A stretch of DNA of 55,525 nt from a virus. Taxonomy: Duplodnaviria > Caudoviricetes. The translations under genes and the position numbers were made by a program. Shown piece by piece: positions 1 through 55,525 of the stretch; positions within the stretch are counted from its first letter, which is position 1, and each line of letters begins with the position of its first letter. Under the pieces are notes generated by a model. It did not search any database. It saw only the letters and a list, made by a program, of their open reading frames with translations, and was not told the DNA's origin. The stretch is from IMG/VR virus record IMGVR_UViG_3300000116_000024, positions 1 through 55,525 of that record, one strand, 5' to 3'.

Positions 1-1
1 A

Positions 2-1036
2 TAAATGATACTTTGTACCCAACACTCTCTTAACTTCATTATCTGCTTTTTCTGCTTCAGTAAATACTTTGGATCCAAACTTACCTCTATACCATTCTTT
101 AACTCTATCAGTTACCCTTTTATTAATTCTTTCATATTTACCATTAACTAGCATCTCATAATAACTAGTAGCTTTTTCTTCATCTAACAATAAAGGATCT
201 GCAACTTCATTAGTTTCTATCTTTCTAAGATTTGCTTTTGTTTCACCTAACTTATTTAGGAATTCTTTTTGTGCATCTGTAGTTTGATAATACACTTCTG
301 TATCACTTAATTCTAAAATGTTTCCTTCAAATTGACCTCCTATTACTCTTTCTGCAGTCTTAGAAAATATATCAATATTAGCTGTTTGATACTCTCCTCT
401 AAACCAGTCAAGTATAGCATTCCACATTCTTCTTACTAAAGATTGTTCCTCTTGTGTGTAAGCTTCTACATTACCTTCTGCAATAATTTCTGCAATAAGT
501 TTATCTACAGCCTCTTTCTTTATCTTACGAATATTTGGTTTACCATTAGGTAGTTGGTAGGCTTTTAAATCTCTATACTCAGCAAGTGTATCTTTATATA
601 TCTTAAACCTATCTATCTTAGATATAAGCTCTGTAATAAGTTTAGGATCTCTTTGTTCAATAATAGCTGTTGCAATATGCACCATCTCTTCTACAAGAGC
701 TACATCTTCTTTACCTTCAGCTATAGCAATTACTCCAGCAGATAAATCAGCAACAGCATTTACAGTGGAAGCATCTACATCAGTATTATCTTTAGCGTAG
801 TCAACAAGCTCTTGCATGTTTACGCCCATCTTCTCAATAACTTCCTTTGTCTTAGCTATAACTTCTGGAGATGCTGCAGTACCTTCTGTTCCAGCTACTT
901 GGTTCATTACATTGTACTCAGACTGAGGAACATTTCCATTATATTTATCCCATAAAAAATAAGCCATATCTTCTCCTCTAGAAGACGATAGTTCTTTCCA
1001 CTCTTTTAAATTTGTATTTGGACACGTTGTTGCCAT
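2..1036 (-). CDS. N-terminal part (truncated by window edge) of a large virion cargo protein; degenerate zincin-like domain and possible start of a PD-(D/E)XK-like domain
   Basis: Not in the ORF track because it has no stop in the window. ATG at 1036 overlaps the RNAP stop (TAATG). The frame is open to the edge: MATTCPNTNLKEWKEL...ALVEEMVHIATAIIE...KEAVDKLIAE...RMWNAILDWF...KRVTDRVKEWY...LGTKYH. Its position downstream of the vRNAP is typical of crAss-like phages. Confidence 0.85.
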   Translation of the reverse strand, partial: MATTCPNTNLKEWKELSSSRGEDMAYFLWDKYNGNVPQSEYNVMNQVAGTEGTAASPEVIAKTKEVIEKMGVNMQELVDYAKDNTDVDASTVNAVADLSAGVIAIAEGKEDVALVEEMVHIATAIIEQRDPKLITELISKIDRFKIYKDTLAEYRDLKAYQLPNGKPNIRKIKKEAVDKLIAEIIAEGNVEAYTQEEQSLVRRMWNAILDWFRGEYQTANIDIFSKTAERVIGGQFEGNILELSDTEVYYQTTDAQKEFLNKLGETKANLRKIETNEVADPLLLDEEKATSYYEMLVNGKYERINKRVTDRVKEWYRGKFGSKVFTEAEKADNEVKRVLGTKYHL

Positions 1037-4000
1037 TAGCCTTTACATATTAGTTTGATTAATCTTCCTGTTACATCTTCTGGGTAGCCCATTTCTAATA
1101 ACATTTCACTAGTAATTTCACTAGGTCTATACTTTGCATTATCTGCTAATAAAAAAGTACCATCGTTAAGCTTATTAAAGTATGTTTCTCCTGACTCTAG
1201 TACACTTGGAAATGCTTTACCAAGACTTCCATCCCATGCAGAACTAACTATAAGATCACTCTTTTCATTCGCTTTCATAAGACCATTGTCAATAACAGAC
1301 TTTCTAGCATTAGTATAAAACTCTTGAGCTCTATAAGAATCACCAAAAGCATTTATATGTTTGTATATATAATACTTATCTACAGTTCCCTTTTTCTTAT
1401 TTTCACTGTTGTGAACAATTGGTAACCCTTCAGGATCTCTTACTATTTTAAAAAGTCCCTTTTTTACATAGTCATAGTTACCTGCTTTTCTCATTGCAGC
1501 AACTTCTGTTCTACTATAGCTTAAATCAGTCCAAGAAAAAACCATTGTATCATCACCTGCTTTAAAATTAGAAACATTCTGAGTAACTGTAAGAGGTATG
1601 TTTCCATTTTGAAATGCAGTGTTTACACTATCTGGACGAGCCCAAGCTGCGATTGATGGAAAAGATGCAGACTTAACATTGTTAGTTGCTTTTGGTGTTA
1701 GCATAAATAAGCTATCTGCTCTTACAATGGTATCATCTTGCCAATTATTTCTTTGAAACATATTTAGATCTGCAAAGTCTTGTAAGTTAGGAAGATTTTC
1801 TAACAAAGGTAAGGTATATTTATATATCTTATCTACATCCTCTTGTGGTAAATATGAAGTAAATGATATTGGACTACTACTTAACCCTGACTGTAAAACT
1901 GAAAGTTTAACAATGCCATCATATAGTTCAGACTGACCCATCTCTTCTAAGAATGTTCTAAGTTCACGGAATGAATAAATAATAGAATTTACCTCATATG
2001 CTTGTGTACCAATCTTACCAAGTCTTAAGTTGTTAGGAACAGCACCTGCTTTTCTAGATGGTAAAACCTCTAGGTTACTTACAACTAAATTATTAATCAT
2101 TGAGAAGTAAGGACTTCCTTTCTTAGATGTTTTAATTTTATTAATTAACTCTCCTACTTGCGCAGCCACACCATCATCATTTAAAAGAATCTTTTCTATC
2201 TGAGTATTTAAACCTTTTGTTTGCATTGCCCAGTCAAATAAATTATTTACAGCTTTTCTAGCAATACGTACAAATTCTTTATCTGGTCTTTCAGTGTAAG
2301 GAAGAAGAACTGTCTCTAAAACTGTTCTTACATTACCCCTATCAGATAGTAAAAAGTTTGATAGTGCGTCTCTAGTGTTACCCTTCCCTTCGTCATTAGG
2401 TAATATTCCAAGTCTTTGACCTAGCTTTCTTACAAAACCACTAGCTAACTTAGATTCAGCACCTGCAATCACTGATGATTTTGCTTTACCATAAGCTACC
2501 TTTTTCTTAAATATTAAAAAAGGATCATTAAGCATTGCTGTGTCAAAGTTTGTACCAGCAGTAAACGTGTAATATTGACTAGACATTCTAGAATACTTTA
2601 GGAACTCCATCAAGTATGCACCTTGTTGATTTGCTTCCTTTTCTGAAAAGTTAGTCTTGCCTAAATTCTCTTCTAGTGTCACTGCATCTTCAATAACAAA
2701 ATCATTCTTGGTATTAGCGTTGAAGTCTGTTACATTATACTTACTAAGTAAATCCTCCATAATAGCATCATTGTATATCCACCTCTTACCTTTGTTCTCT
2801 AAAGTAAGTAAGTACTCTCTAATGATTGGTTGATTTATAAAAAAGATTATTTGATCTATAGGTACACCAATTGAATTTAAGAAAAGTATGGTAGGAGCAG
2901 CTTGTGGTGTAGCACCCATTTCCATAATCCACGGACCTTTAGATATATCTACATACCCATCCATAAGTTGACTATTAATATTAGATATTAATTGTCCATC
3001 AGCATTATATATTCCTGAAAGGGAAGCTTTACCATCTGACTTATTATAGTTCTCAAACTTAACTTGACCATCTCCTAACCAGTACTGGTCTTCTAGTGTC
3101 ATGTTTTCAATTTTATCTGTATCAACAGTTATAATAGTTTTCTGATTTTGAGAGTGTCCTGTTTGGGCAACAGCAGCAATACCAATTGCTCTTTTACCTG
3201 AAACAAATGCTTGTCTCAATCTAAGCATAAATCTATTGTTTAACAAGTTGTCTACCTTAGTATAATTAAATGGTTCACCAAAAAGCTTATTAACTACACG
3301 CTTAGATAGATCTTGCAGTTGCTTTGCTGAGTTAGGTCTAATTAGATTTTCAAAGTTCTGAGGGTGAGATACAATGTTTCTAGAAGAAGTTATGTATCCA
3401 TTTTCTAGAGACTGTTTGTACAATCTATTAATGATTGTGTCTCTTACACCTATTTCAGATAGTTCGTTTATGAATGTCTCTAAAGAATCTTCTTGTTCAA
3501 CAATACCTAACTGAGCTAACAAGTCTCCAAACCCTAGATCAGTTTCCTCATTGTTAATTAACCCCTGAACTTCCCAACTTTTTAATTGACCCAATGCATC
3601 TAATTGTTTTTTCTGTGAAGATGTGAGTAACTGACCACCATCAAACATTTTTGCAAATTCATTCTTAGCTTCAGAGCCTGTACCAAAGAAAGGAACTACT
3701 TCAAGTTTACCTTTTCTATAAAATACATTCTTTAAGTATATAGCAAGTTTATCAATATCAAAGTCACTCCCCACCTTCTCTACAATAGCAGATGGTACAA
3801 CTACGTTATCTCCAAACTCCCTTGGTAATAACCTAGCCACTCTAATTACATCAATTGAGTTTTGAGCCTGTGTTGGTGTACGGAAAGCTAATCCTTCTAG
3901 TATTCCTTGATTTTCTTCTTTATTTAAATATTCTAGTAAGTCTTTATCATTCATGTCACTCTTGAACCAGCGACCAACCATAATCTCCATAACTCTTTTA

Positions 4001-7000
4001 CCATCTTCATCTACATAAAAATCAAGAGTATCTGAAGTATATCCATTTAGTTTGTCATTATATTTAGTTTTAGTAGATTCAAAAAATGTAGAAGGTATCT
4101 GAGTTTTTAATCCTCCAGATATCTTAGGCTTAACTAACTCTTTATTTACAATAGAGTATAATATATTCCTAACTTGTTGATATACAGGAGTTGTTTCTAG
4201 TGTAGTACCTTTGTCTAAGAAGTTAGTTAAAGCATCTGAAATGTTATCATTAACCTCTCTTTTAAACAACTCACTACGAAGAGTTTTCGTAGCTTCTGAG
4301 AAGTCTTCAATAACAAATCTACCATCATCAGTTTCAACTATTCCCAAACGTCTAAGGACTCTTTCATATGAATCTTCTGTAAGAGCATCTAGTATCTCAG
4401 TATTATTTTCAGATTCTTTAAATATATCTGACTGTTCAAGTCTTTCTTCATCAGTAAGTAAAGCCCATTGCTCTTCTCTAGGAGCATCGTTCTTACCTGT
4501 AAAATGTTTAAAATCTATAGGTACACCATTATCAAACATATCTAATGTAATAAGCTTAGTTGGTTGAGAACCTCTTGTAACTAAATCCTTTTCCTTAGAT
4601 GGAACTTCTGATTGTATTCCCATTATAGAGAACGGTACCTTTATAGTTTCTTCATATGGTTCATTATTAAACTCACCTGTTTCTTTATTATATGTTTCGT
4701 GTGCTTTTTCTGGAGCTCCTACTTTTCTAGCAGATCTAAATATTATATAATCTACAGACTCTTTCTGCATTTTGTTATATAAATTAATTGCATTGTCAGC
4801 ATTCATCTCTTTCATCACTCTGTACGAAAGTGGATAAAGAGAATACTTATCAAGTACAATATTGTTAAAGCTTGACTTTCCTCCATCTTTAGCTAACCTA
4901 GATCCTGACACAATAGGTTTTTGATCAGGGTATGCAGACTTAACCATTTTAAATGTTTTGTCATTTAACAAAGCTTTCTCTTCTGGCGTAAGTTTTATAC
5001 TCTTATCTTTCTTTTCGTAAGCTATATCATATCTATATTGCTTTTCCTCAGCATCGTTCCAGTTATCAGCTTGTATTCTCATAGCTCTGTATGCTGGAAA
5101 AGATATAATACCTGCACCATCTGTTTCTTCGTAAGCTTCGTATCCAGGTAAATCAATTGCACCTATAACATCTTCATGAGTAGCTGTATTAAAATAATCT
5201 TTCATTAAATTATAATAACCTATATCACCTTTCTCATATCCTTCGTTCCAAACTATATTTTGTTGAGCTTGAAATAAAGGAGAATTGTTTACAAGAACCT
5301 GACTTGGAGACAAGAAACTCTTAGTACGCTTAAGTTCATCTTTATATTGGTATGGGTCTGAATAAAGAAGTTTGTGCATTTCAATATTAGCAACCATATA
5401 GTTTATACCCACTGCAGTTAATTCTCTAGTAAGCTTATCAGCACTCATGTTTTTAGGAAATGCTACATTCTCTATATTATAATTATTTACTATATCCCCT
5501 GATACATCAATCATTTCAAATTTATCTAAGTAAGAATAGTTTTTATTTACCCAACCTTTAATATACTTAGTAATAGATTCATCTATCTTGTTTTTATAAA
5601 GCTCATAAACTTCTTCAGGTGTACCTTCTTGAGAAACTACTTCATTATGTAAAGTTTCACCTAGTATACCCTTAAAAAATCTTAAGTCTGTATTCTTTCT
5701 TTTATCAAATTCTGGAGTACCTTCTTCATATTTTAGTTCTGGTATATAACGATCTGCTCTAGAAAGATTTATCTCAGAAAGTAAGTACGGTTTAAATATG
5801 TTAGATATTACCCTTGCAAGACCCACATCACTTAATTGAGAAGCTTTTACAGCCTTACCCATATTAACCATGTGTTCAAGAGATGCATCTCCTGGAACTA
5901 AGTTCATGAACCTACCATCTAAGTTAAGATTTAATTCCTGTATATACCTTTCCTTATCAGTAAGTCTTGTACTAGCACTGTTTTTCTTTTTCTCGTATAC
6001 AATACCACCAGCTATTCCTGGTTTTAATAACTCGTCTGTATTTGCTTTTTTACTTCCGTCACTAGCAAACATTCTAGACATTAAGTTAGAACCTTGTGAG
6101 AACTCATCAGTAAGTAAGTATTCAAACTGAGTACCAGCAAGTTCACTTTTATTTTTAACATTTTGTAATGCTACAAATAGTTTATCAATAGCATTAACTC
6201 CAAAGTAAGTTTGTACTTTTTCACCTGATACATTATTATATGTACTGTCAAAATCTGGATTAGTTGCAGTCACTTGTAGAAATGCAAGCTGTCTCAATCT
6301 TCCACTAATGTCTAATGATCCTTGTGAAAAGGTAGTAACTGATTGTATTGAAGATACACTATCCTTAATACTTTGAACTACTTTTTTCAGATCTTCTTGC
6401 TTTCCAATTCTGTAAAGCTTTCTCATGTCAGTATCAGAAAAAGCAATACCTAATCTTAAAAGAAAGTTAGACATTGCTGTAGGTGTATTTAAAGCTACAT
6501 TATTTAATTCTAATCTCTTAGGTGTGTATTTTCCATTAGCTGGATTATAATTAAAGAATCCATTATTAGACTTTGCTTGTGAAGAAATACCATTTAAGTA
6601 ATCTGCTTTTACTTGCTCTGATGCTGTAGAGTATGCTGCAGGTTGTACAGTAATACCATCTTCAAAAACATAAGTGTTTAATACTTCAGGAGCTTGTTTC
6701 TTTAAAGTTCTCCACATTGCAGTAATCATCCTAGACTTTTGTTTTGTAACATTATCAAAGGTAGGAGCTCCCTCATTAATTCCTTTACCCATTATACGAG
6801 CATACAAAGGAGCGTACGTTGCATTGTTTTTAGCTAACTCTTGCAACTTAACCATCATTTCATCTGGACTTTCAGAAGTATGCAAGTTTGCCATTAATGT
6901 TATAGCTGTTTTACTATACGGTTGTAAAACACTTCCATTAATACTACTTATTATTGGTTTTCCTGTTTCATTATTTCTTACCTGTAATGTAGATAATAAA

Positions 7001-10000
7001 AGTTTTAATGAAACAGAAGCAGCTTTAAGACTATCTATTTTAGATGCATCAAATTTATTACTTTCTCGTATTCTATCATTGTCCTCTAATTGATCTTGAG
7101 CACCTTGATCAAAAGAAATATTAAATGACTGAAGATATTGTTTATGTCTTTCTATTAATACTGGCCAAGACTGTAATATATTCTTTTCTAATTTTTTATT
7201 CTTAGCTATTAGTACATTAAGATTAGATCGATCTTTATCAGTTAACTTAGATTCATTTGCTATAATATATTTGTTTATAGCAACTTGTTTTTGTCGAGCT
7301 ATTTGTATAACTCTAGTCTGAAGTCTTTTATAAGTTTCAACCTCAGTACCTACTAGTGCATCTAGGTTAAATAAATTATCATCATCTTTTATCACCTCAG
7401 TTACAAGCTGATATGTCATCTCTTGTATAGTATCGTAAATCTCTTTATCGTTTAAAGGGATAACTCTAAACTCAGCATTTTCAGAATTAGGAGCGTATAA
7501 CATATCGTTTATGTTACCATCTCCTATTTTATAACCTTTTAGTTCTGAGAACTTTTTAACTTCTGGACTTGCATAAAATCCTGTATTAATTCTATCAAAC
7601 AACTCATTAGTATAAGTATCTGAGTTTGAGCTTGTAAACCATTTTTCAATAAGATCTTTTAACTGCTTAAATACTTTTGCAAAAAATCCTTTAGGTTGTT
7701 TATTATTTTTAACGTAATCTCTAAACTCCTCAGCTAAGTGCTCTTTCATTTGTTGACCTGTAGCTTCAGAAAACTTAATCTCTTGTCCTGTAGGTCTATC
7801 TACAAATGTACCTTTACGTTGTTTAAAATCAGTTCTTAATTTACTAACTTCTTCAGCACTTAGGAATTGATTAAATACAGCTTCAAATGCTTCATGATAA
7901 AGTGTACCAACTTCTGCATTTTCATATACATAAATAGCATTTGATTTAAACATACCCCAAGCAAGTCTACCTCCACCAGCTTGTATAATATTTTTAACTC
8001 TATTAAGTTGTACAGTTGGCAAGTTCTTCTTCATCCAAGAAGCAACTTCTTTCCAGTTCTCCTCTTCAAATAAAGACATTTCTGCTTCAATCACTTCACG
8101 AAAATGTTCATCATTCATGTCAGATAAAGCATCTTCAATACTATCACTAAAGTTTAAACCTCCCTGTGAAGGAGTGTCTTCAGTTGGGTCTAAAGATAAA
8201 GTTTGATTTTTGATTTCATTTAATATAGTTTCTCTAACACTCATACCTTGAGCAATTGTGTTAAATAAATCTGTACCTACTTGACCTGCGTTATCTTTTC
8301 TTTGACTAGGAGTTAGACTTTTGTTGTCTTCTATAATCTGAGCTACTGATCTATTGTCTTCGCCTGTTACAGGATTTTTTCTGTTATAGATTAAAGCAAA
8401 CTTAGATGCTGATTCTTCTGCAGTTTGGTTGTCTAAAGAACCTTCCTCTGTTTGTAACCATGAGGAAACTACACTACTCATAGATGATTCTTTATTTAAA
8501 GCAACCTCACTAGTTTGTAGTGGAGACTCTGATCCTTGTTGCATTGTTGCTAAATCCACAATAGTACTTCCTAAACTAGAAGTAGAATCTATAACTTTTC
8601 CTGTTTTTAAATTTGTTATTGTTCCACTGCCGATATTAAAATCAACTGAATATTTCGTACCATTGTAATTTACAGTTTCAACATTACTAGTTTGTTCTGC
8701 TGGTGCAGGTGTTACAGGTGCAATATCATCAAACAATCCTCTACCACCACCTTCAGCTTCTCCTTTTTCAACAGCTGCATCACTAATTTCAACAGAGAAA
8801 GCAAATTTTGCTTTTTCATATGCTAACTGTGCCTCAATTGCTGTAAAGATTAAACCCTTAAGGTAATCTGATTTTTTCTTTTTTATTTCTTCAGGAACAT
8901 TAGTGCTCTTAACTGGTATTGCATCAATTATTTCTTGAAAGTTATCTCCAGGTTGATTGTATATTACTATCTGTTCTTTTGCAGGTACAACTCCTTTTTG
9001 CTGTCTCCACTTAAAACTTAGTATCTGACCATCAGCAAACACATATTGGTTCATAGTTTCACCATCGAACGTATAGAATTTACTTCCTTTAGATTGTGTA
9101 GGCGTTGATGGGGTTGAAGGTGCTGAAGGTGTAACTACAGCCTTACCTTCTTTCGTTATAGGTAAATTTGTTGCTTGGTTAACCTTTTGTCTTTGTGCTG
9201 CAGGACTTGGTACAGTATAGTTTTCCTGACCTGTTTTGCTAAAAAAGTAAATGTTTTCTCTACTTACTTCTCCCTCTTCTTTAACTTTCAGATTAGTGTG
9301 TAGAGGTAGCTCATAACTCTCTCTAGCACTCCCATCAGGATTTGTATTAGATAATAGGTAAGTTTGATAGTTAGGCCAAATAACATCCTGTATCTCACCA
9401 TCTTCTACTCCAACTATTTGTTGAAACTCAGCATCAAGATCATTAAGTATTTGATCATAAGCATTAACGTTATTATATGTATTTTCAAGAACAGATATAA
9501 TCAAGTCTTTTTGCATCTCTAATTCAGATGGAGCAAAGTCAAATTTAGAGTCAGGACTTTTTCCTATTACTAACTGTAGTTTAGTAAACTTTAAGCCTCC
9601 ACCAGCATCAGGATCAGTTCTTTGAAAAAATACACTATTTCTACCTGGTTCTTTTCTTTCACCATTGCTATCTAATGGCATTCCCCAATATGTTACACGC
9701 TTTAGAAAGTTTAATAAATCAATAGATGAATCACTTTCTACTCCTTCCCCCTGAGTTATATTTTTAGACAATTGAAGAATAGTTTCAAATATAACTGTAG
9801 CTTCTTTTCTTGTGTGTTTTCTATTTCTAAGAGGTACATATGCATTAGGCATTCTTAAAAATACTCTACCTAGAGGTGAGTCATAAGATACAGTTCCCTC
9901 TGATACGGTTCCTTTAGACTTAGGAACAAATATTAATGGTTTTTTCTCTAATGACACTTCATCTATTAAACCTGCATCTTGTACAGATGTAACATCAGTA

Positions 10001-13000
10001 TATACATTATTACCATTGCTATCTATACTATATTTAGGAGATCCAAAAGATGCTTCAATAACTTGAGGTATACCCAATGCTGATTGACCTAATACAGCTT
10101 GTCTAAACTTAGCATATTGTTCTGTGACCGATGTCTTCACTGCTTCATCAGTACCCTCTCTAAACATGCTACCTTTAGTGTTGGTAAGACCTGCTTCAGG
10201 CATTGCTTGGTATATAGCATTGTCTAACGAAGATTCACCCTCTGGTATAGGTTGTCCGTCTTCTCCAACTAGCTCACCATTCTCATTAACCATCACCATG
10301 ATAATCATTGAGTCTTTAAATCTCTTAATTAGATCTGGATCACCATCTAGCATTCTTTCTACAACACCTGGTAATAACTGATCTTGGATAGCACTTGTTA
10401 AATAGATACCACGTATATCATCTCTATTCTCAAAAGAGTTTAGGTTTGCTCCAAACGTATTTGCTCTAGTCTGATGATCTTTACCTTCGTTTATAGGATT
10501 TGTTGCAACAGGAAGTATGTCTGTTGATTTTAACTTAATAGGATTATAAGGACCTTCATACTCTTTAAGAGGTACAGCTTTAATTCCTGTATCTAATATT
10601 TTGTCTAGAAGCTTTTGATCATTTATTATCTTTTGTTCTGCAGCTTTCTGAGCATTGTATTCATTCATGATAGATTGAAACCTATCTAGTATAATTTTTC
10701 TAGCTCTGTATTCATTTCTTAACTCAGTTATGTCTGACTCTAACTTTCTTACCTCAGATACAGTATTCTCAATATCTGCCTCATTAAGGTTTACATCTTT
10801 AGATATGTCATTGGTAAGTTGGAAATTAACTATTTCTTGTTTAAGTGCAGGCCAAGTTACATCTAAATCTCTACCAGCTGCTACATCACTTAATAAATCA
10901 TTTAAAGATTGTGCATAAGTATCATCTACTATGTACGTGCTCTTAATTGCTTTCTTAAATAAACTTGCTGCTTTTTTAGTAACCTGTCTTAAGGTGGTAC
11001 CCATTTTCTTAGCAGCCTTGATAATGTTAGCTAAGTTTTTACCATTGTCAGCTAGTATCTTTACTTGACTCTTAAGTTCTTTTAAAAACTCACCACTGTC
11101 TTCAGGAGCATCAGATATCTCATTAGCGTATTGTTCAAAGTAAGAAATGTCATTTAGCACTTCTTCTCTTTCAGCTTCAGCTAACTTTATAGTTTTATTC
11201 AGATCCTTTCGCATCTGAGTTAATTTATTAATAGATCTTGTAAATGACTTAGTTGCTTTAGAAAAAGTAAGTTTAATCTTAGGACCATCAGGACCAGCCT
11301 TCTTCATTTTTCTAATGTTTGCTAAGTCTTCTTTAACTTTGGCTAAATCTTCTGAAGCCTTAGTTATTGTTTTTTCTAGTTCAGCAATGTTTTGTTTACC
11401 TTCTTCACCTAGTTGCGTAAGTACTTCAAGTCTAGCCTCTCTATTTTTAGCAAGTGTTTTTTTATTCTTTGCAATCTCTTGAGGACTAGTAAATTGTTGT
11501 TCAGAAGCTTTTTGATCTTTACTTTGAACACTTCCAACTCTTGTAATCCTAGGAAGATCATAACCTTCTTGTGGAACAAAGAATGAGTTGTCTAGTTGTT
11601 TTCTTTTTATGTTACTATTTGAAACTTTAGTTTTAGCTTTAGGTGCAGCCTTTTTATATGTAGTTAATTCTTTTTTTAATTTAACTTCAGCACCAGGTTT
11701 TGTAAAGTTTGCATCATCATATTCTTTAAGAGCTTTTTTTGCTGCATCATATCTACCTCTAGTACCTTCTAAATCTTTTGGGTCCAGAGCATTTTCTGCA
11801 TCTTTAAACTCCTGTAATAGTATATCTCTTTCTTCTGTAGTTCCTGTACCTACTAGTACATCATATTTTGCGCTTTGTACTTGCTTACCATCTACTAATC
11901 TTCTAGGTCTGACAATTTTGTTTACAATTGTAGTTCCTTTTGGAACACTATCACTTTCCCTTTGTAATGCAAATTCTATAGTTTCATTGTCAAATATTTC
12001 TCTACCAATCTCATTATCAATAATGTATCCATCAGCCTCAACTTCTTTCTTTGCATTATTAAACCAAGCCATGTCCTCTTCATTGACTGATTCATCAGTA
12101 TGGTGAGCATTGTTTAGAAAGAATATTAGAGCTTCAGCTTTCTCAGCACCTGTTTTTGCATTAGCAAACATTGACTTAGCCCTGTTGATTCTTTTTTCTA
12201 ATTTTGAAACTTTTTGTTTAACATCAGCTTGTGTTGTTTCAACCTTAGTAGTTTTGTCAGATCCTTTAGTTTTATATACAAAGTAAAGCTTACCATTATC
12301 ATATTCAAGTCTACCTCTTACTCTTCCACCAAAGTTCTTACCACGGTTAAGTTCAAAGATTTCGTTTCTATGATTATAAAAGTAGTTAGCAGTTTTATTA
12401 TTTCTTGTAGTGCTAACTTTACCAAGTTTAAGTTTATTGAACGTTCCCCTAGTTAAATTTCTTTCTTCTCCTGTTTTAGTGTTTACTATTTTTAAAGTAC
12501 CATCTTCATTATATCCCTTAACTATAAGTGTACCTATCTTAAATATTTCATCTAAACCATCTTCATTATAGTCTACACTATTTCCAACAAAGTATTCTGT
12601 TTCTACCTCAACATCTACTACACCCTTTTCTGTTTGAACTTTAATAGTTTCTGGAGCAACATCAGGAGTATCTGTTTGTTCTTGTTTTATAGGTTCTGAA
12701 AGATATTTGCTAGGGTTCTCCTTAATATCTTCGTATGTTTTTATAAATGTTTGACGTTGAGCTGCAGCATCAGCTATATCATCTAAGTAAGAGCCAAGTG
12801 TATCTTTTTTCTCACCTAATATATCTAATGATTTAATTTGCTCAACAGCTTTGTTATATGCCTCAAAGTTTCCATCTACTACACTTTTAAGAACTTCTGA
12901 TGTATTTATACCTGCAGCAGTTAACTTTCCTTCTAAGGTTATTATCCTTTGATCAAAGTCTTCTGTTTTAAGAGCAGTATATAACATCTTGTTCATTACA

Positions 13001-15030
13001 GAAGGTGGGTACTTTAATGTACCCTTTCCATCTTTATCTAATATAGGCTCATCATCTTCATCTACATTAAAAGCAGATCCATATCTAAGATTTAAAGATT
13101 GATAAAAAGAGTAAGCAGAGTTAGCAGTTTCTTCAAAACGTTGAAGTCTTGCTGCATACGCTTCTTTAGTATCTGTCTGATTAGCTTTGCCTTCTTTTAC
13201 TAATTGTTCAAAACCTGCATCTGTACTAGCAAGTGTCTTGTATTCATCTATTTCAGACTTTACTAAATCAAATCTACCATACTTGATTCTAGGAGTTAAA
13301 TAGTTTATAATATAATCAGCTTCTAGATTTTTACTTGTAAATATATCTCCAGCTTTAAGACTAGCCTCTCTTTCAGTTTGTAAAACTGTTCCTCTATTTA
13401 CAGCTTCCTTAGTTTCTTCAGTGAAGTTACTAAGTTGAAACTTCATTTGTTTTAAAGCTTCTGGTAAATTAGAACTATTAAATTCATTAACTGCTTCATC
13501 TGTTTGTCTTGACAGTCTTTGGTTTTCTGTTTCGTAATTTTTATCAACTAATGATCTTACACTTGGTATACCGTTTATCATTATAGCACCAGATAAACCA
13601 CCTATAAGAGCATTCTTAGCACCTTCGTTACTAAACATCCCTTGTGTAATACCTACACCAACAGATTCCAACCAGTTAGTAGCTTCACCATTGTAAGCTT
13701 TATCATAATAGTCTTCTGTAGCGGTACCTATTCCAAATTGACTTGATTCCTCAAGTGCTTCAGAGTAAGAAAATATATAAGGTTTCCTTACTGCATTTAC
13801 AACTCTTCCTAATTTAGAAACTTGCTTCCTTGAAGCTCTACCAGCCTCATCAAAGATTATATCTTTTGTTTCTTTACCTAGTCCATTAAGTAATGTTTTT
13901 TCAGAACCGTAGGAACTTGACATTATCTTTGGTAACTGAATGTAATTTGTTGCAGTTAACAACATCATGTTTGAAAGCATTGAATAGTTACCTGCAGAAT
14001 CCGCTATTTTATTTATTTCAGCAAGATCTTCTCCATTAGGAACAACACCTTTTTCTTCTCTATATTTAGAAATTAGTTTCTGTCTGAAGTCATTCATGTT
14101 GTGTAAGCCCTCAAACCCTGCTTCACCTGTTGTAGACAAACCTGAAACTAATACTCGTTGACCTTTATTAAGAGTGTTGTACCCACCTGCTACTTTTAAA
14201 AATTTATCAGCTAAAATTTTTAGTTGTCCATATATACCAGAAGCTCCTTTACCTCCTGCTAAACCTGCTTCTGTTGCAGCAATTGCTTCACCTGCTTTAC
14301 CTGTAGAAAATAACTTAGATGCAAGTGGAATACCTTTTAAAATATTAGTATAAACACCAGCACTTAAATATGTACCAGCTGCAAATCCCATGTTTTTAAC
14401 AACCCCATCCCACAAAAAATTACCTGTCATCCAATAGTCAGGAGAATACCAATCAGCATCTCTTGACACTGCTGTATAATAATTAGGTAAAGCGTCTTCT
14501 AGTTTTTTATTAAACTTATCCAATGCTCTATTGAAATCGTTATCATAAAATGAAGCCATTCTACCATCACTTATTGCTTGAAATGTACCATTAACTAATC
14601 CAACTGTATTCTGTAAAAATGTAGTACCTGTAAGAGCTAACCCTTTTGAAACACCATTTACCATTTGAGCTCCCCAACCTTGACCTTGAGCTGCAGCATC
14701 TTCATTATCCCAACCTGCATCAGGATTAAAGTAATCATATCTTTCTGAACCTACATATTGATCCCCTGTTCTAGTCATAGGACCAACACCTTCACCAGAA
14801 GAAGTAGACCTAACTTTATTCATTAATGCTTCAACAGAATTTACCTCTGGTTCAGAACTTCCAATTGGAGCAGCAGTAACAGTGTCAAATTGAAACTCTG
14901 GCATTCCAGTAGGAGCTTTGTATCCTCCAAACCTTTCCTCCATAAAACCTTCATCCAACATAGGCTTAGGAATGCTTGGTGCAGGAATGCTTGTTCCTGT
15001 TTGAGCCTTTGGTAATTTATCTTTTGCCAT
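1036..15030 (-). CDS. Giant virion-packaged DNA-dependent RNA polymerase (crAss-like/phi14:2 gp66-type) fused to a long N-terminal cargo region and a zincin-like domain
   Basis: 4664 aa. Catalytic GSDFDIDK (DFDID at 3751-3765) is preceded by FRTPTQ. Other motifs: ETDGAGII, LDKYS, RGSQPTKL, IGIAAVAQTGH, YVDISK. Zincin-like YHEAFEAVF...EHLAEEF at about 7720-7900. Hydrophobic Gly/Ala-rich segments lie in the first 500 aa. Confidence 0.9.
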   Translation of the reverse strand: MAKDKLPKAQTGTSIPAPSIPKPMLDEGFMEERFGGYKAPTGMPEFQFDTVTAAPIGSSEPEVNSVEALMNKVRSTSSGEGVGPMTRTGDQYVGSERYDYFNPDAGWDNEDAAAQGQGWGAQMVNGVSKGLALTGTTFLQNTVGLVNGTFQAISDGRMASFYDNDFNRALDKFNKKLEDALPNYYTAVSRDADWYSPDYWMTGNFLWDGVVKNMGFAAGTYLSAGVYTNILKGIPLASKLFSTGKAGEAIAATEAGLAGGKGASGIYGQLKILADKFLKVAGGYNTLNKGQRVLVSGLSTTGEAGFEGLHNMNDFRQKLISKYREEKGVVPNGEDLAEINKIADSAGNYSMLSNMMLLTATNYIQLPKIMSSSYGSEKTLLNGLGKETKDIIFDEAGRASRKQVSKLGRVVNAVRKPYIFSYSEALEESSQFGIGTATEDYYDKAYNGEATNWLESVGVGITQGMFSNEGAKNALIGGLSGAIMINGIPSVRSLVDKNYETENQRLSRQTDEAVNEFNSSNLPEALKQMKFQLSNFTEETKEAVNRGTVLQTEREASLKAGDIFTSKNLEADYIINYLTPRIKYGRFDLVKSEIDEYKTLASTDAGFEQLVKEGKANQTDTKEAYAARLQRFEETANSAYSFYQSLNLRYGSAFNVDEDDEPILDKDGKGTLKYPPSVMNKMLYTALKTEDFDQRIITLEGKLTAAGINTSEVLKSVVDGNFEAYNKAVEQIKSLDILGEKKDTLGSYLDDIADAAAQRQTFIKTYEDIKENPSKYLSEPIKQEQTDTPDVAPETIKVQTEKGVVDVEVETEYFVGNSVDYNEDGLDEIFKIGTLIVKGYNEDGTLKIVNTKTGEERNLTRGTFNKLKLGKVSTTRNNKTANYFYNHRNEIFELNRGKNFGGRVRGRLEYDNGKLYFVYKTKGSDKTTKVETTQADVKQKVSKLEKRINRAKSMFANAKTGAEKAEALIFFLNNAHHTDESVNEEDMAWFNNAKKEVEADGYIIDNEIGREIFDNETIEFALQRESDSVPKGTTIVNKIVRPRRLVDGKQVQSAKYDVLVGTGTTEERDILLQEFKDAENALDPKDLEGTRGRYDAAKKALKEYDDANFTKPGAEVKLKKELTTYKKAAPKAKTKVSNSNIKRKQLDNSFFVPQEGYDLPRITRVGSVQSKDQKASEQQFTSPQEIAKNKKTLAKNREARLEVLTQLGEEGKQNIAELEKTITKASEDLAKVKEDLANIRKMKKAGPDGPKIKLTFSKATKSFTRSINKLTQMRKDLNKTIKLAEAEREEVLNDISYFEQYANEISDAPEDSGEFLKELKSQVKILADNGKNLANIIKAAKKMGTTLRQVTKKAASLFKKAIKSTYIVDDTYAQSLNDLLSDVAAGRDLDVTWPALKQEIVNFQLTNDISKDVNLNEADIENTVSEVRKLESDITELRNEYRARKIILDRFQSIMNEYNAQKAAEQKIINDQKLLDKILDTGIKAVPLKEYEGPYNPIKLKSTDILPVATNPINEGKDHQTRANTFGANLNSFENRDDIRGIYLTSAIQDQLLPGVVERMLDGDPDLIKRFKDSMIIMVMVNENGELVGEDGQPIPEGESSLDNAIYQAMPEAGLTNTKGSMFREGTDEAVKTSVTEQYAKFRQAVLGQSALGIPQVIEASFGSPKYSIDSNGNNVYTDVTSVQDAGLIDEVSLEKKPLIFVPKSKGTVSEGTVSYDSPLGRVFLRMPNAYVPLRNRKHTRKEATVIFETILQLSKNITQGEGVESDSSIDLLNFLKRVTYWGMPLDSNGERKEPGRNSVFFQRTDPDAGGGLKFTKLQLVIGKSPDSKFDFAPSELEMQKDLIISVLENTYNNVNAYDQILNDLDAEFQQIVGVEDGEIQDVIWPNYQTYLLSNTNPDGSARESYELPLHTNLKVKEEGEVSRENIYFFSKTGQENYTVPSPAAQRQKVNQATNLPITKEGKAVVTPSAPSTPSTPTQSKGSKFYTFDGETMNQYVFADGQILSFKWRQQKGVVPAKEQIVIYNQPGDNFQEIIDAIPVKSTNVPEEIKKKKSDYLKGLIFTAIEAQLAYEKAKFAFSVEISDAAVEKGEAEGGGRGLFDDIAPVTPAPAEQTSNVETVNYNGTKYSVDFNIGSGTITNLKTGKVIDSTSSLGSTIVDLATMQQGSESPLQTSEVALNKESSMSSVVSSWLQTEEGSLDNQTAEESASKFALIYNRKNPVTGEDNRSVAQIIEDNKSLTPSQRKDNAGQVGTDLFNTIAQGMSVRETILNEIKNQTLSLDPTEDTPSQGGLNFSDSIEDALSDMNDEHFREVIEAEMSLFEEENWKEVASWMKKNLPTVQLNRVKNIIQAGGGRLAWGMFKSNAIYVYENAEVGTLYHEAFEAVFNQFLSAEEVSKLRTDFKQRKGTFVDRPTGQEIKFSEATGQQMKEHLAEEFRDYVKNNKQPKGFFAKVFKQLKDLIEKWFTSSNSDTYTNELFDRINTGFYASPEVKKFSELKGYKIGDGNINDMLYAPNSENAEFRVIPLNDKEIYDTIQEMTYQLVTEVIKDDDNLFNLDALVGTEVETYKRLQTRVIQIARQKQVAINKYIIANESKLTDKDRSNLNVLIAKNKKLEKNILQSWPVLIERHKQYLQSFNISFDQGAQDQLEDNDRIRESNKFDASKIDSLKAASVSLKLLLSTLQVRNNETGKPIISSINGSVLQPYSKTAITLMANLHTSESPDEMMVKLQELAKNNATYAPLYARIMGKGINEGAPTFDNVTKQKSRMITAMWRTLKKQAPEVLNTYVFEDGITVQPAAYSTASEQVKADYLNGISSQAKSNNGFFNYNPANGKYTPKRLELNNVALNTPTAMSNFLLRLGIAFSDTDMRKLYRIGKQEDLKKVVQSIKDSVSSIQSVTTFSQGSLDISGRLRQLAFLQVTATNPDFDSTYNNVSGEKVQTYFGVNAIDKLFVALQNVKNKSELAGTQFEYLLTDEFSQGSNLMSRMFASDGSKKANTDELLKPGIAGGIVYEKKKNSASTRLTDKERYIQELNLNLDGRFMNLVPGDASLEHMVNMGKAVKASQLSDVGLARVISNIFKPYLLSEINLSRADRYIPELKYEEGTPEFDKRKNTDLRFFKGILGETLHNEVVSQEGTPEEVYELYKNKIDESITKYIKGWVNKNYSYLDKFEMIDVSGDIVNNYNIENVAFPKNMSADKLTRELTAVGINYMVANIEMHKLLYSDPYQYKDELKRTKSFLSPSQVLVNNSPLFQAQQNIVWNEGYEKGDIGYYNLMKDYFNTATHEDVIGAIDLPGYEAYEETDGAGIISFPAYRAMRIQADNWNDAEEKQYRYDIAYEKKDKSIKLTPEEKALLNDKTFKMVKSAYPDQKPIVSGSRLAKDGGKSSFNNIVLDKYSLYPLSYRVMKEMNADNAINLYNKMQKESVDYIIFRSARKVGAPEKAHETYNKETGEFNNEPYEETIKVPFSIMGIQSEVPSKEKDLVTRGSQPTKLITLDMFDNGVPIDFKHFTGKNDAPREEQWALLTDEERLEQSDIFKESENNTEILDALTEDSYERVLRRLGIVETDDGRFVIEDFSEATKTLRSELFKREVNDNISDALTNFLDKGTTLETTPVYQQVRNILYSIVNKELVKPKISGGLKTQIPSTFFESTKTKYNDKLNGYTSDTLDFYVDEDGKRVMEIMVGRWFKSDMNDKDLLEYLNKEENQGILEGLAFRTPTQAQNSIDVIRVARLLPREFGDNVVVPSAIVEKVGSDFDIDKLAIYLKNVFYRKGKLEVVPFFGTGSEAKNEFAKMFDGGQLLTSSQKKQLDALGQLKSWEVQGLINNEETDLGFGDLLAQLGIVEQEDSLETFINELSEIGVRDTIINRLYKQSLENGYITSSRNIVSHPQNFENLIRPNSAKQLQDLSKRVVNKLFGEPFNYTKVDNLLNNRFMLRLRQAFVSGKRAIGIAAVAQTGHSQNQKTIITVDTDKIENMTLEDQYWLGDGQVKFENYNKSDGKASLSGIYNADGQLISNINSQLMDGYVDISKGPWIMEMGATPQAAPTILFLNSIGVPIDQIIFFINQPIIREYLLTLENKGKRWIYNDAIMEDLLSKYNVTDFNANTKNDFVIEDAVTLEENLGKTNFSEKEANQQGAYLMEFLKYSRMSSQYYTFTAGTNFDTAMLNDPFLIFKKKVAYGKAKSSVIAGAESKLASGFVRKLGQRLGILPNDEGKGNTRDALSNFLLSDRGNVRTVLETVLLPYTERPDKEFVRIARKAVNNLFDWAMQTKGLNTQIEKILLNDDGVAAQVGELINKIKTSKKGSPYFSMINNLVVSNLEVLPSRKAGAVPNNLRLGKIGTQAYEVNSIIYSFRELRTFLEEMGQSELYDGIVKLSVLQSGLSSSPISFTSYLPQEDVDKIYKYTLPLLENLPNLQDFADLNMFQRNNWQDDTIVRADSLFMLTPKATNNVKSASFPSIAAWARPDSVNTAFQNGNIPLTVTQNVSNFKAGDDTMVFSWTDLSYSRTEVAAMRKAGNYDYVKKGLFKIVRDPEGLPIVHNSENKKKGTVDKYYIYKHINAFGDSYRAQEFYTNARKSVIDNGLMKANEKSDLIVSSAWDGSLGKAFPSVLESGETYFNKLNDGTFLLADNAKYRPSEITSEMLLEMGYPEDVTGRLIKLICKG

Positions 15031-17678
15031 TATTGTGGAATGTTAAGTGGTTGATTCTGTAATAATTTTTTTTCTTCTAATGTCATATCTCTTCCTGTAT
15101 AAAAACGAAAAAGAGCATCATCTGTCAATGAGTTCATAAAAGTTACCATTTCAGCTTTATTTAACCCTCTCCCACCTCCAAAGTCTATTTCAAAATTTGA
15201 AGTACGATTAGGAATCGTTGGATTAAGTGGGTCAGTTCCTTGAAGTTTTGGATCTAAGTAGTCAAAGTTTATTTGTAGGTAAACCTCTGGATCATTGTTC
15301 CTAGGGTTTCTTTTTGTTATTAAATTACCTGACACATTTCTTAAAAGTTTAATACTTGGAAAGTCCATTTGTTGTAGGTATGCATTTTGTGGAGTTGTAA
15401 CTCTAGAAGATTTACCAAACTCGTCAGGAATTGCTGTTGTAAAGAAATCTTTTTGATTAATGCTAGGATTAGTAGAAAGAAGTTGAGGCATGTACTTGCT
15501 ATCAAATGAAGCAACCTCAGGAGTTTTTTCTACTTTAATATCAAAAGACTTTGTAAGTAGTCCATATTGTTCGTCTGTTAATGGTATTGGTATATTAAAA
15601 CCTGCACCACTAACCCTAAGTTCTTGCACACCTGTATTTATAGATACATCATTTATTTTATCTTTTACAGCCATTATGTTTGCAGCTGTAGATTTATCTA
15701 GTCCTGGCCAACCACCTCTACCATTAGCAACAAGCTCGATTGTTCCTAATACAGACTGTAATTGATTTTTAACTTCTTTATCAGACATGTTAAGTGGTAC
15801 AGCAACATTTTGGTCTAGTGGTGTAGCTTTTAATATTAACTCTGACTCTAATTTATCTCTTCTTGTATTAATTTCTTGAAGTTGTTTTCTAACACCTTTC
15901 ATCATTTCATAACCAAGAGTTCCATCACTTGCTCTCCAATCTTTATATAATTGAAATGCTTGATCATTATTTAATGTACGTCTTGCTAACTCGTCATCCC
16001 ACCTTTTAACAATACCGCCAGATACTGCTTCCATTTTTGCAAAATCTTGAAAAGACTCTAGTAAAACAGCTGTTTGTTCAGCATTAAATCCTCCAAAGGT
16101 TGCATTTTGATATTCTACAGGAATTATATTAGATAAATCTATAGGTAGCTGTTTATCAACCACATCTGAAATTGATTTATTTTTAAATAAAGAACTATCA
16201 GCTCTACGTTGTGCATTTATGTAACCTTGTACATCTCCTACTGAAGAAGGTGATACTGTAGAAAACCCATTAGTTTTCGCTGTATTTAACAATCTATCAA
16301 ACTCAGTAAGTCCTTTTTCTTCTGATTCATAATCACCTTCATTAAATATCCCATCATTATTTACATCTACAAATCTTAATTGGTCATCCCAACCCATTAA
16401 ATCTGCAACTCTTTTTCTTTCTGAGGTAGCTAAATTTACTAAGTTAGTTCTCTTTGTAGTGTCATCTTTAATTATACTATCAGGAGTTATGTTCTCTCCA
16501 GGAATAGGAAAAGAATCTCCAGTTTTAGGTGTTTTAAGCAAGTCAACCTCTTCTCGTTTAAGACCTTGCATTATTTGATTATTTCTTACTTGCTCGTTAT
16601 GTTTTGCTAAAGCTAAAGCTCTATTGTCTTTTTGCATTTGAACAGTAAAATAAGGACTTACTTTTGAAGTTGTATCAACATCTCTACTAGAAAATGATTG
16701 AGATATATTCTCCATCCATTTTATTGTATAAAATTCTGCTTTTGAACCAGCTACATTACCTTCTTCAAAACCTTTAGAAACAGAATCATACTCTCTTTTA
16801 TTTGCTGTAATTAATGCATCTTGCATCGTTAGCTGTTGTTCAATTTGTAACTTTTGTGCAGGTGTTTGTACATTTTCTAATAAGTTTACAAGCTCAGATC
16901 TTTTTTCATTTAAAAATGTAAATCTTTTTTTGTAACCACTATTTATTTGATTAATGTAATCCTCAGTAGTAGTATTAGAATACTTATATTCTCCATCTAA
17001 TGATAGTTGTCTCCATGCTTGAGGGCTTAGACCAGATTTGAGAGCTGTTTGTATTTTTTCTGGTGAAAGTTCCTTTATAACTTCTTTAGTCATTACATCT
17101 ATGTACTTGTCTGTCACAGGATCAAACATTATTTCATTTGAAGTTACGTCTTGAGCAAGAGCTTTTATTATCTTTTGCGCATCTTCTTGAACATTTACAT
17201 ACGGAGAAACATTATTACTATACCTAGAACCATCAGTGTTAAACCACTTACTTACATTTTGTTTAAATTTTGCATCATTAGAAGGTGCCCATTTTCCTTC
17301 TAGTTGAAGTTTTTCAACAGCTGCTACATCCTTTTTATACTTAGCAGTATCTGAAACAGCGCCTATAACCTTAGGATCTTTTGATATTTGATTAGTCATT
17401 CCATTTACAGAATTAACTAAAGCAAAGTTAGAAAAGTCACCTCCTGCTACATTGGTTAATTGACTACCTAATGCATTAAGCTTTGACTGTAAGTATTGTT
17501 TATCTTCAGGTTTAGCGATTTCAAGTCCAGCAATATTATCAATACTTTGTTGTATCTTCTCTACTCCTTTGTCATAACGCTCCTGTTTGTATTGTCCAAC
17601 CTTTGCCATAGCCTCCACAGGAAGTTGTTGTACATAGGGATTGAACTTAATATTAGCTGGGTCTTTATATGATGCCAT
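15030..17678 (-). CDS. Putative ejected/cargo virion protein
   Basis: 882 aa with a helical/coiled-coil N-half (FNPYVQQLPVEAM...). Lies directly upstream of the vRNAP and is coupled to it by a TAATG overlap. Confidence 0.7.
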   Translation of the reverse strand: MASYKDPANIKFNPYVQQLPVEAMAKVGQYKQERYDKGVEKIQQSIDNIAGLEIAKPEDKQYLQSKLNALGSQLTNVAGGDFSNFALVNSVNGMTNQISKDPKVIGAVSDTAKYKKDVAAVEKLQLEGKWAPSNDAKFKQNVSKWFNTDGSRYSNNVSPYVNVQEDAQKIIKALAQDVTSNEIMFDPVTDKYIDVMTKEVIKELSPEKIQTALKSGLSPQAWRQLSLDGEYKYSNTTTEDYINQINSGYKKRFTFLNEKRSELVNLLENVQTPAQKLQIEQQLTMQDALITANKREYDSVSKGFEEGNVAGSKAEFYTIKWMENISQSFSSRDVDTTSKVSPYFTVQMQKDNRALALAKHNEQVRNNQIMQGLKREEVDLLKTPKTGDSFPIPGENITPDSIIKDDTTKRTNLVNLATSERKRVADLMGWDDQLRFVDVNNDGIFNEGDYESEEKGLTEFDRLLNTAKTNGFSTVSPSSVGDVQGYINAQRRADSSLFKNKSISDVVDKQLPIDLSNIIPVEYQNATFGGFNAEQTAVLLESFQDFAKMEAVSGGIVKRWDDELARRTLNNDQAFQLYKDWRASDGTLGYEMMKGVRKQLQEINTRRDKLESELILKATPLDQNVAVPLNMSDKEVKNQLQSVLGTIELVANGRGGWPGLDKSTAANIMAVKDKINDVSINTGVQELRVSGAGFNIPIPLTDEQYGLLTKSFDIKVEKTPEVASFDSKYMPQLLSTNPSINQKDFFTTAIPDEFGKSSRVTTPQNAYLQQMDFPSIKLLRNVSGNLITKRNPRNNDPEVYLQINFDYLDPKLQGTDPLNPTIPNRTSNFEIDFGGGRGLNKAEMVTFMNSLTDDALFRFYTGRDMTLEEKKLLQNQPLNIPQ

Positions 17679-17685
17679 AATTTAA

Positions 17686-17717
17686 CAAATGTAATGGGAT
17701 TATACTCCTTATCCAAA
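17686..17717 (-). promoter_or_regulatory. Bacteroidota-type housekeeping-sigma promoter
   Basis: On the minus strand: TTTG (17717-17714), 20-nt spacer, TACATTTG (17693-17686), matching TTTG-N19-21-TAnnTTTG. Ends 7 nt before the ATG at 17678. Confidence 0.65.
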
Positions 17718-17758
17718 CTAGACTAACTAGTTTTGGTAAAGTTTTATAATCGATTTTA

Positions 17759-20700
17759 TTATAAATTTCTTATTGCTCTTAGAATATTACTATTCTTATT
17801 ATTTTTTGTAACCTTCTTTCCGTACTTACCACTTTCTGGAATTTCTTCTAGCTCTTCTACTTCTTTTGTTTTTCCTTCTTCTTCTTTTATTTCCTTTTTA
17901 AATGGATTGTTTTGAGAAAACCAACTTAATAAAGAGGCAGCATTGTTAACTCCTTGATTCCCACCTGTAATTCCTTGTACCATACTTAACGGACTAATAC
18001 CTGTCATACCTTGACCTGTATTAAATTGAGTAGGATTTACAACATTTAATCTTTGATTGTTATCATATTTAAAAGTTGGATACATGTTAGCATATACTTT
18101 ATTCATAACATTTTCTAACTTGTTTTTAGAGTACTTGTCACTAATAGAGTTCAGTATATCTATATTTTGTGTACGTGTATTAGCTGCAGCCTGAGCTTGT
18201 CTATCTGCTTGCTGATCATAAATACCCAAGTTCTTTAACATAGCATCATTTAATGTAGCTTGATTTCCTGAATAAACATTATCTTTCATTGCTTGATTCT
18301 GTCTAAACTCTTCAGCATTAATTTTATTCAACGCATCATAAGTTGGAGCTTGTGCTAAAGCAAGTGCTGCAGGATTATTTTGCAATGTAGCATTTCTTTG
18401 CATTGCTCTAGATTGTGACGTTACATCATTTCTCATATCTTGAAGAGAAATATCATAAGGAACTCTTAGCTGAGGTTGAAAACCTTGAGCTTGTACAGGT
18501 TGTACCTGATTAGTAGCCATTGCATAATATTCTCCAAGAAGTTGATTCTTGTCAAGAGACTGATCTTCTGGTGAATTATTAAAATTAACACCAGGACCTA
18601 TATTTCCTTTAGGAGCAACAGTTGTTGTTTCAGTAGTAGTATCGGTATCACCAAGCATTACTTTCTCCTCTGTGTAGTTTGTTACTTCCTCAGCTTCCTT
18701 AGCAGGTGTAAATACAGCATCTCTAGTTTCTTGCCCAAATATTCCATCAACTTTAACAGGGTCAATACCTGCCTCTTTAGCTCTTTTATTAAATTCTTTC
18801 TGAAATTTTAATATAGCTGAAGATACTTTCTTACCCTTGTATGTTACCATTTTATTAGGATCAGTTTTACTCCAATCAAACCAAGGATTGTTTTCTTTCA
18901 AAGTATCATAATCTTCTTGTGTAACACCTCCAGCAAATGATGTCTTTGGATCAATCGCTTGACCTTCAGGCGTATATCCTAATGAGCTACCTGACATTTC
19001 CACAGCCTCTGTTGTATTTGTTTCAGGGTTTCTTCTTATATAAACATTTGGATTGTTAGGATCTACCTTATAGCCTGCTGCCTCTAACTCTTCCTCAGTC
19101 ATGTCAGTTAAAGGAATTTGTTTTTTATTAAAATCATTTGCACTTGGAGGATTGGTAGTTTCATTACCAGTAGTCTCAACACCATCTTCGCCCATCTTCA
19201 ATCTTGCTCCATACTTAGCATTTTCTATCCTCATAGGATCTTCAACCAATTTTCTTTTATTTATAAACTCATTTGCTTTTATTCCATAGTCATCAAATGT
19301 TTCATTCATAGCTTCTTGTAAATCAGCTAATATACTCTTCTTCTCAGCAATGTTTTTTAATTTCATATCTGCACCTTTTAATACTACATCCGCAGTTCTT
19401 CTTTCTAACTGTCCAAACACTGTATCATCTGATTCTAATCCTAAATCAGCAACCTTTGCTTGTGTTCTGTTAATACTAGCTTCGTCTTTATTTAAAACGT
19501 TAGCAACATAGTTTTTATACTTTTTACCTTTTGCTCGTTCATCCCCTATTTCTGAAATGTATTCTTCTGGAATCTTCATATCCCCATATACAACTAAGCT
19601 ATCATCTATTTCTTGTGCTGGTTCATTTTCCACCTCTACACTTGCGTTAGATGTTATATCTCCACCCATAGACATCTTTTTAGCATCATCACCATAAGCA
19701 ACACCTATTCCTGTTTGTCCTGTACTAGGATCACGATAGTCATGAGAGTTACCTTTAAATTGAATACTCTCTCCACCAGCATAAGGATTGTAAGAAACTG
19801 TTTCAGCTTTCCCACCCCATAGTGTTTTAAGATTTCCTCCCATTTTCATTGTGTCTAATGCAGAAGGGTTGGGTGAAACATAATCACCTCTCATGTTACC
19901 ACCACTTCTATAAGAAGGTACGTTTCCTCCATCACGCACGTATGAAGAATATCCTGCCTGAATAGAAGGAGCTATAGCACCATATGACATTTCTTTAGTA
20001 TTTTTTGCAGTAACCTCATTTTCTAACCTTTGTCTTCTATCGTTTCTATCAAGCAAATCTCCTGCAGCAGATCCAAGGAAACCACCTACAGCAGAACCTA
20101 AAGGACCAAAGGCACTACCAATAGTACCACCAATTTTACCACCAATGTTACTTCCAGCATCATCATTTACACCAACCATTCCAGCAAGTTGAGATCCTGC
20201 TGCACCGTACATTCCTCCACCATATGAAGCATTTCCAGCATCAAATGAGGTAAATCCTTGTGCAGCTTGTTTTAAGTAACCACCTTGACCAAATGATTTT
20301 TGTTGATTAGGATTAACAAGAGGCATGTATTCACCATTAAACATTCCACCATCTTGTGCTTTATTAAAACTACGTGCATTCTTAGCAAAGTTTGCCATTT
20401 TTACAACTTCTTTACTATATTTACTTTTATTAGCCATCACTTTATCAGCTGCTTCAGCTACAGACATTCCTCTTTTCTTAGCCCATGCTGTAAACTTACC
20501 TTCATTTTTAGGATTAATATTAATTCCACTTTTAGCTAGAACATTTGTTCCTACACCATATACTGGAAAGAACTCTTCTCCTGTATTTGTAAAATCTTCA
20601 GGACGTACATATGACCTATCTACTTTTTCTGGTGTTGTTTTAGATGCTTGTAAAGCAATATCAGACACTTGTCTAGCTTGCTTTGCAGAACCTAATGCTT

Positions 20701-21439
20701 CTTTTTGAGCTTCTATTTGATCTGCAATTTCTAAAGCATCACTTACAATAGGAACTCCCCAGTTTTGAACTGCGTCAGAATTCATAACATCCCCAAACTG
20801 ACTCATAGTATCACCCCCTTTAGCTTTTGGTGGGTTATGTCCCCAACCTTTTTTCTTAAGAGCTAGATGTTCCTTTAAAGTTTTAACTGTTTTAACTTCT
20901 CCTTTAGGACCATACATTTTATGTGCCTTAAACTTCTTAGTTGTTCCACCATTTTTAAAGTTACCACCTCCACCTAAAGAAGAACCTATGTCAAACCCTG
21001 TTCCAGACGTGTCTGAACTTGCAAATTGTGAAAATTGACTAGTGTCACCACCACCGCTACCACTACCTAAACCACCAAGCATACCACCAAGTTGACCAAG
21101 CATACCACCAAGTCCACCACCACCTTGTGGATTAGCAGTTTGTTGATTTGCTTCTAATTTGGCTCTGTATAACTCATCATCCTTAAGTTCTTTAGTACTT
21201 TTACCACCCATTAACTTAGCAGCACTATCATCCATATACTCCTGATCAATACGAATAGGTGTAAGATTTGATTGTGGGGTGCTTATGTTAGGAACCATAG
21301 TACCTATCTTTGCTTTTTTAGCTTTAAGTTTTTTTATGGCTTTTCCATGTTTTTTCATAAAGGCTTCCTCAGAAGGAAACTTCTTGTAAAACTCTGCTTC
21401 AGACTTAACGCCTGCTATTTTTAAAAATTCAGATCTCAT
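17759..21439 (-). CDS. Putative ejected/cargo protein with glycine zipper, GxSH-type conserved block and peptidoglycan-binding motif
   Basis: 1226 aa. Glycine zipper GGKIGGTIGSAFGPLGSAVGGFLGSAAG; FKGNSHD...VEVENE block; FQKEFN...VDGIFGQETRDA PG-binding-like motif; Q/N/A-rich C-terminal helices; many xxxGG/KAxxG motifs. Confidence 0.7.
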   Translation of the reverse strand: MRSEFLKIAGVKSEAEFYKKFPSEEAFMKKHGKAIKKLKAKKAKIGTMVPNISTPQSNLTPIRIDQEYMDDSAAKLMGGKSTKELKDDELYRAKLEANQQTANPQGGGGLGGMLGQLGGMLGGLGSGSGGGDTSQFSQFASSDTSGTGFDIGSSLGGGGNFKNGGTTKKFKAHKMYGPKGEVKTVKTLKEHLALKKKGWGHNPPKAKGGDTMSQFGDVMNSDAVQNWGVPIVSDALEIADQIEAQKEALGSAKQARQVSDIALQASKTTPEKVDRSYVRPEDFTNTGEEFFPVYGVGTNVLAKSGININPKNEGKFTAWAKKRGMSVAEAADKVMANKSKYSKEVVKMANFAKNARSFNKAQDGGMFNGEYMPLVNPNQQKSFGQGGYLKQAAQGFTSFDAGNASYGGGMYGAAGSQLAGMVGVNDDAGSNIGGKIGGTIGSAFGPLGSAVGGFLGSAAGDLLDRNDRRQRLENEVTAKNTKEMSYGAIAPSIQAGYSSYVRDGGNVPSYRSGGNMRGDYVSPNPSALDTMKMGGNLKTLWGGKAETVSYNPYAGGESIQFKGNSHDYRDPSTGQTGIGVAYGDDAKKMSMGGDITSNASVEVENEPAQEIDDSLVVYGDMKIPEEYISEIGDERAKGKKYKNYVANVLNKDEASINRTQAKVADLGLESDDTVFGQLERRTADVVLKGADMKLKNIAEKKSILADLQEAMNETFDDYGIKANEFINKRKLVEDPMRIENAKYGARLKMGEDGVETTGNETTNPPSANDFNKKQIPLTDMTEEELEAAGYKVDPNNPNVYIRRNPETNTTEAVEMSGSSLGYTPEGQAIDPKTSFAGGVTQEDYDTLKENNPWFDWSKTDPNKMVTYKGKKVSSAILKFQKEFNKRAKEAGIDPVKVDGIFGQETRDAVFTPAKEAEEVTNYTEEKVMLGDTDTTTETTTVAPKGNIGPGVNFNNSPEDQSLDKNQLLGEYYAMATNQVQPVQAQGFQPQLRVPYDISLQDMRNDVTSQSRAMQRNATLQNNPAALALAQAPTYDALNKINAEEFRQNQAMKDNVYSGNQATLNDAMLKNLGIYDQQADRQAQAAANTRTQNIDILNSISDKYSKNKLENVMNKVYANMYPTFKYDNNQRLNVVNPTQFNTGQGMTGISPLSMVQGITGGNQGVNNAASLLSWFSQNNPFKKEIKEEEGKTKEVEELEEIPESGKYGKKVTKNNKNSNILRAIRNL

Positions 21440-21440
21440 A

Positions 21441-24400
21441 TTAATTGTATTTGTCTAACCAGCCTCCTGATTGTGGGGTGTTGTAATTAGTAAAGTTAGT
21501 TAATTGATTTAGTTCTACCAAGGAACTACCGTTTTTTGCCATAGGATACTCTGTAAACTTAGTAGCACCAGGGAATGTTTGTGTACCTGTATTAGCTTGT
21601 ACCATTCTTGGTTCTCCTACATCTGGTACAACATATAATGGATTATCTCCATAACCATGTGTAGCCATAGTGTTTCCTGAAATCTCCGTTACTTCTCCTG
21701 GGTGTGCCCATTGTCCCATATCATCTTTTATAACTCCTCCTTTTTTGAGTTTTCTTAAACCATATTGAGGAAGCATTACTTCACCACTTGAATTTTGAAA
21801 AAAAGGTCTTAGTAGATCATCAGGAAGTTTTATTTTAGATATATTAGTATCAATTTGATTGTTTAAATAAGCTGCTATGTTTTCATTTATTCCCCTAGTC
21901 ACTGATCTAGAACTATTACCTGCTGCCCTATTTATGTTACCCATAGGATTCATTGGTTTATATCCCAAAAATATAGGATCTGCAACACCTTTCATTTTAG
22001 GACTAAAAACTTCATTTAATTGAGGTAAGTAAGATTGGTAAGATGTATCAGTTGACCCTGTAAATATGTCTCCTCTATTACTCATTCTAACTCTAGCTCT
22101 AGCATCTTTAACCATGTTTGCATAATCTCTTTTACTAGTATGTGGGCCTAGTTTCACTAATGGAACTAACTCTTCTGTAAAACCACCAGGTTTAACATAA
22201 GGGTACGATGATATATTAGCTAAGTCTTGACCACTTAAATCCTCTACATCAGTAGTAGAGTTTTTAGGAGCTGGTTTAGATTGTCTTACTCTATTTGGAA
22301 TTTCTGTTACAGCTTCATTGATTTGTGACGTTTTAGTAGCTACATTACCAGTAACTAGATTATCTACATTATCTACATCATCATAAATGTTACGAACCAT
22401 AGTATCAATATCTACACTAGATCGTGAAGGTGTTGAAGGTCTATTTAAACTAAATCCACTAATATCTGGATTTAGTTGAACAACACCGTATCTATTAACA
22501 TTTTCTATAGCCTGTTCTACACCTTCTTCAGTAGAATCTAAAGTTCCAACTACTTTTTTAGGTTTAGGAATAGTAGAGGTAAGATCATCTAACTCGCTTT
22601 GTAATTGTTTTTTATTTTTATAGAATATTGATTCTAAAATTGGATCATCAAGATTACTTTTTAAAGCTCTTTCTAACATAACCTGTCTGCTTCCACCCAT
22701 TTCTCTAAGAGTCATTACCTCATCTATGTTCTTAAGTATATCAAACTCAGAAGGATCTAACCTAGGTAAATCACTAGCTTTTGTAATCCCCTTAACTCTA
22801 GATGCATAAGTTTCTCTAACTTTTTTAGGTAACTTATCTAAAATCCTAGAAAAAATATTATTCATCTCTACATCTGGCTTGTTAACTCCTCCAAGCTCCC
22901 ACCATTTAGGATCAATATCAGAAAAGTCTTTTGCTAAATCTGAATTAAATTTAGATATGTTTTTAGTTTTGTCAATTAAATCATCAGAATATTTTCCAAA
23001 AGTTTTAGCAATAGAGTTTAGTTTAGGAGTAGCTTTTAATCCTAACTTAACAATATCGTCATAAAGTCCAACACCAACAAGATTTGTTGGATCAGCTACA
23101 ACATCCATAGCTGTATTTATAGAACCTCCTAAATCCCAACCTGGCTTATCTTCAAATCCAAATGCTTGAGATGGCAATCTTTGCATACCACTTCCAGGTA
23201 AAGCGTTAGAGAAATTATAATCATTTCCCCTTAAAGCTTCTATACCTTCGACCATAGCAGCTTGAGGTGCTTGTGCAGTTTCTAACGCTCCTTGTAAAAG
23301 TTGTCCTGGTATAGCTAAAGCATCTTCAGCAAGTCCTCTTTTAGTTTGAGCTTTTCTTCTAACAGCGTTTCCAATTGGACTATAATCGTTGTGATAAAGA
23401 TCTTTTTCTTGATCTGTTAAGGTATCATAATAAATATCTTTATTATAATCTACACCACTATTTATAACAACTTCATCTAACTGATTAGGATATGTAGCAA
23501 AAGCACCTCCTTCATATGTTTCTTTATACCTATCATCGTAGTTAGAATCATCAGGGAATACAAGCTCATACGCAGGTTCTTCAGAAGTCGCAGATTCTCC
23601 AGAAGTAGTTTGTACATCAGTATTCACTCCTCCAAAGTTTCCATTTTGAGCTTTAGGAACATCACCGCCATCTTCATATTTATCTAACCAACCACCATTT
23701 TTCTTTTTAGAATATAAATTGTTGTAAGTTGAGGCATCTGCTTTAAAAGATGTTCTTCTTTCTTGCTCATCTTTATTACCTCCAGACCAATGTCCAGTCA
23801 CCCAAAAATCTTCAATTGCTTGATCATCTTTATCTCCTGAAAAGAAAGCTTTAAGTTTTGCAGTAGGTTTATCTCTATAGTCAGCTAATAATAATGTTTT
23901 TTGTTGATCAGGTGTTAGCTCTGAAGCTTCTTTAATTTTTTTACTACGAATGTCTTTTATAAATTGTGGAAGTTCTAGTCCAGTTTCCTTAGAATAATTA
24001 TAAGCTCTATTAGCTGCAGTCTTAAAGCTATCTGGTTCAAATTGATATAACCCTCTTCCAAGACCTATACCAGTAGGATTATCTTTAGTTTTCTTTACCT
24101 TTTGTTTAGCTAAAGGATCATTTTTAGATTCATGGTAACTAATCATGCCAGAAAGCTTTTCCCAATCTTCAGTAGTACCACCACTAGATATTACAGCATC
24201 ATTTAATAATGAATCATAAAAAGATTTTGGTTTCTCTTCAATAGGTTTAATAGTTGGTTCAGTAAAATTTTCTAGGAAGGATGGGCTATTTTCTCTAATC
24301 TTCTCCCAATCATAAGTGTCTCCAGTTTGAGCTTTCTTTAATTTACCAGGTTCCATTGATGCATTACTAGATGTACGTCCATACATCATACCTGATGCAC

Positions 24401-26636
24401 CTGGAAGACTTCCACCATTTTTAAAACCGTTACTTAATCCAGTTGCTTCTCCAACTGCATCTTCTATTCCTTGTGTTATTAGTTCTTTTTTTGCAAGTAT
24501 AAGTCCAACATTGGGTATAACTTGTTTTGCGAGTGTGTTAGTAATCAGACTTCCTCCTAAAGTGTACAAATTCACCGCATCAAGTCCTGAACCTGCTAAG
24601 CTATAAAGATCTTGATTTTTTTGGTTTTCATTTAAAAGACTGTTTCTCTTTGGGTTTCTAAAACTATTTGATGATTTAAATCCTACGTCAAAAGGAGAAG
24701 TTATAACTTCACTTAATGTCCTAGGTATCCAAGGAAGTTTGTTTTGCTCCTCTTTCAAATTGTTATAACCTCTAAAAAGAGCTTTTCCTATTCCAGGTTT
24801 TTTAAGATATTTGTTGAATTTAGCGTCATACTCTTTTATTCTATTAGCAAATTGTTGTTGCCTTAGCTTGTACATTTCTTCAGACTCACCTTTTAGTCTG
24901 TTTGGATTAGTTTCTAATTGATCTTTGTGAAACTCTTTCTTTGTTTGATAGCTAGTCTTTTGCTTTCTAGAGTTAGGCGGAACGTATTGGTCCATAGGAA
25001 ATCCAGAAGCTTCTAACTGAACCCTCTTTAGTTGTTCTTCTGGAGAAGGTAGAAACATATCAGAAGATGGTTCATCTTTACCATTTTGTGCTTTTTCTAC
25101 ATCTCCACCATTTTCATACTTATCTAACCATCCACCGCTTTTATACTCAGGTCTCCTAACTTCATTATCTTCATTTTTAAAGTATACATTTTCTGATAAA
25201 CCATCTTCTTCCCCTTGTTCACCTCTTACATACCCATCAGGAAGCATATTATTATATGAAGCATATTTTATAACATCATCTTTTGTTTTATCATCTATAG
25301 GTAACGAACCAATAACAGATCCAAAAAGGTTATTAAGTACATCCTCACCAGACTCTTGAAGTTTTGTTGACCAATCTCTTTTATCTTTGTCACCAAACAA
25401 GGTTGTAAGTTCATGACCTATCCCTAATGCATTAGAACCTAATAAGCCTAAAGCATCAGATATAAGAGGAATGTTTCCTGTTTTGTTTGCTATAGCTTCT
25501 TGAGTTAATCTAGTAGCTTGAGCATGTCTCATATTATCTATATTAGCCAACTCATCTGGATTCTCTGCAAACTCTCTAGCTTCTCCTTGAGGATCTCCTA
25601 GATACTTATTGATAGCCTCTTTTATTCCATTTTGTGCTTTAGGAGGATAAGGAGTGTTGTTTGGGCGTAAGTTATCCTTTCTATAAGCCTCTCTAGTTTG
25701 CATTGTTTTAAAGTTACCATTGAGCTCTTTTATATAATGAAAACCTTGTGACTCAGGATTTTCTATTCCCATTTTTTGTAAAAGTCCTAAAGGTATTGGT
25801 TTATCATTTTGATTATAAGGCTTGTGCTGATAAATAGGTTGTGCTTCTATATCCCCAGATGTTAATAATTCTAAATTTGGTTTAAAAGGTTCTATTCCAT
25901 AACTGTCAAGTTGAGATAGAGGTTCTTCTATAGGTCTTTTAGGTGTCTCTTTAGATGGAGTTAGTTTAGTTTCAATTCTATCTTTTTGTGAGTTTTGTTC
26001 TACTACAACTTTTTGTCTAGGTTTAGCATTAGAATAATTAAAAACACTTCTAACATCTTGAGAACCTCCCATTATATTTAAGCCTACATTATATAAATTT
26101 CCTGTTCCATTAAACTCATAATTATCTGGACTAGTTCCTGTCCAATATTTATCCTTATCTATATATTCTGTAACTCCTATAGGGTCTATGTTTTTATTAA
26201 AAAGTTGCATAGGTAAATTAGTATTTACCATATCATCTTGCAAATCTAAAACCTTATATTTATCTTTATTTATATGTTTAACATATTTAGGTTTTAAATT
26301 TTCTAAAGCTTCAAAAGCTTTACTTCCTCTTTTAGTAAGAATATTAGCTCCTTCACCGTCCCAATTAGAAGCATCAATACCTTTTTCTTTAAGCATTTTC
26401 TTTTTCATTGCAAGATAATCTGGATTAGAAACGGAGTGTCTTTCTAATTTATAATTATTTTTCAATAAACTTTTTTGCACTTTTTTATAATCATTATAAA
26501 CTTCTAAACTATCTTGATAAGCTTTATACCTAGGATCATCTTTAGATTCAACTGTTAGTGTTTCTTCTACTTCTGTACCATCTTGAGCTTTAGTTACAGA
26601 ACCTCCGTCCTGATACTTATCTAACCATCCTCCATT
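21441..26636 (-). repeat. Dispersed intragenic repeat GGWLDKY(E/Q)(D/N)GGxVxKAQ(D/N)G
   Basis: Full copies at about 26577-26636, 25080-25137 and 23640-23699. A truncated copy (GGWLDKYN-stop) is at 21441-21467. Short forms at 25626-25646 (PPKAQNG) and 24321-24338 (KKAQTG). Confidence 0.95.
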
Positions 26637-26771
26637 AATGGCTTTCAAAGGCGTAGCCCCACTAGCAATAGCTCCAAAGTATTTTCTTTGCTTTGCTGTG
26701 AGAGGTTTACCTTTTATGTAACCGTCTGTAAGTATCTTTTTAGCTTTAGCTGCTGATAAACCTTTTGCCAT
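21441..26771 (-). CDS. Multidomain repeat-delimited putative cargo polyprotein (includes SAA/DUF6973-like and lytic transglycosylase-like domains)
   Basis: 1776 aa with four GGWLDKY repeats, a DNMRH...GHE...DVLNNLFG motif and a HES...GRGLYQF motif. Lies between the muzzle gene and the cargo genes. Confidence 0.7.
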   Translation of the reverse strand: MAKGLSAAKAKKILTDGYIKGKPLTAKQRKYFGAIASGATPLKAINGGWLDKYQDGGSVTKAQDGTEVEETLTVESKDDPRYKAYQDSLEVYNDYKKVQKSLLKNNYKLERHSVSNPDYLAMKKKMLKEKGIDASNWDGEGANILTKRGSKAFEALENLKPKYVKHINKDKYKVLDLQDDMVNTNLPMQLFNKNIDPIGVTEYIDKDKYWTGTSPDNYEFNGTGNLYNVGLNIMGGSQDVRSVFNYSNAKPRQKVVVEQNSQKDRIETKLTPSKETPKRPIEEPLSQLDSYGIEPFKPNLELLTSGDIEAQPIYQHKPYNQNDKPIPLGLLQKMGIENPESQGFHYIKELNGNFKTMQTREAYRKDNLRPNNTPYPPKAQNGIKEAINKYLGDPQGEAREFAENPDELANIDNMRHAQATRLTQEAIANKTGNIPLISDALGLLGSNALGIGHELTTLFGDKDKRDWSTKLQESGEDVLNNLFGSVIGSLPIDDKTKDDVIKYASYNNMLPDGYVRGEQGEEDGLSENVYFKNEDNEVRRPEYKSGGWLDKYENGGDVEKAQNGKDEPSSDMFLPSPEEQLKRVQLEASGFPMDQYVPPNSRKQKTSYQTKKEFHKDQLETNPNRLKGESEEMYKLRQQQFANRIKEYDAKFNKYLKKPGIGKALFRGYNNLKEEQNKLPWIPRTLSEVITSPFDVGFKSSNSFRNPKRNSLLNENQKNQDLYSLAGSGLDAVNLYTLGGSLITNTLAKQVIPNVGLILAKKELITQGIEDAVGEATGLSNGFKNGGSLPGASGMMYGRTSSNASMEPGKLKKAQTGDTYDWEKIRENSPSFLENFTEPTIKPIEEKPKSFYDSLLNDAVISSGGTTEDWEKLSGMISYHESKNDPLAKQKVKKTKDNPTGIGLGRGLYQFEPDSFKTAANRAYNYSKETGLELPQFIKDIRSKKIKEASELTPDQQKTLLLADYRDKPTAKLKAFFSGDKDDQAIEDFWVTGHWSGGNKDEQERRTSFKADASTYNNLYSKKKNGGWLDKYEDGGDVPKAQNGNFGGVNTDVQTTSGESATSEEPAYELVFPDDSNYDDRYKETYEGGAFATYPNQLDEVVINSGVDYNKDIYYDTLTDQEKDLYHNDYSPIGNAVRRKAQTKRGLAEDALAIPGQLLQGALETAQAPQAAMVEGIEALRGNDYNFSNALPGSGMQRLPSQAFGFEDKPGWDLGGSINTAMDVVADPTNLVGVGLYDDIVKLGLKATPKLNSIAKTFGKYSDDLIDKTKNISKFNSDLAKDFSDIDPKWWELGGVNKPDVEMNNIFSRILDKLPKKVRETYASRVKGITKASDLPRLDPSEFDILKNIDEVMTLREMGGSRQVMLERALKSNLDDPILESIFYKNKKQLQSELDDLTSTIPKPKKVVGTLDSTEEGVEQAIENVNRYGVVQLNPDISGFSLNRPSTPSRSSVDIDTMVRNIYDDVDNVDNLVTGNVATKTSQINEAVTEIPNRVRQSKPAPKNSTTDVEDLSGQDLANISSYPYVKPGGFTEELVPLVKLGPHTSKRDYANMVKDARARVRMSNRGDIFTGSTDTSYQSYLPQLNEVFSPKMKGVADPIFLGYKPMNPMGNINRAAGNSSRSVTRGINENIAAYLNNQIDTNISKIKLPDDLLRPFFQNSSGEVMLPQYGLRKLKKGGVIKDDMGQWAHPGEVTEISGNTMATHGYGDNPLYVVPDVGEPRMVQANTGTQTFPGATKFTEYPMAKNGSSLVELNQLTNFTNYNTPQSGGWLDKYN

Positions 26772-27643
26772 TATTTATAACTTATTTGTGCAGGTGTTGT
26801 TATGAATTGACTTACCAAGTGTACCGTTGATCTATTATCAAGGATATGTCTTACTTTTAAATCTTTTGCTCTTAGAGGTGACTTTCTGTACGTGCTAGGA
26901 CCATAGTTCATATTCTCCTGATTAACTACCTTATCTAAAGACTTAGATGTACAAGGTGTGTTAAATAGAGGAATACTACTATTTATTTGTAGTGCCCAGA
27001 ACGTATTATATTGATAGAAGTTATCACTCTTTGTATATAGAATAGTTTTACTATCTTCATTAAAGATAGGATAATTTCCGTAAGCTGATAAATTATTTTC
27101 AGGTTTTCGCACAAGCTCTAATATACCTGTAGACTGTTGACCATTAAATAATACAGCTTTGTTAAACCATTCATTGTTTACTTCTACTCTACGATTAGCA
27201 TCAAACTGTTCAGTTTCACTTTGATAATATCTATATGCTTTAGTATAATCTTTTACATTTTGTAATATCTCATCTTGATATTTATAAGAAAAAGGATACT
27301 CAATGATGTAAGGTTCTATATGACCATAGTAATAATTATATCTAGATTGATTAGTTAAATGTGACCATATACATCCTGTACCATTTTCTACATATGGCGT
27401 ATCAACCCATTCTTCATTTGTTATATCTTCTAATGGAAATATTATTTCAAACTCACAACTACCTGTTGACTTAATCTTTACAGAAGTTGCAGCTTCATCT
27501 ATTTCTAATGATATACCTTCAACAAGCTCCTCCTTAGTTACACCAGCTCGTAACATAACATCTTGGATAGTTAATATATCAAATGGTCCTTGATTATTAC
27601 CAGATGATACAACTCTTATTGATATTGTTTTTGTATTTGCCAT
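26771..27643 (-). CDS. Virion protein: ~70-aa beta-rich N-terminal module plus probable C-terminal part of the muzzle/tail-stabilisation protein
   Basis: 290 aa. N-terminus resembles the proteins at 37496-39136. The remainder (IWSHL...YNYYYG...PYIIEYPF...FNKAVLFNGQQSTG...LRAKDLKVRHILDN) reads like the usual C-terminus of crAss-like stabilisation proteins. Confidence 0.6.
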   Translation of the reverse strand: MANTKTISIRVVSSGNNQGPFDILTIQDVMLRAGVTKEELVEGISLEIDEAATSVKIKSTGSCEFEIIFPLEDITNEEWVDTPYVENGTGCIWSHLTNQSRYNYYYGHIEPYIIEYPFSYKYQDEILQNVKDYTKAYRYYQSETEQFDANRRVEVNNEWFNKAVLFNGQQSTGILELVRKPENNLSAYGNYPIFNEDSKTILYTKSDNFYQYNTFWALQINSSIPLFNTPCTSKSLDKVVNQENMNYGPSTYRKSPLRAKDLKVRHILDNRSTVHLVSQFITTPAQISYK

Positions 27644-27652
27644 TTTAATATA

Positions 27653-30600
27653 TTAGGTTTGACACGATGAAGGTTGAACTAATGTTGCTCCAGGTATTGG
27701 TTGATTTGAGCAAACGCTAACTGTTACACCAATTGCTACATTTAATGGTGTCCATTCATTTGTTTCACAAGCTTGATATCCTCCATTAAATGGACCAGTA
27801 ACATCATACTGATTACATTCTAACGGTACACAAATTTCAGTATCAACAATAACTCCATTTTCTACATTAAATACATAAGCATTAAAACCATTTTGGTAAG
27901 TGCTTTCTGTAGAATACCAACCATCTGGAACAAGAGTGCAATCAATTCCTGCACCATCATAAAGAACAGTATCTACATTTAAACCATCTGAAGAATTATA
28001 CATAAAACTTCTAAGTGTAGGAACTCTTGATGGTTGAGGGTCTCCAAAGACTAACGCTGCTGCACTACAAGCATCTTGAGCACTACCTGTACTTATTACT
28101 GGAGGATCTAGATTTTCTTGGTAACCTTCTAATAAAGAACTGTTTATTAAGCCAGAAGGTCTTGAACATGCTGTTGTAGTTGGAGGAATAACTATTGTTG
28201 CAGTTCCTGCTAGTGTACAATTTGTTAGGGTAAATATAGCATCTCCTATTTCACAATCCGCTTGTTGAGTTGTACTTGTAGTTGTAGTAAACAACGGTGG
28301 ACTTGTTGATGTACTTGTTGTAGTAATAGGTATTACAGGTCCTACTTCTCCAGCTATAACATCAAAATTAAGATCACAACAATCATTCTTTCCTGAATAG
28401 AAAAAAGCATTATCTGCTATATAAAAATTAGGAAGGTATGAGTGAAAAGATATCCAGCTTTTTATATTAAAGTCATAAGACATTGTCCATGACTTATTAC
28501 AGAAATACTTTTCGTTATGTAATGATATAGGTGTTCTTCCACGACTTACACTATTATAAAAGAAGTCACCTTCTTCATCGTACGCTATAGAATCTAACAA
28601 AGGAGCATAATCAAGTTTAGTAATGATTATTCTATCAAACTTACTATCGTATACACCATGTAAACCAATACCACTAAAAGCATTGTCTGTTTCTACATTA
28701 GGAAAAAATCTAAGTATATGAAACGGAAGCTCATCTTTCATGAACTTATTTACTCCAGAATTAAACGAAGTTAAATCAACAGCTTGACCAGCTATTATAA
28801 ATATTTGACCTCTCTTAGCATCAGCTGTAATTTGACCTTGTGGTATCTTTAATAAAAACTTATTTTGAGATCCTACATAACCAAGGTCTGTCTCAGCATA
28901 ATCAATTGGTGGAGCCCCATTAAATAATCTAGGATTTCCAACATAAGCTGCTTGAGGGTTACTTGTATCAATTGTTAATAGATTATTATACAGTAATGAT
29001 TTGTTTTCAAAACGAGCAAGTATTGCTTTGTTCTGAATACCATCTAATGATGTAAGGTTTCCAAAGTTTTGAGGAAAGTCAAAAAAGGAAAGTGCTCTAT
29101 ATACTAACCAGTTATTTACTCTATTGTCAGCATTTGTTGAAGCTGGATCAGAATAGATAGTTCTAAATGGGTAATTAGTAAAACATTCATCATCTTTCCA
29201 ATCAGCAGGAAGGTGTGAAAATGAATTTTCTTTATTTTGCTTAGAGAATGTTACATTATAATAATATGTATTGTCCTGAGCAATAGGTACATTAGTTTCT
29301 TGTACCCAATCATCAGGTATTCCTGAACTTACATGTGGCCAGAAATCTCCTTCTTTATTATTAAATGCTTGACGTAAATCTGTATTATATGTACTTTCAC
29401 AATAAAAACTAGGAACACCGTATGCAAAGTTATACATATATCCATCGTAGAAAGTTCTAGCTGAACCATTTGCAATAGTTGATGGATCAGTAGCACAATC
29501 AAAGTTGTGAGCTTTGTATGAAATTATATTTCTCATAGGAACATCACCATCACTTGTTACTAGATAATCTTCTAGTATAGATCTTGCTGAGTGCCAATAT
29601 TTTGGATATCCTACATTACCTATTTCATCATAAAATATATCACTGTCATCAGGGGCATTTACTCTGTTGTCAATAAAGAAAGGAAGTTTAGTTTTATATG
29701 CAAACTTTGAGATGAACACATCTCCACCAAAAACAATACCTGTATCTTCTCCAATAGTAGATGTAAATAAACTAGAGATTATTTCTTGATATCCTGTATC
29801 AATAGTTTGGTAAGAATATATTTGTCCCCATTGATTAGGAACTATATTCTTCATTGATGCATAATAAGAAAGTACAGAAATATCTCTTTCTTTAGCAGGT
29901 GTAGCACATGTACCACTTCCACATTCAGTACCAGTACCAGGATTAGAAGTAATTGTAAATCTAGAGTTATCAAAAATTTCAGATTGGTCACCAGTTGGAT
30001 TTATAGTAGGAGTATCTGTTGGAAGAGGTAGAGGAGGAACTGTTTCATCCTTATCTTCTGTTTTAACAAACACAGAACTCTCTCTATTCCAATTATTAAT
30101 ATCTAACTCATCTTTTCCTAATGATTGAACTCCAGGAATTAAGTATCTAGAAATATCAATTTCTCTTTGTTTAATACCTACATCTTGAGGACTTAACGTT
30201 AATGATGCACTATTTTCAATATCAAAAGAGTAATCATAACTAGCTCTAGAGTTAAATGACATTCCATAGTTTCTTCTAGTAATACCATTTATATAAATTG
30301 TAAGATATGATTGATACACTGTAAACATTACCCCAGCATTAAAATCAGTAAGATCTGCAACTTCTTCAGAACTTTCTAAAGCATCTTGTTGGGCTTCTTT
30401 AGAAAGCAGTTTATATTTAGCATTGTCTTTAACTTCTACAAAATGAGCTTTACCAGCTCCAAACATTACACTCTCTAACTTAAGTACACCACCTAAGAAA
30501 GGTTGTCCAAAAGATGTTTCAGGAGAGTTAAATATTTGTCTATTAGCACTTTCTGATTTTACAGGATCTTGAGGTGTTTCTATTTGACAATTTAGTGTAG

Positions 30601-33412
30601 ATATTCTACCTCTTTGATTTGTAGTAACTTGACCAATAGGCATTTCAATAGATTCTTGTAAACGTGAATCTCTAAAGTCATTGTTATAATCTGTAGCATA
30701 TGGATATGGACCACCTGTAGAAACTCTCACATATATACTTTCTCCACCACTTAACCATTCTTGTAAAAACTCATCAAATGTATTATCATTTGTAAAGGGA
30801 GTAGTCCAGTTGTATCTATACCCATTATCAATACCGCTATCAGCATCACCATAATAAACCTCATAGTTACCAGGACCAATTTCACATCTACCTTTTAATG
30901 TTGTAGGTTTTTCTGTTGAACAGAATTCAATTGTTTCACCTTTCTCAATGCACTTCTCTGCATATTTATTTGTGTTAATGTCACGAAATTGAATTACTGC
31001 ATAGTCTAATGCTGGATCGATTAACTCACAAGTAACTAACCAAGGCACAGCCTCATCGTAATAAGCATTGTTATTTTTTAAAATAAAAGGATCTTCTGCT
31101 AAATCATTATATGGATAATTTGGGTAATAGTAATCTTGCTCTTCTCTAGTATACTTATTTACGTTCCTAAGCATACCTTTAGCAACAATAGATCTATTAG
31201 TACCTCTGTCACCTCTTACTATCTTAAATCCAACTATATCAGCTTTTTGTTCTGCTGTTAAATTTGAAGATGCTATTAATGATTTTATCTGATTGTTATC
31301 TACTCTTATTCCAATTGGAAAAATACCATCATCACGAAGTTCAGGTTGAATTAAACTAATTCTTGGTACAACGTTTGGATCAACTGGACCTGTAGTTATA
31401 GAAGCTGTATAATTTAAGTCTACACCAAACTCATCTCTAAAGGTTGCTCTAACATACCAACTAACAGCAACTTGAGAAAGAAGTGTTAATTCATCAGAAA
31501 GAATTTCTACTATATATTCACCATCTGGAAATAAGTCTTGATATCCATTTTGACTTCCATAAATATATCTTTGTCCAGAACCAGTAGGTAATGAAGCTAG
31601 TACATCTCCATTATTTGCATTTACTACTCTTGCAGAGTATGAATCTCCAGAAGGTACTGAAACTGTTACACGAACTTGTGGGTCAGTATAAATTCCAATA
31701 TCAGCACTTCCAAAATCTATTTTTACTACAGATCCATTATAAGTAGTAGAACCTATAAGTTCTTGAGGATCCTGAGATTCATCACTTTCATTATAGCCTA
31801 CTTGCAACCATTCCCCATCAGAAAAAATTTCACCATTGTCTACAGGATCATCTTTTATTATTGGACCATTCTCAATAATTGGACTTACTAATACATCTGG
31901 AAACTTATGATGTCTAATTTTTTGTCCTGCTAGATCACCCCAAATATCATCATTACATGGGTACTCTTCTAAAGATTCCCAATAAGATAATTCACCATAT
32001 TGGTAAGGACCTTTATAGTTACGTGCGTTAGGATTATAATCTTCAGAGAATCCTATTACAGATCCTGTATTGTATATTTTCCATTGAGGTGAATATCCAA
32101 TGTTATTTTCTGTATACTCTGGTTCACCTATAAAATCATGATTCGTATCAGGTATAGGTATAAGATCTGTTTCATTACTTACTCTACCAGGAATATGGAA
32201 ACCATCTGTTTGCTTACCGTTCTTTAATAAAAATACAAGCTCAAACGCATACACTTCATCACGCATGTATCCACGTAAGTCTGTAGCATTTAACTCATCT
32301 GAGTAATCTTCTCCTGGTGGAATTCTATATGTCTCCCACTGAAAGTTTATATTTGTTGCAATTGATTGATAGTTAGTTCTATCTATAGAAGTGAGGTTAC
32401 TCCAAACAATAACATCTTGTACAGCAGTAACATCATCAGCTATATCATAATAAGGAAACTTTTCAAGTATGTCTAATGTAGAAAGTTGTATAGGAGTTTG
32501 ATTAGCTCCTGTATAAGTTATTTCTTTGGTAATCTCCTCAATGTTATATGTTCCAACAAGTTCTACCGAAGCAATGTTATTTATTGTTTTTATTACAGCT
32601 ATATTAAAATACTGAAATTGACCAGTTAGATCAAGGTTAGACACACCTACAACAATAGACTTTCCTACAGGATAGTTAAAATTAACTGATACTATATCTT
32701 CATCAGCAATAGGAAGTGGGTTAGTTATAGAATAATATGAAGTAAGTTCGTTTCCTGATGCATCTGCATATTGTATTCCAAATTGATATGTACCAGCAAC
32801 TAAGTTACCAGAACTATCTACTCTTACAATATCTAACTGAGGAAGAGAAAAGTTAGGTTGAAGCTTAAGTTGATTACAGTCTAATTCATCACCATATACA
32901 GGATCACAACTAGGTGTACCTCCTACAAGTTTGTAAGGAACGTTTTCAATATCTAAATAACGTCTTGGATTAACTCCATCTGTCCAGTATATCTCTGTAG
33001 TACAGTTAGTTATCCTATGTACAACTTTAGGAATAGTATTTTTTATGTTAAAGTTTAGACAAGGGGCGTTTACTAACGTTTGATATTTACAATCGTTATT
33101 ATCCATAAACCCAATCTCACTTTGTTCTGAAATAGAATTAACTAGAAAAAATATGTGTTTTCTTTTTTCCTGAATATAATGTTGACCAATAAGCTTGTAT
33201 CCTGCTGGAAACTTAAGACACAACTCATTACCTAATTCATTTTGGTAACTTACAGAATTATCGTCAAAGTTCTCAACAGCAGCATTTAGAGCATAAGTAA
33301 CCTTACCTGGTCCAACTTGACTAGTAGAACTATCCAAGTTTAAACCTCCTTGAGCACTATTAGCATTAAGCCTTATATTTCCTAATTCTTTTTTCTTCTT
33401 ATCTTCAGCCAT
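27653..33412 (-). CDS. Muzzle / tail stabilisation protein (crAss-like), with inserted domains
   Basis: 1919 aa. GLNLDS...YALNA N-terminus, GTYQFGIQYAD, GYMRDEVYAF, IRHHKFP, FGGDVFI, WTMSYD...WISFHSYLPN. Follows the ring/IHF genes as in crAss-like phages. Confidence 0.8.
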   Translation of the reverse strand: MAEDKKKKELGNIRLNANSAQGGLNLDSSTSQVGPGKVTYALNAAVENFDDNSVSYQNELGNELCLKFPAGYKLIGQHYIQEKRKHIFFLVNSISEQSEIGFMDNNDCKYQTLVNAPCLNFNIKNTIPKVVHRITNCTTEIYWTDGVNPRRYLDIENVPYKLVGGTPSCDPVYGDELDCNQLKLQPNFSLPQLDIVRVDSSGNLVAGTYQFGIQYADASGNELTSYYSITNPLPIADEDIVSVNFNYPVGKSIVVGVSNLDLTGQFQYFNIAVIKTINNIASVELVGTYNIEEITKEITYTGANQTPIQLSTLDILEKFPYYDIADDVTAVQDVIVWSNLTSIDRTNYQSIATNINFQWETYRIPPGEDYSDELNATDLRGYMRDEVYAFELVFLLKNGKQTDGFHIPGRVSNETDLIPIPDTNHDFIGEPEYTENNIGYSPQWKIYNTGSVIGFSEDYNPNARNYKGPYQYGELSYWESLEEYPCNDDIWGDLAGQKIRHHKFPDVLVSPIIENGPIIKDDPVDNGEIFSDGEWLQVGYNESDESQDPQELIGSTTYNGSVVKIDFGSADIGIYTDPQVRVTVSVPSGDSYSARVVNANNGDVLASLPTGSGQRYIYGSQNGYQDLFPDGEYIVEILSDELTLLSQVAVSWYVRATFRDEFGVDLNYTASITTGPVDPNVVPRISLIQPELRDDGIFPIGIRVDNNQIKSLIASSNLTAEQKADIVGFKIVRGDRGTNRSIVAKGMLRNVNKYTREEQDYYYPNYPYNDLAEDPFILKNNNAYYDEAVPWLVTCELIDPALDYAVIQFRDINTNKYAEKCIEKGETIEFCSTEKPTTLKGRCEIGPGNYEVYYGDADSGIDNGYRYNWTTPFTNDNTFDEFLQEWLSGGESIYVRVSTGGPYPYATDYNNDFRDSRLQESIEMPIGQVTTNQRGRISTLNCQIETPQDPVKSESANRQIFNSPETSFGQPFLGGVLKLESVMFGAGKAHFVEVKDNAKYKLLSKEAQQDALESSEEVADLTDFNAGVMFTVYQSYLTIYINGITRRNYGMSFNSRASYDYSFDIENSASLTLSPQDVGIKQREIDISRYLIPGVQSLGKDELDINNWNRESSVFVKTEDKDETVPPLPLPTDTPTINPTGDQSEIFDNSRFTITSNPGTGTECGSGTCATPAKERDISVLSYYASMKNIVPNQWGQIYSYQTIDTGYQEIISSLFTSTIGEDTGIVFGGDVFISKFAYKTKLPFFIDNRVNAPDDSDIFYDEIGNVGYPKYWHSARSILEDYLVTSDGDVPMRNIISYKAHNFDCATDPSTIANGSARTFYDGYMYNFAYGVPSFYCESTYNTDLRQAFNNKEGDFWPHVSSGIPDDWVQETNVPIAQDNTYYYNVTFSKQNKENSFSHLPADWKDDECFTNYPFRTIYSDPASTNADNRVNNWLVYRALSFFDFPQNFGNLTSLDGIQNKAILARFENKSLLYNNLLTIDTSNPQAAYVGNPRLFNGAPPIDYAETDLGYVGSQNKFLLKIPQGQITADAKRGQIFIIAGQAVDLTSFNSGVNKFMKDELPFHILRFFPNVETDNAFSGIGLHGVYDSKFDRIIITKLDYAPLLDSIAYDEEGDFFYNSVSRGRTPISLHNEKYFCNKSWTMSYDFNIKSWISFHSYLPNFYIADNAFFYSGKNDCCDLNFDVIAGEVGPVIPITTTSTSTSPPLFTTTTSTTQQADCEIGDAIFTLTNCTLAGTATIVIPPTTTACSRPSGLINSSLLEGYQENLDPPVISTGSAQDACSAAALVFGDPQPSRVPTLRSFMYNSSDGLNVDTVLYDGAGIDCTLVPDGWYSTESTYQNGFNAYVFNVENGVIVDTEICVPLECNQYDVTGPFNGGYQACETNEWTPLNVAIGVTVSVCSNQPIPGATLVQPSSCQT

Positions 33413-33417
33413 AGCTC

Positions 33418-34386
33418 TTAGTTATTGCGTCTTCTACCGTATCTGTTAGTTCGGTTAGGAAGTTCATACTTATTGAACCTATTTAAATCTTTTTTAATTC
33501 TTCTTTGCTTTTCCCAAGATGTTTGTTTCTTAGATTCAGTAAAGGCCATTATCCAAGCTTCATCACTAAGTTGCTTATAATAAGCTAACTTTGATTGTAA
33601 CTGATTAAACGTTTCATCATTAGTTTGATTAGTTAACGTTTCAAATACTTTATACTTAATAAAAGCTTCAACATATTCTGCAATCCTATAGTTATCTGGT
33701 ATCATTTGATTACCTGTATCATCATAGTCTGTAGAATAGAATAATAAATGAACCACAGCATGTCTGAAGTTAGTTACAAACTTATTGTCTCTAATATCAA
33801 AACTATCAATACTTGAAGAGTGAGGGGTAAATTGACCAACAGGTGGTGCAAAGTTGTTCCAATCATTTCTATAATTTACATCACACTGTTGTCTTGCAGA
33901 TATATTTCCTGGCTTAAGCAAGTAGTCATACCTATAAGATCTTGCAATCTCATTGTTTGTTTTGTATACAGCTTGAACAAGCTCAGGCATACACGTACCA
34001 TCACAAGATGGATGTTGACATGCAGAGTTATCACAAGGTGTACCACCAATAGTTAAAGGTGATATTTGAATGGTTGTTGCATTTGCAGCTTGAGAATAAA
34101 AAGATGTTGCAGAGGGGTAAGGGTTACCTGGAACTTCAGCACACATCCAAGCCTCTCTAACAGCATGAAAGTTATCTGGTAACCTTGCTTGAAAATCTTC
34201 TACAAATAAAACTTGCTCATCTATTTTGTAACTTGTTTTACCTAGCTTATTTAAACACTTGTTCAAATATGTTGGAAACAATAAATCATCTACAGCTCCT
34301 GTATCAAAGTAACTCTTAAGTTCTTCTTTTACTGTAGCGTAGATGGGTTCTGGTGATACAAAATTATATTTATGATAATATGACAT
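33418..34386 (-). CDS. Tail ring/tubular protein
   Basis: 322 aa. ARLPDNF, VHLLFYS...DDTGNQMIPDN...YVEAFIKYK pattern. Lies between the IHF-like gene and the muzzle gene. Confidence 0.7.
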   Translation of the reverse strand: MSYYHKYNFVSPEPIYATVKEELKSYFDTGAVDDLLFPTYLNKCLNKLGKTSYKIDEQVLFVEDFQARLPDNFHAVREAWMCAEVPGNPYPSATSFYSQAANATTIQISPLTIGGTPCDNSACQHPSCDGTCMPELVQAVYKTNNEIARSYRYDYLLKPGNISARQQCDVNYRNDWNNFAPPVGQFTPHSSSIDSFDIRDNKFVTNFRHAVVHLLFYSTDYDDTGNQMIPDNYRIAEYVEAFIKYKVFETLTNQTNDETFNQLQSKLAYYKQLSDEAWIMAFTESKKQTSWEKQRRIKKDLNRFNKYELPNRTNRYGRRRNN

Positions 34387-34388
34387 TT

Positions 34389-34874
34389 CTAAAATCTTTT
34401 AGTCCATTCGTTATATATGTGTTGGTATTTTTTATCAGTAGTTACATAATGAGATAGTAATCTAGATGTTACTCTTGATGGTTTAAAAAACCAACATGTT
34501 GAGTGTCTAAATCTTGCAGTATCTCTAAACCACATCCAACCAAAAAAGTAACCTTCTGTATGATAGTTAAAGTTATAAATGTGTTTACCTTTCTCTCTAG
34601 TTTTCTTCCAGTCAATAGGTAAATTTATAAAGTCTTTCTCACCATTAGATTTAATTCTTTTTCTCTTCTTCTTGTTTATTGAAAACTCTCCAAATCCACA
34701 AGGTAATCTTTGCTTTTCACCTGTCTCTAGGATATGATGTTTAAACTGTTCGTTAAACTCATATATAATATTTTTCCATTCCTCAAAGGTTAGGCTTACA
34801 AGTGGATGAGTTTTACAAAAATCTTTGTAATTATCTTTACTTGCGCTTCTCCAGTCTACTGCAACTCTTGGCAT
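34389..34874 (-). CDS. IHF/HU-like protein (crAss-like tail-module IHF homologue)
   Basis: 161 aa, basic. ILETGEKQRLPCGFGEFSINK, IDWKKT, HTEGY and FKPSR motifs. Confidence 0.75.
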   Translation of the reverse strand: MPRVAVDWRSASKDNYKDFCKTHPLVSLTFEEWKNIIYEFNEQFKHHILETGEKQRLPCGFGEFSINKKKRKRIKSNGEKDFINLPIDWKKTREKGKHIYNFNYHTEGYFFGWMWFRDTARFRHSTCWFFKPSRVTSRLLSHYVTTDKKYQHIYNEWTKRF

Positions 34875-34878
34875 TTAT

Positions 34879-35604
34879 TTAGTTTGTTGGTTGTGCGTTT
34901 GGTGCTTGTCCGTCTATTCCTTCATTACTCATATCAGACTTAATATTAAAGTACGTCTGTAAGAGCTTCTGTGAGGTCATAGCTAACGTTTGTTGTTCTA
35001 AGTATCCAGGAATGAAAGATTGTTTGTCTAAGGGGTTCATACAGTACTCATCTAGTGTGTAGCTTGTACCACATTCACAATCTGGATACATTATGTCTTT
35101 TGGCACATCTTCTTCAAGAAATGCTACAAATCTTACAGAGATTAACAAAGGGTTACTCACATATAAGTATCCATTAGATATCCAAAAATAGCTTTCTTTT
35201 TTTATGATAGGAAGCTTTAATAAGTTTAAATATCTATTTACAGTAATTTCTTTTATTTTAGTACCGTTTCCTCCCATAGCATTTATTGAATAAACACCTT
35301 GTATTACGTATTGATAATTACCTTCAGACACTTTAGGAATCTTATGTTTTGATCTTGCCACTGTACAAGGATCAACATAGTCACAACACTCAGAGATAGG
35401 AACTTCTATCATTTCTAAACAAGGAATAGTGGTAAATAAAGTATCACTAGCCCATAACCTTCTTAAATTAGTTTCTCTTTTAATTAAAGTTATTGCATTA
35501 TTTTTAACTTCAGAGGCTATTGCTCTGTCAGTTATGCGTGCATCAGTAGATAAGATCTTGTGTGTTGATCTTACATCTGAAACTAATTTCCTAAGTGTTG
35601 ACAT
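34879..35604 (-). CDS. Tail ring/connector structural protein
   Basis: 241 aa. MSTLRKLVSDVR...CLEMIEV...YFWISNGYLYV...FIPGYL. Gene order matches the crAss-like ring protein. Confidence 0.65.
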   Translation of the reverse strand: MSTLRKLVSDVRSTHKILSTDARITDRAIASEVKNNAITLIKRETNLRRLWASDTLFTTIPCLEMIEVPISECCDYVDPCTVARSKHKIPKVSEGNYQYVIQGVYSINAMGGNGTKIKEITVNRYLNLLKLPIIKKESYFWISNGYLYVSNPLLISVRFVAFLEEDVPKDIMYPDCECGTSYTLDEYCMNPLDKQSFIPGYLEQQTLAMTSQKLLQTYFNIKSDMSNEGIDGQAPNAQPTN

Positions 35605-35606
35605 AA

Positions 35607-36851
35607 TTATATTCTTTTTTCAAATTCACAAACTTTACCTTGCTCTTTGTCATATCCTAAAAGCAGTGCAGCTCGTATAGAGTGTACATATCCACTATCT
35701 CTATGCCATCTATCAGCATCTGATAAACTAGGCATCTGTTGTATTCTACAACCTTTTACTTCTTTAGCCATATAGTGATGCTTATCACCTGTATGAACTT
35801 CTTGGTATTTAGAGTTTCCAAACATCTTTCCCCAAACTGAATGAGTTGCAAATAGTAATGGTAAAGATTCTATTTTACAATTTCCATGATGGTAACCAAT
35901 AAATGTGTTTCCTAAAGTTAATGCTTTTACTGGAGAACTATCTCTTATAAACTCTACATCTTTATCATCTGAAAAGTAAATATCTAAAGCATGTGCTAAA
36001 TAGAATGATTTAGTTTTATCATGATTACCTGGAACAAGCACAACAATCACCTTATTAGAATATGTTCTTTGAATATTAATAGAGTCTATTAGCATTGAAA
36101 AGCCTAACTCATATTCTGAATCATACTCCATAATAGTATCTTGTGGAGTTCCTTGTGTAGTTTGGTTCTGATAGTTATCTGTATGGAAGAAATCATTTGA
36201 TATTGGAAATACAACTGTATCTATATTATAGACCTTTGAGGTTTTAACCATTAAGTCTTCAGTCATGTCGTGAAATAACTTAACACGTTTACCTATATCA
36301 TTGTTTCCTTCAATGTATCTTTTGGCCAAGTGGAAATCAGAAATAGAAAGCTCTACGTCTATTGTATCCTTACCTGACTCTAATTTAGTTTTGTTTATTT
36401 CTATCTTCTTAGGTACAAAGTTTTTTAGAAATATTGAAAAGTCTTCAGCTGTATAATCTGATGGGCCTTTTCTTTTTGAGAATATAGAAGATGTAAACTT
36501 ACCACTTGGTAACATCTTAGACCAATAGTTTGTAATTATATATTCTTCTAAGTTTATCTTATGAAGCTTTGCTAATTCTATATGGTCCTTAGGTTCATAA
36601 TCAGAAGTAACTGTACTTTCAACTGTACCTTTTTCTACATTTACTTTTTTTACAACTTCATTATATCCTTTTCCTGAATTTGCTTTTGATAAAAACTGAT
36701 CACCATCACCTTCTCCTTTATCTCTTATCTCTTTAATTAAATCAATAACTTCTTGTTCAGTAATGTTTAGCTTTTCAGCATAAAACTTTTTACTCTTTTT
36801 CCAATGTAATAAATTCTTTAACTTAAGTAGTAGCTGTGGATCGTTTATCAT
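35607..36851 (-). CDS. Calcineurin-like metallophosphoesterase with N-terminal HTH-like segment
   Basis: 414 aa. Motifs SDFH, NDFFHTDN, GNHD, YHHG, HTGDKHH. N-terminal YAEKLNITEQEV. Confidence 0.85.
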   Translation of the reverse strand: MINDPQLLLKLKNLLHWKKSKKFYAEKLNITEQEVIDLIKEIRDKGEGDGDQFLSKANSGKGYNEVVKKVNVEKGTVESTVTSDYEPKDHIELAKLHKINLEEYIITNYWSKMLPSGKFTSSIFSKRKGPSDYTAEDFSIFLKNFVPKKIEINKTKLESGKDTIDVELSISDFHLAKRYIEGNNDIGKRVKLFHDMTEDLMVKTSKVYNIDTVVFPISNDFFHTDNYQNQTTQGTPQDTIMEYDSEYELGFSMLIDSINIQRTYSNKVIVVLVPGNHDKTKSFYLAHALDIYFSDDKDVEFIRDSSPVKALTLGNTFIGYHHGNCKIESLPLLFATHSVWGKMFGNSKYQEVHTGDKHHYMAKEVKGCRIQQMPSLSDADRWHRDSGYVHSIRAALLLGYDKEQGKVCEFEKRI

Positions 36852-36873
36852 GGTTTAAAATTTACAAATATCG

Positions 36874-36906
36874 TAAAGATATAAAAATTATTTTGCATAT
36901 CTCAAT
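36874..36906 (-). promoter_or_regulatory. Possible Bacteroidota-type promoter (variant)
   Basis: ATTG-N21-TATCTTTA on the minus strand, 22 nt upstream of the phosphoesterase ATG and just downstream of a terminator. Confidence 0.4.
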
Positions 36907-36953
36907 AAAATTGACTATAGCTACTTTTATTTATAATTAACTATGTTAGAAAT

Positions 36954-37015
36954 AAAAACTCCCAAGGGACTAGCCCTCAGGAGAAAAACCTTGTAAACCA
37001 ACAAAACAAGGTTTT
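36954..37015 (-). terminator. Tandem hairpins / intrinsic terminator
   Basis: Minus strand AAAACCTTGT..ACAAGGTTTT, then CTCCTGAGGG-CTAGT-CCCTTGGGAG followed by TTTTTATTT. Confidence 0.75.
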
Positions 37016-37029
37016 AAGTATGGTTTATA

Positions 37030-37509
37030 TTAAGACGATTTAGCTTGTGTAACTATCCATTGAGTTCCGTCTGACCAAACAGTAACACCATTAAATGGTT
37101 TATTTAATGTATAGAATCCAGGATTTATATCTCCATCTATACGCTCCCCAACAGGTGCTAATACATGAACCTTATCATTAGCAGATAATGTACCATCTGA
37201 TATTATTTGTATATTTCTATATGGAATATCTGTAGCTGAAGGCAATGTAAGATTATATGTTCCAGAACCACCTGACCAACTTAAGTAAATAATATTTTTA
37301 TCATCAGAGTAAGATGATGAACCTCCTGGCGTAGCTGTTATTAAAAAAGGTGGCTGAGTATTAATTTTATTATTTGCCCAAAGAAAAAGCTCACTTAAAA
37401 GTATCTTTTTAGATTGATTTACGGATACATCTACTACATAAAAAGGATCAGCACCACTTAGTTGATCAGCTGTTATAGGTGTTAAGTCTGTTAATTTATT
37501 GCTTGCCAT
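37030..37509 (-). CDS. Putative short fibre/appendage protein
   Basis: 159 aa. KLTDL...DPFYVVD...KKILLSEL N-terminus and LTLPSA...IDG...SDGTQW C-terminal domain, typical of phage fibre tips. Confidence 0.55.
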   Translation of the reverse strand: MASNKLTDLTPITADQLSGADPFYVVDVSVNQSKKILLSELFLWANNKINTQPPFLITATPGGSSSYSDDKNIIYLSWSGGSGTYNLTLPSATDIPYRNIQIISDGTLSANDKVHVLAPVGERIDGDINPGFYTLNKPFNGVTVWSDGTQWIVTQAKSS

Positions 37510-37831
37510 TTTGTATTTCTATAAAGTTAGTATTTTGTTGCTCTAATGGTTCTTCAGTTTGTAAAAGTAATACTGAAATTTGAATTGTTGTACTTGTAGT
37601 TGTTGTTGTAGCAGGTACAGATATATCAATTGACACATCACACAACACTGTTGTAGACAAAGCTCTTATAATAGTAGTACCATCTGGTATATTATCACTT
37701 GGAAATCCATTTATTAATTGTTGTCTAGAAACATTAGTTTCAAATGCTGATGTATAATTATCTACATCTGAAAATAACAAAAAGTTATCAGCATCTGCTC
37801 CTATGATTAATATTTGTATTATTCCTGTCAT
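37496..37831 (-). CDS. Small virion protein: ~70-aa module + poly-Thr linker
   Basis: Start reassigned to the ATG at 37831 (MTGIIQIL...), giving 111 aa. This start aligns with paralogous N-termini and avoids overlap with the upstream gene. Confidence 0.7.
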   Translation of the reverse strand: MTGIIQILIIGADADNFLLFSDVDNYTSAFETNVSRQQLINGFPSDNIPDGTTIIRALSTTVLCDVSIDISVPATTTTTSTTIQISVLLLQTEEPLEQQNTNFIEIQNGKQ

Positions 37832-37832
37832 A

Positions 37833-38909
37833 CTATAAAGTGTTACATGTAGTGTTTGGGTTACAATCACTTATTGCTTGAACTTGATTAGTTACACCAT
37901 CAAGTTGGAATACTCTAAATGAAGCTTCTGATTGAGTAGTTGTACTAGTGTTTGCATAAGCATACCATCCTGCAACATTAATAGCTCCACTTATTACATC
38001 TCCCACTGCTAAGTTAATAAATGTATTACCACTAAGTGTAGATATTGCTTTACCTATAGTAAAATTATTTTGACAGAAGTTTGAACAACTTGCTTGAACA
38101 GCTGTAGCTGAAAAGAATAGTCCAGCAGTAACAGCTGTTGATACAGAGTTACTAAAATAAAACTCTTGTGTACCACCTTCCATAGTGTAAGGTGTAGTCA
38201 TTGGAGTTATTAATTGATCTGTACAACTTGGACAAATATCATTTGGTTGATACCATAGACCATTTAATCCCATCTTGTTTGAAAGTTCCCAAATTCCTGT
38301 TTTATCAGTTCTCAATGTTGCATTTACAATTGAGCCAACACTTACAATTATTTGACCACTATTAAAGAGATCTAATTGACTTATTGTACTACTTACAGTT
38401 GGAACACCATCAACAGTTATTGTAAGATCAAGTGTATCAAGTTCTGCAGGAGTGTTAGTTTGAAGTGTCCAATTAAGTATTCCTAATGGATTTGTAGTTG
38501 TGGTTGTAGTTGTTGGTGGTATTGTGGTTGTTGTTGTGGTTGTACTACTGCTACTAGTTGTAGTTGTTGTAGTTGGTGGAACTGTAGTTGTAGTGGTAGT
38601 TGTAGGGGGTATAGTAGTAGTACTTGTTGTTGTACTTGTACTTGTACTAGAACTAGTTGTTGTAGTGGTTGTTGGTTGACATATGTTTTTTAATTCTATA
38701 AATGTCTTACATGTTACTCCATTAGACTGAACTCTTACATAATCTGTTCCAACAGGAGGTGTAGTTATGTATCCAGGTGCTACAAATTCAGAAGCAAGGA
38801 TTCCTGTTTCAAAAGGTACTGCATATCCATCTACATCTGAATATAAATCAAATGGTCCCACTGAAGAACCTGCTGGTATGACTAATGATATCTGTATTTC
38901 TGGTTGCAT
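37833..38909 (-). CDS. Appendage/adhesin-like protein: ~70-aa module, long Thr/Ser/Pro stalk, beta-rich domain, GWY domain
   Basis: 358 aa with an approximately 60-residue T/S/P tract. Confidence 0.7.
   Translation of the reverse strand: MQPEIQISLVIPAGSSVGPFDLYSDVDGYAVPFETGILASEFVAPGYITTPPVGTDYVRVQSNGVTCKTFIELKNICQPTTTTTTSSSTSTSTTTSTTTIPPTTTTTTTVPPTTTTTTSSSSTTTTTTTIPPTTTTTTTNPLGILNWTLQTNTPAELDTLDLTITVDGVPTVSSTISQLDLFNSGQIIVSVGSIVNATLRTDKTGIWELSNKMGLNGLWYQPNDICPSCTDQLITPMTTPYTMEGGTQEFYFSNSVSTAVTAGLFFSATAVQASCSNFCQNNFTIGKAISTLSGNTFINLAVGDVISGAINVAGWYAYANTSTTTQSEASFRVFQLDGVTNQVQAISDCNPNTTCNTL
38495..38675 (-). repeat. Low-complexity ACN-codon repeat encoding PTTTTTT-type units
   Basis: Plus strand shows gttgtagtt/gtggttgta repeats. 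Confidence 0.9.
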
Positions 38910-38920
38910 ATGTTTTTGTT

Positions 38921-39136
38921 TTATGCTAGTTGTATATCTATATAATTAACGCAATCTCCAAGAGCTTGAACTCTCACCTCTGTAGCATTATCAGGAACTG
39001 TAATTTCAGTTCCTTGTAACAAAAAAGCTACAGGTATATTTGAACTTATAGGAGTTAGAAAACTATCACTATCTGAATAAATATCAAATAAAGAAGTATC
39101 TGTCCCTGCTGTTGTTAATGTTATTTCTACTGTCAT
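38921..39136 (-). CDS. Stand-alone ~70-aa beta-rich module protein
   Basis: 71 aa, MTVEITLTTAGTDTSLFDIYSD...VRVQALGDCVNYIDI. Paralogous to the neighbouring N-termini. Confidence 0.75.
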   Translation of the reverse strand: MTVEITLTTAGTDTSLFDIYSDSDSFLTPISSNIPVAFLLQGTEITVPDNATEVRVQALGDCVNYIDIQLA

Positions 39137-39339
39137 TTTTTTAGATTCTTTGTCTTATACTTACAGAAAAAAGATTTAAAATATTTTATCCAGCTACCAT
39201 CATAAACTTTATTTACAACATTGACCTTCAACATTGATCCGTAGTATATAATTGTTATTAGGGCTACTACTGTAGCTAGTAATTCGTTTCCTGCCATTAT
39301 CATAAGTGAAATTAATGCTAGTTCTATTTTATAGTACAT
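39133..39339 (-). CDS. Small membrane protein (holin/antiholin candidate)
   Basis: 68 aa with a hydrophobic N-half and basic C-terminus. ATGA-coupled to the next gene. Confidence 0.55.
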   Translation of the reverse strand: MYYKIELALISLMIMAGNELLATVVALITIIYYGSMLKVNVVNKVYDGSWIKYFKSFFCKYKTKNLKK

Positions 39340-39344
39340 GGTTA

Positions 39345-39587
39345 TTATTTTTTTTTGTTACCTAGATTACCTAGTGTATTTTGAACAATTTTTGCAAATG
39401 CAATTATCTCACCCCATAAAAAAATAATTCCTAATCCAGTAAACACTGTATTGTTTAATCCCCAGTGCAAATTATCATCTGTTATTAATAACGCTGATAA
39501 CGCTGGAGCATATAAACCAATTAGTAAACAAATGTGGCCTAAAATTACAGCTAACCACTTTTTATATTTTTCTACGAATGATGACAT
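39345..39587 (-). CDS. Two-TM membrane protein (holin candidate)
   Basis: Start reassigned to the ATG at 39587 (MSSFVEKYKKWLAVILG...), giving 80 aa with two hydrophobic segments and a KKK tail. Confidence 0.6.
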   Translation of the reverse strand: MSSFVEKYKKWLAVILGHICLLIGLYAPALSALLITDDNLHWGLNNTVFTGLGIIFLWGEIIAFAKIVQNTLGNLGNKKK

Positions 39588-39594
39588 TTTATTA

Positions 39595-39732
39595 TTATTT
39601 TTTACATGAACAATTACTTGGTGGTGTTTCATCTTTAATATATATAGTTTGACACCCACAAGGCCAATTTAAAACAACTTCCTCGCATTTAGGATTTACA
39701 GGTAAAAACGCGTCCTTGTTACACCCTATCAT
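39595..39732 (-). CDS. 45-aa Cys-rich peptide
   Basis: Read manually: MIGCNKDAFLPVNPKCEEVVLNWPCGCQTIYIKDETPPSNCSCKK. ATGA overlap with the upstream stop; fills the intergenic gap almost exactly. Confidence 0.7.
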   Translation of the reverse strand: MIGCNKDAFLPVNPKCEEVVLNWPCGCQTIYIKDETPPSNCSCKK

Positions 39733-40841
39733 TGAACAATAGGTCTAGAACCACTATTTACTGGAATATGAATTATATAATAAACTCCTGTTCCTGGTTG
39801 ATAGTTAAGGTGTCCTTGATTTCCACCTGTTGAATTAATCTTAACTGAATGTGTATGTGATCCAGCAGGTTCAGTTTCTGTAATATCAACAGACTCAATA
39901 TCACTATTACTAGTAAATCTTTGGTTTCTTGCAGCAGAGGAAGTAACTACTGAAACAGGATTTGAAAATCCATGTACGTGATCAGGTGCTTGAGATACAT
40001 TTCCAACAGTGTGTGTATGAGATGGAAGTTCAGACTCATTTAAAATTACTTGATTCGATCCCTTAGATTCATTTAAATTATATCCTGGATTACCATTAAT
40101 TCCTGGCTTTACTGCATTGTTAAGTCCTGCTCCACCCATACCTGAAGTAGTACCTACTAATACTCTTCCTCTTAAATCAGGAGTGCCATTAAAACCGTTA
40201 CATAAAAATATTCTATCCCAGTCACCTATACCAGCTCCAGAAGCATCAAAGTTACTAAGTGGACCTGCATATCCAGTAATTGAATAAGGTGCCATAGAGT
40301 TACTTACTTTTTGTTGACCAGGTGTTGTTGCTAAATAATTTGCTATGTAAGTATTTACATCTGTTATTTTTACATATGTTGAATCTACTAAAGCTTCAAA
40401 AGTAGCTAAGCCTTCAGAAGTTACACATAATTTATCTATTACAAGCTGTAATACTTCATGTGTATCACTAAAGTTTTTAGTAGTAGAAAATAAACAATTT
40501 AATTCATAAGGTGTATTTGGATTTTGTGTTTCAAGAATTGTAATTCTAGAATCTAAGCTACATGCAACTTTAATTAATGTATTTAGATAATCATCTAAAT
40601 TATAAGGACCTACTGCTGGTAAGTTATCTTGTATTAGATTACAAACGTTCTCTTGTGAAATTACAGGAAAAATAGTTCCACCAGTAGATATAGAGAGTAA
40701 GAAGTTAAGTATCTTCTCCTCAACACTAAGTAATGTATCTCCAGTACTTATTCCTAATATAGGAAAGTCTTCACCTGTGTATCTAACACATTTATCTGAT
40801 GTAATCTCTACACATCCATTAAAACAATTTTGACAAGACAT
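39729..40841 (-). CDS. Tail fibre protein with tail-collar domain
   Basis: 370 aa. FLCNGFNGTPDLRGRVLVG, L...ELPSHTH, GSHTH, TGGNQGHLNYQP...YII are classic collar/short-fibre motifs. Confidence 0.85.
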   Translation of the reverse strand: MSCQNCFNGCVEITSDKCVRYTGEDFPILGISTGDTLLSVEEKILNFLLSISTGGTIFPVISQENVCNLIQDNLPAVGPYNLDDYLNTLIKVACSLDSRITILETQNPNTPYELNCLFSTTKNFSDTHEVLQLVIDKLCVTSEGLATFEALVDSTYVKITDVNTYIANYLATTPGQQKVSNSMAPYSITGYAGPLSNFDASGAGIGDWDRIFLCNGFNGTPDLRGRVLVGTTSGMGGAGLNNAVKPGINGNPGYNLNESKGSNQVILNESELPSHTHTVGNVSQAPDHVHGFSNPVSVVTSSAARNQRFTSNSDIESVDITETEPAGSHTHSVKINSTGGNQGHLNYQPGTGVYYIIHIPVNSGSRPIVQ

Positions 40842-40868
40842 ATTTTTTAATTTTATTATTAATTATTG

Positions 40869-41246
40869 TTAAGTAGGAATAACACATGTTATTTCCCCAC
40901 TTGTAATTGCACAACTTATTGTTGTTGTACTGGTAGTAGTTGGTATACATACTTGATTTACTTTAGGACATCTTAATTTACATCCTGCAGTTAATCTAAT
41001 AACTTTACCAGCAATATCTTCTACAGAAAAATGTTCTGCGTAATCTGGATTATTCTGTTTGTTTATGAGAATATCTCTGTATGCTAATAATTGAGTAAGT
41101 TCATAACTAGGTACACATGCGTTTAACATGAATACAACATTGTTGTACATATTATAACTCAACTCTGCAAGTTTGCAATCTATCCTTTTAAGTAGATCTG
41201 CTATGTCGCCACAATTCTCACAATTTGTAAACTTACTTTCTAACAT
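40869..41246 (-). CDS. Cys-rich virion protein with poly-Thr tail
   Basis: 125 aa with CENC and CIPTTTSTTTISC. Confidence 0.7.
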   Translation of the reverse strand: MLESKFTNCENCGDIADLLKRIDCKLAELSYNMYNNVVFMLNACVPSYELTQLLAYRDILINKQNNPDYAEHFSVEDIAGKVIRLTAGCKLRCPKVNQVCIPTTTSTTTISCAITSGEITCVIPT

Positions 41247-41254
41247 ACTATTTT

Positions 41255-41347
41255 TTATTTTTTGGAACCGTTACAGTAAGTGCATAAGCCATTTGTTAAT
41301 TGGCACCCACACCCTACTTTTGCCCCACAATTTGCACACTGAGCCAT
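41255..41347 (-). CDS. 30-aa Cys-rich peptide (metallothionein/zinc-finger-like)
   Basis: Read manually: MAQCANCGAKVGCGCQLTNGLCTYCNGSKK. Starts 1 nt after the upstream stop and ends 8 nt before the next ATG. Confidence 0.75.
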   Translation of the reverse strand: MAQCANCGAKVGCGCQLTNGLCTYCNGSKK

Positions 41348-41348
41348 A

Positions 41349-41927
41349 TTATCTAAAGTTTACTAAATAGTTAGTCCCTTGACATCCACATCCACACTTG
41401 TTAAGGTGATGTAACATCTTATTTGCTTGATCGTATAAACGCATAGCTTCTTTGTCTGCACAGTTGTTAGCAGCAGCTATAGCACCTTGAATAAAGAAAT
41501 TAATCGTATTAAGGTTTACACTTGTTTGTTTTGCTAGTTCGCCATCACATTGCATAAGATCTAACTTTAAAAAAGCTTCATTAAACTTTTCCTGTAAGTT
41601 AGCAGTACGTAATATTGTTTTCTTTACTGATATGGTAGCTGGTGGAATTAACTCATTTATCTCTATAGTATATTCTAGGCAATATATGCCATCAGGAATA
41701 TTTTGTTTACACCCTGCTTCAGTTATTCCTAAATCATCAGAACCATAAACATTTGTTCCATTTACTACAAAAGGTAAAACCACCTCATCAAAGCCTGGTG
41801 GTGTAATTGTAATAGTTGGATTAAATGCTACTGGGGGATCTGTAGGATAATATGAAGCATCCGTAATAATAAGGTATAGAGGGTTGTTATTACACCCAGT
41901 TACTAAATCTAAATTATACTCTGTCAT
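41349..41927 (-). CDS. Virion structural protein (possible tail hub/fibre adaptor)
   Basis: 192 aa. ITDASYY, IPDGIYCLEYTI, GAIAAANNC...A..LY..A pattern; position in the structural operon. Confidence 0.6.
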   Translation of the reverse strand: MTEYNLDLVTGCNNNPLYLIITDASYYPTDPPVAFNPTITITPPGFDEVVLPFVVNGTNVYGSDDLGITEAGCKQNIPDGIYCLEYTIEINELIPPATISVKKTILRTANLQEKFNEAFLKLDLMQCDGELAKQTSVNLNTINFFIQGAIAAANNCADKEAMRLYDQANKMLHHLNKCGCGCQGTNYLVNFR

Positions 41928-41947
41928 GTGCTTAATTTTTTATTTTA

Positions 41948-41993
41948 AATAAAATGCCAGAAAATGAGAATCCATCTCACCCTCTGGCATTTA
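41948..41993 (-). terminator. Intrinsic terminator-like hairpin
   Basis: Minus strand AATGCCAGAGGGTGAGA-TGGAT-TCTCATTTTCTGGCATT followed by TTATTT. Confidence 0.7.
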
Positions 41994-42017
41994 TTATATA
42001 TCTACTTATATATCTAC

Positions 42018-43163
42018 TTAAGAAGTAGTTGTAGTTGTAGTTGTTGGAGGTGTTGGACAAATTGCACCAAACTCCTGACCATTATTAAATTCAACAATCT
42101 CTTCAATCAAAGTATCAGCTAATGCTCCTTGAGGAATCGCAATAATCACTGTTGAATCTTGCATGATATAGTCTCCCCACTGATAAGCTGACTTATCAAA
42201 TTCATTAAATCTAATAGTAATTGTATCATAAATAACACCAGGTGTTACATGAGATTCAAAGTTTTGATTAAATCCATTCATTCTTAGTAAAGACTTTAAG
42301 TAACCAGCTTGGTAACTGTAAAAGTTCTTTTCTAATTGAGCGATTTCATCAGAAGTACCTCTTGGAAAAGAAGACTCTTGAACTTTTGCAGCAACTGCTA
42401 CAATATCACAATTGTCTGCTACTATGAAATCTGCAGTTGTTGCAGGTCCAGCATAAACAAATGTCTCAAAACGCATTTTATCAAACTCAAAAGGATCAGC
42501 TGCTACATCACATGGTTGACCATATTTAGTTACTGGCTTACCTGTAATTACTAATTTTGCAGTTGCATCAACACCTACTCTTTCAAATGTATAGAAAGTA
42601 TTAAAGCTAATGTTGTCTGGGTTGTTACCTGGAGCTTGTTGCTCTAGTTTTGCAATAAATTGATCAATTAATGCTGGTACATCAACGTCTGTACATGGAT
42701 CACCTCCACATTCGCAACATGGTGCATTTACAGTTACTGAACGTGTGAATCCGTTAAAGTAAAGAGTATCGATGTAAGATGAGTGAGCACGTAACGTTAA
42801 AGTTACTACTTCACCACATTGTACATTCCATCCGTCTACTTCAGTAATTTGGTTAAGTGCTGTTGCACAACCTTTTACAGAATAAAGTTCTGATACGTTG
42901 TTAACATTTCTGTTACGAGCATCACTTGCATCAAGAGAAATCTTATCAGATCTTTTAGATCCTTGAAGATAAGTGTTTGATCTACCTTGTGCAACGTAAA
43001 AGTATTTCGTACTAGTTACATCTTCTGCAGCAGGTATTGCTGCATAATTTTCGTCAAAAAATCCTACTTGACCAGCTGTCAAGTCTTGTGTTGATCCAGA
43101 GCTAGGGAGAGTTGTCTGCCCTACTGGGACTACAAATAATGTAGTCAATGAAAAATCCGCCAT
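42018..43163 (-). CDS. Auxiliary capsid / major structural protein
   Basis: 381 aa; third gene after the MCP as in crAss-like phages; followed by a terminator; ends CPTPPTTTTTTTS. Confidence 0.6.
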   Translation of the reverse strand: MADFSLTTLFVVPVGQTTLPSSGSTQDLTAGQVGFFDENYAAIPAAEDVTSTKYFYVAQGRSNTYLQGSKRSDKISLDASDARNRNVNNVSELYSVKGCATALNQITEVDGWNVQCGEVVTLTLRAHSSYIDTLYFNGFTRSVTVNAPCCECGGDPCTDVDVPALIDQFIAKLEQQAPGNNPDNISFNTFYTFERVGVDATAKLVITGKPVTKYGQPCDVAADPFEFDKMRFETFVYAGPATTADFIVADNCDIVAVAAKVQESSFPRGTSDEIAQLEKNFYSYQAGYLKSLLRMNGFNQNFESHVTPGVIYDTITIRFNEFDKSAYQWGDYIMQDSTVIIAIPQGALADTLIEEIVEFNNGQEFGAICPTPPTTTTTTTS

Positions 43164-43190
43164 TTTATTATATATTTAAGGGGTTATTAA

Positions 43191-43922
43191 TTATTCGTTT
43201 GTTTGTATCCTGAACTGTGCACTTTGTACAGCAGCACTATTTTCAGTATACATTGCTAGGTTCTGAACTGTTAAATCTAAAAGTTCATCCTCTAAGTAAT
43301 CATTTAGTTCAGAATCTGCATTTACTGAAGGGGTACCATCAAATTGAATGTAACCCTCTTTGTTAATGTATACAGGATATCTGAGATACATTATATTAAC
43401 AGTTGTAGGTGTAAATGTACCATCTGTATAAACACTCATTACGTCCGAGCTAACAGCATTTAGAGTTTCTTGATACTCAAAGCTTGGCTTATAATGATCA
43501 TTATTTAATAATATTGATAGATCTCCGTGCTTACTAAGATCTTCGTTAATCCAAAGGATTCTATCTTTACACTTACCTTTGTTTGCTAAAACATAACTAT
43601 CTACATAAAATAGATACTTAGGTTCTAACACTGTTATATCAGCATCCCATTGATTTATTGCTGGGTTAGATTCAGTAAGAGGTAATGGTTGATTAGTATA
43701 ATCTATAATTAGATTTTGTAAATCTTCATACCTCTTCTTAAAAGAATCCATCCCCAATCTACTTGGGACTGAAAAGCCATCAACTTTTTGTTTTATCAAC
43801 TTAATCTGAGCTTCATTCAAAGCTAAGATTTTATCTTCTAGTTGAATTTGCTGATGCTCGTTAGTCGATAGTTTATTTAGTCTTTGATCTATTTTATATA
43901 ATAAACTATCTACAGATATCAT
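43191..43922 (-). CDS. Conserved head-tail ring/adaptor protein
   Basis: 243 aa. LNEAQIKLIK...KRYEDLQNL...MYLRYP...SELNDYLEDELLDL. Second gene after the MCP. Confidence 0.7.
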   Translation of the reverse strand: MISVDSLLYKIDQRLNKLSTNEHQQIQLEDKILALNEAQIKLIKQKVDGFSVPSRLGMDSFKKRYEDLQNLIIDYTNQPLPLTESNPAINQWDADITVLEPKYLFYVDSYVLANKGKCKDRILWINEDLSKHGDLSILLNNDHYKPSFEYQETLNAVSSDVMSVYTDGTFTPTTVNIMYLRYPVYINKEGYIQFDGTPSVNADSELNDYLEDELLDLTVQNLAMYTENSAAVQSAQFRIQTNE

Positions 43923-43950
43923 ACCTAACTTTTTTTAGTAAAACTAGATA

Positions 43951-44919
43951 CTATACAGCGGCTAGTTTTTTAGATTTAAGTTTTCCTTCTAACACTAATA
44001 ACTCATCTTGGTTATCTTCGTTAATTAAAAACTTTACTAATTCTTCTTCATCTTTTGCTATCTCATATTCTCCTTCATAAACTACACCACTTGGCTTAAT
44101 TCTATAAATTGAATGTTGGATAGCTTGTTTAACTAAATCCTTAATATGGAGTAAATCATCTTTCATGTTAGAAAATCTGTTAAACACCTCTACAGGATTT
44201 AATCCTCTAAAGTTACCAGTTTTAACCTCTGCTTGTTTTAGCAAGGTATCTACTTGATTATAAACAGTTTCCTCTTTCGTGTCACTGCTAATAGGAAGTC
44301 CTAAAAGTCTTGCAACTTTTCTTTTCTTCTCAATGCTCATAGTATCAAAGCTAATAATAGCTCTGTTGATAAGCTGCTTCTTCTTGTAAACAAGTGCAGT
44401 TTCAATCTCATCATCTACTATGTAATACTGTGTATCTGCTGGAAACTCTCCTCGTTCCCAAGCTTGATAACTAGATGCAATAGTTGGATGCACTCTTAAC
44501 CATGCAAACGCTAGTTCTTGAAAAGTTTGACTTAAGTCGAACAAGTTATCACCGTCTAACAGTTTAACAGGTTTAACATGCAAGTCATCATTTGTACCAG
44601 TTGATTTCCCATAGTTCCAAAATTGTGCTCTTGGTCCTAAATCAATATCTCCAATTTCATTTTGAAGTCTATCTCTAAGTTCCGTAACTCTTTCCACTTC
44701 AAGTTCTCTTTCTGTTGGATCCTGAATACGTTTAATGTAAGAAGCTGTAGGATCTAATCCTGTTCTATACTTACCGTCTAATTCTTTATAAGGATACTTA
44801 AAAACTCCTGTTCCAGGGATTCTACTTAATCCTTGGTTAGCAAGTCCGCTATCCATAGTTTGCAACTGAGAACTATTGTACTCTCTCTTGATTGTAGAGA
44901 CTTTTCCTATTTTACCCAT
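43951..44919 (-). CDS. Conserved virion protein downstream of MCP
   Basis: 322 aa; position and helical C-terminus fit the crAss-like post-MCP gene. Confidence 0.65.
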   Translation of the reverse strand: MGKIGKVSTIKREYNSSQLQTMDSGLANQGLSRIPGTGVFKYPYKELDGKYRTGLDPTASYIKRIQDPTERELEVERVTELRDRLQNEIGDIDLGPRAQFWNYGKSTGTNDDLHVKPVKLLDGDNLFDLSQTFQELAFAWLRVHPTIASSYQAWERGEFPADTQYYIVDDEIETALVYKKKQLINRAIISFDTMSIEKKRKVARLLGLPISSDTKEETVYNQVDTLLKQAEVKTGNFRGLNPVEVFNRFSNMKDDLLHIKDLVKQAIQHSIYRIKPSGVVYEGEYEIAKDEEELVKFLINEDNQDELLVLEGKLKSKKLAAV

Positions 44920-44953
44920 AATGTAGTTTAATTAATTTTTGGTTTATTCTTGT

Positions 44954-45058
44954 AGAGTGTCCTGATCAAACAGATAGGATCTAGTCCGACACTCTGGTAT
45001 TTATGAGAAAGCAACCTCCCTCTAAGGAGGGACAGGGTGTGTGAGGGAGGAGCTTCTC
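44954..45058 (-). other. Two GC-rich stem-loops in the MCP 3' intergenic region
   Basis: GAGAAGCTCCTCCCTC...GAGGGAGGTTGCTTTCTC (45005-45058) and AGAGTGTC...GACACTCT (44954-44995). Confidence 0.75.
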
Positions 45059-45081
45059 TGTAATATTTACTATTACGTTTA

Positions 45082-46638
45082 TTAGAATTGTGGAATCTCT
45101 TCGATCAACACAGTTCTTGATAAATCTTCAATGAAAACATCGCAACGATCTTTCATCCAGATTTCGTATCCTGGGAATTTATTAGCAGAGCTCATTCCTT
45201 GAGATTTTGCAAATCCTAAGTGATGACGAGTTCCATCAATATAACCCCAAGTCATAGAAGGTGCACCCTTCATACGTACCTCACGGATGTTGTTGATCAT
45301 TGAACCATCAGATTCAGGAGATACATCAAATACCATAAATACAGGAGTAGACTTCTTGTTTTGTCCAAATTCTAAGTTAGTTTGTGGTAAATCTAACTCT
45401 TTCAAGTGTACAAGTTCTACACGTCCAGTCTCACGAGTTACCATCGCATCAAATGCAAAGTTGTAAGTGATTGACTGTCCTTCTCCTTGTAGATATCTGT
45501 TTCCAGAATCTGCCATGAAAGTTAATCCAGAGTTCAATGCATCATCTTTTAAAGCTTGTTGGAATACATCGAATCCAGCTTCATTAGTATACATCTTAAC
45601 TCGTCTATCTTTAACATCCACTCGTCTGTAGAATAAATCTCCAAATACTGAACGTATTAAGTTAGCAGAAAATTCTCCACGGTTATATTGTACTAGGTTA
45701 CCGTTATTACGCATTCTGTGATATACACCAGCAGATGTACGCTTTAACTCTTGTCTAGAACCATTAGTCTTAACGGTACCAGGCTTAGCCCAGATCATAC
45801 GCTTAACTTTAAGTTCAATCATAGACTTACGCATCCAGAACTCAACGAAAGGTTCCCATTTAACATCATTACGAGTTAGTGGTAACTGATTACGTCTTTG
45901 TGGAGCATATACTAAGATATCCAAAGCTTGACCTGAATTGTCTCTCAACATTTTATCATCAGCCCATTCTGTAATTTTGTGCTCATAACCATATCCTGAA
46001 CCTAATGATTCAAACATTGTTATTTTCTCACCTAATCTAGGAAGACCTAATAAATCTTGATCAAATTCTCCAATTGCAGCATCAATCAATTCTAGCTCAA
46101 TACCTGGCTGTAAGAATGTAGATGACATAAAATCTACTGTTGGATTATCACTTACTAGTGTAACTGAATATAACCAACCAGCATTCCAAGGCTGTGGATC
46201 TTTTATCACATATAGACGTGGTCCATATTGACGTGTTCCTACAGAAATGATAGCGTTTTTAGAAAATTCATTTGTATCTAATACAATTTGAAATTCTTGA
46301 CCATCAATACCTGGCTTAGCTAGGTCAGATGTAGTTTCTGGAATATCAATGATTTTTGGAAATTTGTATGGTACAGCGATGTCCCATTTCCAAGAGTCAC
46401 TATTCGTATCAATAAAGTACGGTGTGCTCTTATTAATCATATCTAAGAAATCATTGCTATACAATGATGATTGAGTATACAGACTGATAATTTTCTTATC
46501 ATAATCTGCAGGCTCTGTTGAGTGGAAGCTTTCCAAGTGATTTGCATCTGTCAGTTTCCCCACAGCACGCTTATCCATGGACGCAACTCTCGCATAAGTA
46601 AAACCAGTTAATCCTGGTATAGTTTGAACGTTTGACAT
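45082..46638 (-). CDS. Major capsid protein
   Basis: 518 aa in the order terminase-portal-acidic protein-MCP. GIDGQEFQIVLD, AGVYHRMR, MYTNEAG pattern. Codon usage of a highly expressed gene (TTC, AAC, CGT). Confidence 0.85.
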   Translation of the reverse strand: MSNVQTIPGLTGFTYARVASMDKRAVGKLTDANHLESFHSTEPADYDKKIISLYTQSSLYSNDFLDMINKSTPYFIDTNSDSWKWDIAVPYKFPKIIDIPETTSDLAKPGIDGQEFQIVLDTNEFSKNAIISVGTRQYGPRLYVIKDPQPWNAGWLYSVTLVSDNPTVDFMSSTFLQPGIELELIDAAIGEFDQDLLGLPRLGEKITMFESLGSGYGYEHKITEWADDKMLRDNSGQALDILVYAPQRRNQLPLTRNDVKWEPFVEFWMRKSMIELKVKRMIWAKPGTVKTNGSRQELKRTSAGVYHRMRNNGNLVQYNRGEFSANLIRSVFGDLFYRRVDVKDRRVKMYTNEAGFDVFQQALKDDALNSGLTFMADSGNRYLQGEGQSITYNFAFDAMVTRETGRVELVHLKELDLPQTNLEFGQNKKSTPVFMVFDVSPESDGSMINNIREVRMKGAPSMTWGYIDGTRHHLGFAKSQGMSSANKFPGYEIWMKDRCDVFIEDLSRTVLIEEIPQF

Positions 46639-46671
46639 GTTATTCGTTTATTAATTATTAATTACTGATTA

Positions 46672-47949
46672 TTATAAAAACCACGATGGGGCTTTAGATC
46701 CTTTTTTTGTTGACTTGCTACTTTTATCTTTTGTAACTTGTCTTGCAACTTCCCCAAATAATACGTTTGTCTGTTTAGACGCACCTTTTCTTTGTATAGT
46801 AGCTAACGTAGGATCTTTTTCTAACATTTTCATCAAAAGTCCAACCTTTACTTTCATTTCGTGATTTTCAGGTCTTTTCATATCTAAAATAGCACGATCG
46901 AAGTCTGTAAGTGTTTCTCCAGCAGGAGTTTTCCACTTATCTACTAATAGGAAATCTTGTAGTTCGTTTGCTAATTTAGAATTGATTGGTATTCCATCAA
47001 ACTCTTTTTCTTTTACTTTGTCTGATAATATAGACTGAACATTAGATACATACTCGTTTCTAATTTGAGCTTTTTGTTCTTGAGCTTGTCCAGCTTCAGC
47101 TTGTAATTTTTCTAATTTTTTAGCTTCTTTTTTAACTAAAACTTTATGATGTCTTGTAGCAACAGTATCTAAATCACCGTAATTCTGCAATCTTTCAATT
47201 TCTTTACTTATGTCTTCTGATTCAAAACCTTGATCAGATAATGCTTGTTTCATTATTGATATTTGATTTCGCTCACTGCTTAGATCCATTTCTGAAAAAT
47301 TTACAACTTTATTGTAAGCTCCAAAATACTCTTTAGGATCTGCACCTTTTACAAAAATTGCATCAAATGCATTTTGGTAATCTTCTCCAAATTGACCAAT
47401 GAAATCTTGAACTAAATCAGATGCTCCTTTTTTCTTCTCAGCATTGAATCTTTCTAGAAACTCTTCTGGTGTACTAATAGAAACTTCTTCATCTTCTTCT
47501 TTATTAAATACTCCTAATTTAAATAGGTCATTTGATAAAGCAGTAAACTTATTACCACTATCGTCATCATCAGTTGCATCATCAGTTGCATCATCTAAAT
47601 CCTCACTCGCTTTCTTTAAAGCATCATTTGGAGGATCTACCTTAATATCATCATCATCATCATCATCTTCATCACTATCAGTTAAGAAGTCAGCGATTAA
47701 TGATTCTCCTGATTGTTTTTCTTCATCAGTTTTACCATCTACACTATTAGGAGGTGTGATATCTTTTCCTCTTGGAGGATTATCGTTTGTTTCTGCTTTT
47801 GGTGTATCTATTTCATTTACTATAGGTGTAACATCTTCAGGATTACCTGAAGCAGTTTCTGGAGCCATTAAATCATTCAACAGTTGAGCATCACCTGCCC
47901 CTGTTTCCATAGTATTTTGTATACCAAAAGGATTACTCTTGTCAGACAT
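46672..47949 (-). CDS. Acidic scaffold-like protein upstream of MCP
   Basis: 425 aa with a D/E-rich disordered N-half (poly-Asp, DDAT duplication) and a coiled-coil C-half. Confidence 0.65.
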   Translation of the reverse strand: MSDKSNPFGIQNTMETGAGDAQLLNDLMAPETASGNPEDVTPIVNEIDTPKAETNDNPPRGKDITPPNSVDGKTDEEKQSGESLIADFLTDSDEDDDDDDDIKVDPPNDALKKASEDLDDATDDATDDDDSGNKFTALSNDLFKLGVFNKEEDEEVSISTPEEFLERFNAEKKKGASDLVQDFIGQFGEDYQNAFDAIFVKGADPKEYFGAYNKVVNFSEMDLSSERNQISIMKQALSDQGFESEDISKEIERLQNYGDLDTVATRHHKVLVKKEAKKLEKLQAEAGQAQEQKAQIRNEYVSNVQSILSDKVKEKEFDGIPINSKLANELQDFLLVDKWKTPAGETLTDFDRAILDMKRPENHEMKVKVGLLMKMLEKDPTLATIQRKGASKQTNVLFGEVARQVTKDKSSKSTKKGSKAPSWFL

Positions 47950-47986
47950 ATGTAGTTATGTTTTATTAAAAATTGGTTTATTTGAA

Positions 47987-48017
47987 TAAAATTAGAACAA
48001 CACTATGTATCTACAAA
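47987..48017 (-). promoter_or_regulatory. Possible Bacteroidota-type promoter for the scaffold-MCP operon
   Basis: TTTG-N19-TAATTTTA on the minus strand; one mismatch to TAnnTTTG. Confidence 0.45.
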
Positions 48018-48085
48018 GGATATTTTACTTATTTGTAAAATATTTATGCATAATATAGCATTAACTTTTTTGGTAACTAACTGGG

Positions 48086-50668
48086 TTAGTTATTTTTTCT
48101 TCCCTTTGCGTTCATTTTAGCAACAGCTAAATCGTTTGCTTGGTTATCTCTAGCTAGTTTGATTTTCTCTCTTTCAATTTGTAATTTTTGTTGAGCTAAT
48201 CCGCTTTTAGAGTTTATATCAGCCATTTTACTATCATAGTTCTTTCGAGCTATAGTTTGCTGACTAGTTAATTTTTCTATCTCTAAAGAGTCTGGAGTAC
48301 CATTACTATTTTGATCAGACGATGCTCCACCTTCTTTAGACATTGCATTTATCATAGCAATCTCTTTCTTATTAATTCGATCAAGTTCATTGTTAAGATT
48401 ATCATTAGCAGTTTGCTGAGCAGTCATTTGTTGTGCTTGTTGCATTTGAGCTTCAGCTATTTTACCTTGTTGCTCCATTTGAGCTTGTTGTTGCTGTTGA
48501 GCTGCTTGTTGCTGTTGCAATTGCTGATCTCTTAAGTCCTTGAAAGTTTTCTTCATCTCTCTCATAGACTTAGTACTGTAAAGTTCAATGATATCATATA
48601 GACTTCCACCATTTTGAATAAGTGCTTGAGATAATTGTCTAAGCTCATTAAACATTTGTGTATCCTCTGGTCTATTTGTTGGAAATACTTTTAAATCACG
48701 AAGTTTTAATTCATTTCCATTAACTTGAACAAATGCAGATTCTCCTTCTGAAGTTATATAAGATAACGTAGATTCTGGTTTAGAGCTTTGTATTTTTAAA
48801 GATGCATCTATTATTGCTTGATACAACTGACCTGTTACATACTCGTGTGCAACAAATAGAGGCTCTGTTTGAGAGTAACTCTGTTGCATAGCAGTATTTG
48901 TACCTGTAGCTGTTTCTGATGCAGCTACGGAACCCATACGTTGTCTAGACATACCTATTAGTTCCCAACATTCTATCTTCATTTGTTGAGCTAAGTTGTA
49001 ACGAGATTGTATTTCCTGTGTACGTGTAAGATCTAAAGATGTAAATTGGTTAAATGAGCTTGGTGCTTTTAGATTCTCTGGACTATCATCAATAAATACA
49101 ACACCACGTTCTCTAGCTTCCATTTCCCACATATCTAATGCATCTTGTGCATCACCATCTTTAGGAACTGGTATATGTCTAAGTGACATCAATTGCACCT
49201 TACCAACTTCTTTCTCTAGAAGCTTATATAATTGGTTCATACAAACATTATATATAGTTTGGAAAGGTTTCATTAAATCAACTAATGATCTTGCTTCTGT
49301 ATTTTTTACTTCATAAGTAGTTCCAATGATAGGACAGTAATCTAGTAATGTATAAGGTTTTACGTGGTATATGTCTGGACCAATTTTAGTTCCTTGGTAC
49401 CATTGATTAACCCATCCCCATTCTAAAGATATCTGTGTAGGCATGTTTCCTGACTTATAATCCTCAGTAACTAAAGCTGATTGTTCGTTACCCATTTCAT
49501 CTTCATAAATAAGCTTACCGATTTTTCTTTTAGATATCCAGTAGCTTCTTACAACTACATATTTATATCCAAATGAAGATACATTACTTGTAAGTCCTAA
49601 GAAATCACGAAGACCATCGTTGTTCTCCTTCATTTCACTTTCTATAATCATTCGTGTCTGTAACACTAATGGATCATATGTATCATAAATTACAGAGTCT
49701 TGTCCAGGTGTAACATCAGGATTTCCAAGATTAGATTCTCTTACATTAATTAGACCATAGTCTTGTAATGAACTTCTTAAGTGATCTATCTCAGTTTTAG
49801 TTAAGTCTGGAAAAGCTTCTATTATTTCTGATATTTCCATAACCTCCACAGTACCAGCAGCATATGCTCCTCTACTTCTACCTGAAGGATCTGAAATATA
49901 TTTTTTATCTGGTGTAGTAAGAAACCAAGTATTTTTTGGATTAGCCACTTCTACATTAAATCCTGTTTTAGAATTATCTTCATAGATATGATAAAACTCT
50001 CTTGCAGATATAAGTAAATCTCTAAATGCATCTTCACTTTGTTCTTTTAAATGAAAGTCTGCTTTGTTACAAGTAAGTGTATGGTTTGCCCACTTTTCTG
50101 CAACAGATGTATATGAATCAAGCTCTTCTTGAACTTGTTGCATCGTAATTTTTTCAACATCTTCCATTTCAAGTTCTTCACCAGACATAGCTGCTTTTGC
50201 CATAACTTGTTGCTTAACCTGATTGATTACGTAAGCTTTTAGTGTATCAGTTTTAAACTGTAACTCTTGAGCTTTGCTGTCATCATCAAAAGCTTTTACT
50301 CTATAAGAGTCAGGTCTTTTACTTATCTCACCAACAAGTTCGTTAACTGGTGTAGTGATAATTGAATAATGTTTTACATATCCAGGAAGACCTAAGTCTT
50401 TTTCTAGCATATCTGTGAAACTCTTAACCTCAGGCTCATCTATAGCAAAGTCTTCTCTTCTTAGAATACCTTTCATTAAGTCATAGTTAGGTACAAAAGT
50501 ATCTCTATTCTTAATGTATTCTGCATAAGCTTTATTAGAAAAATAGTCCATGGTATTTTTTACCCAACTATCATCTTTCTTTTGCTTTATTGTTTTAAAC
50601 TGATCAGGAAAAATGTTTAAATAAGCATATCTAATGTTTTCCTCTTTTGTATATCTAATAATGGCCAT
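48086..50668 (-). CDS. Portal protein
   Basis: 860 aa, follows the terminase. LVGEISKRP, SLVDLMKPFQ..YN, IGMSRQRMG, Q-rich crown, DQNSNGTPD. Confidence 0.9.
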   Translation of the reverse strand: MAIIRYTKEENIRYAYLNIFPDQFKTIKQKKDDSWVKNTMDYFSNKAYAEYIKNRDTFVPNYDLMKGILRREDFAIDEPEVKSFTDMLEKDLGLPGYVKHYSIITTPVNELVGEISKRPDSYRVKAFDDDSKAQELQFKTDTLKAYVINQVKQQVMAKAAMSGEELEMEDVEKITMQQVQEELDSYTSVAEKWANHTLTCNKADFHLKEQSEDAFRDLLISAREFYHIYEDNSKTGFNVEVANPKNTWFLTTPDKKYISDPSGRSRGAYAAGTVEVMEISEIIEAFPDLTKTEIDHLRSSLQDYGLINVRESNLGNPDVTPGQDSVIYDTYDPLVLQTRMIIESEMKENNDGLRDFLGLTSNVSSFGYKYVVVRSYWISKRKIGKLIYEDEMGNEQSALVTEDYKSGNMPTQISLEWGWVNQWYQGTKIGPDIYHVKPYTLLDYCPIIGTTYEVKNTEARSLVDLMKPFQTIYNVCMNQLYKLLEKEVGKVQLMSLRHIPVPKDGDAQDALDMWEMEARERGVVFIDDSPENLKAPSSFNQFTSLDLTRTQEIQSRYNLAQQMKIECWELIGMSRQRMGSVAASETATGTNTAMQQSYSQTEPLFVAHEYVTGQLYQAIIDASLKIQSSKPESTLSYITSEGESAFVQVNGNELKLRDLKVFPTNRPEDTQMFNELRQLSQALIQNGGSLYDIIELYSTKSMREMKKTFKDLRDQQLQQQQAAQQQQQAQMEQQGKIAEAQMQQAQQMTAQQTANDNLNNELDRINKKEIAMINAMSKEGGASSDQNSNGTPDSLEIEKLTSQQTIARKNYDSKMADINSKSGLAQQKLQIEREKIKLARDNQANDLAVAKMNAKGRKNN

Positions 50669-52686
50669 TATGAGAATATTTTATGTTTAGAGCTGCTAAA
50701 TACACCTCTAGATTTTGTAAATAATTTGTTTTTTTTGTTCTTATGCATAGCTGTTAATCTAACATCGTCCTGTGCTCCTACCTTTCCAATAATTGGATCT
50801 AGTTTCATAGCAAGTCCTATAGCTAACTCAGCTGCAATAATTCTATCAAAGTTACCTGTTTCATTATACTGAATCATTTCTTCTAGTAATAATGGATCAA
50901 GTATTTTAGCCATACCTTTAGTACTAGATATAACCTCACCATCTTCGTTAACTTCAGAAGCTACAATTTCTTCTGAATACTTTTTAAGACATCCATGTAG
51001 GAAGTCTCTAATTTTTTCTGATGATCTGTGTATACCAAAGTCACGTCTTACAGTAGTATTTGGTACAATTTCTTTTAACCAATCTGGTTGTCTTTCTAAA
51101 TATTGACTATCTCCTTTAGCAATCATGTGATCAATAAAAGATATCTCATCATTCTCACACAATGTTCTTGCGTTAAAGTATTTAATAAGGTAACGAGCTT
51201 GGTTCTCCCAAGTTTCTTTCTTATCAGGACGTGCACAGTAACTTGCTACAAACATGTCCTGATATTTTTCACCAGCTATAGCATGCATCCTTTTATATAT
51301 GTATACAGAACCTAATGAACTACTGTATGCAGATTTACCTTGTCTATATGGATCCACTCCAGCCACATATAAGCCATATGGTGGGTTTTCTATAGGGAAT
51401 TCATATATTACTATAGGAGCATCTTTTAAGTCTGTATGCTTTAACGGAAAGTTGCTTATAGGCATCTTATCTGTAAACTCATGTTTCACTCCTTCTCCAT
51501 CATCAAATAGTATAACAGGTGTGCCTGTTCTTTCTCCTTGTAATAGTCTAGTTTTTTGACGCTTTGCAGCTTCTAAGTCAAATATGTTTGTATCTTCATT
51601 TAAGAATATGTCATCCACATCTTGTGGGTAATACATCTTTTCTTTTAGATAAGCTAATCTATCTCCAGCCTTTTTTAACCTTTCCAGGTTATCATTTGTA
51701 ATCTTATCAGCCTTTTTCTTATTAGATACCATCATAGGTATGTCATGTAAGGGAGAACCTTTTGGTTTATCTAAAAATGTGCCAAGACTACTGTCTTCTT
51801 TTGCTTCCATTCTATACTCATGGCCAATAAACAACCCATGAATACGTTTATCATCTTTAGCATTGTTATATGTAAGAAAGTTAAAGTTATCTACATCAAA
51901 CATTAAGGACTTTGCATCCATAAACTTCTTCATATCCCCACCTGTACCTGTAAGTATAGGACTACAACCCCAACCAAATGGTGTTGTGAATCCTGGAATA
52001 GCTGCCTGTAAACCTCTTAAGAAGTTACCTTTACCTATCTCATCAATGATTAATCTTCTAGGCTTTGTACCTGCAATAGCCTCTTCATTGTTACCATCAT
52101 CTAAGTTACGAATAAGTATCTGTGAGAATGGCATTCTTTCACCAGCTCTAGTTTTAATACCTAATGTAACCTGATTCTTCCAGTTATCTTCTACTCTTTG
52201 CCACCTCCAAGCTTTAGGTAAGAAGTTTAATCCTTTATCAATCTTATCTGTAATAAGTTTTATATCAGGAGAGTTTAATCCTGCAATAACGTTTTGTGAA
52301 TTCTCATCAAACGTAGCTCCTTGTGCAATATAACTTGCTTCAATAACAGACTTTGCTAAACGTCTAATTCCTAGTATAACTAGTCCTTTCTTTTCTTTCT
52401 GTGCTCTGTCTATCTCATTAGTTACAAGCCACTCATTATCTCTTAGTAATGGATTTGCATACTTCTGGTTAATTCTACCATATTCATCAAGTATATCTAC
52501 CTCTGTATGCCAAGCATTTAAATGCCAGTATAAGAAAGGATTAATATAAGTACCATCCATCATACAACCGTTCATACTAAGCTCTTTATGAAAATTAAAG
52601 AACTCTGTGTACTCTTCAGAATCCTCATCTGGGACTCTTTTCTGGTTAATGAACCATTCGTTGTAACTTATATTATGTAGTTTCAT
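50668..52686 (-). CDS. terL: Terminase large subunit
   Basis: 672 aa. Walker-A-like GIRRLAKS, Walker B LIIDEIGK, motif C TGTGG, nuclease GVDPY...GNFDRIIA. Confidence 0.93.
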   Translation of the reverse strand: MKLHNISYNEWFINQKRVPDEDSEEYTEFFNFHKELSMNGCMMDGTYINPFLYWHLNAWHTEVDILDEYGRINQKYANPLLRDNEWLVTNEIDRAQKEKKGLVILGIRRLAKSVIEASYIAQGATFDENSQNVIAGLNSPDIKLITDKIDKGLNFLPKAWRWQRVEDNWKNQVTLGIKTRAGERMPFSQILIRNLDDGNNEEAIAGTKPRRLIIDEIGKGNFLRGLQAAIPGFTTPFGWGCSPILTGTGGDMKKFMDAKSLMFDVDNFNFLTYNNAKDDKRIHGLFIGHEYRMEAKEDSSLGTFLDKPKGSPLHDIPMMVSNKKKADKITNDNLERLKKAGDRLAYLKEKMYYPQDVDDIFLNEDTNIFDLEAAKRQKTRLLQGERTGTPVILFDDGEGVKHEFTDKMPISNFPLKHTDLKDAPIVIYEFPIENPPYGLYVAGVDPYRQGKSAYSSSLGSVYIYKRMHAIAGEKYQDMFVASYCARPDKKETWENQARYLIKYFNARTLCENDEISFIDHMIAKGDSQYLERQPDWLKEIVPNTTVRRDFGIHRSSEKIRDFLHGCLKKYSEEIVASEVNEDGEVISSTKGMAKILDPLLLEEMIQYNETGNFDRIIAAELAIGLAMKLDPIIGKVGAQDDVRLTAMHKNKKNKLFTKSRGVFSSSKHKIFS

Positions 52687-53019
52687 TTACTTTCTGCTAT
52701 CAGCAAAAGCTTTTGCCATTTGACCTAATTCTTGACCACCTCTTGTCTCAAGCTTCTTTTTCTCTTCCTTCTCACGTAGCTTATTTACTTGGTCTAACAA
52801 TGCTAAGTAATTCTTCATCATATCTTGAAGGTATTTACCTTGTTGTTCAACTGTTGCTACAACTGAAGGAACTGCTCCAGATTTAGTTTCTTTATAAGTG
52901 ATTCTATCCTTAAGTTCATGTAAAGGATTGTCTTCAATATACTTTTGCCAGTTGCTTATTTGACTTTCAGCCCAATCAAGCTCTGCGTTAATGTATGTAG
53001 TTTTCTTTGCTGTTGCCAT
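52687..53019 (-). CDS. Putative terminase small subunit
   Basis: 110 aa, helical, abuts terL, C-terminal TRGG. Confidence 0.5.
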   Translation of the reverse strand: MATAKKTTYINAELDWAESQISNWQKYIEDNPLHELKDRITYKETKSGAVPSVVATVEQQGKYLQDMMKNYLALLDQVNKLREKEEKKKLETRGGQELGQMAKAFADSRK

Positions 53020-53022
53020 ATG

Positions 53023-53292
53023 TTAATCTTCGTATTCATCAAAGGCTATGTTATAGAGGTTCTTTCCATCCATAAGTATACTTTCTATGTCATCTTCCTG
53101 ATGTGGAATATCCATATCTAAACTAGCTTGATAATTGATTAAGTTGTTATGTAGTTCTTTATCTGAGGTTGCCCATAGGTCATTCATGTTTTTTGAATCT
53201 ATAGCTGTAGCTATATGCTTACCTAGGGATATATCTGGATGTGATGTTTTTAACTCAGTTAATATAGTTATAATTTTTTTGTAAAATTTCAT
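53023..53292 (-). CDS. Hypothetical protein
   Basis: 89 aa, ATGA-coupled within the operon. Confidence 0.7.
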   Translation of the reverse strand: MKFYKKIITILTELKTSHPDISLGKHIATAIDSKNMNDLWATSDKELHNNLINYQASLDMDIPHQEDDIESILMDGKNLYNIAFDEYED

Positions 53293-53579
53293 ATTAGATC
53301 ATTTATATCTTCATCAGTTAGTTTTTTACTTATCTCAATTTGAGGAAGGAAATCTGATATACCTTCTTGATCCTGTTCTAATTCTAATTCTACTTCTGGT
53401 GGGGTGGAATAATACTCAGGTCTAATTGTCACCTTTATTCTATCACTCTCACCTTTAATCTCGTTTTCTTCTCCTTCTATGTCAATGAAATCCACACCAT
53501 CTTCAAACAAATCTGCTAGTATTTGCATCATTGCTGTTATTGGTATTTTAGTAAGTTTTAGAGTTCTTTTTTTCGACAT
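53289..53579 (-). CDS. Hypothetical acidic protein
   Basis: 96 aa within the operon. Confidence 0.7.
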   Translation of the reverse strand: MSKKRTLKLTKIPITAMMQILADLFEDGVDFIDIEGEENEIKGESDRIKVTIRPEYYSTPPEVELELEQDQEGISDFLPQIEISKKLTDEDINDLI

Positions 53580-53859
53580 TCTCTTTTAGTTTTGTCTCTT
53601 CTTCAGATGACATTTCTGCTTTCCATTTGCCTGTAGGGCATTCGCAAGATAAGCATTTTGTTTTTGCTGACAGTGTACAACCACAATTTACACAATGTGC
53701 ATCTGGTCTAACTGACTTGTAATTTTTTGAATGAAACTTACAACTCTCACAAATAGATGTCCTTTCAGTAGATACTTTTTCTATCTCCTTTTTAAGGTGT
53801 GCTGGGGGTATTAAATTATTCCTCCAACCTTCTACTATTTGTCCAAATTTAGTCTTCAT
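53548..53859 (-). CDS. Cys-rich putative zinc-binding protein
   Basis: R..ICESC...CVNCGC.L.AKT....CPTGKW. Confidence 0.75.
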   Translation of the reverse strand: MKTKFGQIVEGWRNNLIPPAHLKKEIEKVSTERTSICESCKFHSKNYKSVRPDAHCVNCGCTLSAKTKCLSCECPTGKWKAEMSSEEETKLKENVEKKNSKTY

Positions 53860-54199
53860 TATTTAACTTTGACTTTAACGAATTAATTGTTAGCGTTAAT
53901 GTACTAATTTTATTCTTAATCCAAGCCTCTTTTTTAGTTTGTTCTATTCCTTCAGCAACATCTTTTTCATAACCCTCTTTAAACCTTTGAAGCTTTACTA
54001 ATCTCTGATTAGCTTTTCTTACATTAAAGGTGAATTTACCAAAGCCACTTATCTCAACAGTATTGTTGTTTTTCAAAGCATCATTTGCACCATTAAACTG
54101 ATGCATCACTACTTGGTTAATTACCTTTTCCGAGATAATCTTATCCCTCGATATCTGCTTGACTATCTTCTCTGATAGCGTCAACTTCTTTGACCTCAT
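53849..54199 (-). CDS. HU/IHF-like DNA-binding protein
   Basis: IVKQIS...DALKNNNTVEISGFGKF signature. Confidence 0.75.
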   Translation of the reverse strand: MRSKKLTLSEKIVKQISRDKIISEKVINQVVMHQFNGANDALKNNNTVEISGFGKFTFNVRKANQRLVKLQRFKEGYEKDVAEGIEQTKKEAWIKNKISTLTLTINSLKSKLNNED

Positions 54200-54545
54200 G
54201 TGTAAGCTTGATTACTAAATTTAAATTTTTTTTGAAATCCAATACAATCACTGGATTCACTTCTATCTTTCCATCGTTCTTTAAGAAGATGAATTGCTTC
54301 TTTAACTTAGATACAATATTATTAATAGTAGCTGTTGTTGTATTATACCTTTCACAGAACTCTGTTCTATGGTTAGCATATGATATACTTCCTTTAACTG
54401 CTGTAAAGGCAACAAGCTCTATTTCCCTTTTAGTAAGGTGCAAATTGTTTATTGCAGATAGTATGCTATAATACTTTTCTGCCAACGCATACTCATTAAC
54501 TTGAGTGCTCTGTAGTTGTTGTACTATTTGTGTTGGTTGTTTCAT
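54141..54545 (-). CDS. Winged-HTH DNA-binding protein (RepL-like)
   Basis: LTKREIEL...FCERYNTTTATINNIVSKLKK...IEVNP. First gene of the late operon. Confidence 0.65.
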   Translation of the reverse strand: MKQPTQIVQQLQSTQVNEYALAEKYYSILSAINNLHLTKREIELVAFTAVKGSISYANHRTEFCERYNTTTATINNIVSKLKKQFIFLKNDGKIEVNPVIVLDFKKNLNLVIKLTHEVKEVDAIREDSQADIEG

Positions 54546-54610
54546 ATTTAGTTATTGTTTGTTTTTCCTTACCTAGGAATGTGAACAATCATGACTAGCC
54601 CACCCACCCC

Positions 54611-54643
54611 CAAAGATATACAATTTTTTTGATGTCAACCAAA
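54611..54643 (-). promoter_or_regulatory. Bacteroidota-type promoter heading the leftward operon
   Basis: TTTG (54643-54640), 21-nt spacer, TATCTTTG (54618-54611). Confidence 0.7.
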
Positions 54644-54784
54644 TTTTTAAAAAAACTTTTTTTTTCAACATGCCCCCACCCATCATGTGAGTAGCAAAGG
54701 AGACCCCTTCTAATACAGACCCCACACAAAGTTTGACGGTTGGGGATAGTCCCCGCCTGATAATCATCTAAACAAAACAAAAAG

Positions 54785-55201
54785 ATGGCTTTAACATTTC
54801 AAGAGTACAACAGAACAGACCTAGTAAACCTAGGAACAGTAGCAACCAACGCAGGAAAAGACGGTGCAATCACTTTGATTGACAAGAACTTTAAGAATCC
54901 TAACAAGAAGGTTGCGTTAGTGATTAAATTAGCAGACGGGCGTAGTACCGTAGTAGCTTGCTCAACAGCAGTGAGTGCAGGTTTGCGTGAACAGAGCATC
55001 ACCCTTTCACAAGTTCAAGGGTTTCCAATCCTTGAGACTACTTGGGATTCCATTAACGCTGAAACAGGTAAGACTGAGAAAGTTACTGGGAACTTTGTGA
55101 GCATGCCAGCTGGTTCGCAAATGGAGGACTTCAAGATTACTGAGGAGGCAACAGCTTACGTTGCACCAACGAGTAGGCTTGACGAGCTTGTAGCACTTTA
55201 A
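54785..55201 (+). CDS. Hypothetical protein, first gene of the divergent arm (possibly an SSB-like beta protein)
   Basis: 138 aa with an A-rich leader, biased codon usage and a downstream hairpin. The function is a guess from beta-strand patterning and an acidic C-terminus. Confidence 0.75.
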   Translation: MALTFQEYNRTDLVNLGTVATNAGKDGAITLIDKNFKNPNKKVALVIKLADGRSTVVACSTAVSAGLREQSITLSQVQGFPILETTWDSINAETGKTEKVTGNFVSMPAGSQMEDFKITEEATAYVAPTSRLDELVAL

Positions 55202-55215
55202 AAGCTACAAGTTTG

Positions 55216-55260
55216 AAAGGGAGGGAGGGAGGCAGAAGCCTTCCTTCACACCTCTCTTTA
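55216..55260 (+). terminator. Hairpin downstream of the plus-strand gene
   Basis: GGAGGGAGGC-AGAA-GCCTTCCTTC stem with G-U pairs, extendable to AAAGGGAG/CTCTCTTT. Confidence 0.55.
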
Positions 55261-55525
55261 TATATAGGGTGGGTCAGAGACTTTAGGGTGGGCCTTTAAA
55301 AAAACAATGTAATGTTGTCCTTTATATATATGTAAAACTTTTCCCTTATAGAGAAATAAAGTTTGTTTCTTGATATTCAGTGAGTTATATATACATTCTT
55401 TGTGTGTAAAGTGGTGTACGTCTTAGCACTAATAGGTTAAAGGTGTCATTTTCCTTGTTATGAAAATCATATTCAAGAAGATACATATAGCATTAACTCA
55501 AACATCTTTGCTCTATATGTATTAT

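What the first reader, a model, noticed from the sequence alone, without database searches (positions are those of the whole stretch)
21441..26771. Repeat-delimited cargo polyprotein: unrelated effector-like cassettes strung between GGWLDKYxxGGxVxKAQxG linkers
Seen: three full ~19-aa linkers (26577-26636, 25080-25137, 23640-23699), a terminal GGWLDKYN-stop, and short forms (PPKAQNG, FKNGG...KKAQTG, LKKGG, MAKNG). They cut the protein into about five unrelated blocks of roughly 165-630 aa, plus short basic N-terminal and beta-rich C-terminal caps. Two blocks have recognisable enzyme/toxin-like motifs. Known: genes at this position in crAss-like phages encode capsid-internal ejected proteins, and Gly-Gly-directed processing occurs in ASFV pp220/pp62 and at adenovirus protease sites. 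Inference: this is a modular injected-effector array. The linkers may be maturation cleavage sites or capsid-loading tags and, being similar at DNA level, recombination points for cassette exchange.
Basis: partly seen in the sequence, partly recalled or inferred. Interest (0 to 1): 0.9.

Follow-up and report, generated by a model that had tools for sequence, protein, structure and literature searches.

The report
Phage cargo protein with swappable cassettes
This gene of an uncultured crAss-like phage encodes a very large protein made of unrelated modules joined by one standard short peptide connector, and closely related phages gain, lose and reorder the modules exactly at those connectors.

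Summary
ORF 21441-26771 (-) encodes 1776 aa with four exact GGWLDKY copies, the last at the C-terminus, plus KAQxG-type short forms. These cut it into five mutually unrelated blocks between a basic N-cap and a beta-rich C-cap.

Modularity and recombination at the linkers are well supported.
- 120 homologues resolve into 110 cassette families and 100 distinct orders. The N-cap is always first and the C-cap always last.
- A metagenome contig about 98% identical in DNA differs inside this gene by three clean cassette indels, each bounded by linker-coding repeats.
- Contigs from 4 of 4 sequencing runs laid join across cassette C at the linkers.

The motif is also selected as a peptide: 51 exact copies are coded by 29 different 21-mers.

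The gene always follows the Crassvirales muzzle gene plus one small gene, the region where crAss001 encodes its cargo proteins. Relatives carry ART-PolyVal, kinase, SLT, amidase and SET domains, so it fits the "polyvalent protein" class.

Cleavage or loading-tag roles remain untested, and no protease was found in the window. No paper searched mentions the motif. Verdict: a new variant of a known kind.

The parts
21441..26771 (-). Whole gene: 1776-aa modular cargo ('polyvalent') protein, P0001
   Evidence: ORF list and translation. 141 homologues with patchy coverage.
26634..26771 (-). N-cap, aa 1-46, basic (10 K/R, 1 D/E)
   Evidence: Always the first module where present. Found in 72 of 243 family proteins.
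26577..26633 (-). Full linker 1: GGWLDKYQDGGSVTKAQDG (aa 47-65)
   Evidence: Its KAQxG part is the left junction of the cassette-A indel against L037.
25641..26576 (-). Cassette A (aa 66-377), function unknown
   Evidence: Absent from the ~98%-identical contig L037. Found in 11 of 243 family proteins. Only a sub-threshold Pfam hit, Nucleotid_trans E 0.017.
25626..25640 (-). Short linker KAQNG (aa 378-382)
   Evidence: Right junction of the cassette-A indel. HSP starts cluster at aa 371-380.
25137..25625 (-). Cassette B (aa 383-545): all-alpha domain with invariant DxxRH, GHE, ExxED and NN residues; distant DUF6973-like
   Evidence: Alignment A3. AF2 mean pLDDT 77.9. No PDB fold match at E<=0.001. 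DUF6973 hit in 2 of 13 members, best E 4.3e-4, and DUF6973 proteins among the BFVD top hits. Found in 21 of 243 family proteins.
25080..25136 (-). Full linker 2: GGWLDKYENGGDVEKAQNG (aa 546-564)
   Evidence: Left junction of the cassette-C indel.
24417..25079 (-). Cassette C (aa 565-785), function unknown; seen only in this phage
   Evidence: Found in 1 of 243 family proteins. Skipped by contigs in 4 of 4 runs laid (joint 24413->25117). Absent in L037 and L039. Flanked in the window by an exact 11-nt direct repeat that codes N-G-G.
24321..24416 (-). Long linker element GGSLPGASGMMY...KLKKAQTG (aa 786-817)
   Evidence: Homologous to the MGGSIPGAVGFTYAR...KASAQNG element of minimal family members. 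Found in 66 of 243 family proteins.
23697..24320 (-). Cassette D (aa 818-1025): probable lysozyme-like / lytic transglycosylase domain (YHES...GRGLYQFE)
   Evidence: Phage_lysozyme2 E 0.084, below cut-off. 34% identity over 143 columns (E 1e-22) to Methylophilales phage MEP301 gp41. That protein has weak Phage_lysozyme2 (E 0.0019) and SLT (E 0.0046) hits.
23640..23696 (-). Full linker 3: GGWLDKYEDGGDVPKAQNG (aa 1026-1044)
   Evidence: 43 HSP starts fall in aa 1021-1030. Homology to L038 starts at aa 1024. Several contig joints end here.
21741..23639 (-). Cassette E (aa 1045-1677), function unknown; its first ~200 aa (E1) are widespread in the family
   Evidence: E1 in 60, E2 in 17 and E3 in 28 of 243 family proteins. 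No Pfam, NCBIfam or Atlas assignment.
21468..21740 (-). C-cap (aa 1678-1768): GGVIKDDMGQW... small beta barrel plus the LTNFTNYN tail; contains the MAKNG insertion point (21528-21542)
   Evidence: Found in 238 of 243 family proteins. 1704 cluster representatives at E<=1e-3. AF2 barrel core at pLDDT about 67-82, ends below 50. No fold match. L037 carries a ~720-nt insertion at the MAKNG site.
21441..21467 (-). Terminal GGWLDKY + N + stop
   Evidence: 104 of 120 and 90 of 123 family proteins end in this motif plus 0-3 residues.
26771..27643 (-). Upstream conserved 290-aa gene (g290); its last base is the first base of P0001
   Evidence: Present directly upstream in 36 of 36 viral loci. No family or PDB match.
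27653..33412 (-). Crassvirales muzzle protein gene
   Evidence: PF25731 crAss_MUZ, E 1.9e-44.
17759..21439 (-). Downstream 1226-aa gene; its orthologues also carry GGx(hydrophobic)xKAQxG motifs
   Evidence: Present in 32 of 36 loci. KAQxG contexts listed. Contig joints at its KAQDG site, 20364.

Best explanation
The gene encodes a virion-carried, ejected cargo protein of an uncultured crAss-like phage, probably of aquatic Bacteroidota. It is built as a chassis plus a payload.

The chassis is an N-terminal cap, a conserved Gly-rich element, a small beta-barrel C-cap and a terminal ...QPGGWLDKY(N) tail. The payload is a variable string of unrelated domains. In this phage these are a DUF6973-like putative enzyme, a probable peptidoglycan hydrolase and three unknowns. 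In relatives they include ADP-ribosyltransferase, kinase, SLT, amidase, SET and about 100 further families.

Each payload domain is separated from the next by a standard connector: GGWLDKYxxGGx(hydrophobic)xKAQxG or one of its parts.

SHOWN: the DNA that codes the connectors provides short in-frame homologies (11-18 nt exact) at which cassettes are inserted, deleted and reordered. The gene is therefore a recombination hot spot that re-arms the phage while its neighbours stay collinear.

SHOWN: the connector is also conserved as a peptide despite synonymous change, so it has a function in the protein.

INFERRED: the protein is packaged and ejected like crAss001 gp45/gp46 and acts as a 'polyvalent protein'. 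The connectors are flexible joints that let the domains unfold and refold one at a time during extrusion. They probably also serve as processing or docking signals.
For: Anatomy and non-chance repeats.

Family-wide pattern:
- The motif is present in 214 of 243 family proteins.
- The C-terminus ends in the motif in 104 of 120 and 90 of 123 proteins.
- The motif occurs in exactly one ORF in 33 of 36 viral loci, and in no other ORF of 150 aa or more.

Shuffling:
- 497 segments fall into 110 families, of which 71 are singletons. There are 100 distinct orders among 120 proteins, and 7 family pairs occur in both orders.
- Cassette B's family has 5 different left and 8 different right neighbours among 11 members.
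- With linkers masked, 27.2% of 10094 internal HSP ends abut a delimiter against 4.2% of random positions.

Direct recombination evidence:
- L037 is 97.9-98.7% identical in DNA over muzzle, g290 and the shared cassettes, yet lacks cassettes A and C and has an insertion in the C-cap. Every junction lies in KAQxG-, NGG- or MAxxG-coding repeats.
- L039 and L038 break at aa 2/377, 557/786, 1024, 1674 and 1745, and once inside E at aa 1151.
- The joint 24413->25117 appears in 4 of 4 runs laid, with three different 10-11-nt fillers.
- 9 of 20 joint ends inside the gene lie within delimiters, which cover 5.5% of it.

Peptide-level selection: 51 exact GGWLDKY copies in 36 sequences are coded by 29 distinct 21-mers, with near-background codon use.

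Cargo context:
- The muzzle gene lies upstream. The order ring 1, muzzle, g290, this gene, g1226, g882, giant ORF with DFDID recurs in the loci that extend that far.
- crAss001 encodes virion cargo proteins directly after its muzzle gene (passages of PMC10172136).

Polyvalent character: ART-PolyVal, Pkinase/Kdo, SLT, Amidase_2 and SET each lie inside a single cassette of a relative.

Flexible joints: AF2 pLDDT is below 50 on the stretches that flank the linkers.
Against: - No virion proteomics, expression or structural data exist for any member. 'Cargo' rests on gene position and domain content.
- There is no detectable sequence similarity to crAss001 gp45/gp46 or to any PDB chain. The C-cap model matches no solved fold.
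- Four of the five cassettes of this protein have no family assignment, so 'effector' is unproven for them.
- The masked-BLAST boundary test may be inflated, because runs of X can end HSPs.
- One of the DNA breakpoints against L039 (aa 1151) and 7 of 20 contig-joint ends are not at linkers. Recombination is therefore enriched at connectors, not confined to them.
- All relatives are metagenome assemblies. The longest exact repeat in the gene is only 18 nt, and I judge (recalled) that this is too short for assemblers to mis-join. The same junction recurs in independent data sets.
Confidence: 0.75

Rival explanations
1. Processing version. The connectors are cleavage sites. The protein is a true polyprotein cut at GG or AQxG, in the capsid or after ejection, so that each cassette is released as a separate effector. 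The terminal GGWLDKY(N) is the form that every cleaved piece would end in.
For: - The natural C-terminus stops 0-1 residue after the Y in 129 of 183 terminal copies. Cleavage there at internal copies would give all pieces the same end.
- KAQxG also closes short N-terminal leaders of neighbouring cargo genes: many g1226 orthologues at position 37-48, and the window's 4664-aa ORF at residues 8-12. This resembles cleaved targeting leaders of other phages (recalled: the T4 capsid targeting sequence).
- The crAss-like literature already expects fused virion polyproteins to be cleaved (passage of the preprint 10.1101/2020.03.07.982082).
Against: - No protease family and no HExxH motif was found in the muzzle-to-RNAP block.
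- The crAss001 atlas text contains no word beginning 'cleav' or 'proteoly'.
- No proteomic data exist for this family.
- The KAQxG leader is not conserved in the 4664-aa ORF's orthologues listed.
Confidence: 0.3
2. Docking or handle version. The connectors are not cut. They are short linear motifs that bind a repeated site inside the particle (portal, ring proteins, scaffold or capsid wall), or that guide stepwise threading through the tail. Each cassette is thereby tethered and ordered for ejection.
For: - In crAss001, separate short segments of one cargo protein bind the portal, the tail-barrel rings and probably the muzzle (passages of PMC10172136).
- The aromatic and charged core WLDKY is invariant or nearly so, while the flanks vary.
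- The terminal ~30 aa (LTNFTNYN..QPGGWLDKY) stay conserved even when 200-700 aa are inserted before them.
Against: - No partner has been identified.
- A single tag would suffice for an uncut protein, so several copies need a further reason such as avidity or ordering.
Confidence: 0.3
3. It is not internal cargo. It is an external tail or host-recognition protein whose modules are swapped to change host range, as in mosaic tail fibres.
For: The gene lies beside the muzzle and a small conserved gene of unknown role. It is the most variable gene of the block, as receptor-binding proteins often are.
Against: - Relatives carry ART-PolyVal, kinase and SET domains, which need access to the cytoplasm.
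- The conserved part is the C-terminus and the variable part is the middle, the opposite of typical fibres (recalled).
- No fibre or beta-helix family was found.
- Cargo genes occupy the region after the muzzle gene in crAss001.
Confidence: 0.08
4. The mosaic is an assembly artefact caused by the repeated linker DNA.
For: All relatives are metagenome contigs. The linkers are repeated within the gene.
Against: - The longest exact repeat is 18 nt.
- The cassette-C-less junction recurs in 4 of 4 runs from 4 studies with three different filler sequences, and also in L037 and L039.
- All junctions keep the reading frame.
Confidence: 0.02

Closest known systems
Polyvalent proteins of phages and conjugative elements (Iyer, Burroughs, Anand, de Souza, Aravind 2017, PMC5512222; I read passages only)
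   Same: A large phage-encoded polypeptide that strings together several unrelated effector-type domains, in a late/virion gene context, and is thought to enter the host with the DNA. Relatives of this protein carry the class's own ART-PolyVal domain, a kinase, and lysozyme/peptidoglycan enzymes.
   Different: The main text of that paper has no occurrence of 'linker', 'glycine' or 'boundar', and does not describe a conserved inter-domain connector. Its proposed processing enzyme (zincin-like MPTase) was not found here: no HExxH motif. No Crassvirales link is in print in the library searched. I could not see its supplementary architecture files.
Cargo proteins C1 (gp45) and C2 (gp46) of crAss001 (Bayfield et al. 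2023, PMC10172136; I read passages only)
   Same: The gene lies downstream of the muzzle gene and upstream of the virion RNA polymerase genes. The expected fate is storage in the capsid or tail and ejection by partial unfolding.
   Different: There is no detectable sequence similarity and no fold match of the C-cap to any PDB chain. A 290-aa gene intervenes. Length ranges from about 190 to more than 2600 aa within the clade, and content is hypervariable. gp45 and gp46 are described as broadly conserved.
Demarcation motifs of polymorphic toxins: VENN in CdiA, PxxxxDPxGL in Rhs (Poole et al. 2011, PMC3150448; I read passages only)
   Same: A short conserved peptide marks the border between constant and variable parts. 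Homology between relatives stops at the motif-coding DNA. Recombination between motif-coding sequences is proposed to reload the variable part.
   Different: In those systems there is one motif and one C-terminal toxin per protein, with an immunity gene and silent orphan cassettes alongside. Here up to five motifs per protein separate several in-frame internal cassettes, there are no immunity genes, and the carrier is a phage virion protein.
Viral polyproteins cut at Gly-Gly sites (ASFV pp220/pp62, adenovirus protease substrates; recalled, not looked up)
   Same: Repeated Gly-Gly-containing sites lie between functional units of a structural-gene product.
   Different: No cognate protease was found and no evidence of cleavage exists. 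The units here are interchangeable accessory domains, not fixed structural proteins.

Membership tests
Polyvalent proteins (Iyer et al. 2017) | Two or more unrelated effector-type domains in one polypeptide of a phage or plasmid | tested here: met
   Five mutually unrelated blocks in P0001. Relatives combine ART-PolyVal with kinase and other domains. 110 cassette families in 120 homologues.
Polyvalent proteins (Iyer et al. 2017) | Presence of hallmark domains of the class (e.g. ART-PolyVal, MPTase) | tested here: inconclusive
   ART-PolyVal passes its cut-off in relatives P0011 (37.5 bits) and P0062 (49 bits) against a cut-off of 31.2. It was not found in P0001 itself. No HExxH motif.
Polyvalent proteins (Iyer et al. 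2017) | Delivered into the host together with the DNA (virion-packaged) | not testable with these tools
   Only gene position among virion and cargo genes is available.
Crassvirales cargo protein (crAss001 gp45/gp46 type) | Encoded after the muzzle gene, before the virion RNAP genes | tested here: met
   Muzzle PF25731, E 1.9e-44. Ring 1 PF24228. DFDID motif in the 4664-aa ORF. Synteny in the viral loci, with a 290-aa gene between muzzle and this gene.
Crassvirales cargo protein (crAss001 gp45/gp46 type) | Sequence or fold homology to gp45 or gp46 | tested here: not met
   phmmer of P0001 against all PDB chains gave 0 hits at E<=5. The C-cap profile and fold searches gave no crAss001 chain.
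Crassvirales cargo protein (crAss001 gp45/gp46 type) | Detected inside virions | not testable with these tools
   No member was found in the phage record collection. tblastn of P0001 against 50,697 records gave only one hit, to cassette D.
Polymorphic-toxin style demarcation (VENN / PxxxxDPxGL) | Homology between relatives breaks at a short conserved peptide motif | tested here: met
Polymorphic-toxin style demarcation (VENN / PxxxxDPxGL) | Variable C-terminal toxin with adjacent immunity gene and orphan cassettes | tested here: not met
   The variable parts are internal and the C-terminus is conserved. The next gene is the conserved g1226 in 32 of 36 loci.
Protease-processed viral polyprotein | A cognate protease encoded by the virus | tested here: inconclusive
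   None was found in the window. Not all small ORFs were scanned, and the contig is only 55.5 kb of a probably ~100-kb genome.
Protease-processed viral polyprotein | Mature products with termini at the sites | not testable with these tools
   Needs proteomics.

The most novel reading that the evidence does not exclude
The connector is a dual-use standard part, an in-frame counterpart of an integron attachment site. As DNA it is the joint at which phages of this clade trade effector cassettes. As peptide it is a processing or loading signal, so that each cassette is packaged and then released in the host as a separate effector by a protease that is still unknown. The family would then be a natural plug-and-play protein-delivery system holding over a hundred undescribed anti-host or anti-defence domains.
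Probability: 0.3. Interest if true: 0.9.

Novelty: new variant of a known kind. Interest (0 to 1): 0.74.

Why it matters
This is a clear natural example of domain shuffling caught in progress. Phages that are about 98% identical differ by whole in-frame domains, with the recombination joints visible at nucleotide level.

The family is large: 1704 cluster representatives at 50% identity. It occurs in freshwater, seawater and sediment metagenomes. It has no cultured member that I could find.

Its roughly 110 cassette families, most without any annotation, are a ready-made list of candidate injected effectors. These include cell-wall enzymes, ADP-ribosyltransferases, kinases and possible anti-defence factors. 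They are already cut out at their natural domain borders, which makes them easy to clone and test.

The invariant connector poses a sharp question that can be tested directly: is it a cleavage site, a docking motif or an ejection handle? The answer bears on the open problem of how crassviruses load and eject megadaltons of protein.

If the chassis tolerates arbitrary inserts, it could serve as a tool for delivering proteins into Bacteroidota.

Tried and rejected
- Whole-protein and per-cassette family scans gave nothing above curated cut-offs for P0001: Pfam and PHROGs on the whole protein; Pfam and NCBIfam on each cassette.
- PDB sequence searches gave no useful hit: P0001, the C-cap profile (best E 0.73, a ribosomal protein, taken as chance), the g290 profile and g1226.
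- Foldseek found no hit at E<=0.001. C-cap against PDB: best 0.035, ppnP cupin-like, TM 0.30, not taken as a match. Cassette B against PDB: best 0.43. Cassette B against BFVD: best 0.2, used only as a lead to DUF6973.
- The ESM Atlas scored at most 0.84 for cassette B and 0.83 for cassette E, which is chance level by the tool's own figures. A PT-TG family at 0.78 was not used.
- Complex prediction of the portal (860 aa, no alignment) with the C-cap (alignment A1) returned 'no answer', score 0.00. This is no evidence either way.
- A word-based search for stand-alone relatives of cassette D (114-364 aa) found none. A viral-contig scan with cassette D found none.
- The test for a zincin protease was a regex only (HExxH). 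A divergent protease would be missed.
- I considered g290 as a chaperone or protease. It has no catalytic-looking family and no PDB relative. Its N-terminus looked to me like a tail-accessory domain, which is an impression and was not tested. I dropped the idea.
- MAG titles for four C-cap loci were Kapaibacterium, Micavibrio, Sediminibacterium and Schleiferiaceae. They give only a weak Bacteroidota host hint, because binning of phage contigs is unreliable.
- Sequencing runs: 24 runs in 14 study codes were listed, 20 of them (12 studies) holding part of the stretch, with shares of 0.32-0.58 for the 20 holders. I laid only 4 of them (X15, X16, X1, X2). Parts without cover in those runs are not used as evidence, except where a contig joins across them.
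- Supplementary files of the papers were not seen. Those of PMC5512222 (architecture lists) may contain members of this family.

Full report
1. THE OBSERVATION

ORF 21441-26771 on the minus strand encodes 1776 aa. A six-frame scan of the window finds exact GGWLDKY four times, all in this frame (aa 47, 546, 1026, 1769) and nowhere else. The three internal copies continue as xxGGxVxKAQxG. The fourth is followed by N and the stop codon.

At DNA level the three full linkers are a 65-nt repeat at 75-80% identity. The longest exact repeat in the gene is 18 nt and lies in two linkers. In 1000 shuffles of the protein, repeated 7-mers averaged 0.002; the real protein has four, with up to four copies.

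The blocks between the linkers (312, 163, 221, 208 and 633 aa) show no similarity to each other; the best hit was E 0.045 over 15 aa. The N-cap is basic, with 10 K/R against 1 D/E. The AF2 model of the C-cap is a small barrel of six strands.

2. CONTEXT

The window is the whole assembly held, a single contig of 55.5 kb. It carries:
- terminase, portal and major head protein (PHROGs);
- a Crassvirales ring protein 1 (PF24228, E 1.1e-7);
- the muzzle protein (PF25731, E 1.9e-44);
- then a 290-aa gene, this gene, genes of 1226 and 882 aa, and a 4664-aa ORF with a DFDID motif at residue 3756. I recall that motif as the signature of crAss-like virion RNA polymerases, and it is named as DFDxD in the abstract listed.

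In 36 related viral contigs the 290-aa gene precedes the motif gene in 36 of 36. The muzzle is seen in 35 of 36 and the 1226-aa gene follows in 32 of 36; the misses are loci that end early.

In crAss001, gp44 is the muzzle and gp45/gp46 are cargo proteins found in virions. Segments of gp45 bind the portal, the tail barrel and probably the muzzle, and ejection is thought to involve partial unfolding (passages of PMC10172136). The gene studied here therefore lies in the cargo region. It shows no detectable similarity to any PDB chain.

3. THE FAMILY

A search with the whole protein gave 141 homologues at E<=1e-3 among 8000 scored candidates, of which 120 were listed. Their coverage is strikingly patchy: for example 89% identity over 56% of the query, 96% over 22%, and lengths of 983-2658 aa.

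A search with the 112-aa C-terminal part against 1.84 billion cluster representatives gave 1704 hits at E<=1e-3 and 617 at E<=1e-10. The 123 new proteins among the best 150 are 79-2090 aa long.

Across the 243 proteins in hand:
- the C-cap is present in 238 and the N-cap in 72;
- cassettes A, B, C and D are present in 11, 21, 1 and 9;
- the first part of E is present in 60.

The motif GGW[LIMVA]xx[YF] occurs 1-5 times in 214 of 243 proteins. 104 of 120 and 90 of 123 proteins end in it, plus 0-3 residues. In 36 viral loci plus the window it occurs in one ORF per sequence (33 of 36 loci), and in no other ORF of 150 aa or more.

Minimal members of 193-275 aa consist only of an N-terminal piece, GGWLDxY, a Gly/Asn/Tyr-rich stretch, the element MGGSIPGAVGFTYAR...KASAQNG, the C-cap and the terminal GGWLDKY. 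The 'linker' elements therefore belong to a conserved chassis into which cargo has been inserted. The N-terminal piece comes in three kinds; one looks like a zinc ribbon with CxC...CxxC.

4. SHUFFLING

I cut the 120 homologues at the delimiters. This gave 497 segments of 30 aa or more in 110 families (mutual coverage at least 60%), of which 71 are singletons. There are 100 different family orders among the 120 proteins. The N-cap family is always first and the C-cap family always last. Seven family pairs occur in both orders. Cassette B's family (11 members) has 5 different left and 8 different right neighbours.

With the delimiters masked, 27.2% of 10094 internal ends of HSPs (at least 50% identity and 80 aa) abut a delimiter, against 4.2% of random positions. 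The median distance is 20 aa against 86 aa. Masking itself may end some HSPs, so I treat this as supporting evidence only.

5. RECOMBINATION CAUGHT AT NUCLEOTIDE LEVEL

Metagenome contig L037 is 97.9% identical to the window over 3.2 kb of muzzle, g290 and the gene's start, and 98.3-98.7% identical over the shared cassettes. Inside the gene it differs by three clean indels.

- (i) Cassette A is missing. The window has ...KAQDG|TEVE... on the left and ...PPKAQNG|IKEA... on the right, while L037 reads ...APKAQNGIKEA.... The crossover therefore lies in the KAQxG-coding repeat.
- (ii) Cassette C is missing. In the window it is flanked by an exact 11-nt repeat that codes N-G-G. L037 reads GGWLDKYQMGGSLPGASGMMY.
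- (iii) L037 has about 720 extra bases in the C-cap, between PMAQQG and LMAKQG, where the window has a single PMAKNG.

All three keep the reading frame.

L039 (88-95% identical) breaks at aa 2/377, 557/786 and 1674, and once inside cassette E at aa 1151. L038 begins its homology at aa 1024 (linker 3) and has the C-cap insertion at aa 1745.

Independent data agree. Twenty of the 24 runs listed (12 studies) hold part of the gene, none more than 58% of its sampled words. I laid 4 of them. In 4 of 4, contigs join 24413 to 25117, skipping exactly cassette C, with three different 10-11-nt fillers that read QT-G, QM-G or GM-G.

Ten of the 15 listed joints lie inside the gene, and 7 of those 10 have at least 30 letters on the shorter side. 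Nine of their 20 ends fall within delimiters, which make up 294 of 5331 nt (5.5%). Four more ends are within 13 nt, and 7 are elsewhere.

The gene is thus a hot spot of in-frame cassette gain and loss, strongly enriched at the connectors but not strictly confined to them. Assembly chimeras are unlikely. The longest exact repeat is 18 nt, which I judge (recalled) to be shorter than usual assembler word sizes. The same junction also recurs across studies with different fillers.

6. THE CONNECTOR IS SELECTED AS A PEPTIDE

In 36 sequences, 51 exact GGWLDKY copies are coded by 29 different 21-mers. Codon use is close to the background of the same loci. One unexplained exception is GGC at the second glycine: 23 of 51 copies against 3% in the background.

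A logo of 208 distinct internal contexts gives [K][N]-G-G-W-L-[D]-[K]-[Y/F]-x-x-G-G-x-hydrophobic. GGWLDKYxx and GGxVxKAQx look like two copies of one 9-residue unit, which is my reading.

GGx(hydrophobic)xKAQxG also recurs in the next gene's orthologues. It often closes a ~36-aa N-terminal leader, and it also occurs at internal sites. It never occurs in the muzzle, g290-like or g882-like ORFs of the 36 loci. The window's 4664-aa ORF starts MAKDKLPKAQTG. Contigs also show indels abutting the KAQDG site of the 1226-aa gene, with joints from 20364.

7. WHAT THE CASSETTES ARE

- D shares YHES...G[RK]GL[YM]QFE with gp41 of Methylophilales phage MEP301, a stand-alone 190-aa protein: 34% identity over 143 columns, E 1e-22. 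That protein gives weak Phage_lysozyme2 (E 0.0019) and SLT (E 0.0046) hits, and D itself gives Phage_lysozyme2 at E 0.084. A peptidoglycan-cleaving role is likely but not proven.
- B has invariant DxxRH, GHE, ExxED and NN residues in 13 sequences. It folds as a confident helical bundle (mean pLDDT 77.9) with no solved structural relative. It is weakly linked to DUF6973.
- A, C and E have no assignment. No strong transmembrane segment is present; the maximum Kyte-Doolittle score over 19 residues is 1.28.
- In relatives, single cassettes hold ART-PolyVal (three proteins, two above the cut-off), a Pkinase/Kdo-like kinase, SLT, Amidase_2 and SET.

8. MECHANISM

Shown:
- the chassis-plus-payload anatomy;
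- cassette exchange at connector-coding microhomologies;
- purifying selection on the connector peptide;
- a fixed genomic position in the cargo block.

Inferred:
- The protein is packaged and ejected, and acts as a polyvalent protein in the sense of Iyer et al. 2017 (passages).
- The connectors and their low-confidence flanks are flexible joints that suit stepwise unfolding through the tail.

Open: whether the connector is cut, with my odds about 0.3. For this reading, the natural C-terminus stops right after the Y, and KAQxG closes N-terminal leaders. Against it, no protease was found. The alternative is a docking or threading handle, also about 0.3, by analogy with the several bound segments of crAss001 gp45. 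The two roles could coexist.

9. COMPARISON AND NOVELTY

The class (polyvalent proteins, crassvirus cargo) is known. The principle of a conserved peptide that marks a recombination border is known from VENN and PxxxxDPxGL in CdiA and Rhs (passages of PMC3150448).

What I did not find in print:
- the motif itself: 0 papers for four spellings, matched anywhere in words;
- any paper that links Crassvirales with polyvalent proteins or ART-PolyVal: 0 papers;
- any mention of conserved inter-domain connectors in the main text of PMC5512222. Its supplements were not seen.

What is new here:
- a multi-copy, in-frame, standardised connector that turns a virion protein into an array of exchangeable cassettes;
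- the size of the family;
- direct nucleotide-level evidence of ongoing exchange.

I rate it a new variant of a known kind, with interest 0.74.

Noticed in passing
window 1036-15030 (-): A single 4664-aa ORF with DFDID at residue 3756. It is probably a fused virion RNA polymerase polyprotein. It starts MAKDKLPKAQTG, so it has a KAQxG motif at residues 8-12. It has no Pfam hit at E<=0.05 and no HExxH motif.
   Followed up: partly
window 17759-21439 (-) and its orthologues in L002-L071: The next gene (1226 aa here, roughly 850-1570 aa in full-length orthologues) also carries GGx(hydrophobic)xKAQxG motifs. In many orthologues one closes a ~36-aa N-terminal leader. Contigs in 3 of 4 runs show 166-176-nt indels abutting its KAQDG site (joints from 20364). 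It may be a second modular cargo gene that uses the same short delimiter.
   Followed up: partly
51 GGWLDKY copies in the window and loci: The second glycine uses GGC in 23 of 51 copies, against 3% GGC among glycine codons of long ORFs in the same loci. The other positions follow background usage. This is unexplained; it could be a nucleotide-level constraint or shared ancestry.
   Followed up: no
L020:8321-8938 (+): A 206-aa ORF lies between the motif gene and the g1226 orthologue. Its N-terminus (..GIYTITNN...HIYVGAAS..) looks to me like a GIY-YIG homing endonuclease. That motif is recalled and was not tested.
   Followed up: no
L004, L005, L006, L013, L016 and others: There are alternative N-caps. 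One is a CxC...CxxC zinc-ribbon-like start (MSSGKVKCTCGWSW...CHECG). Another is MAKWLDKYEQGGLVLKKK, where the motif sits at the very N-terminus. These differ from the basic N-cap of the window.
   Followed up: no
L082:2773-6498 and L083:2773-6498 (+): In contigs of 88-110 kb, a 1242-aa ORF has a C-cap-like stretch (..GGEYKFPGSSVFEIPLAQIG) at its N-terminal end. This is followed by a B-like cassette and KAQxG sites, with no GGWLDKY. The xAQxG delimiter system may therefore be wider than the GGWLDKY family.
   Followed up: no
window 35607-36851 (-): A 414-aa ORF among the tail genes matches PHROG 704 'DNA repair exonuclease' (E 2.5e-50). This is an odd place for such an enzyme; it may be a structural metallophosphatase-fold protein.
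   Followed up: no
window 26771 and 21439-21443: Gene packing is tight. The 290-aa gene and P0001 share base 26771. Only one base separates P0001's stop codon from the start of the next gene. This suggests coupled translation of the cargo block.
   Followed up: no
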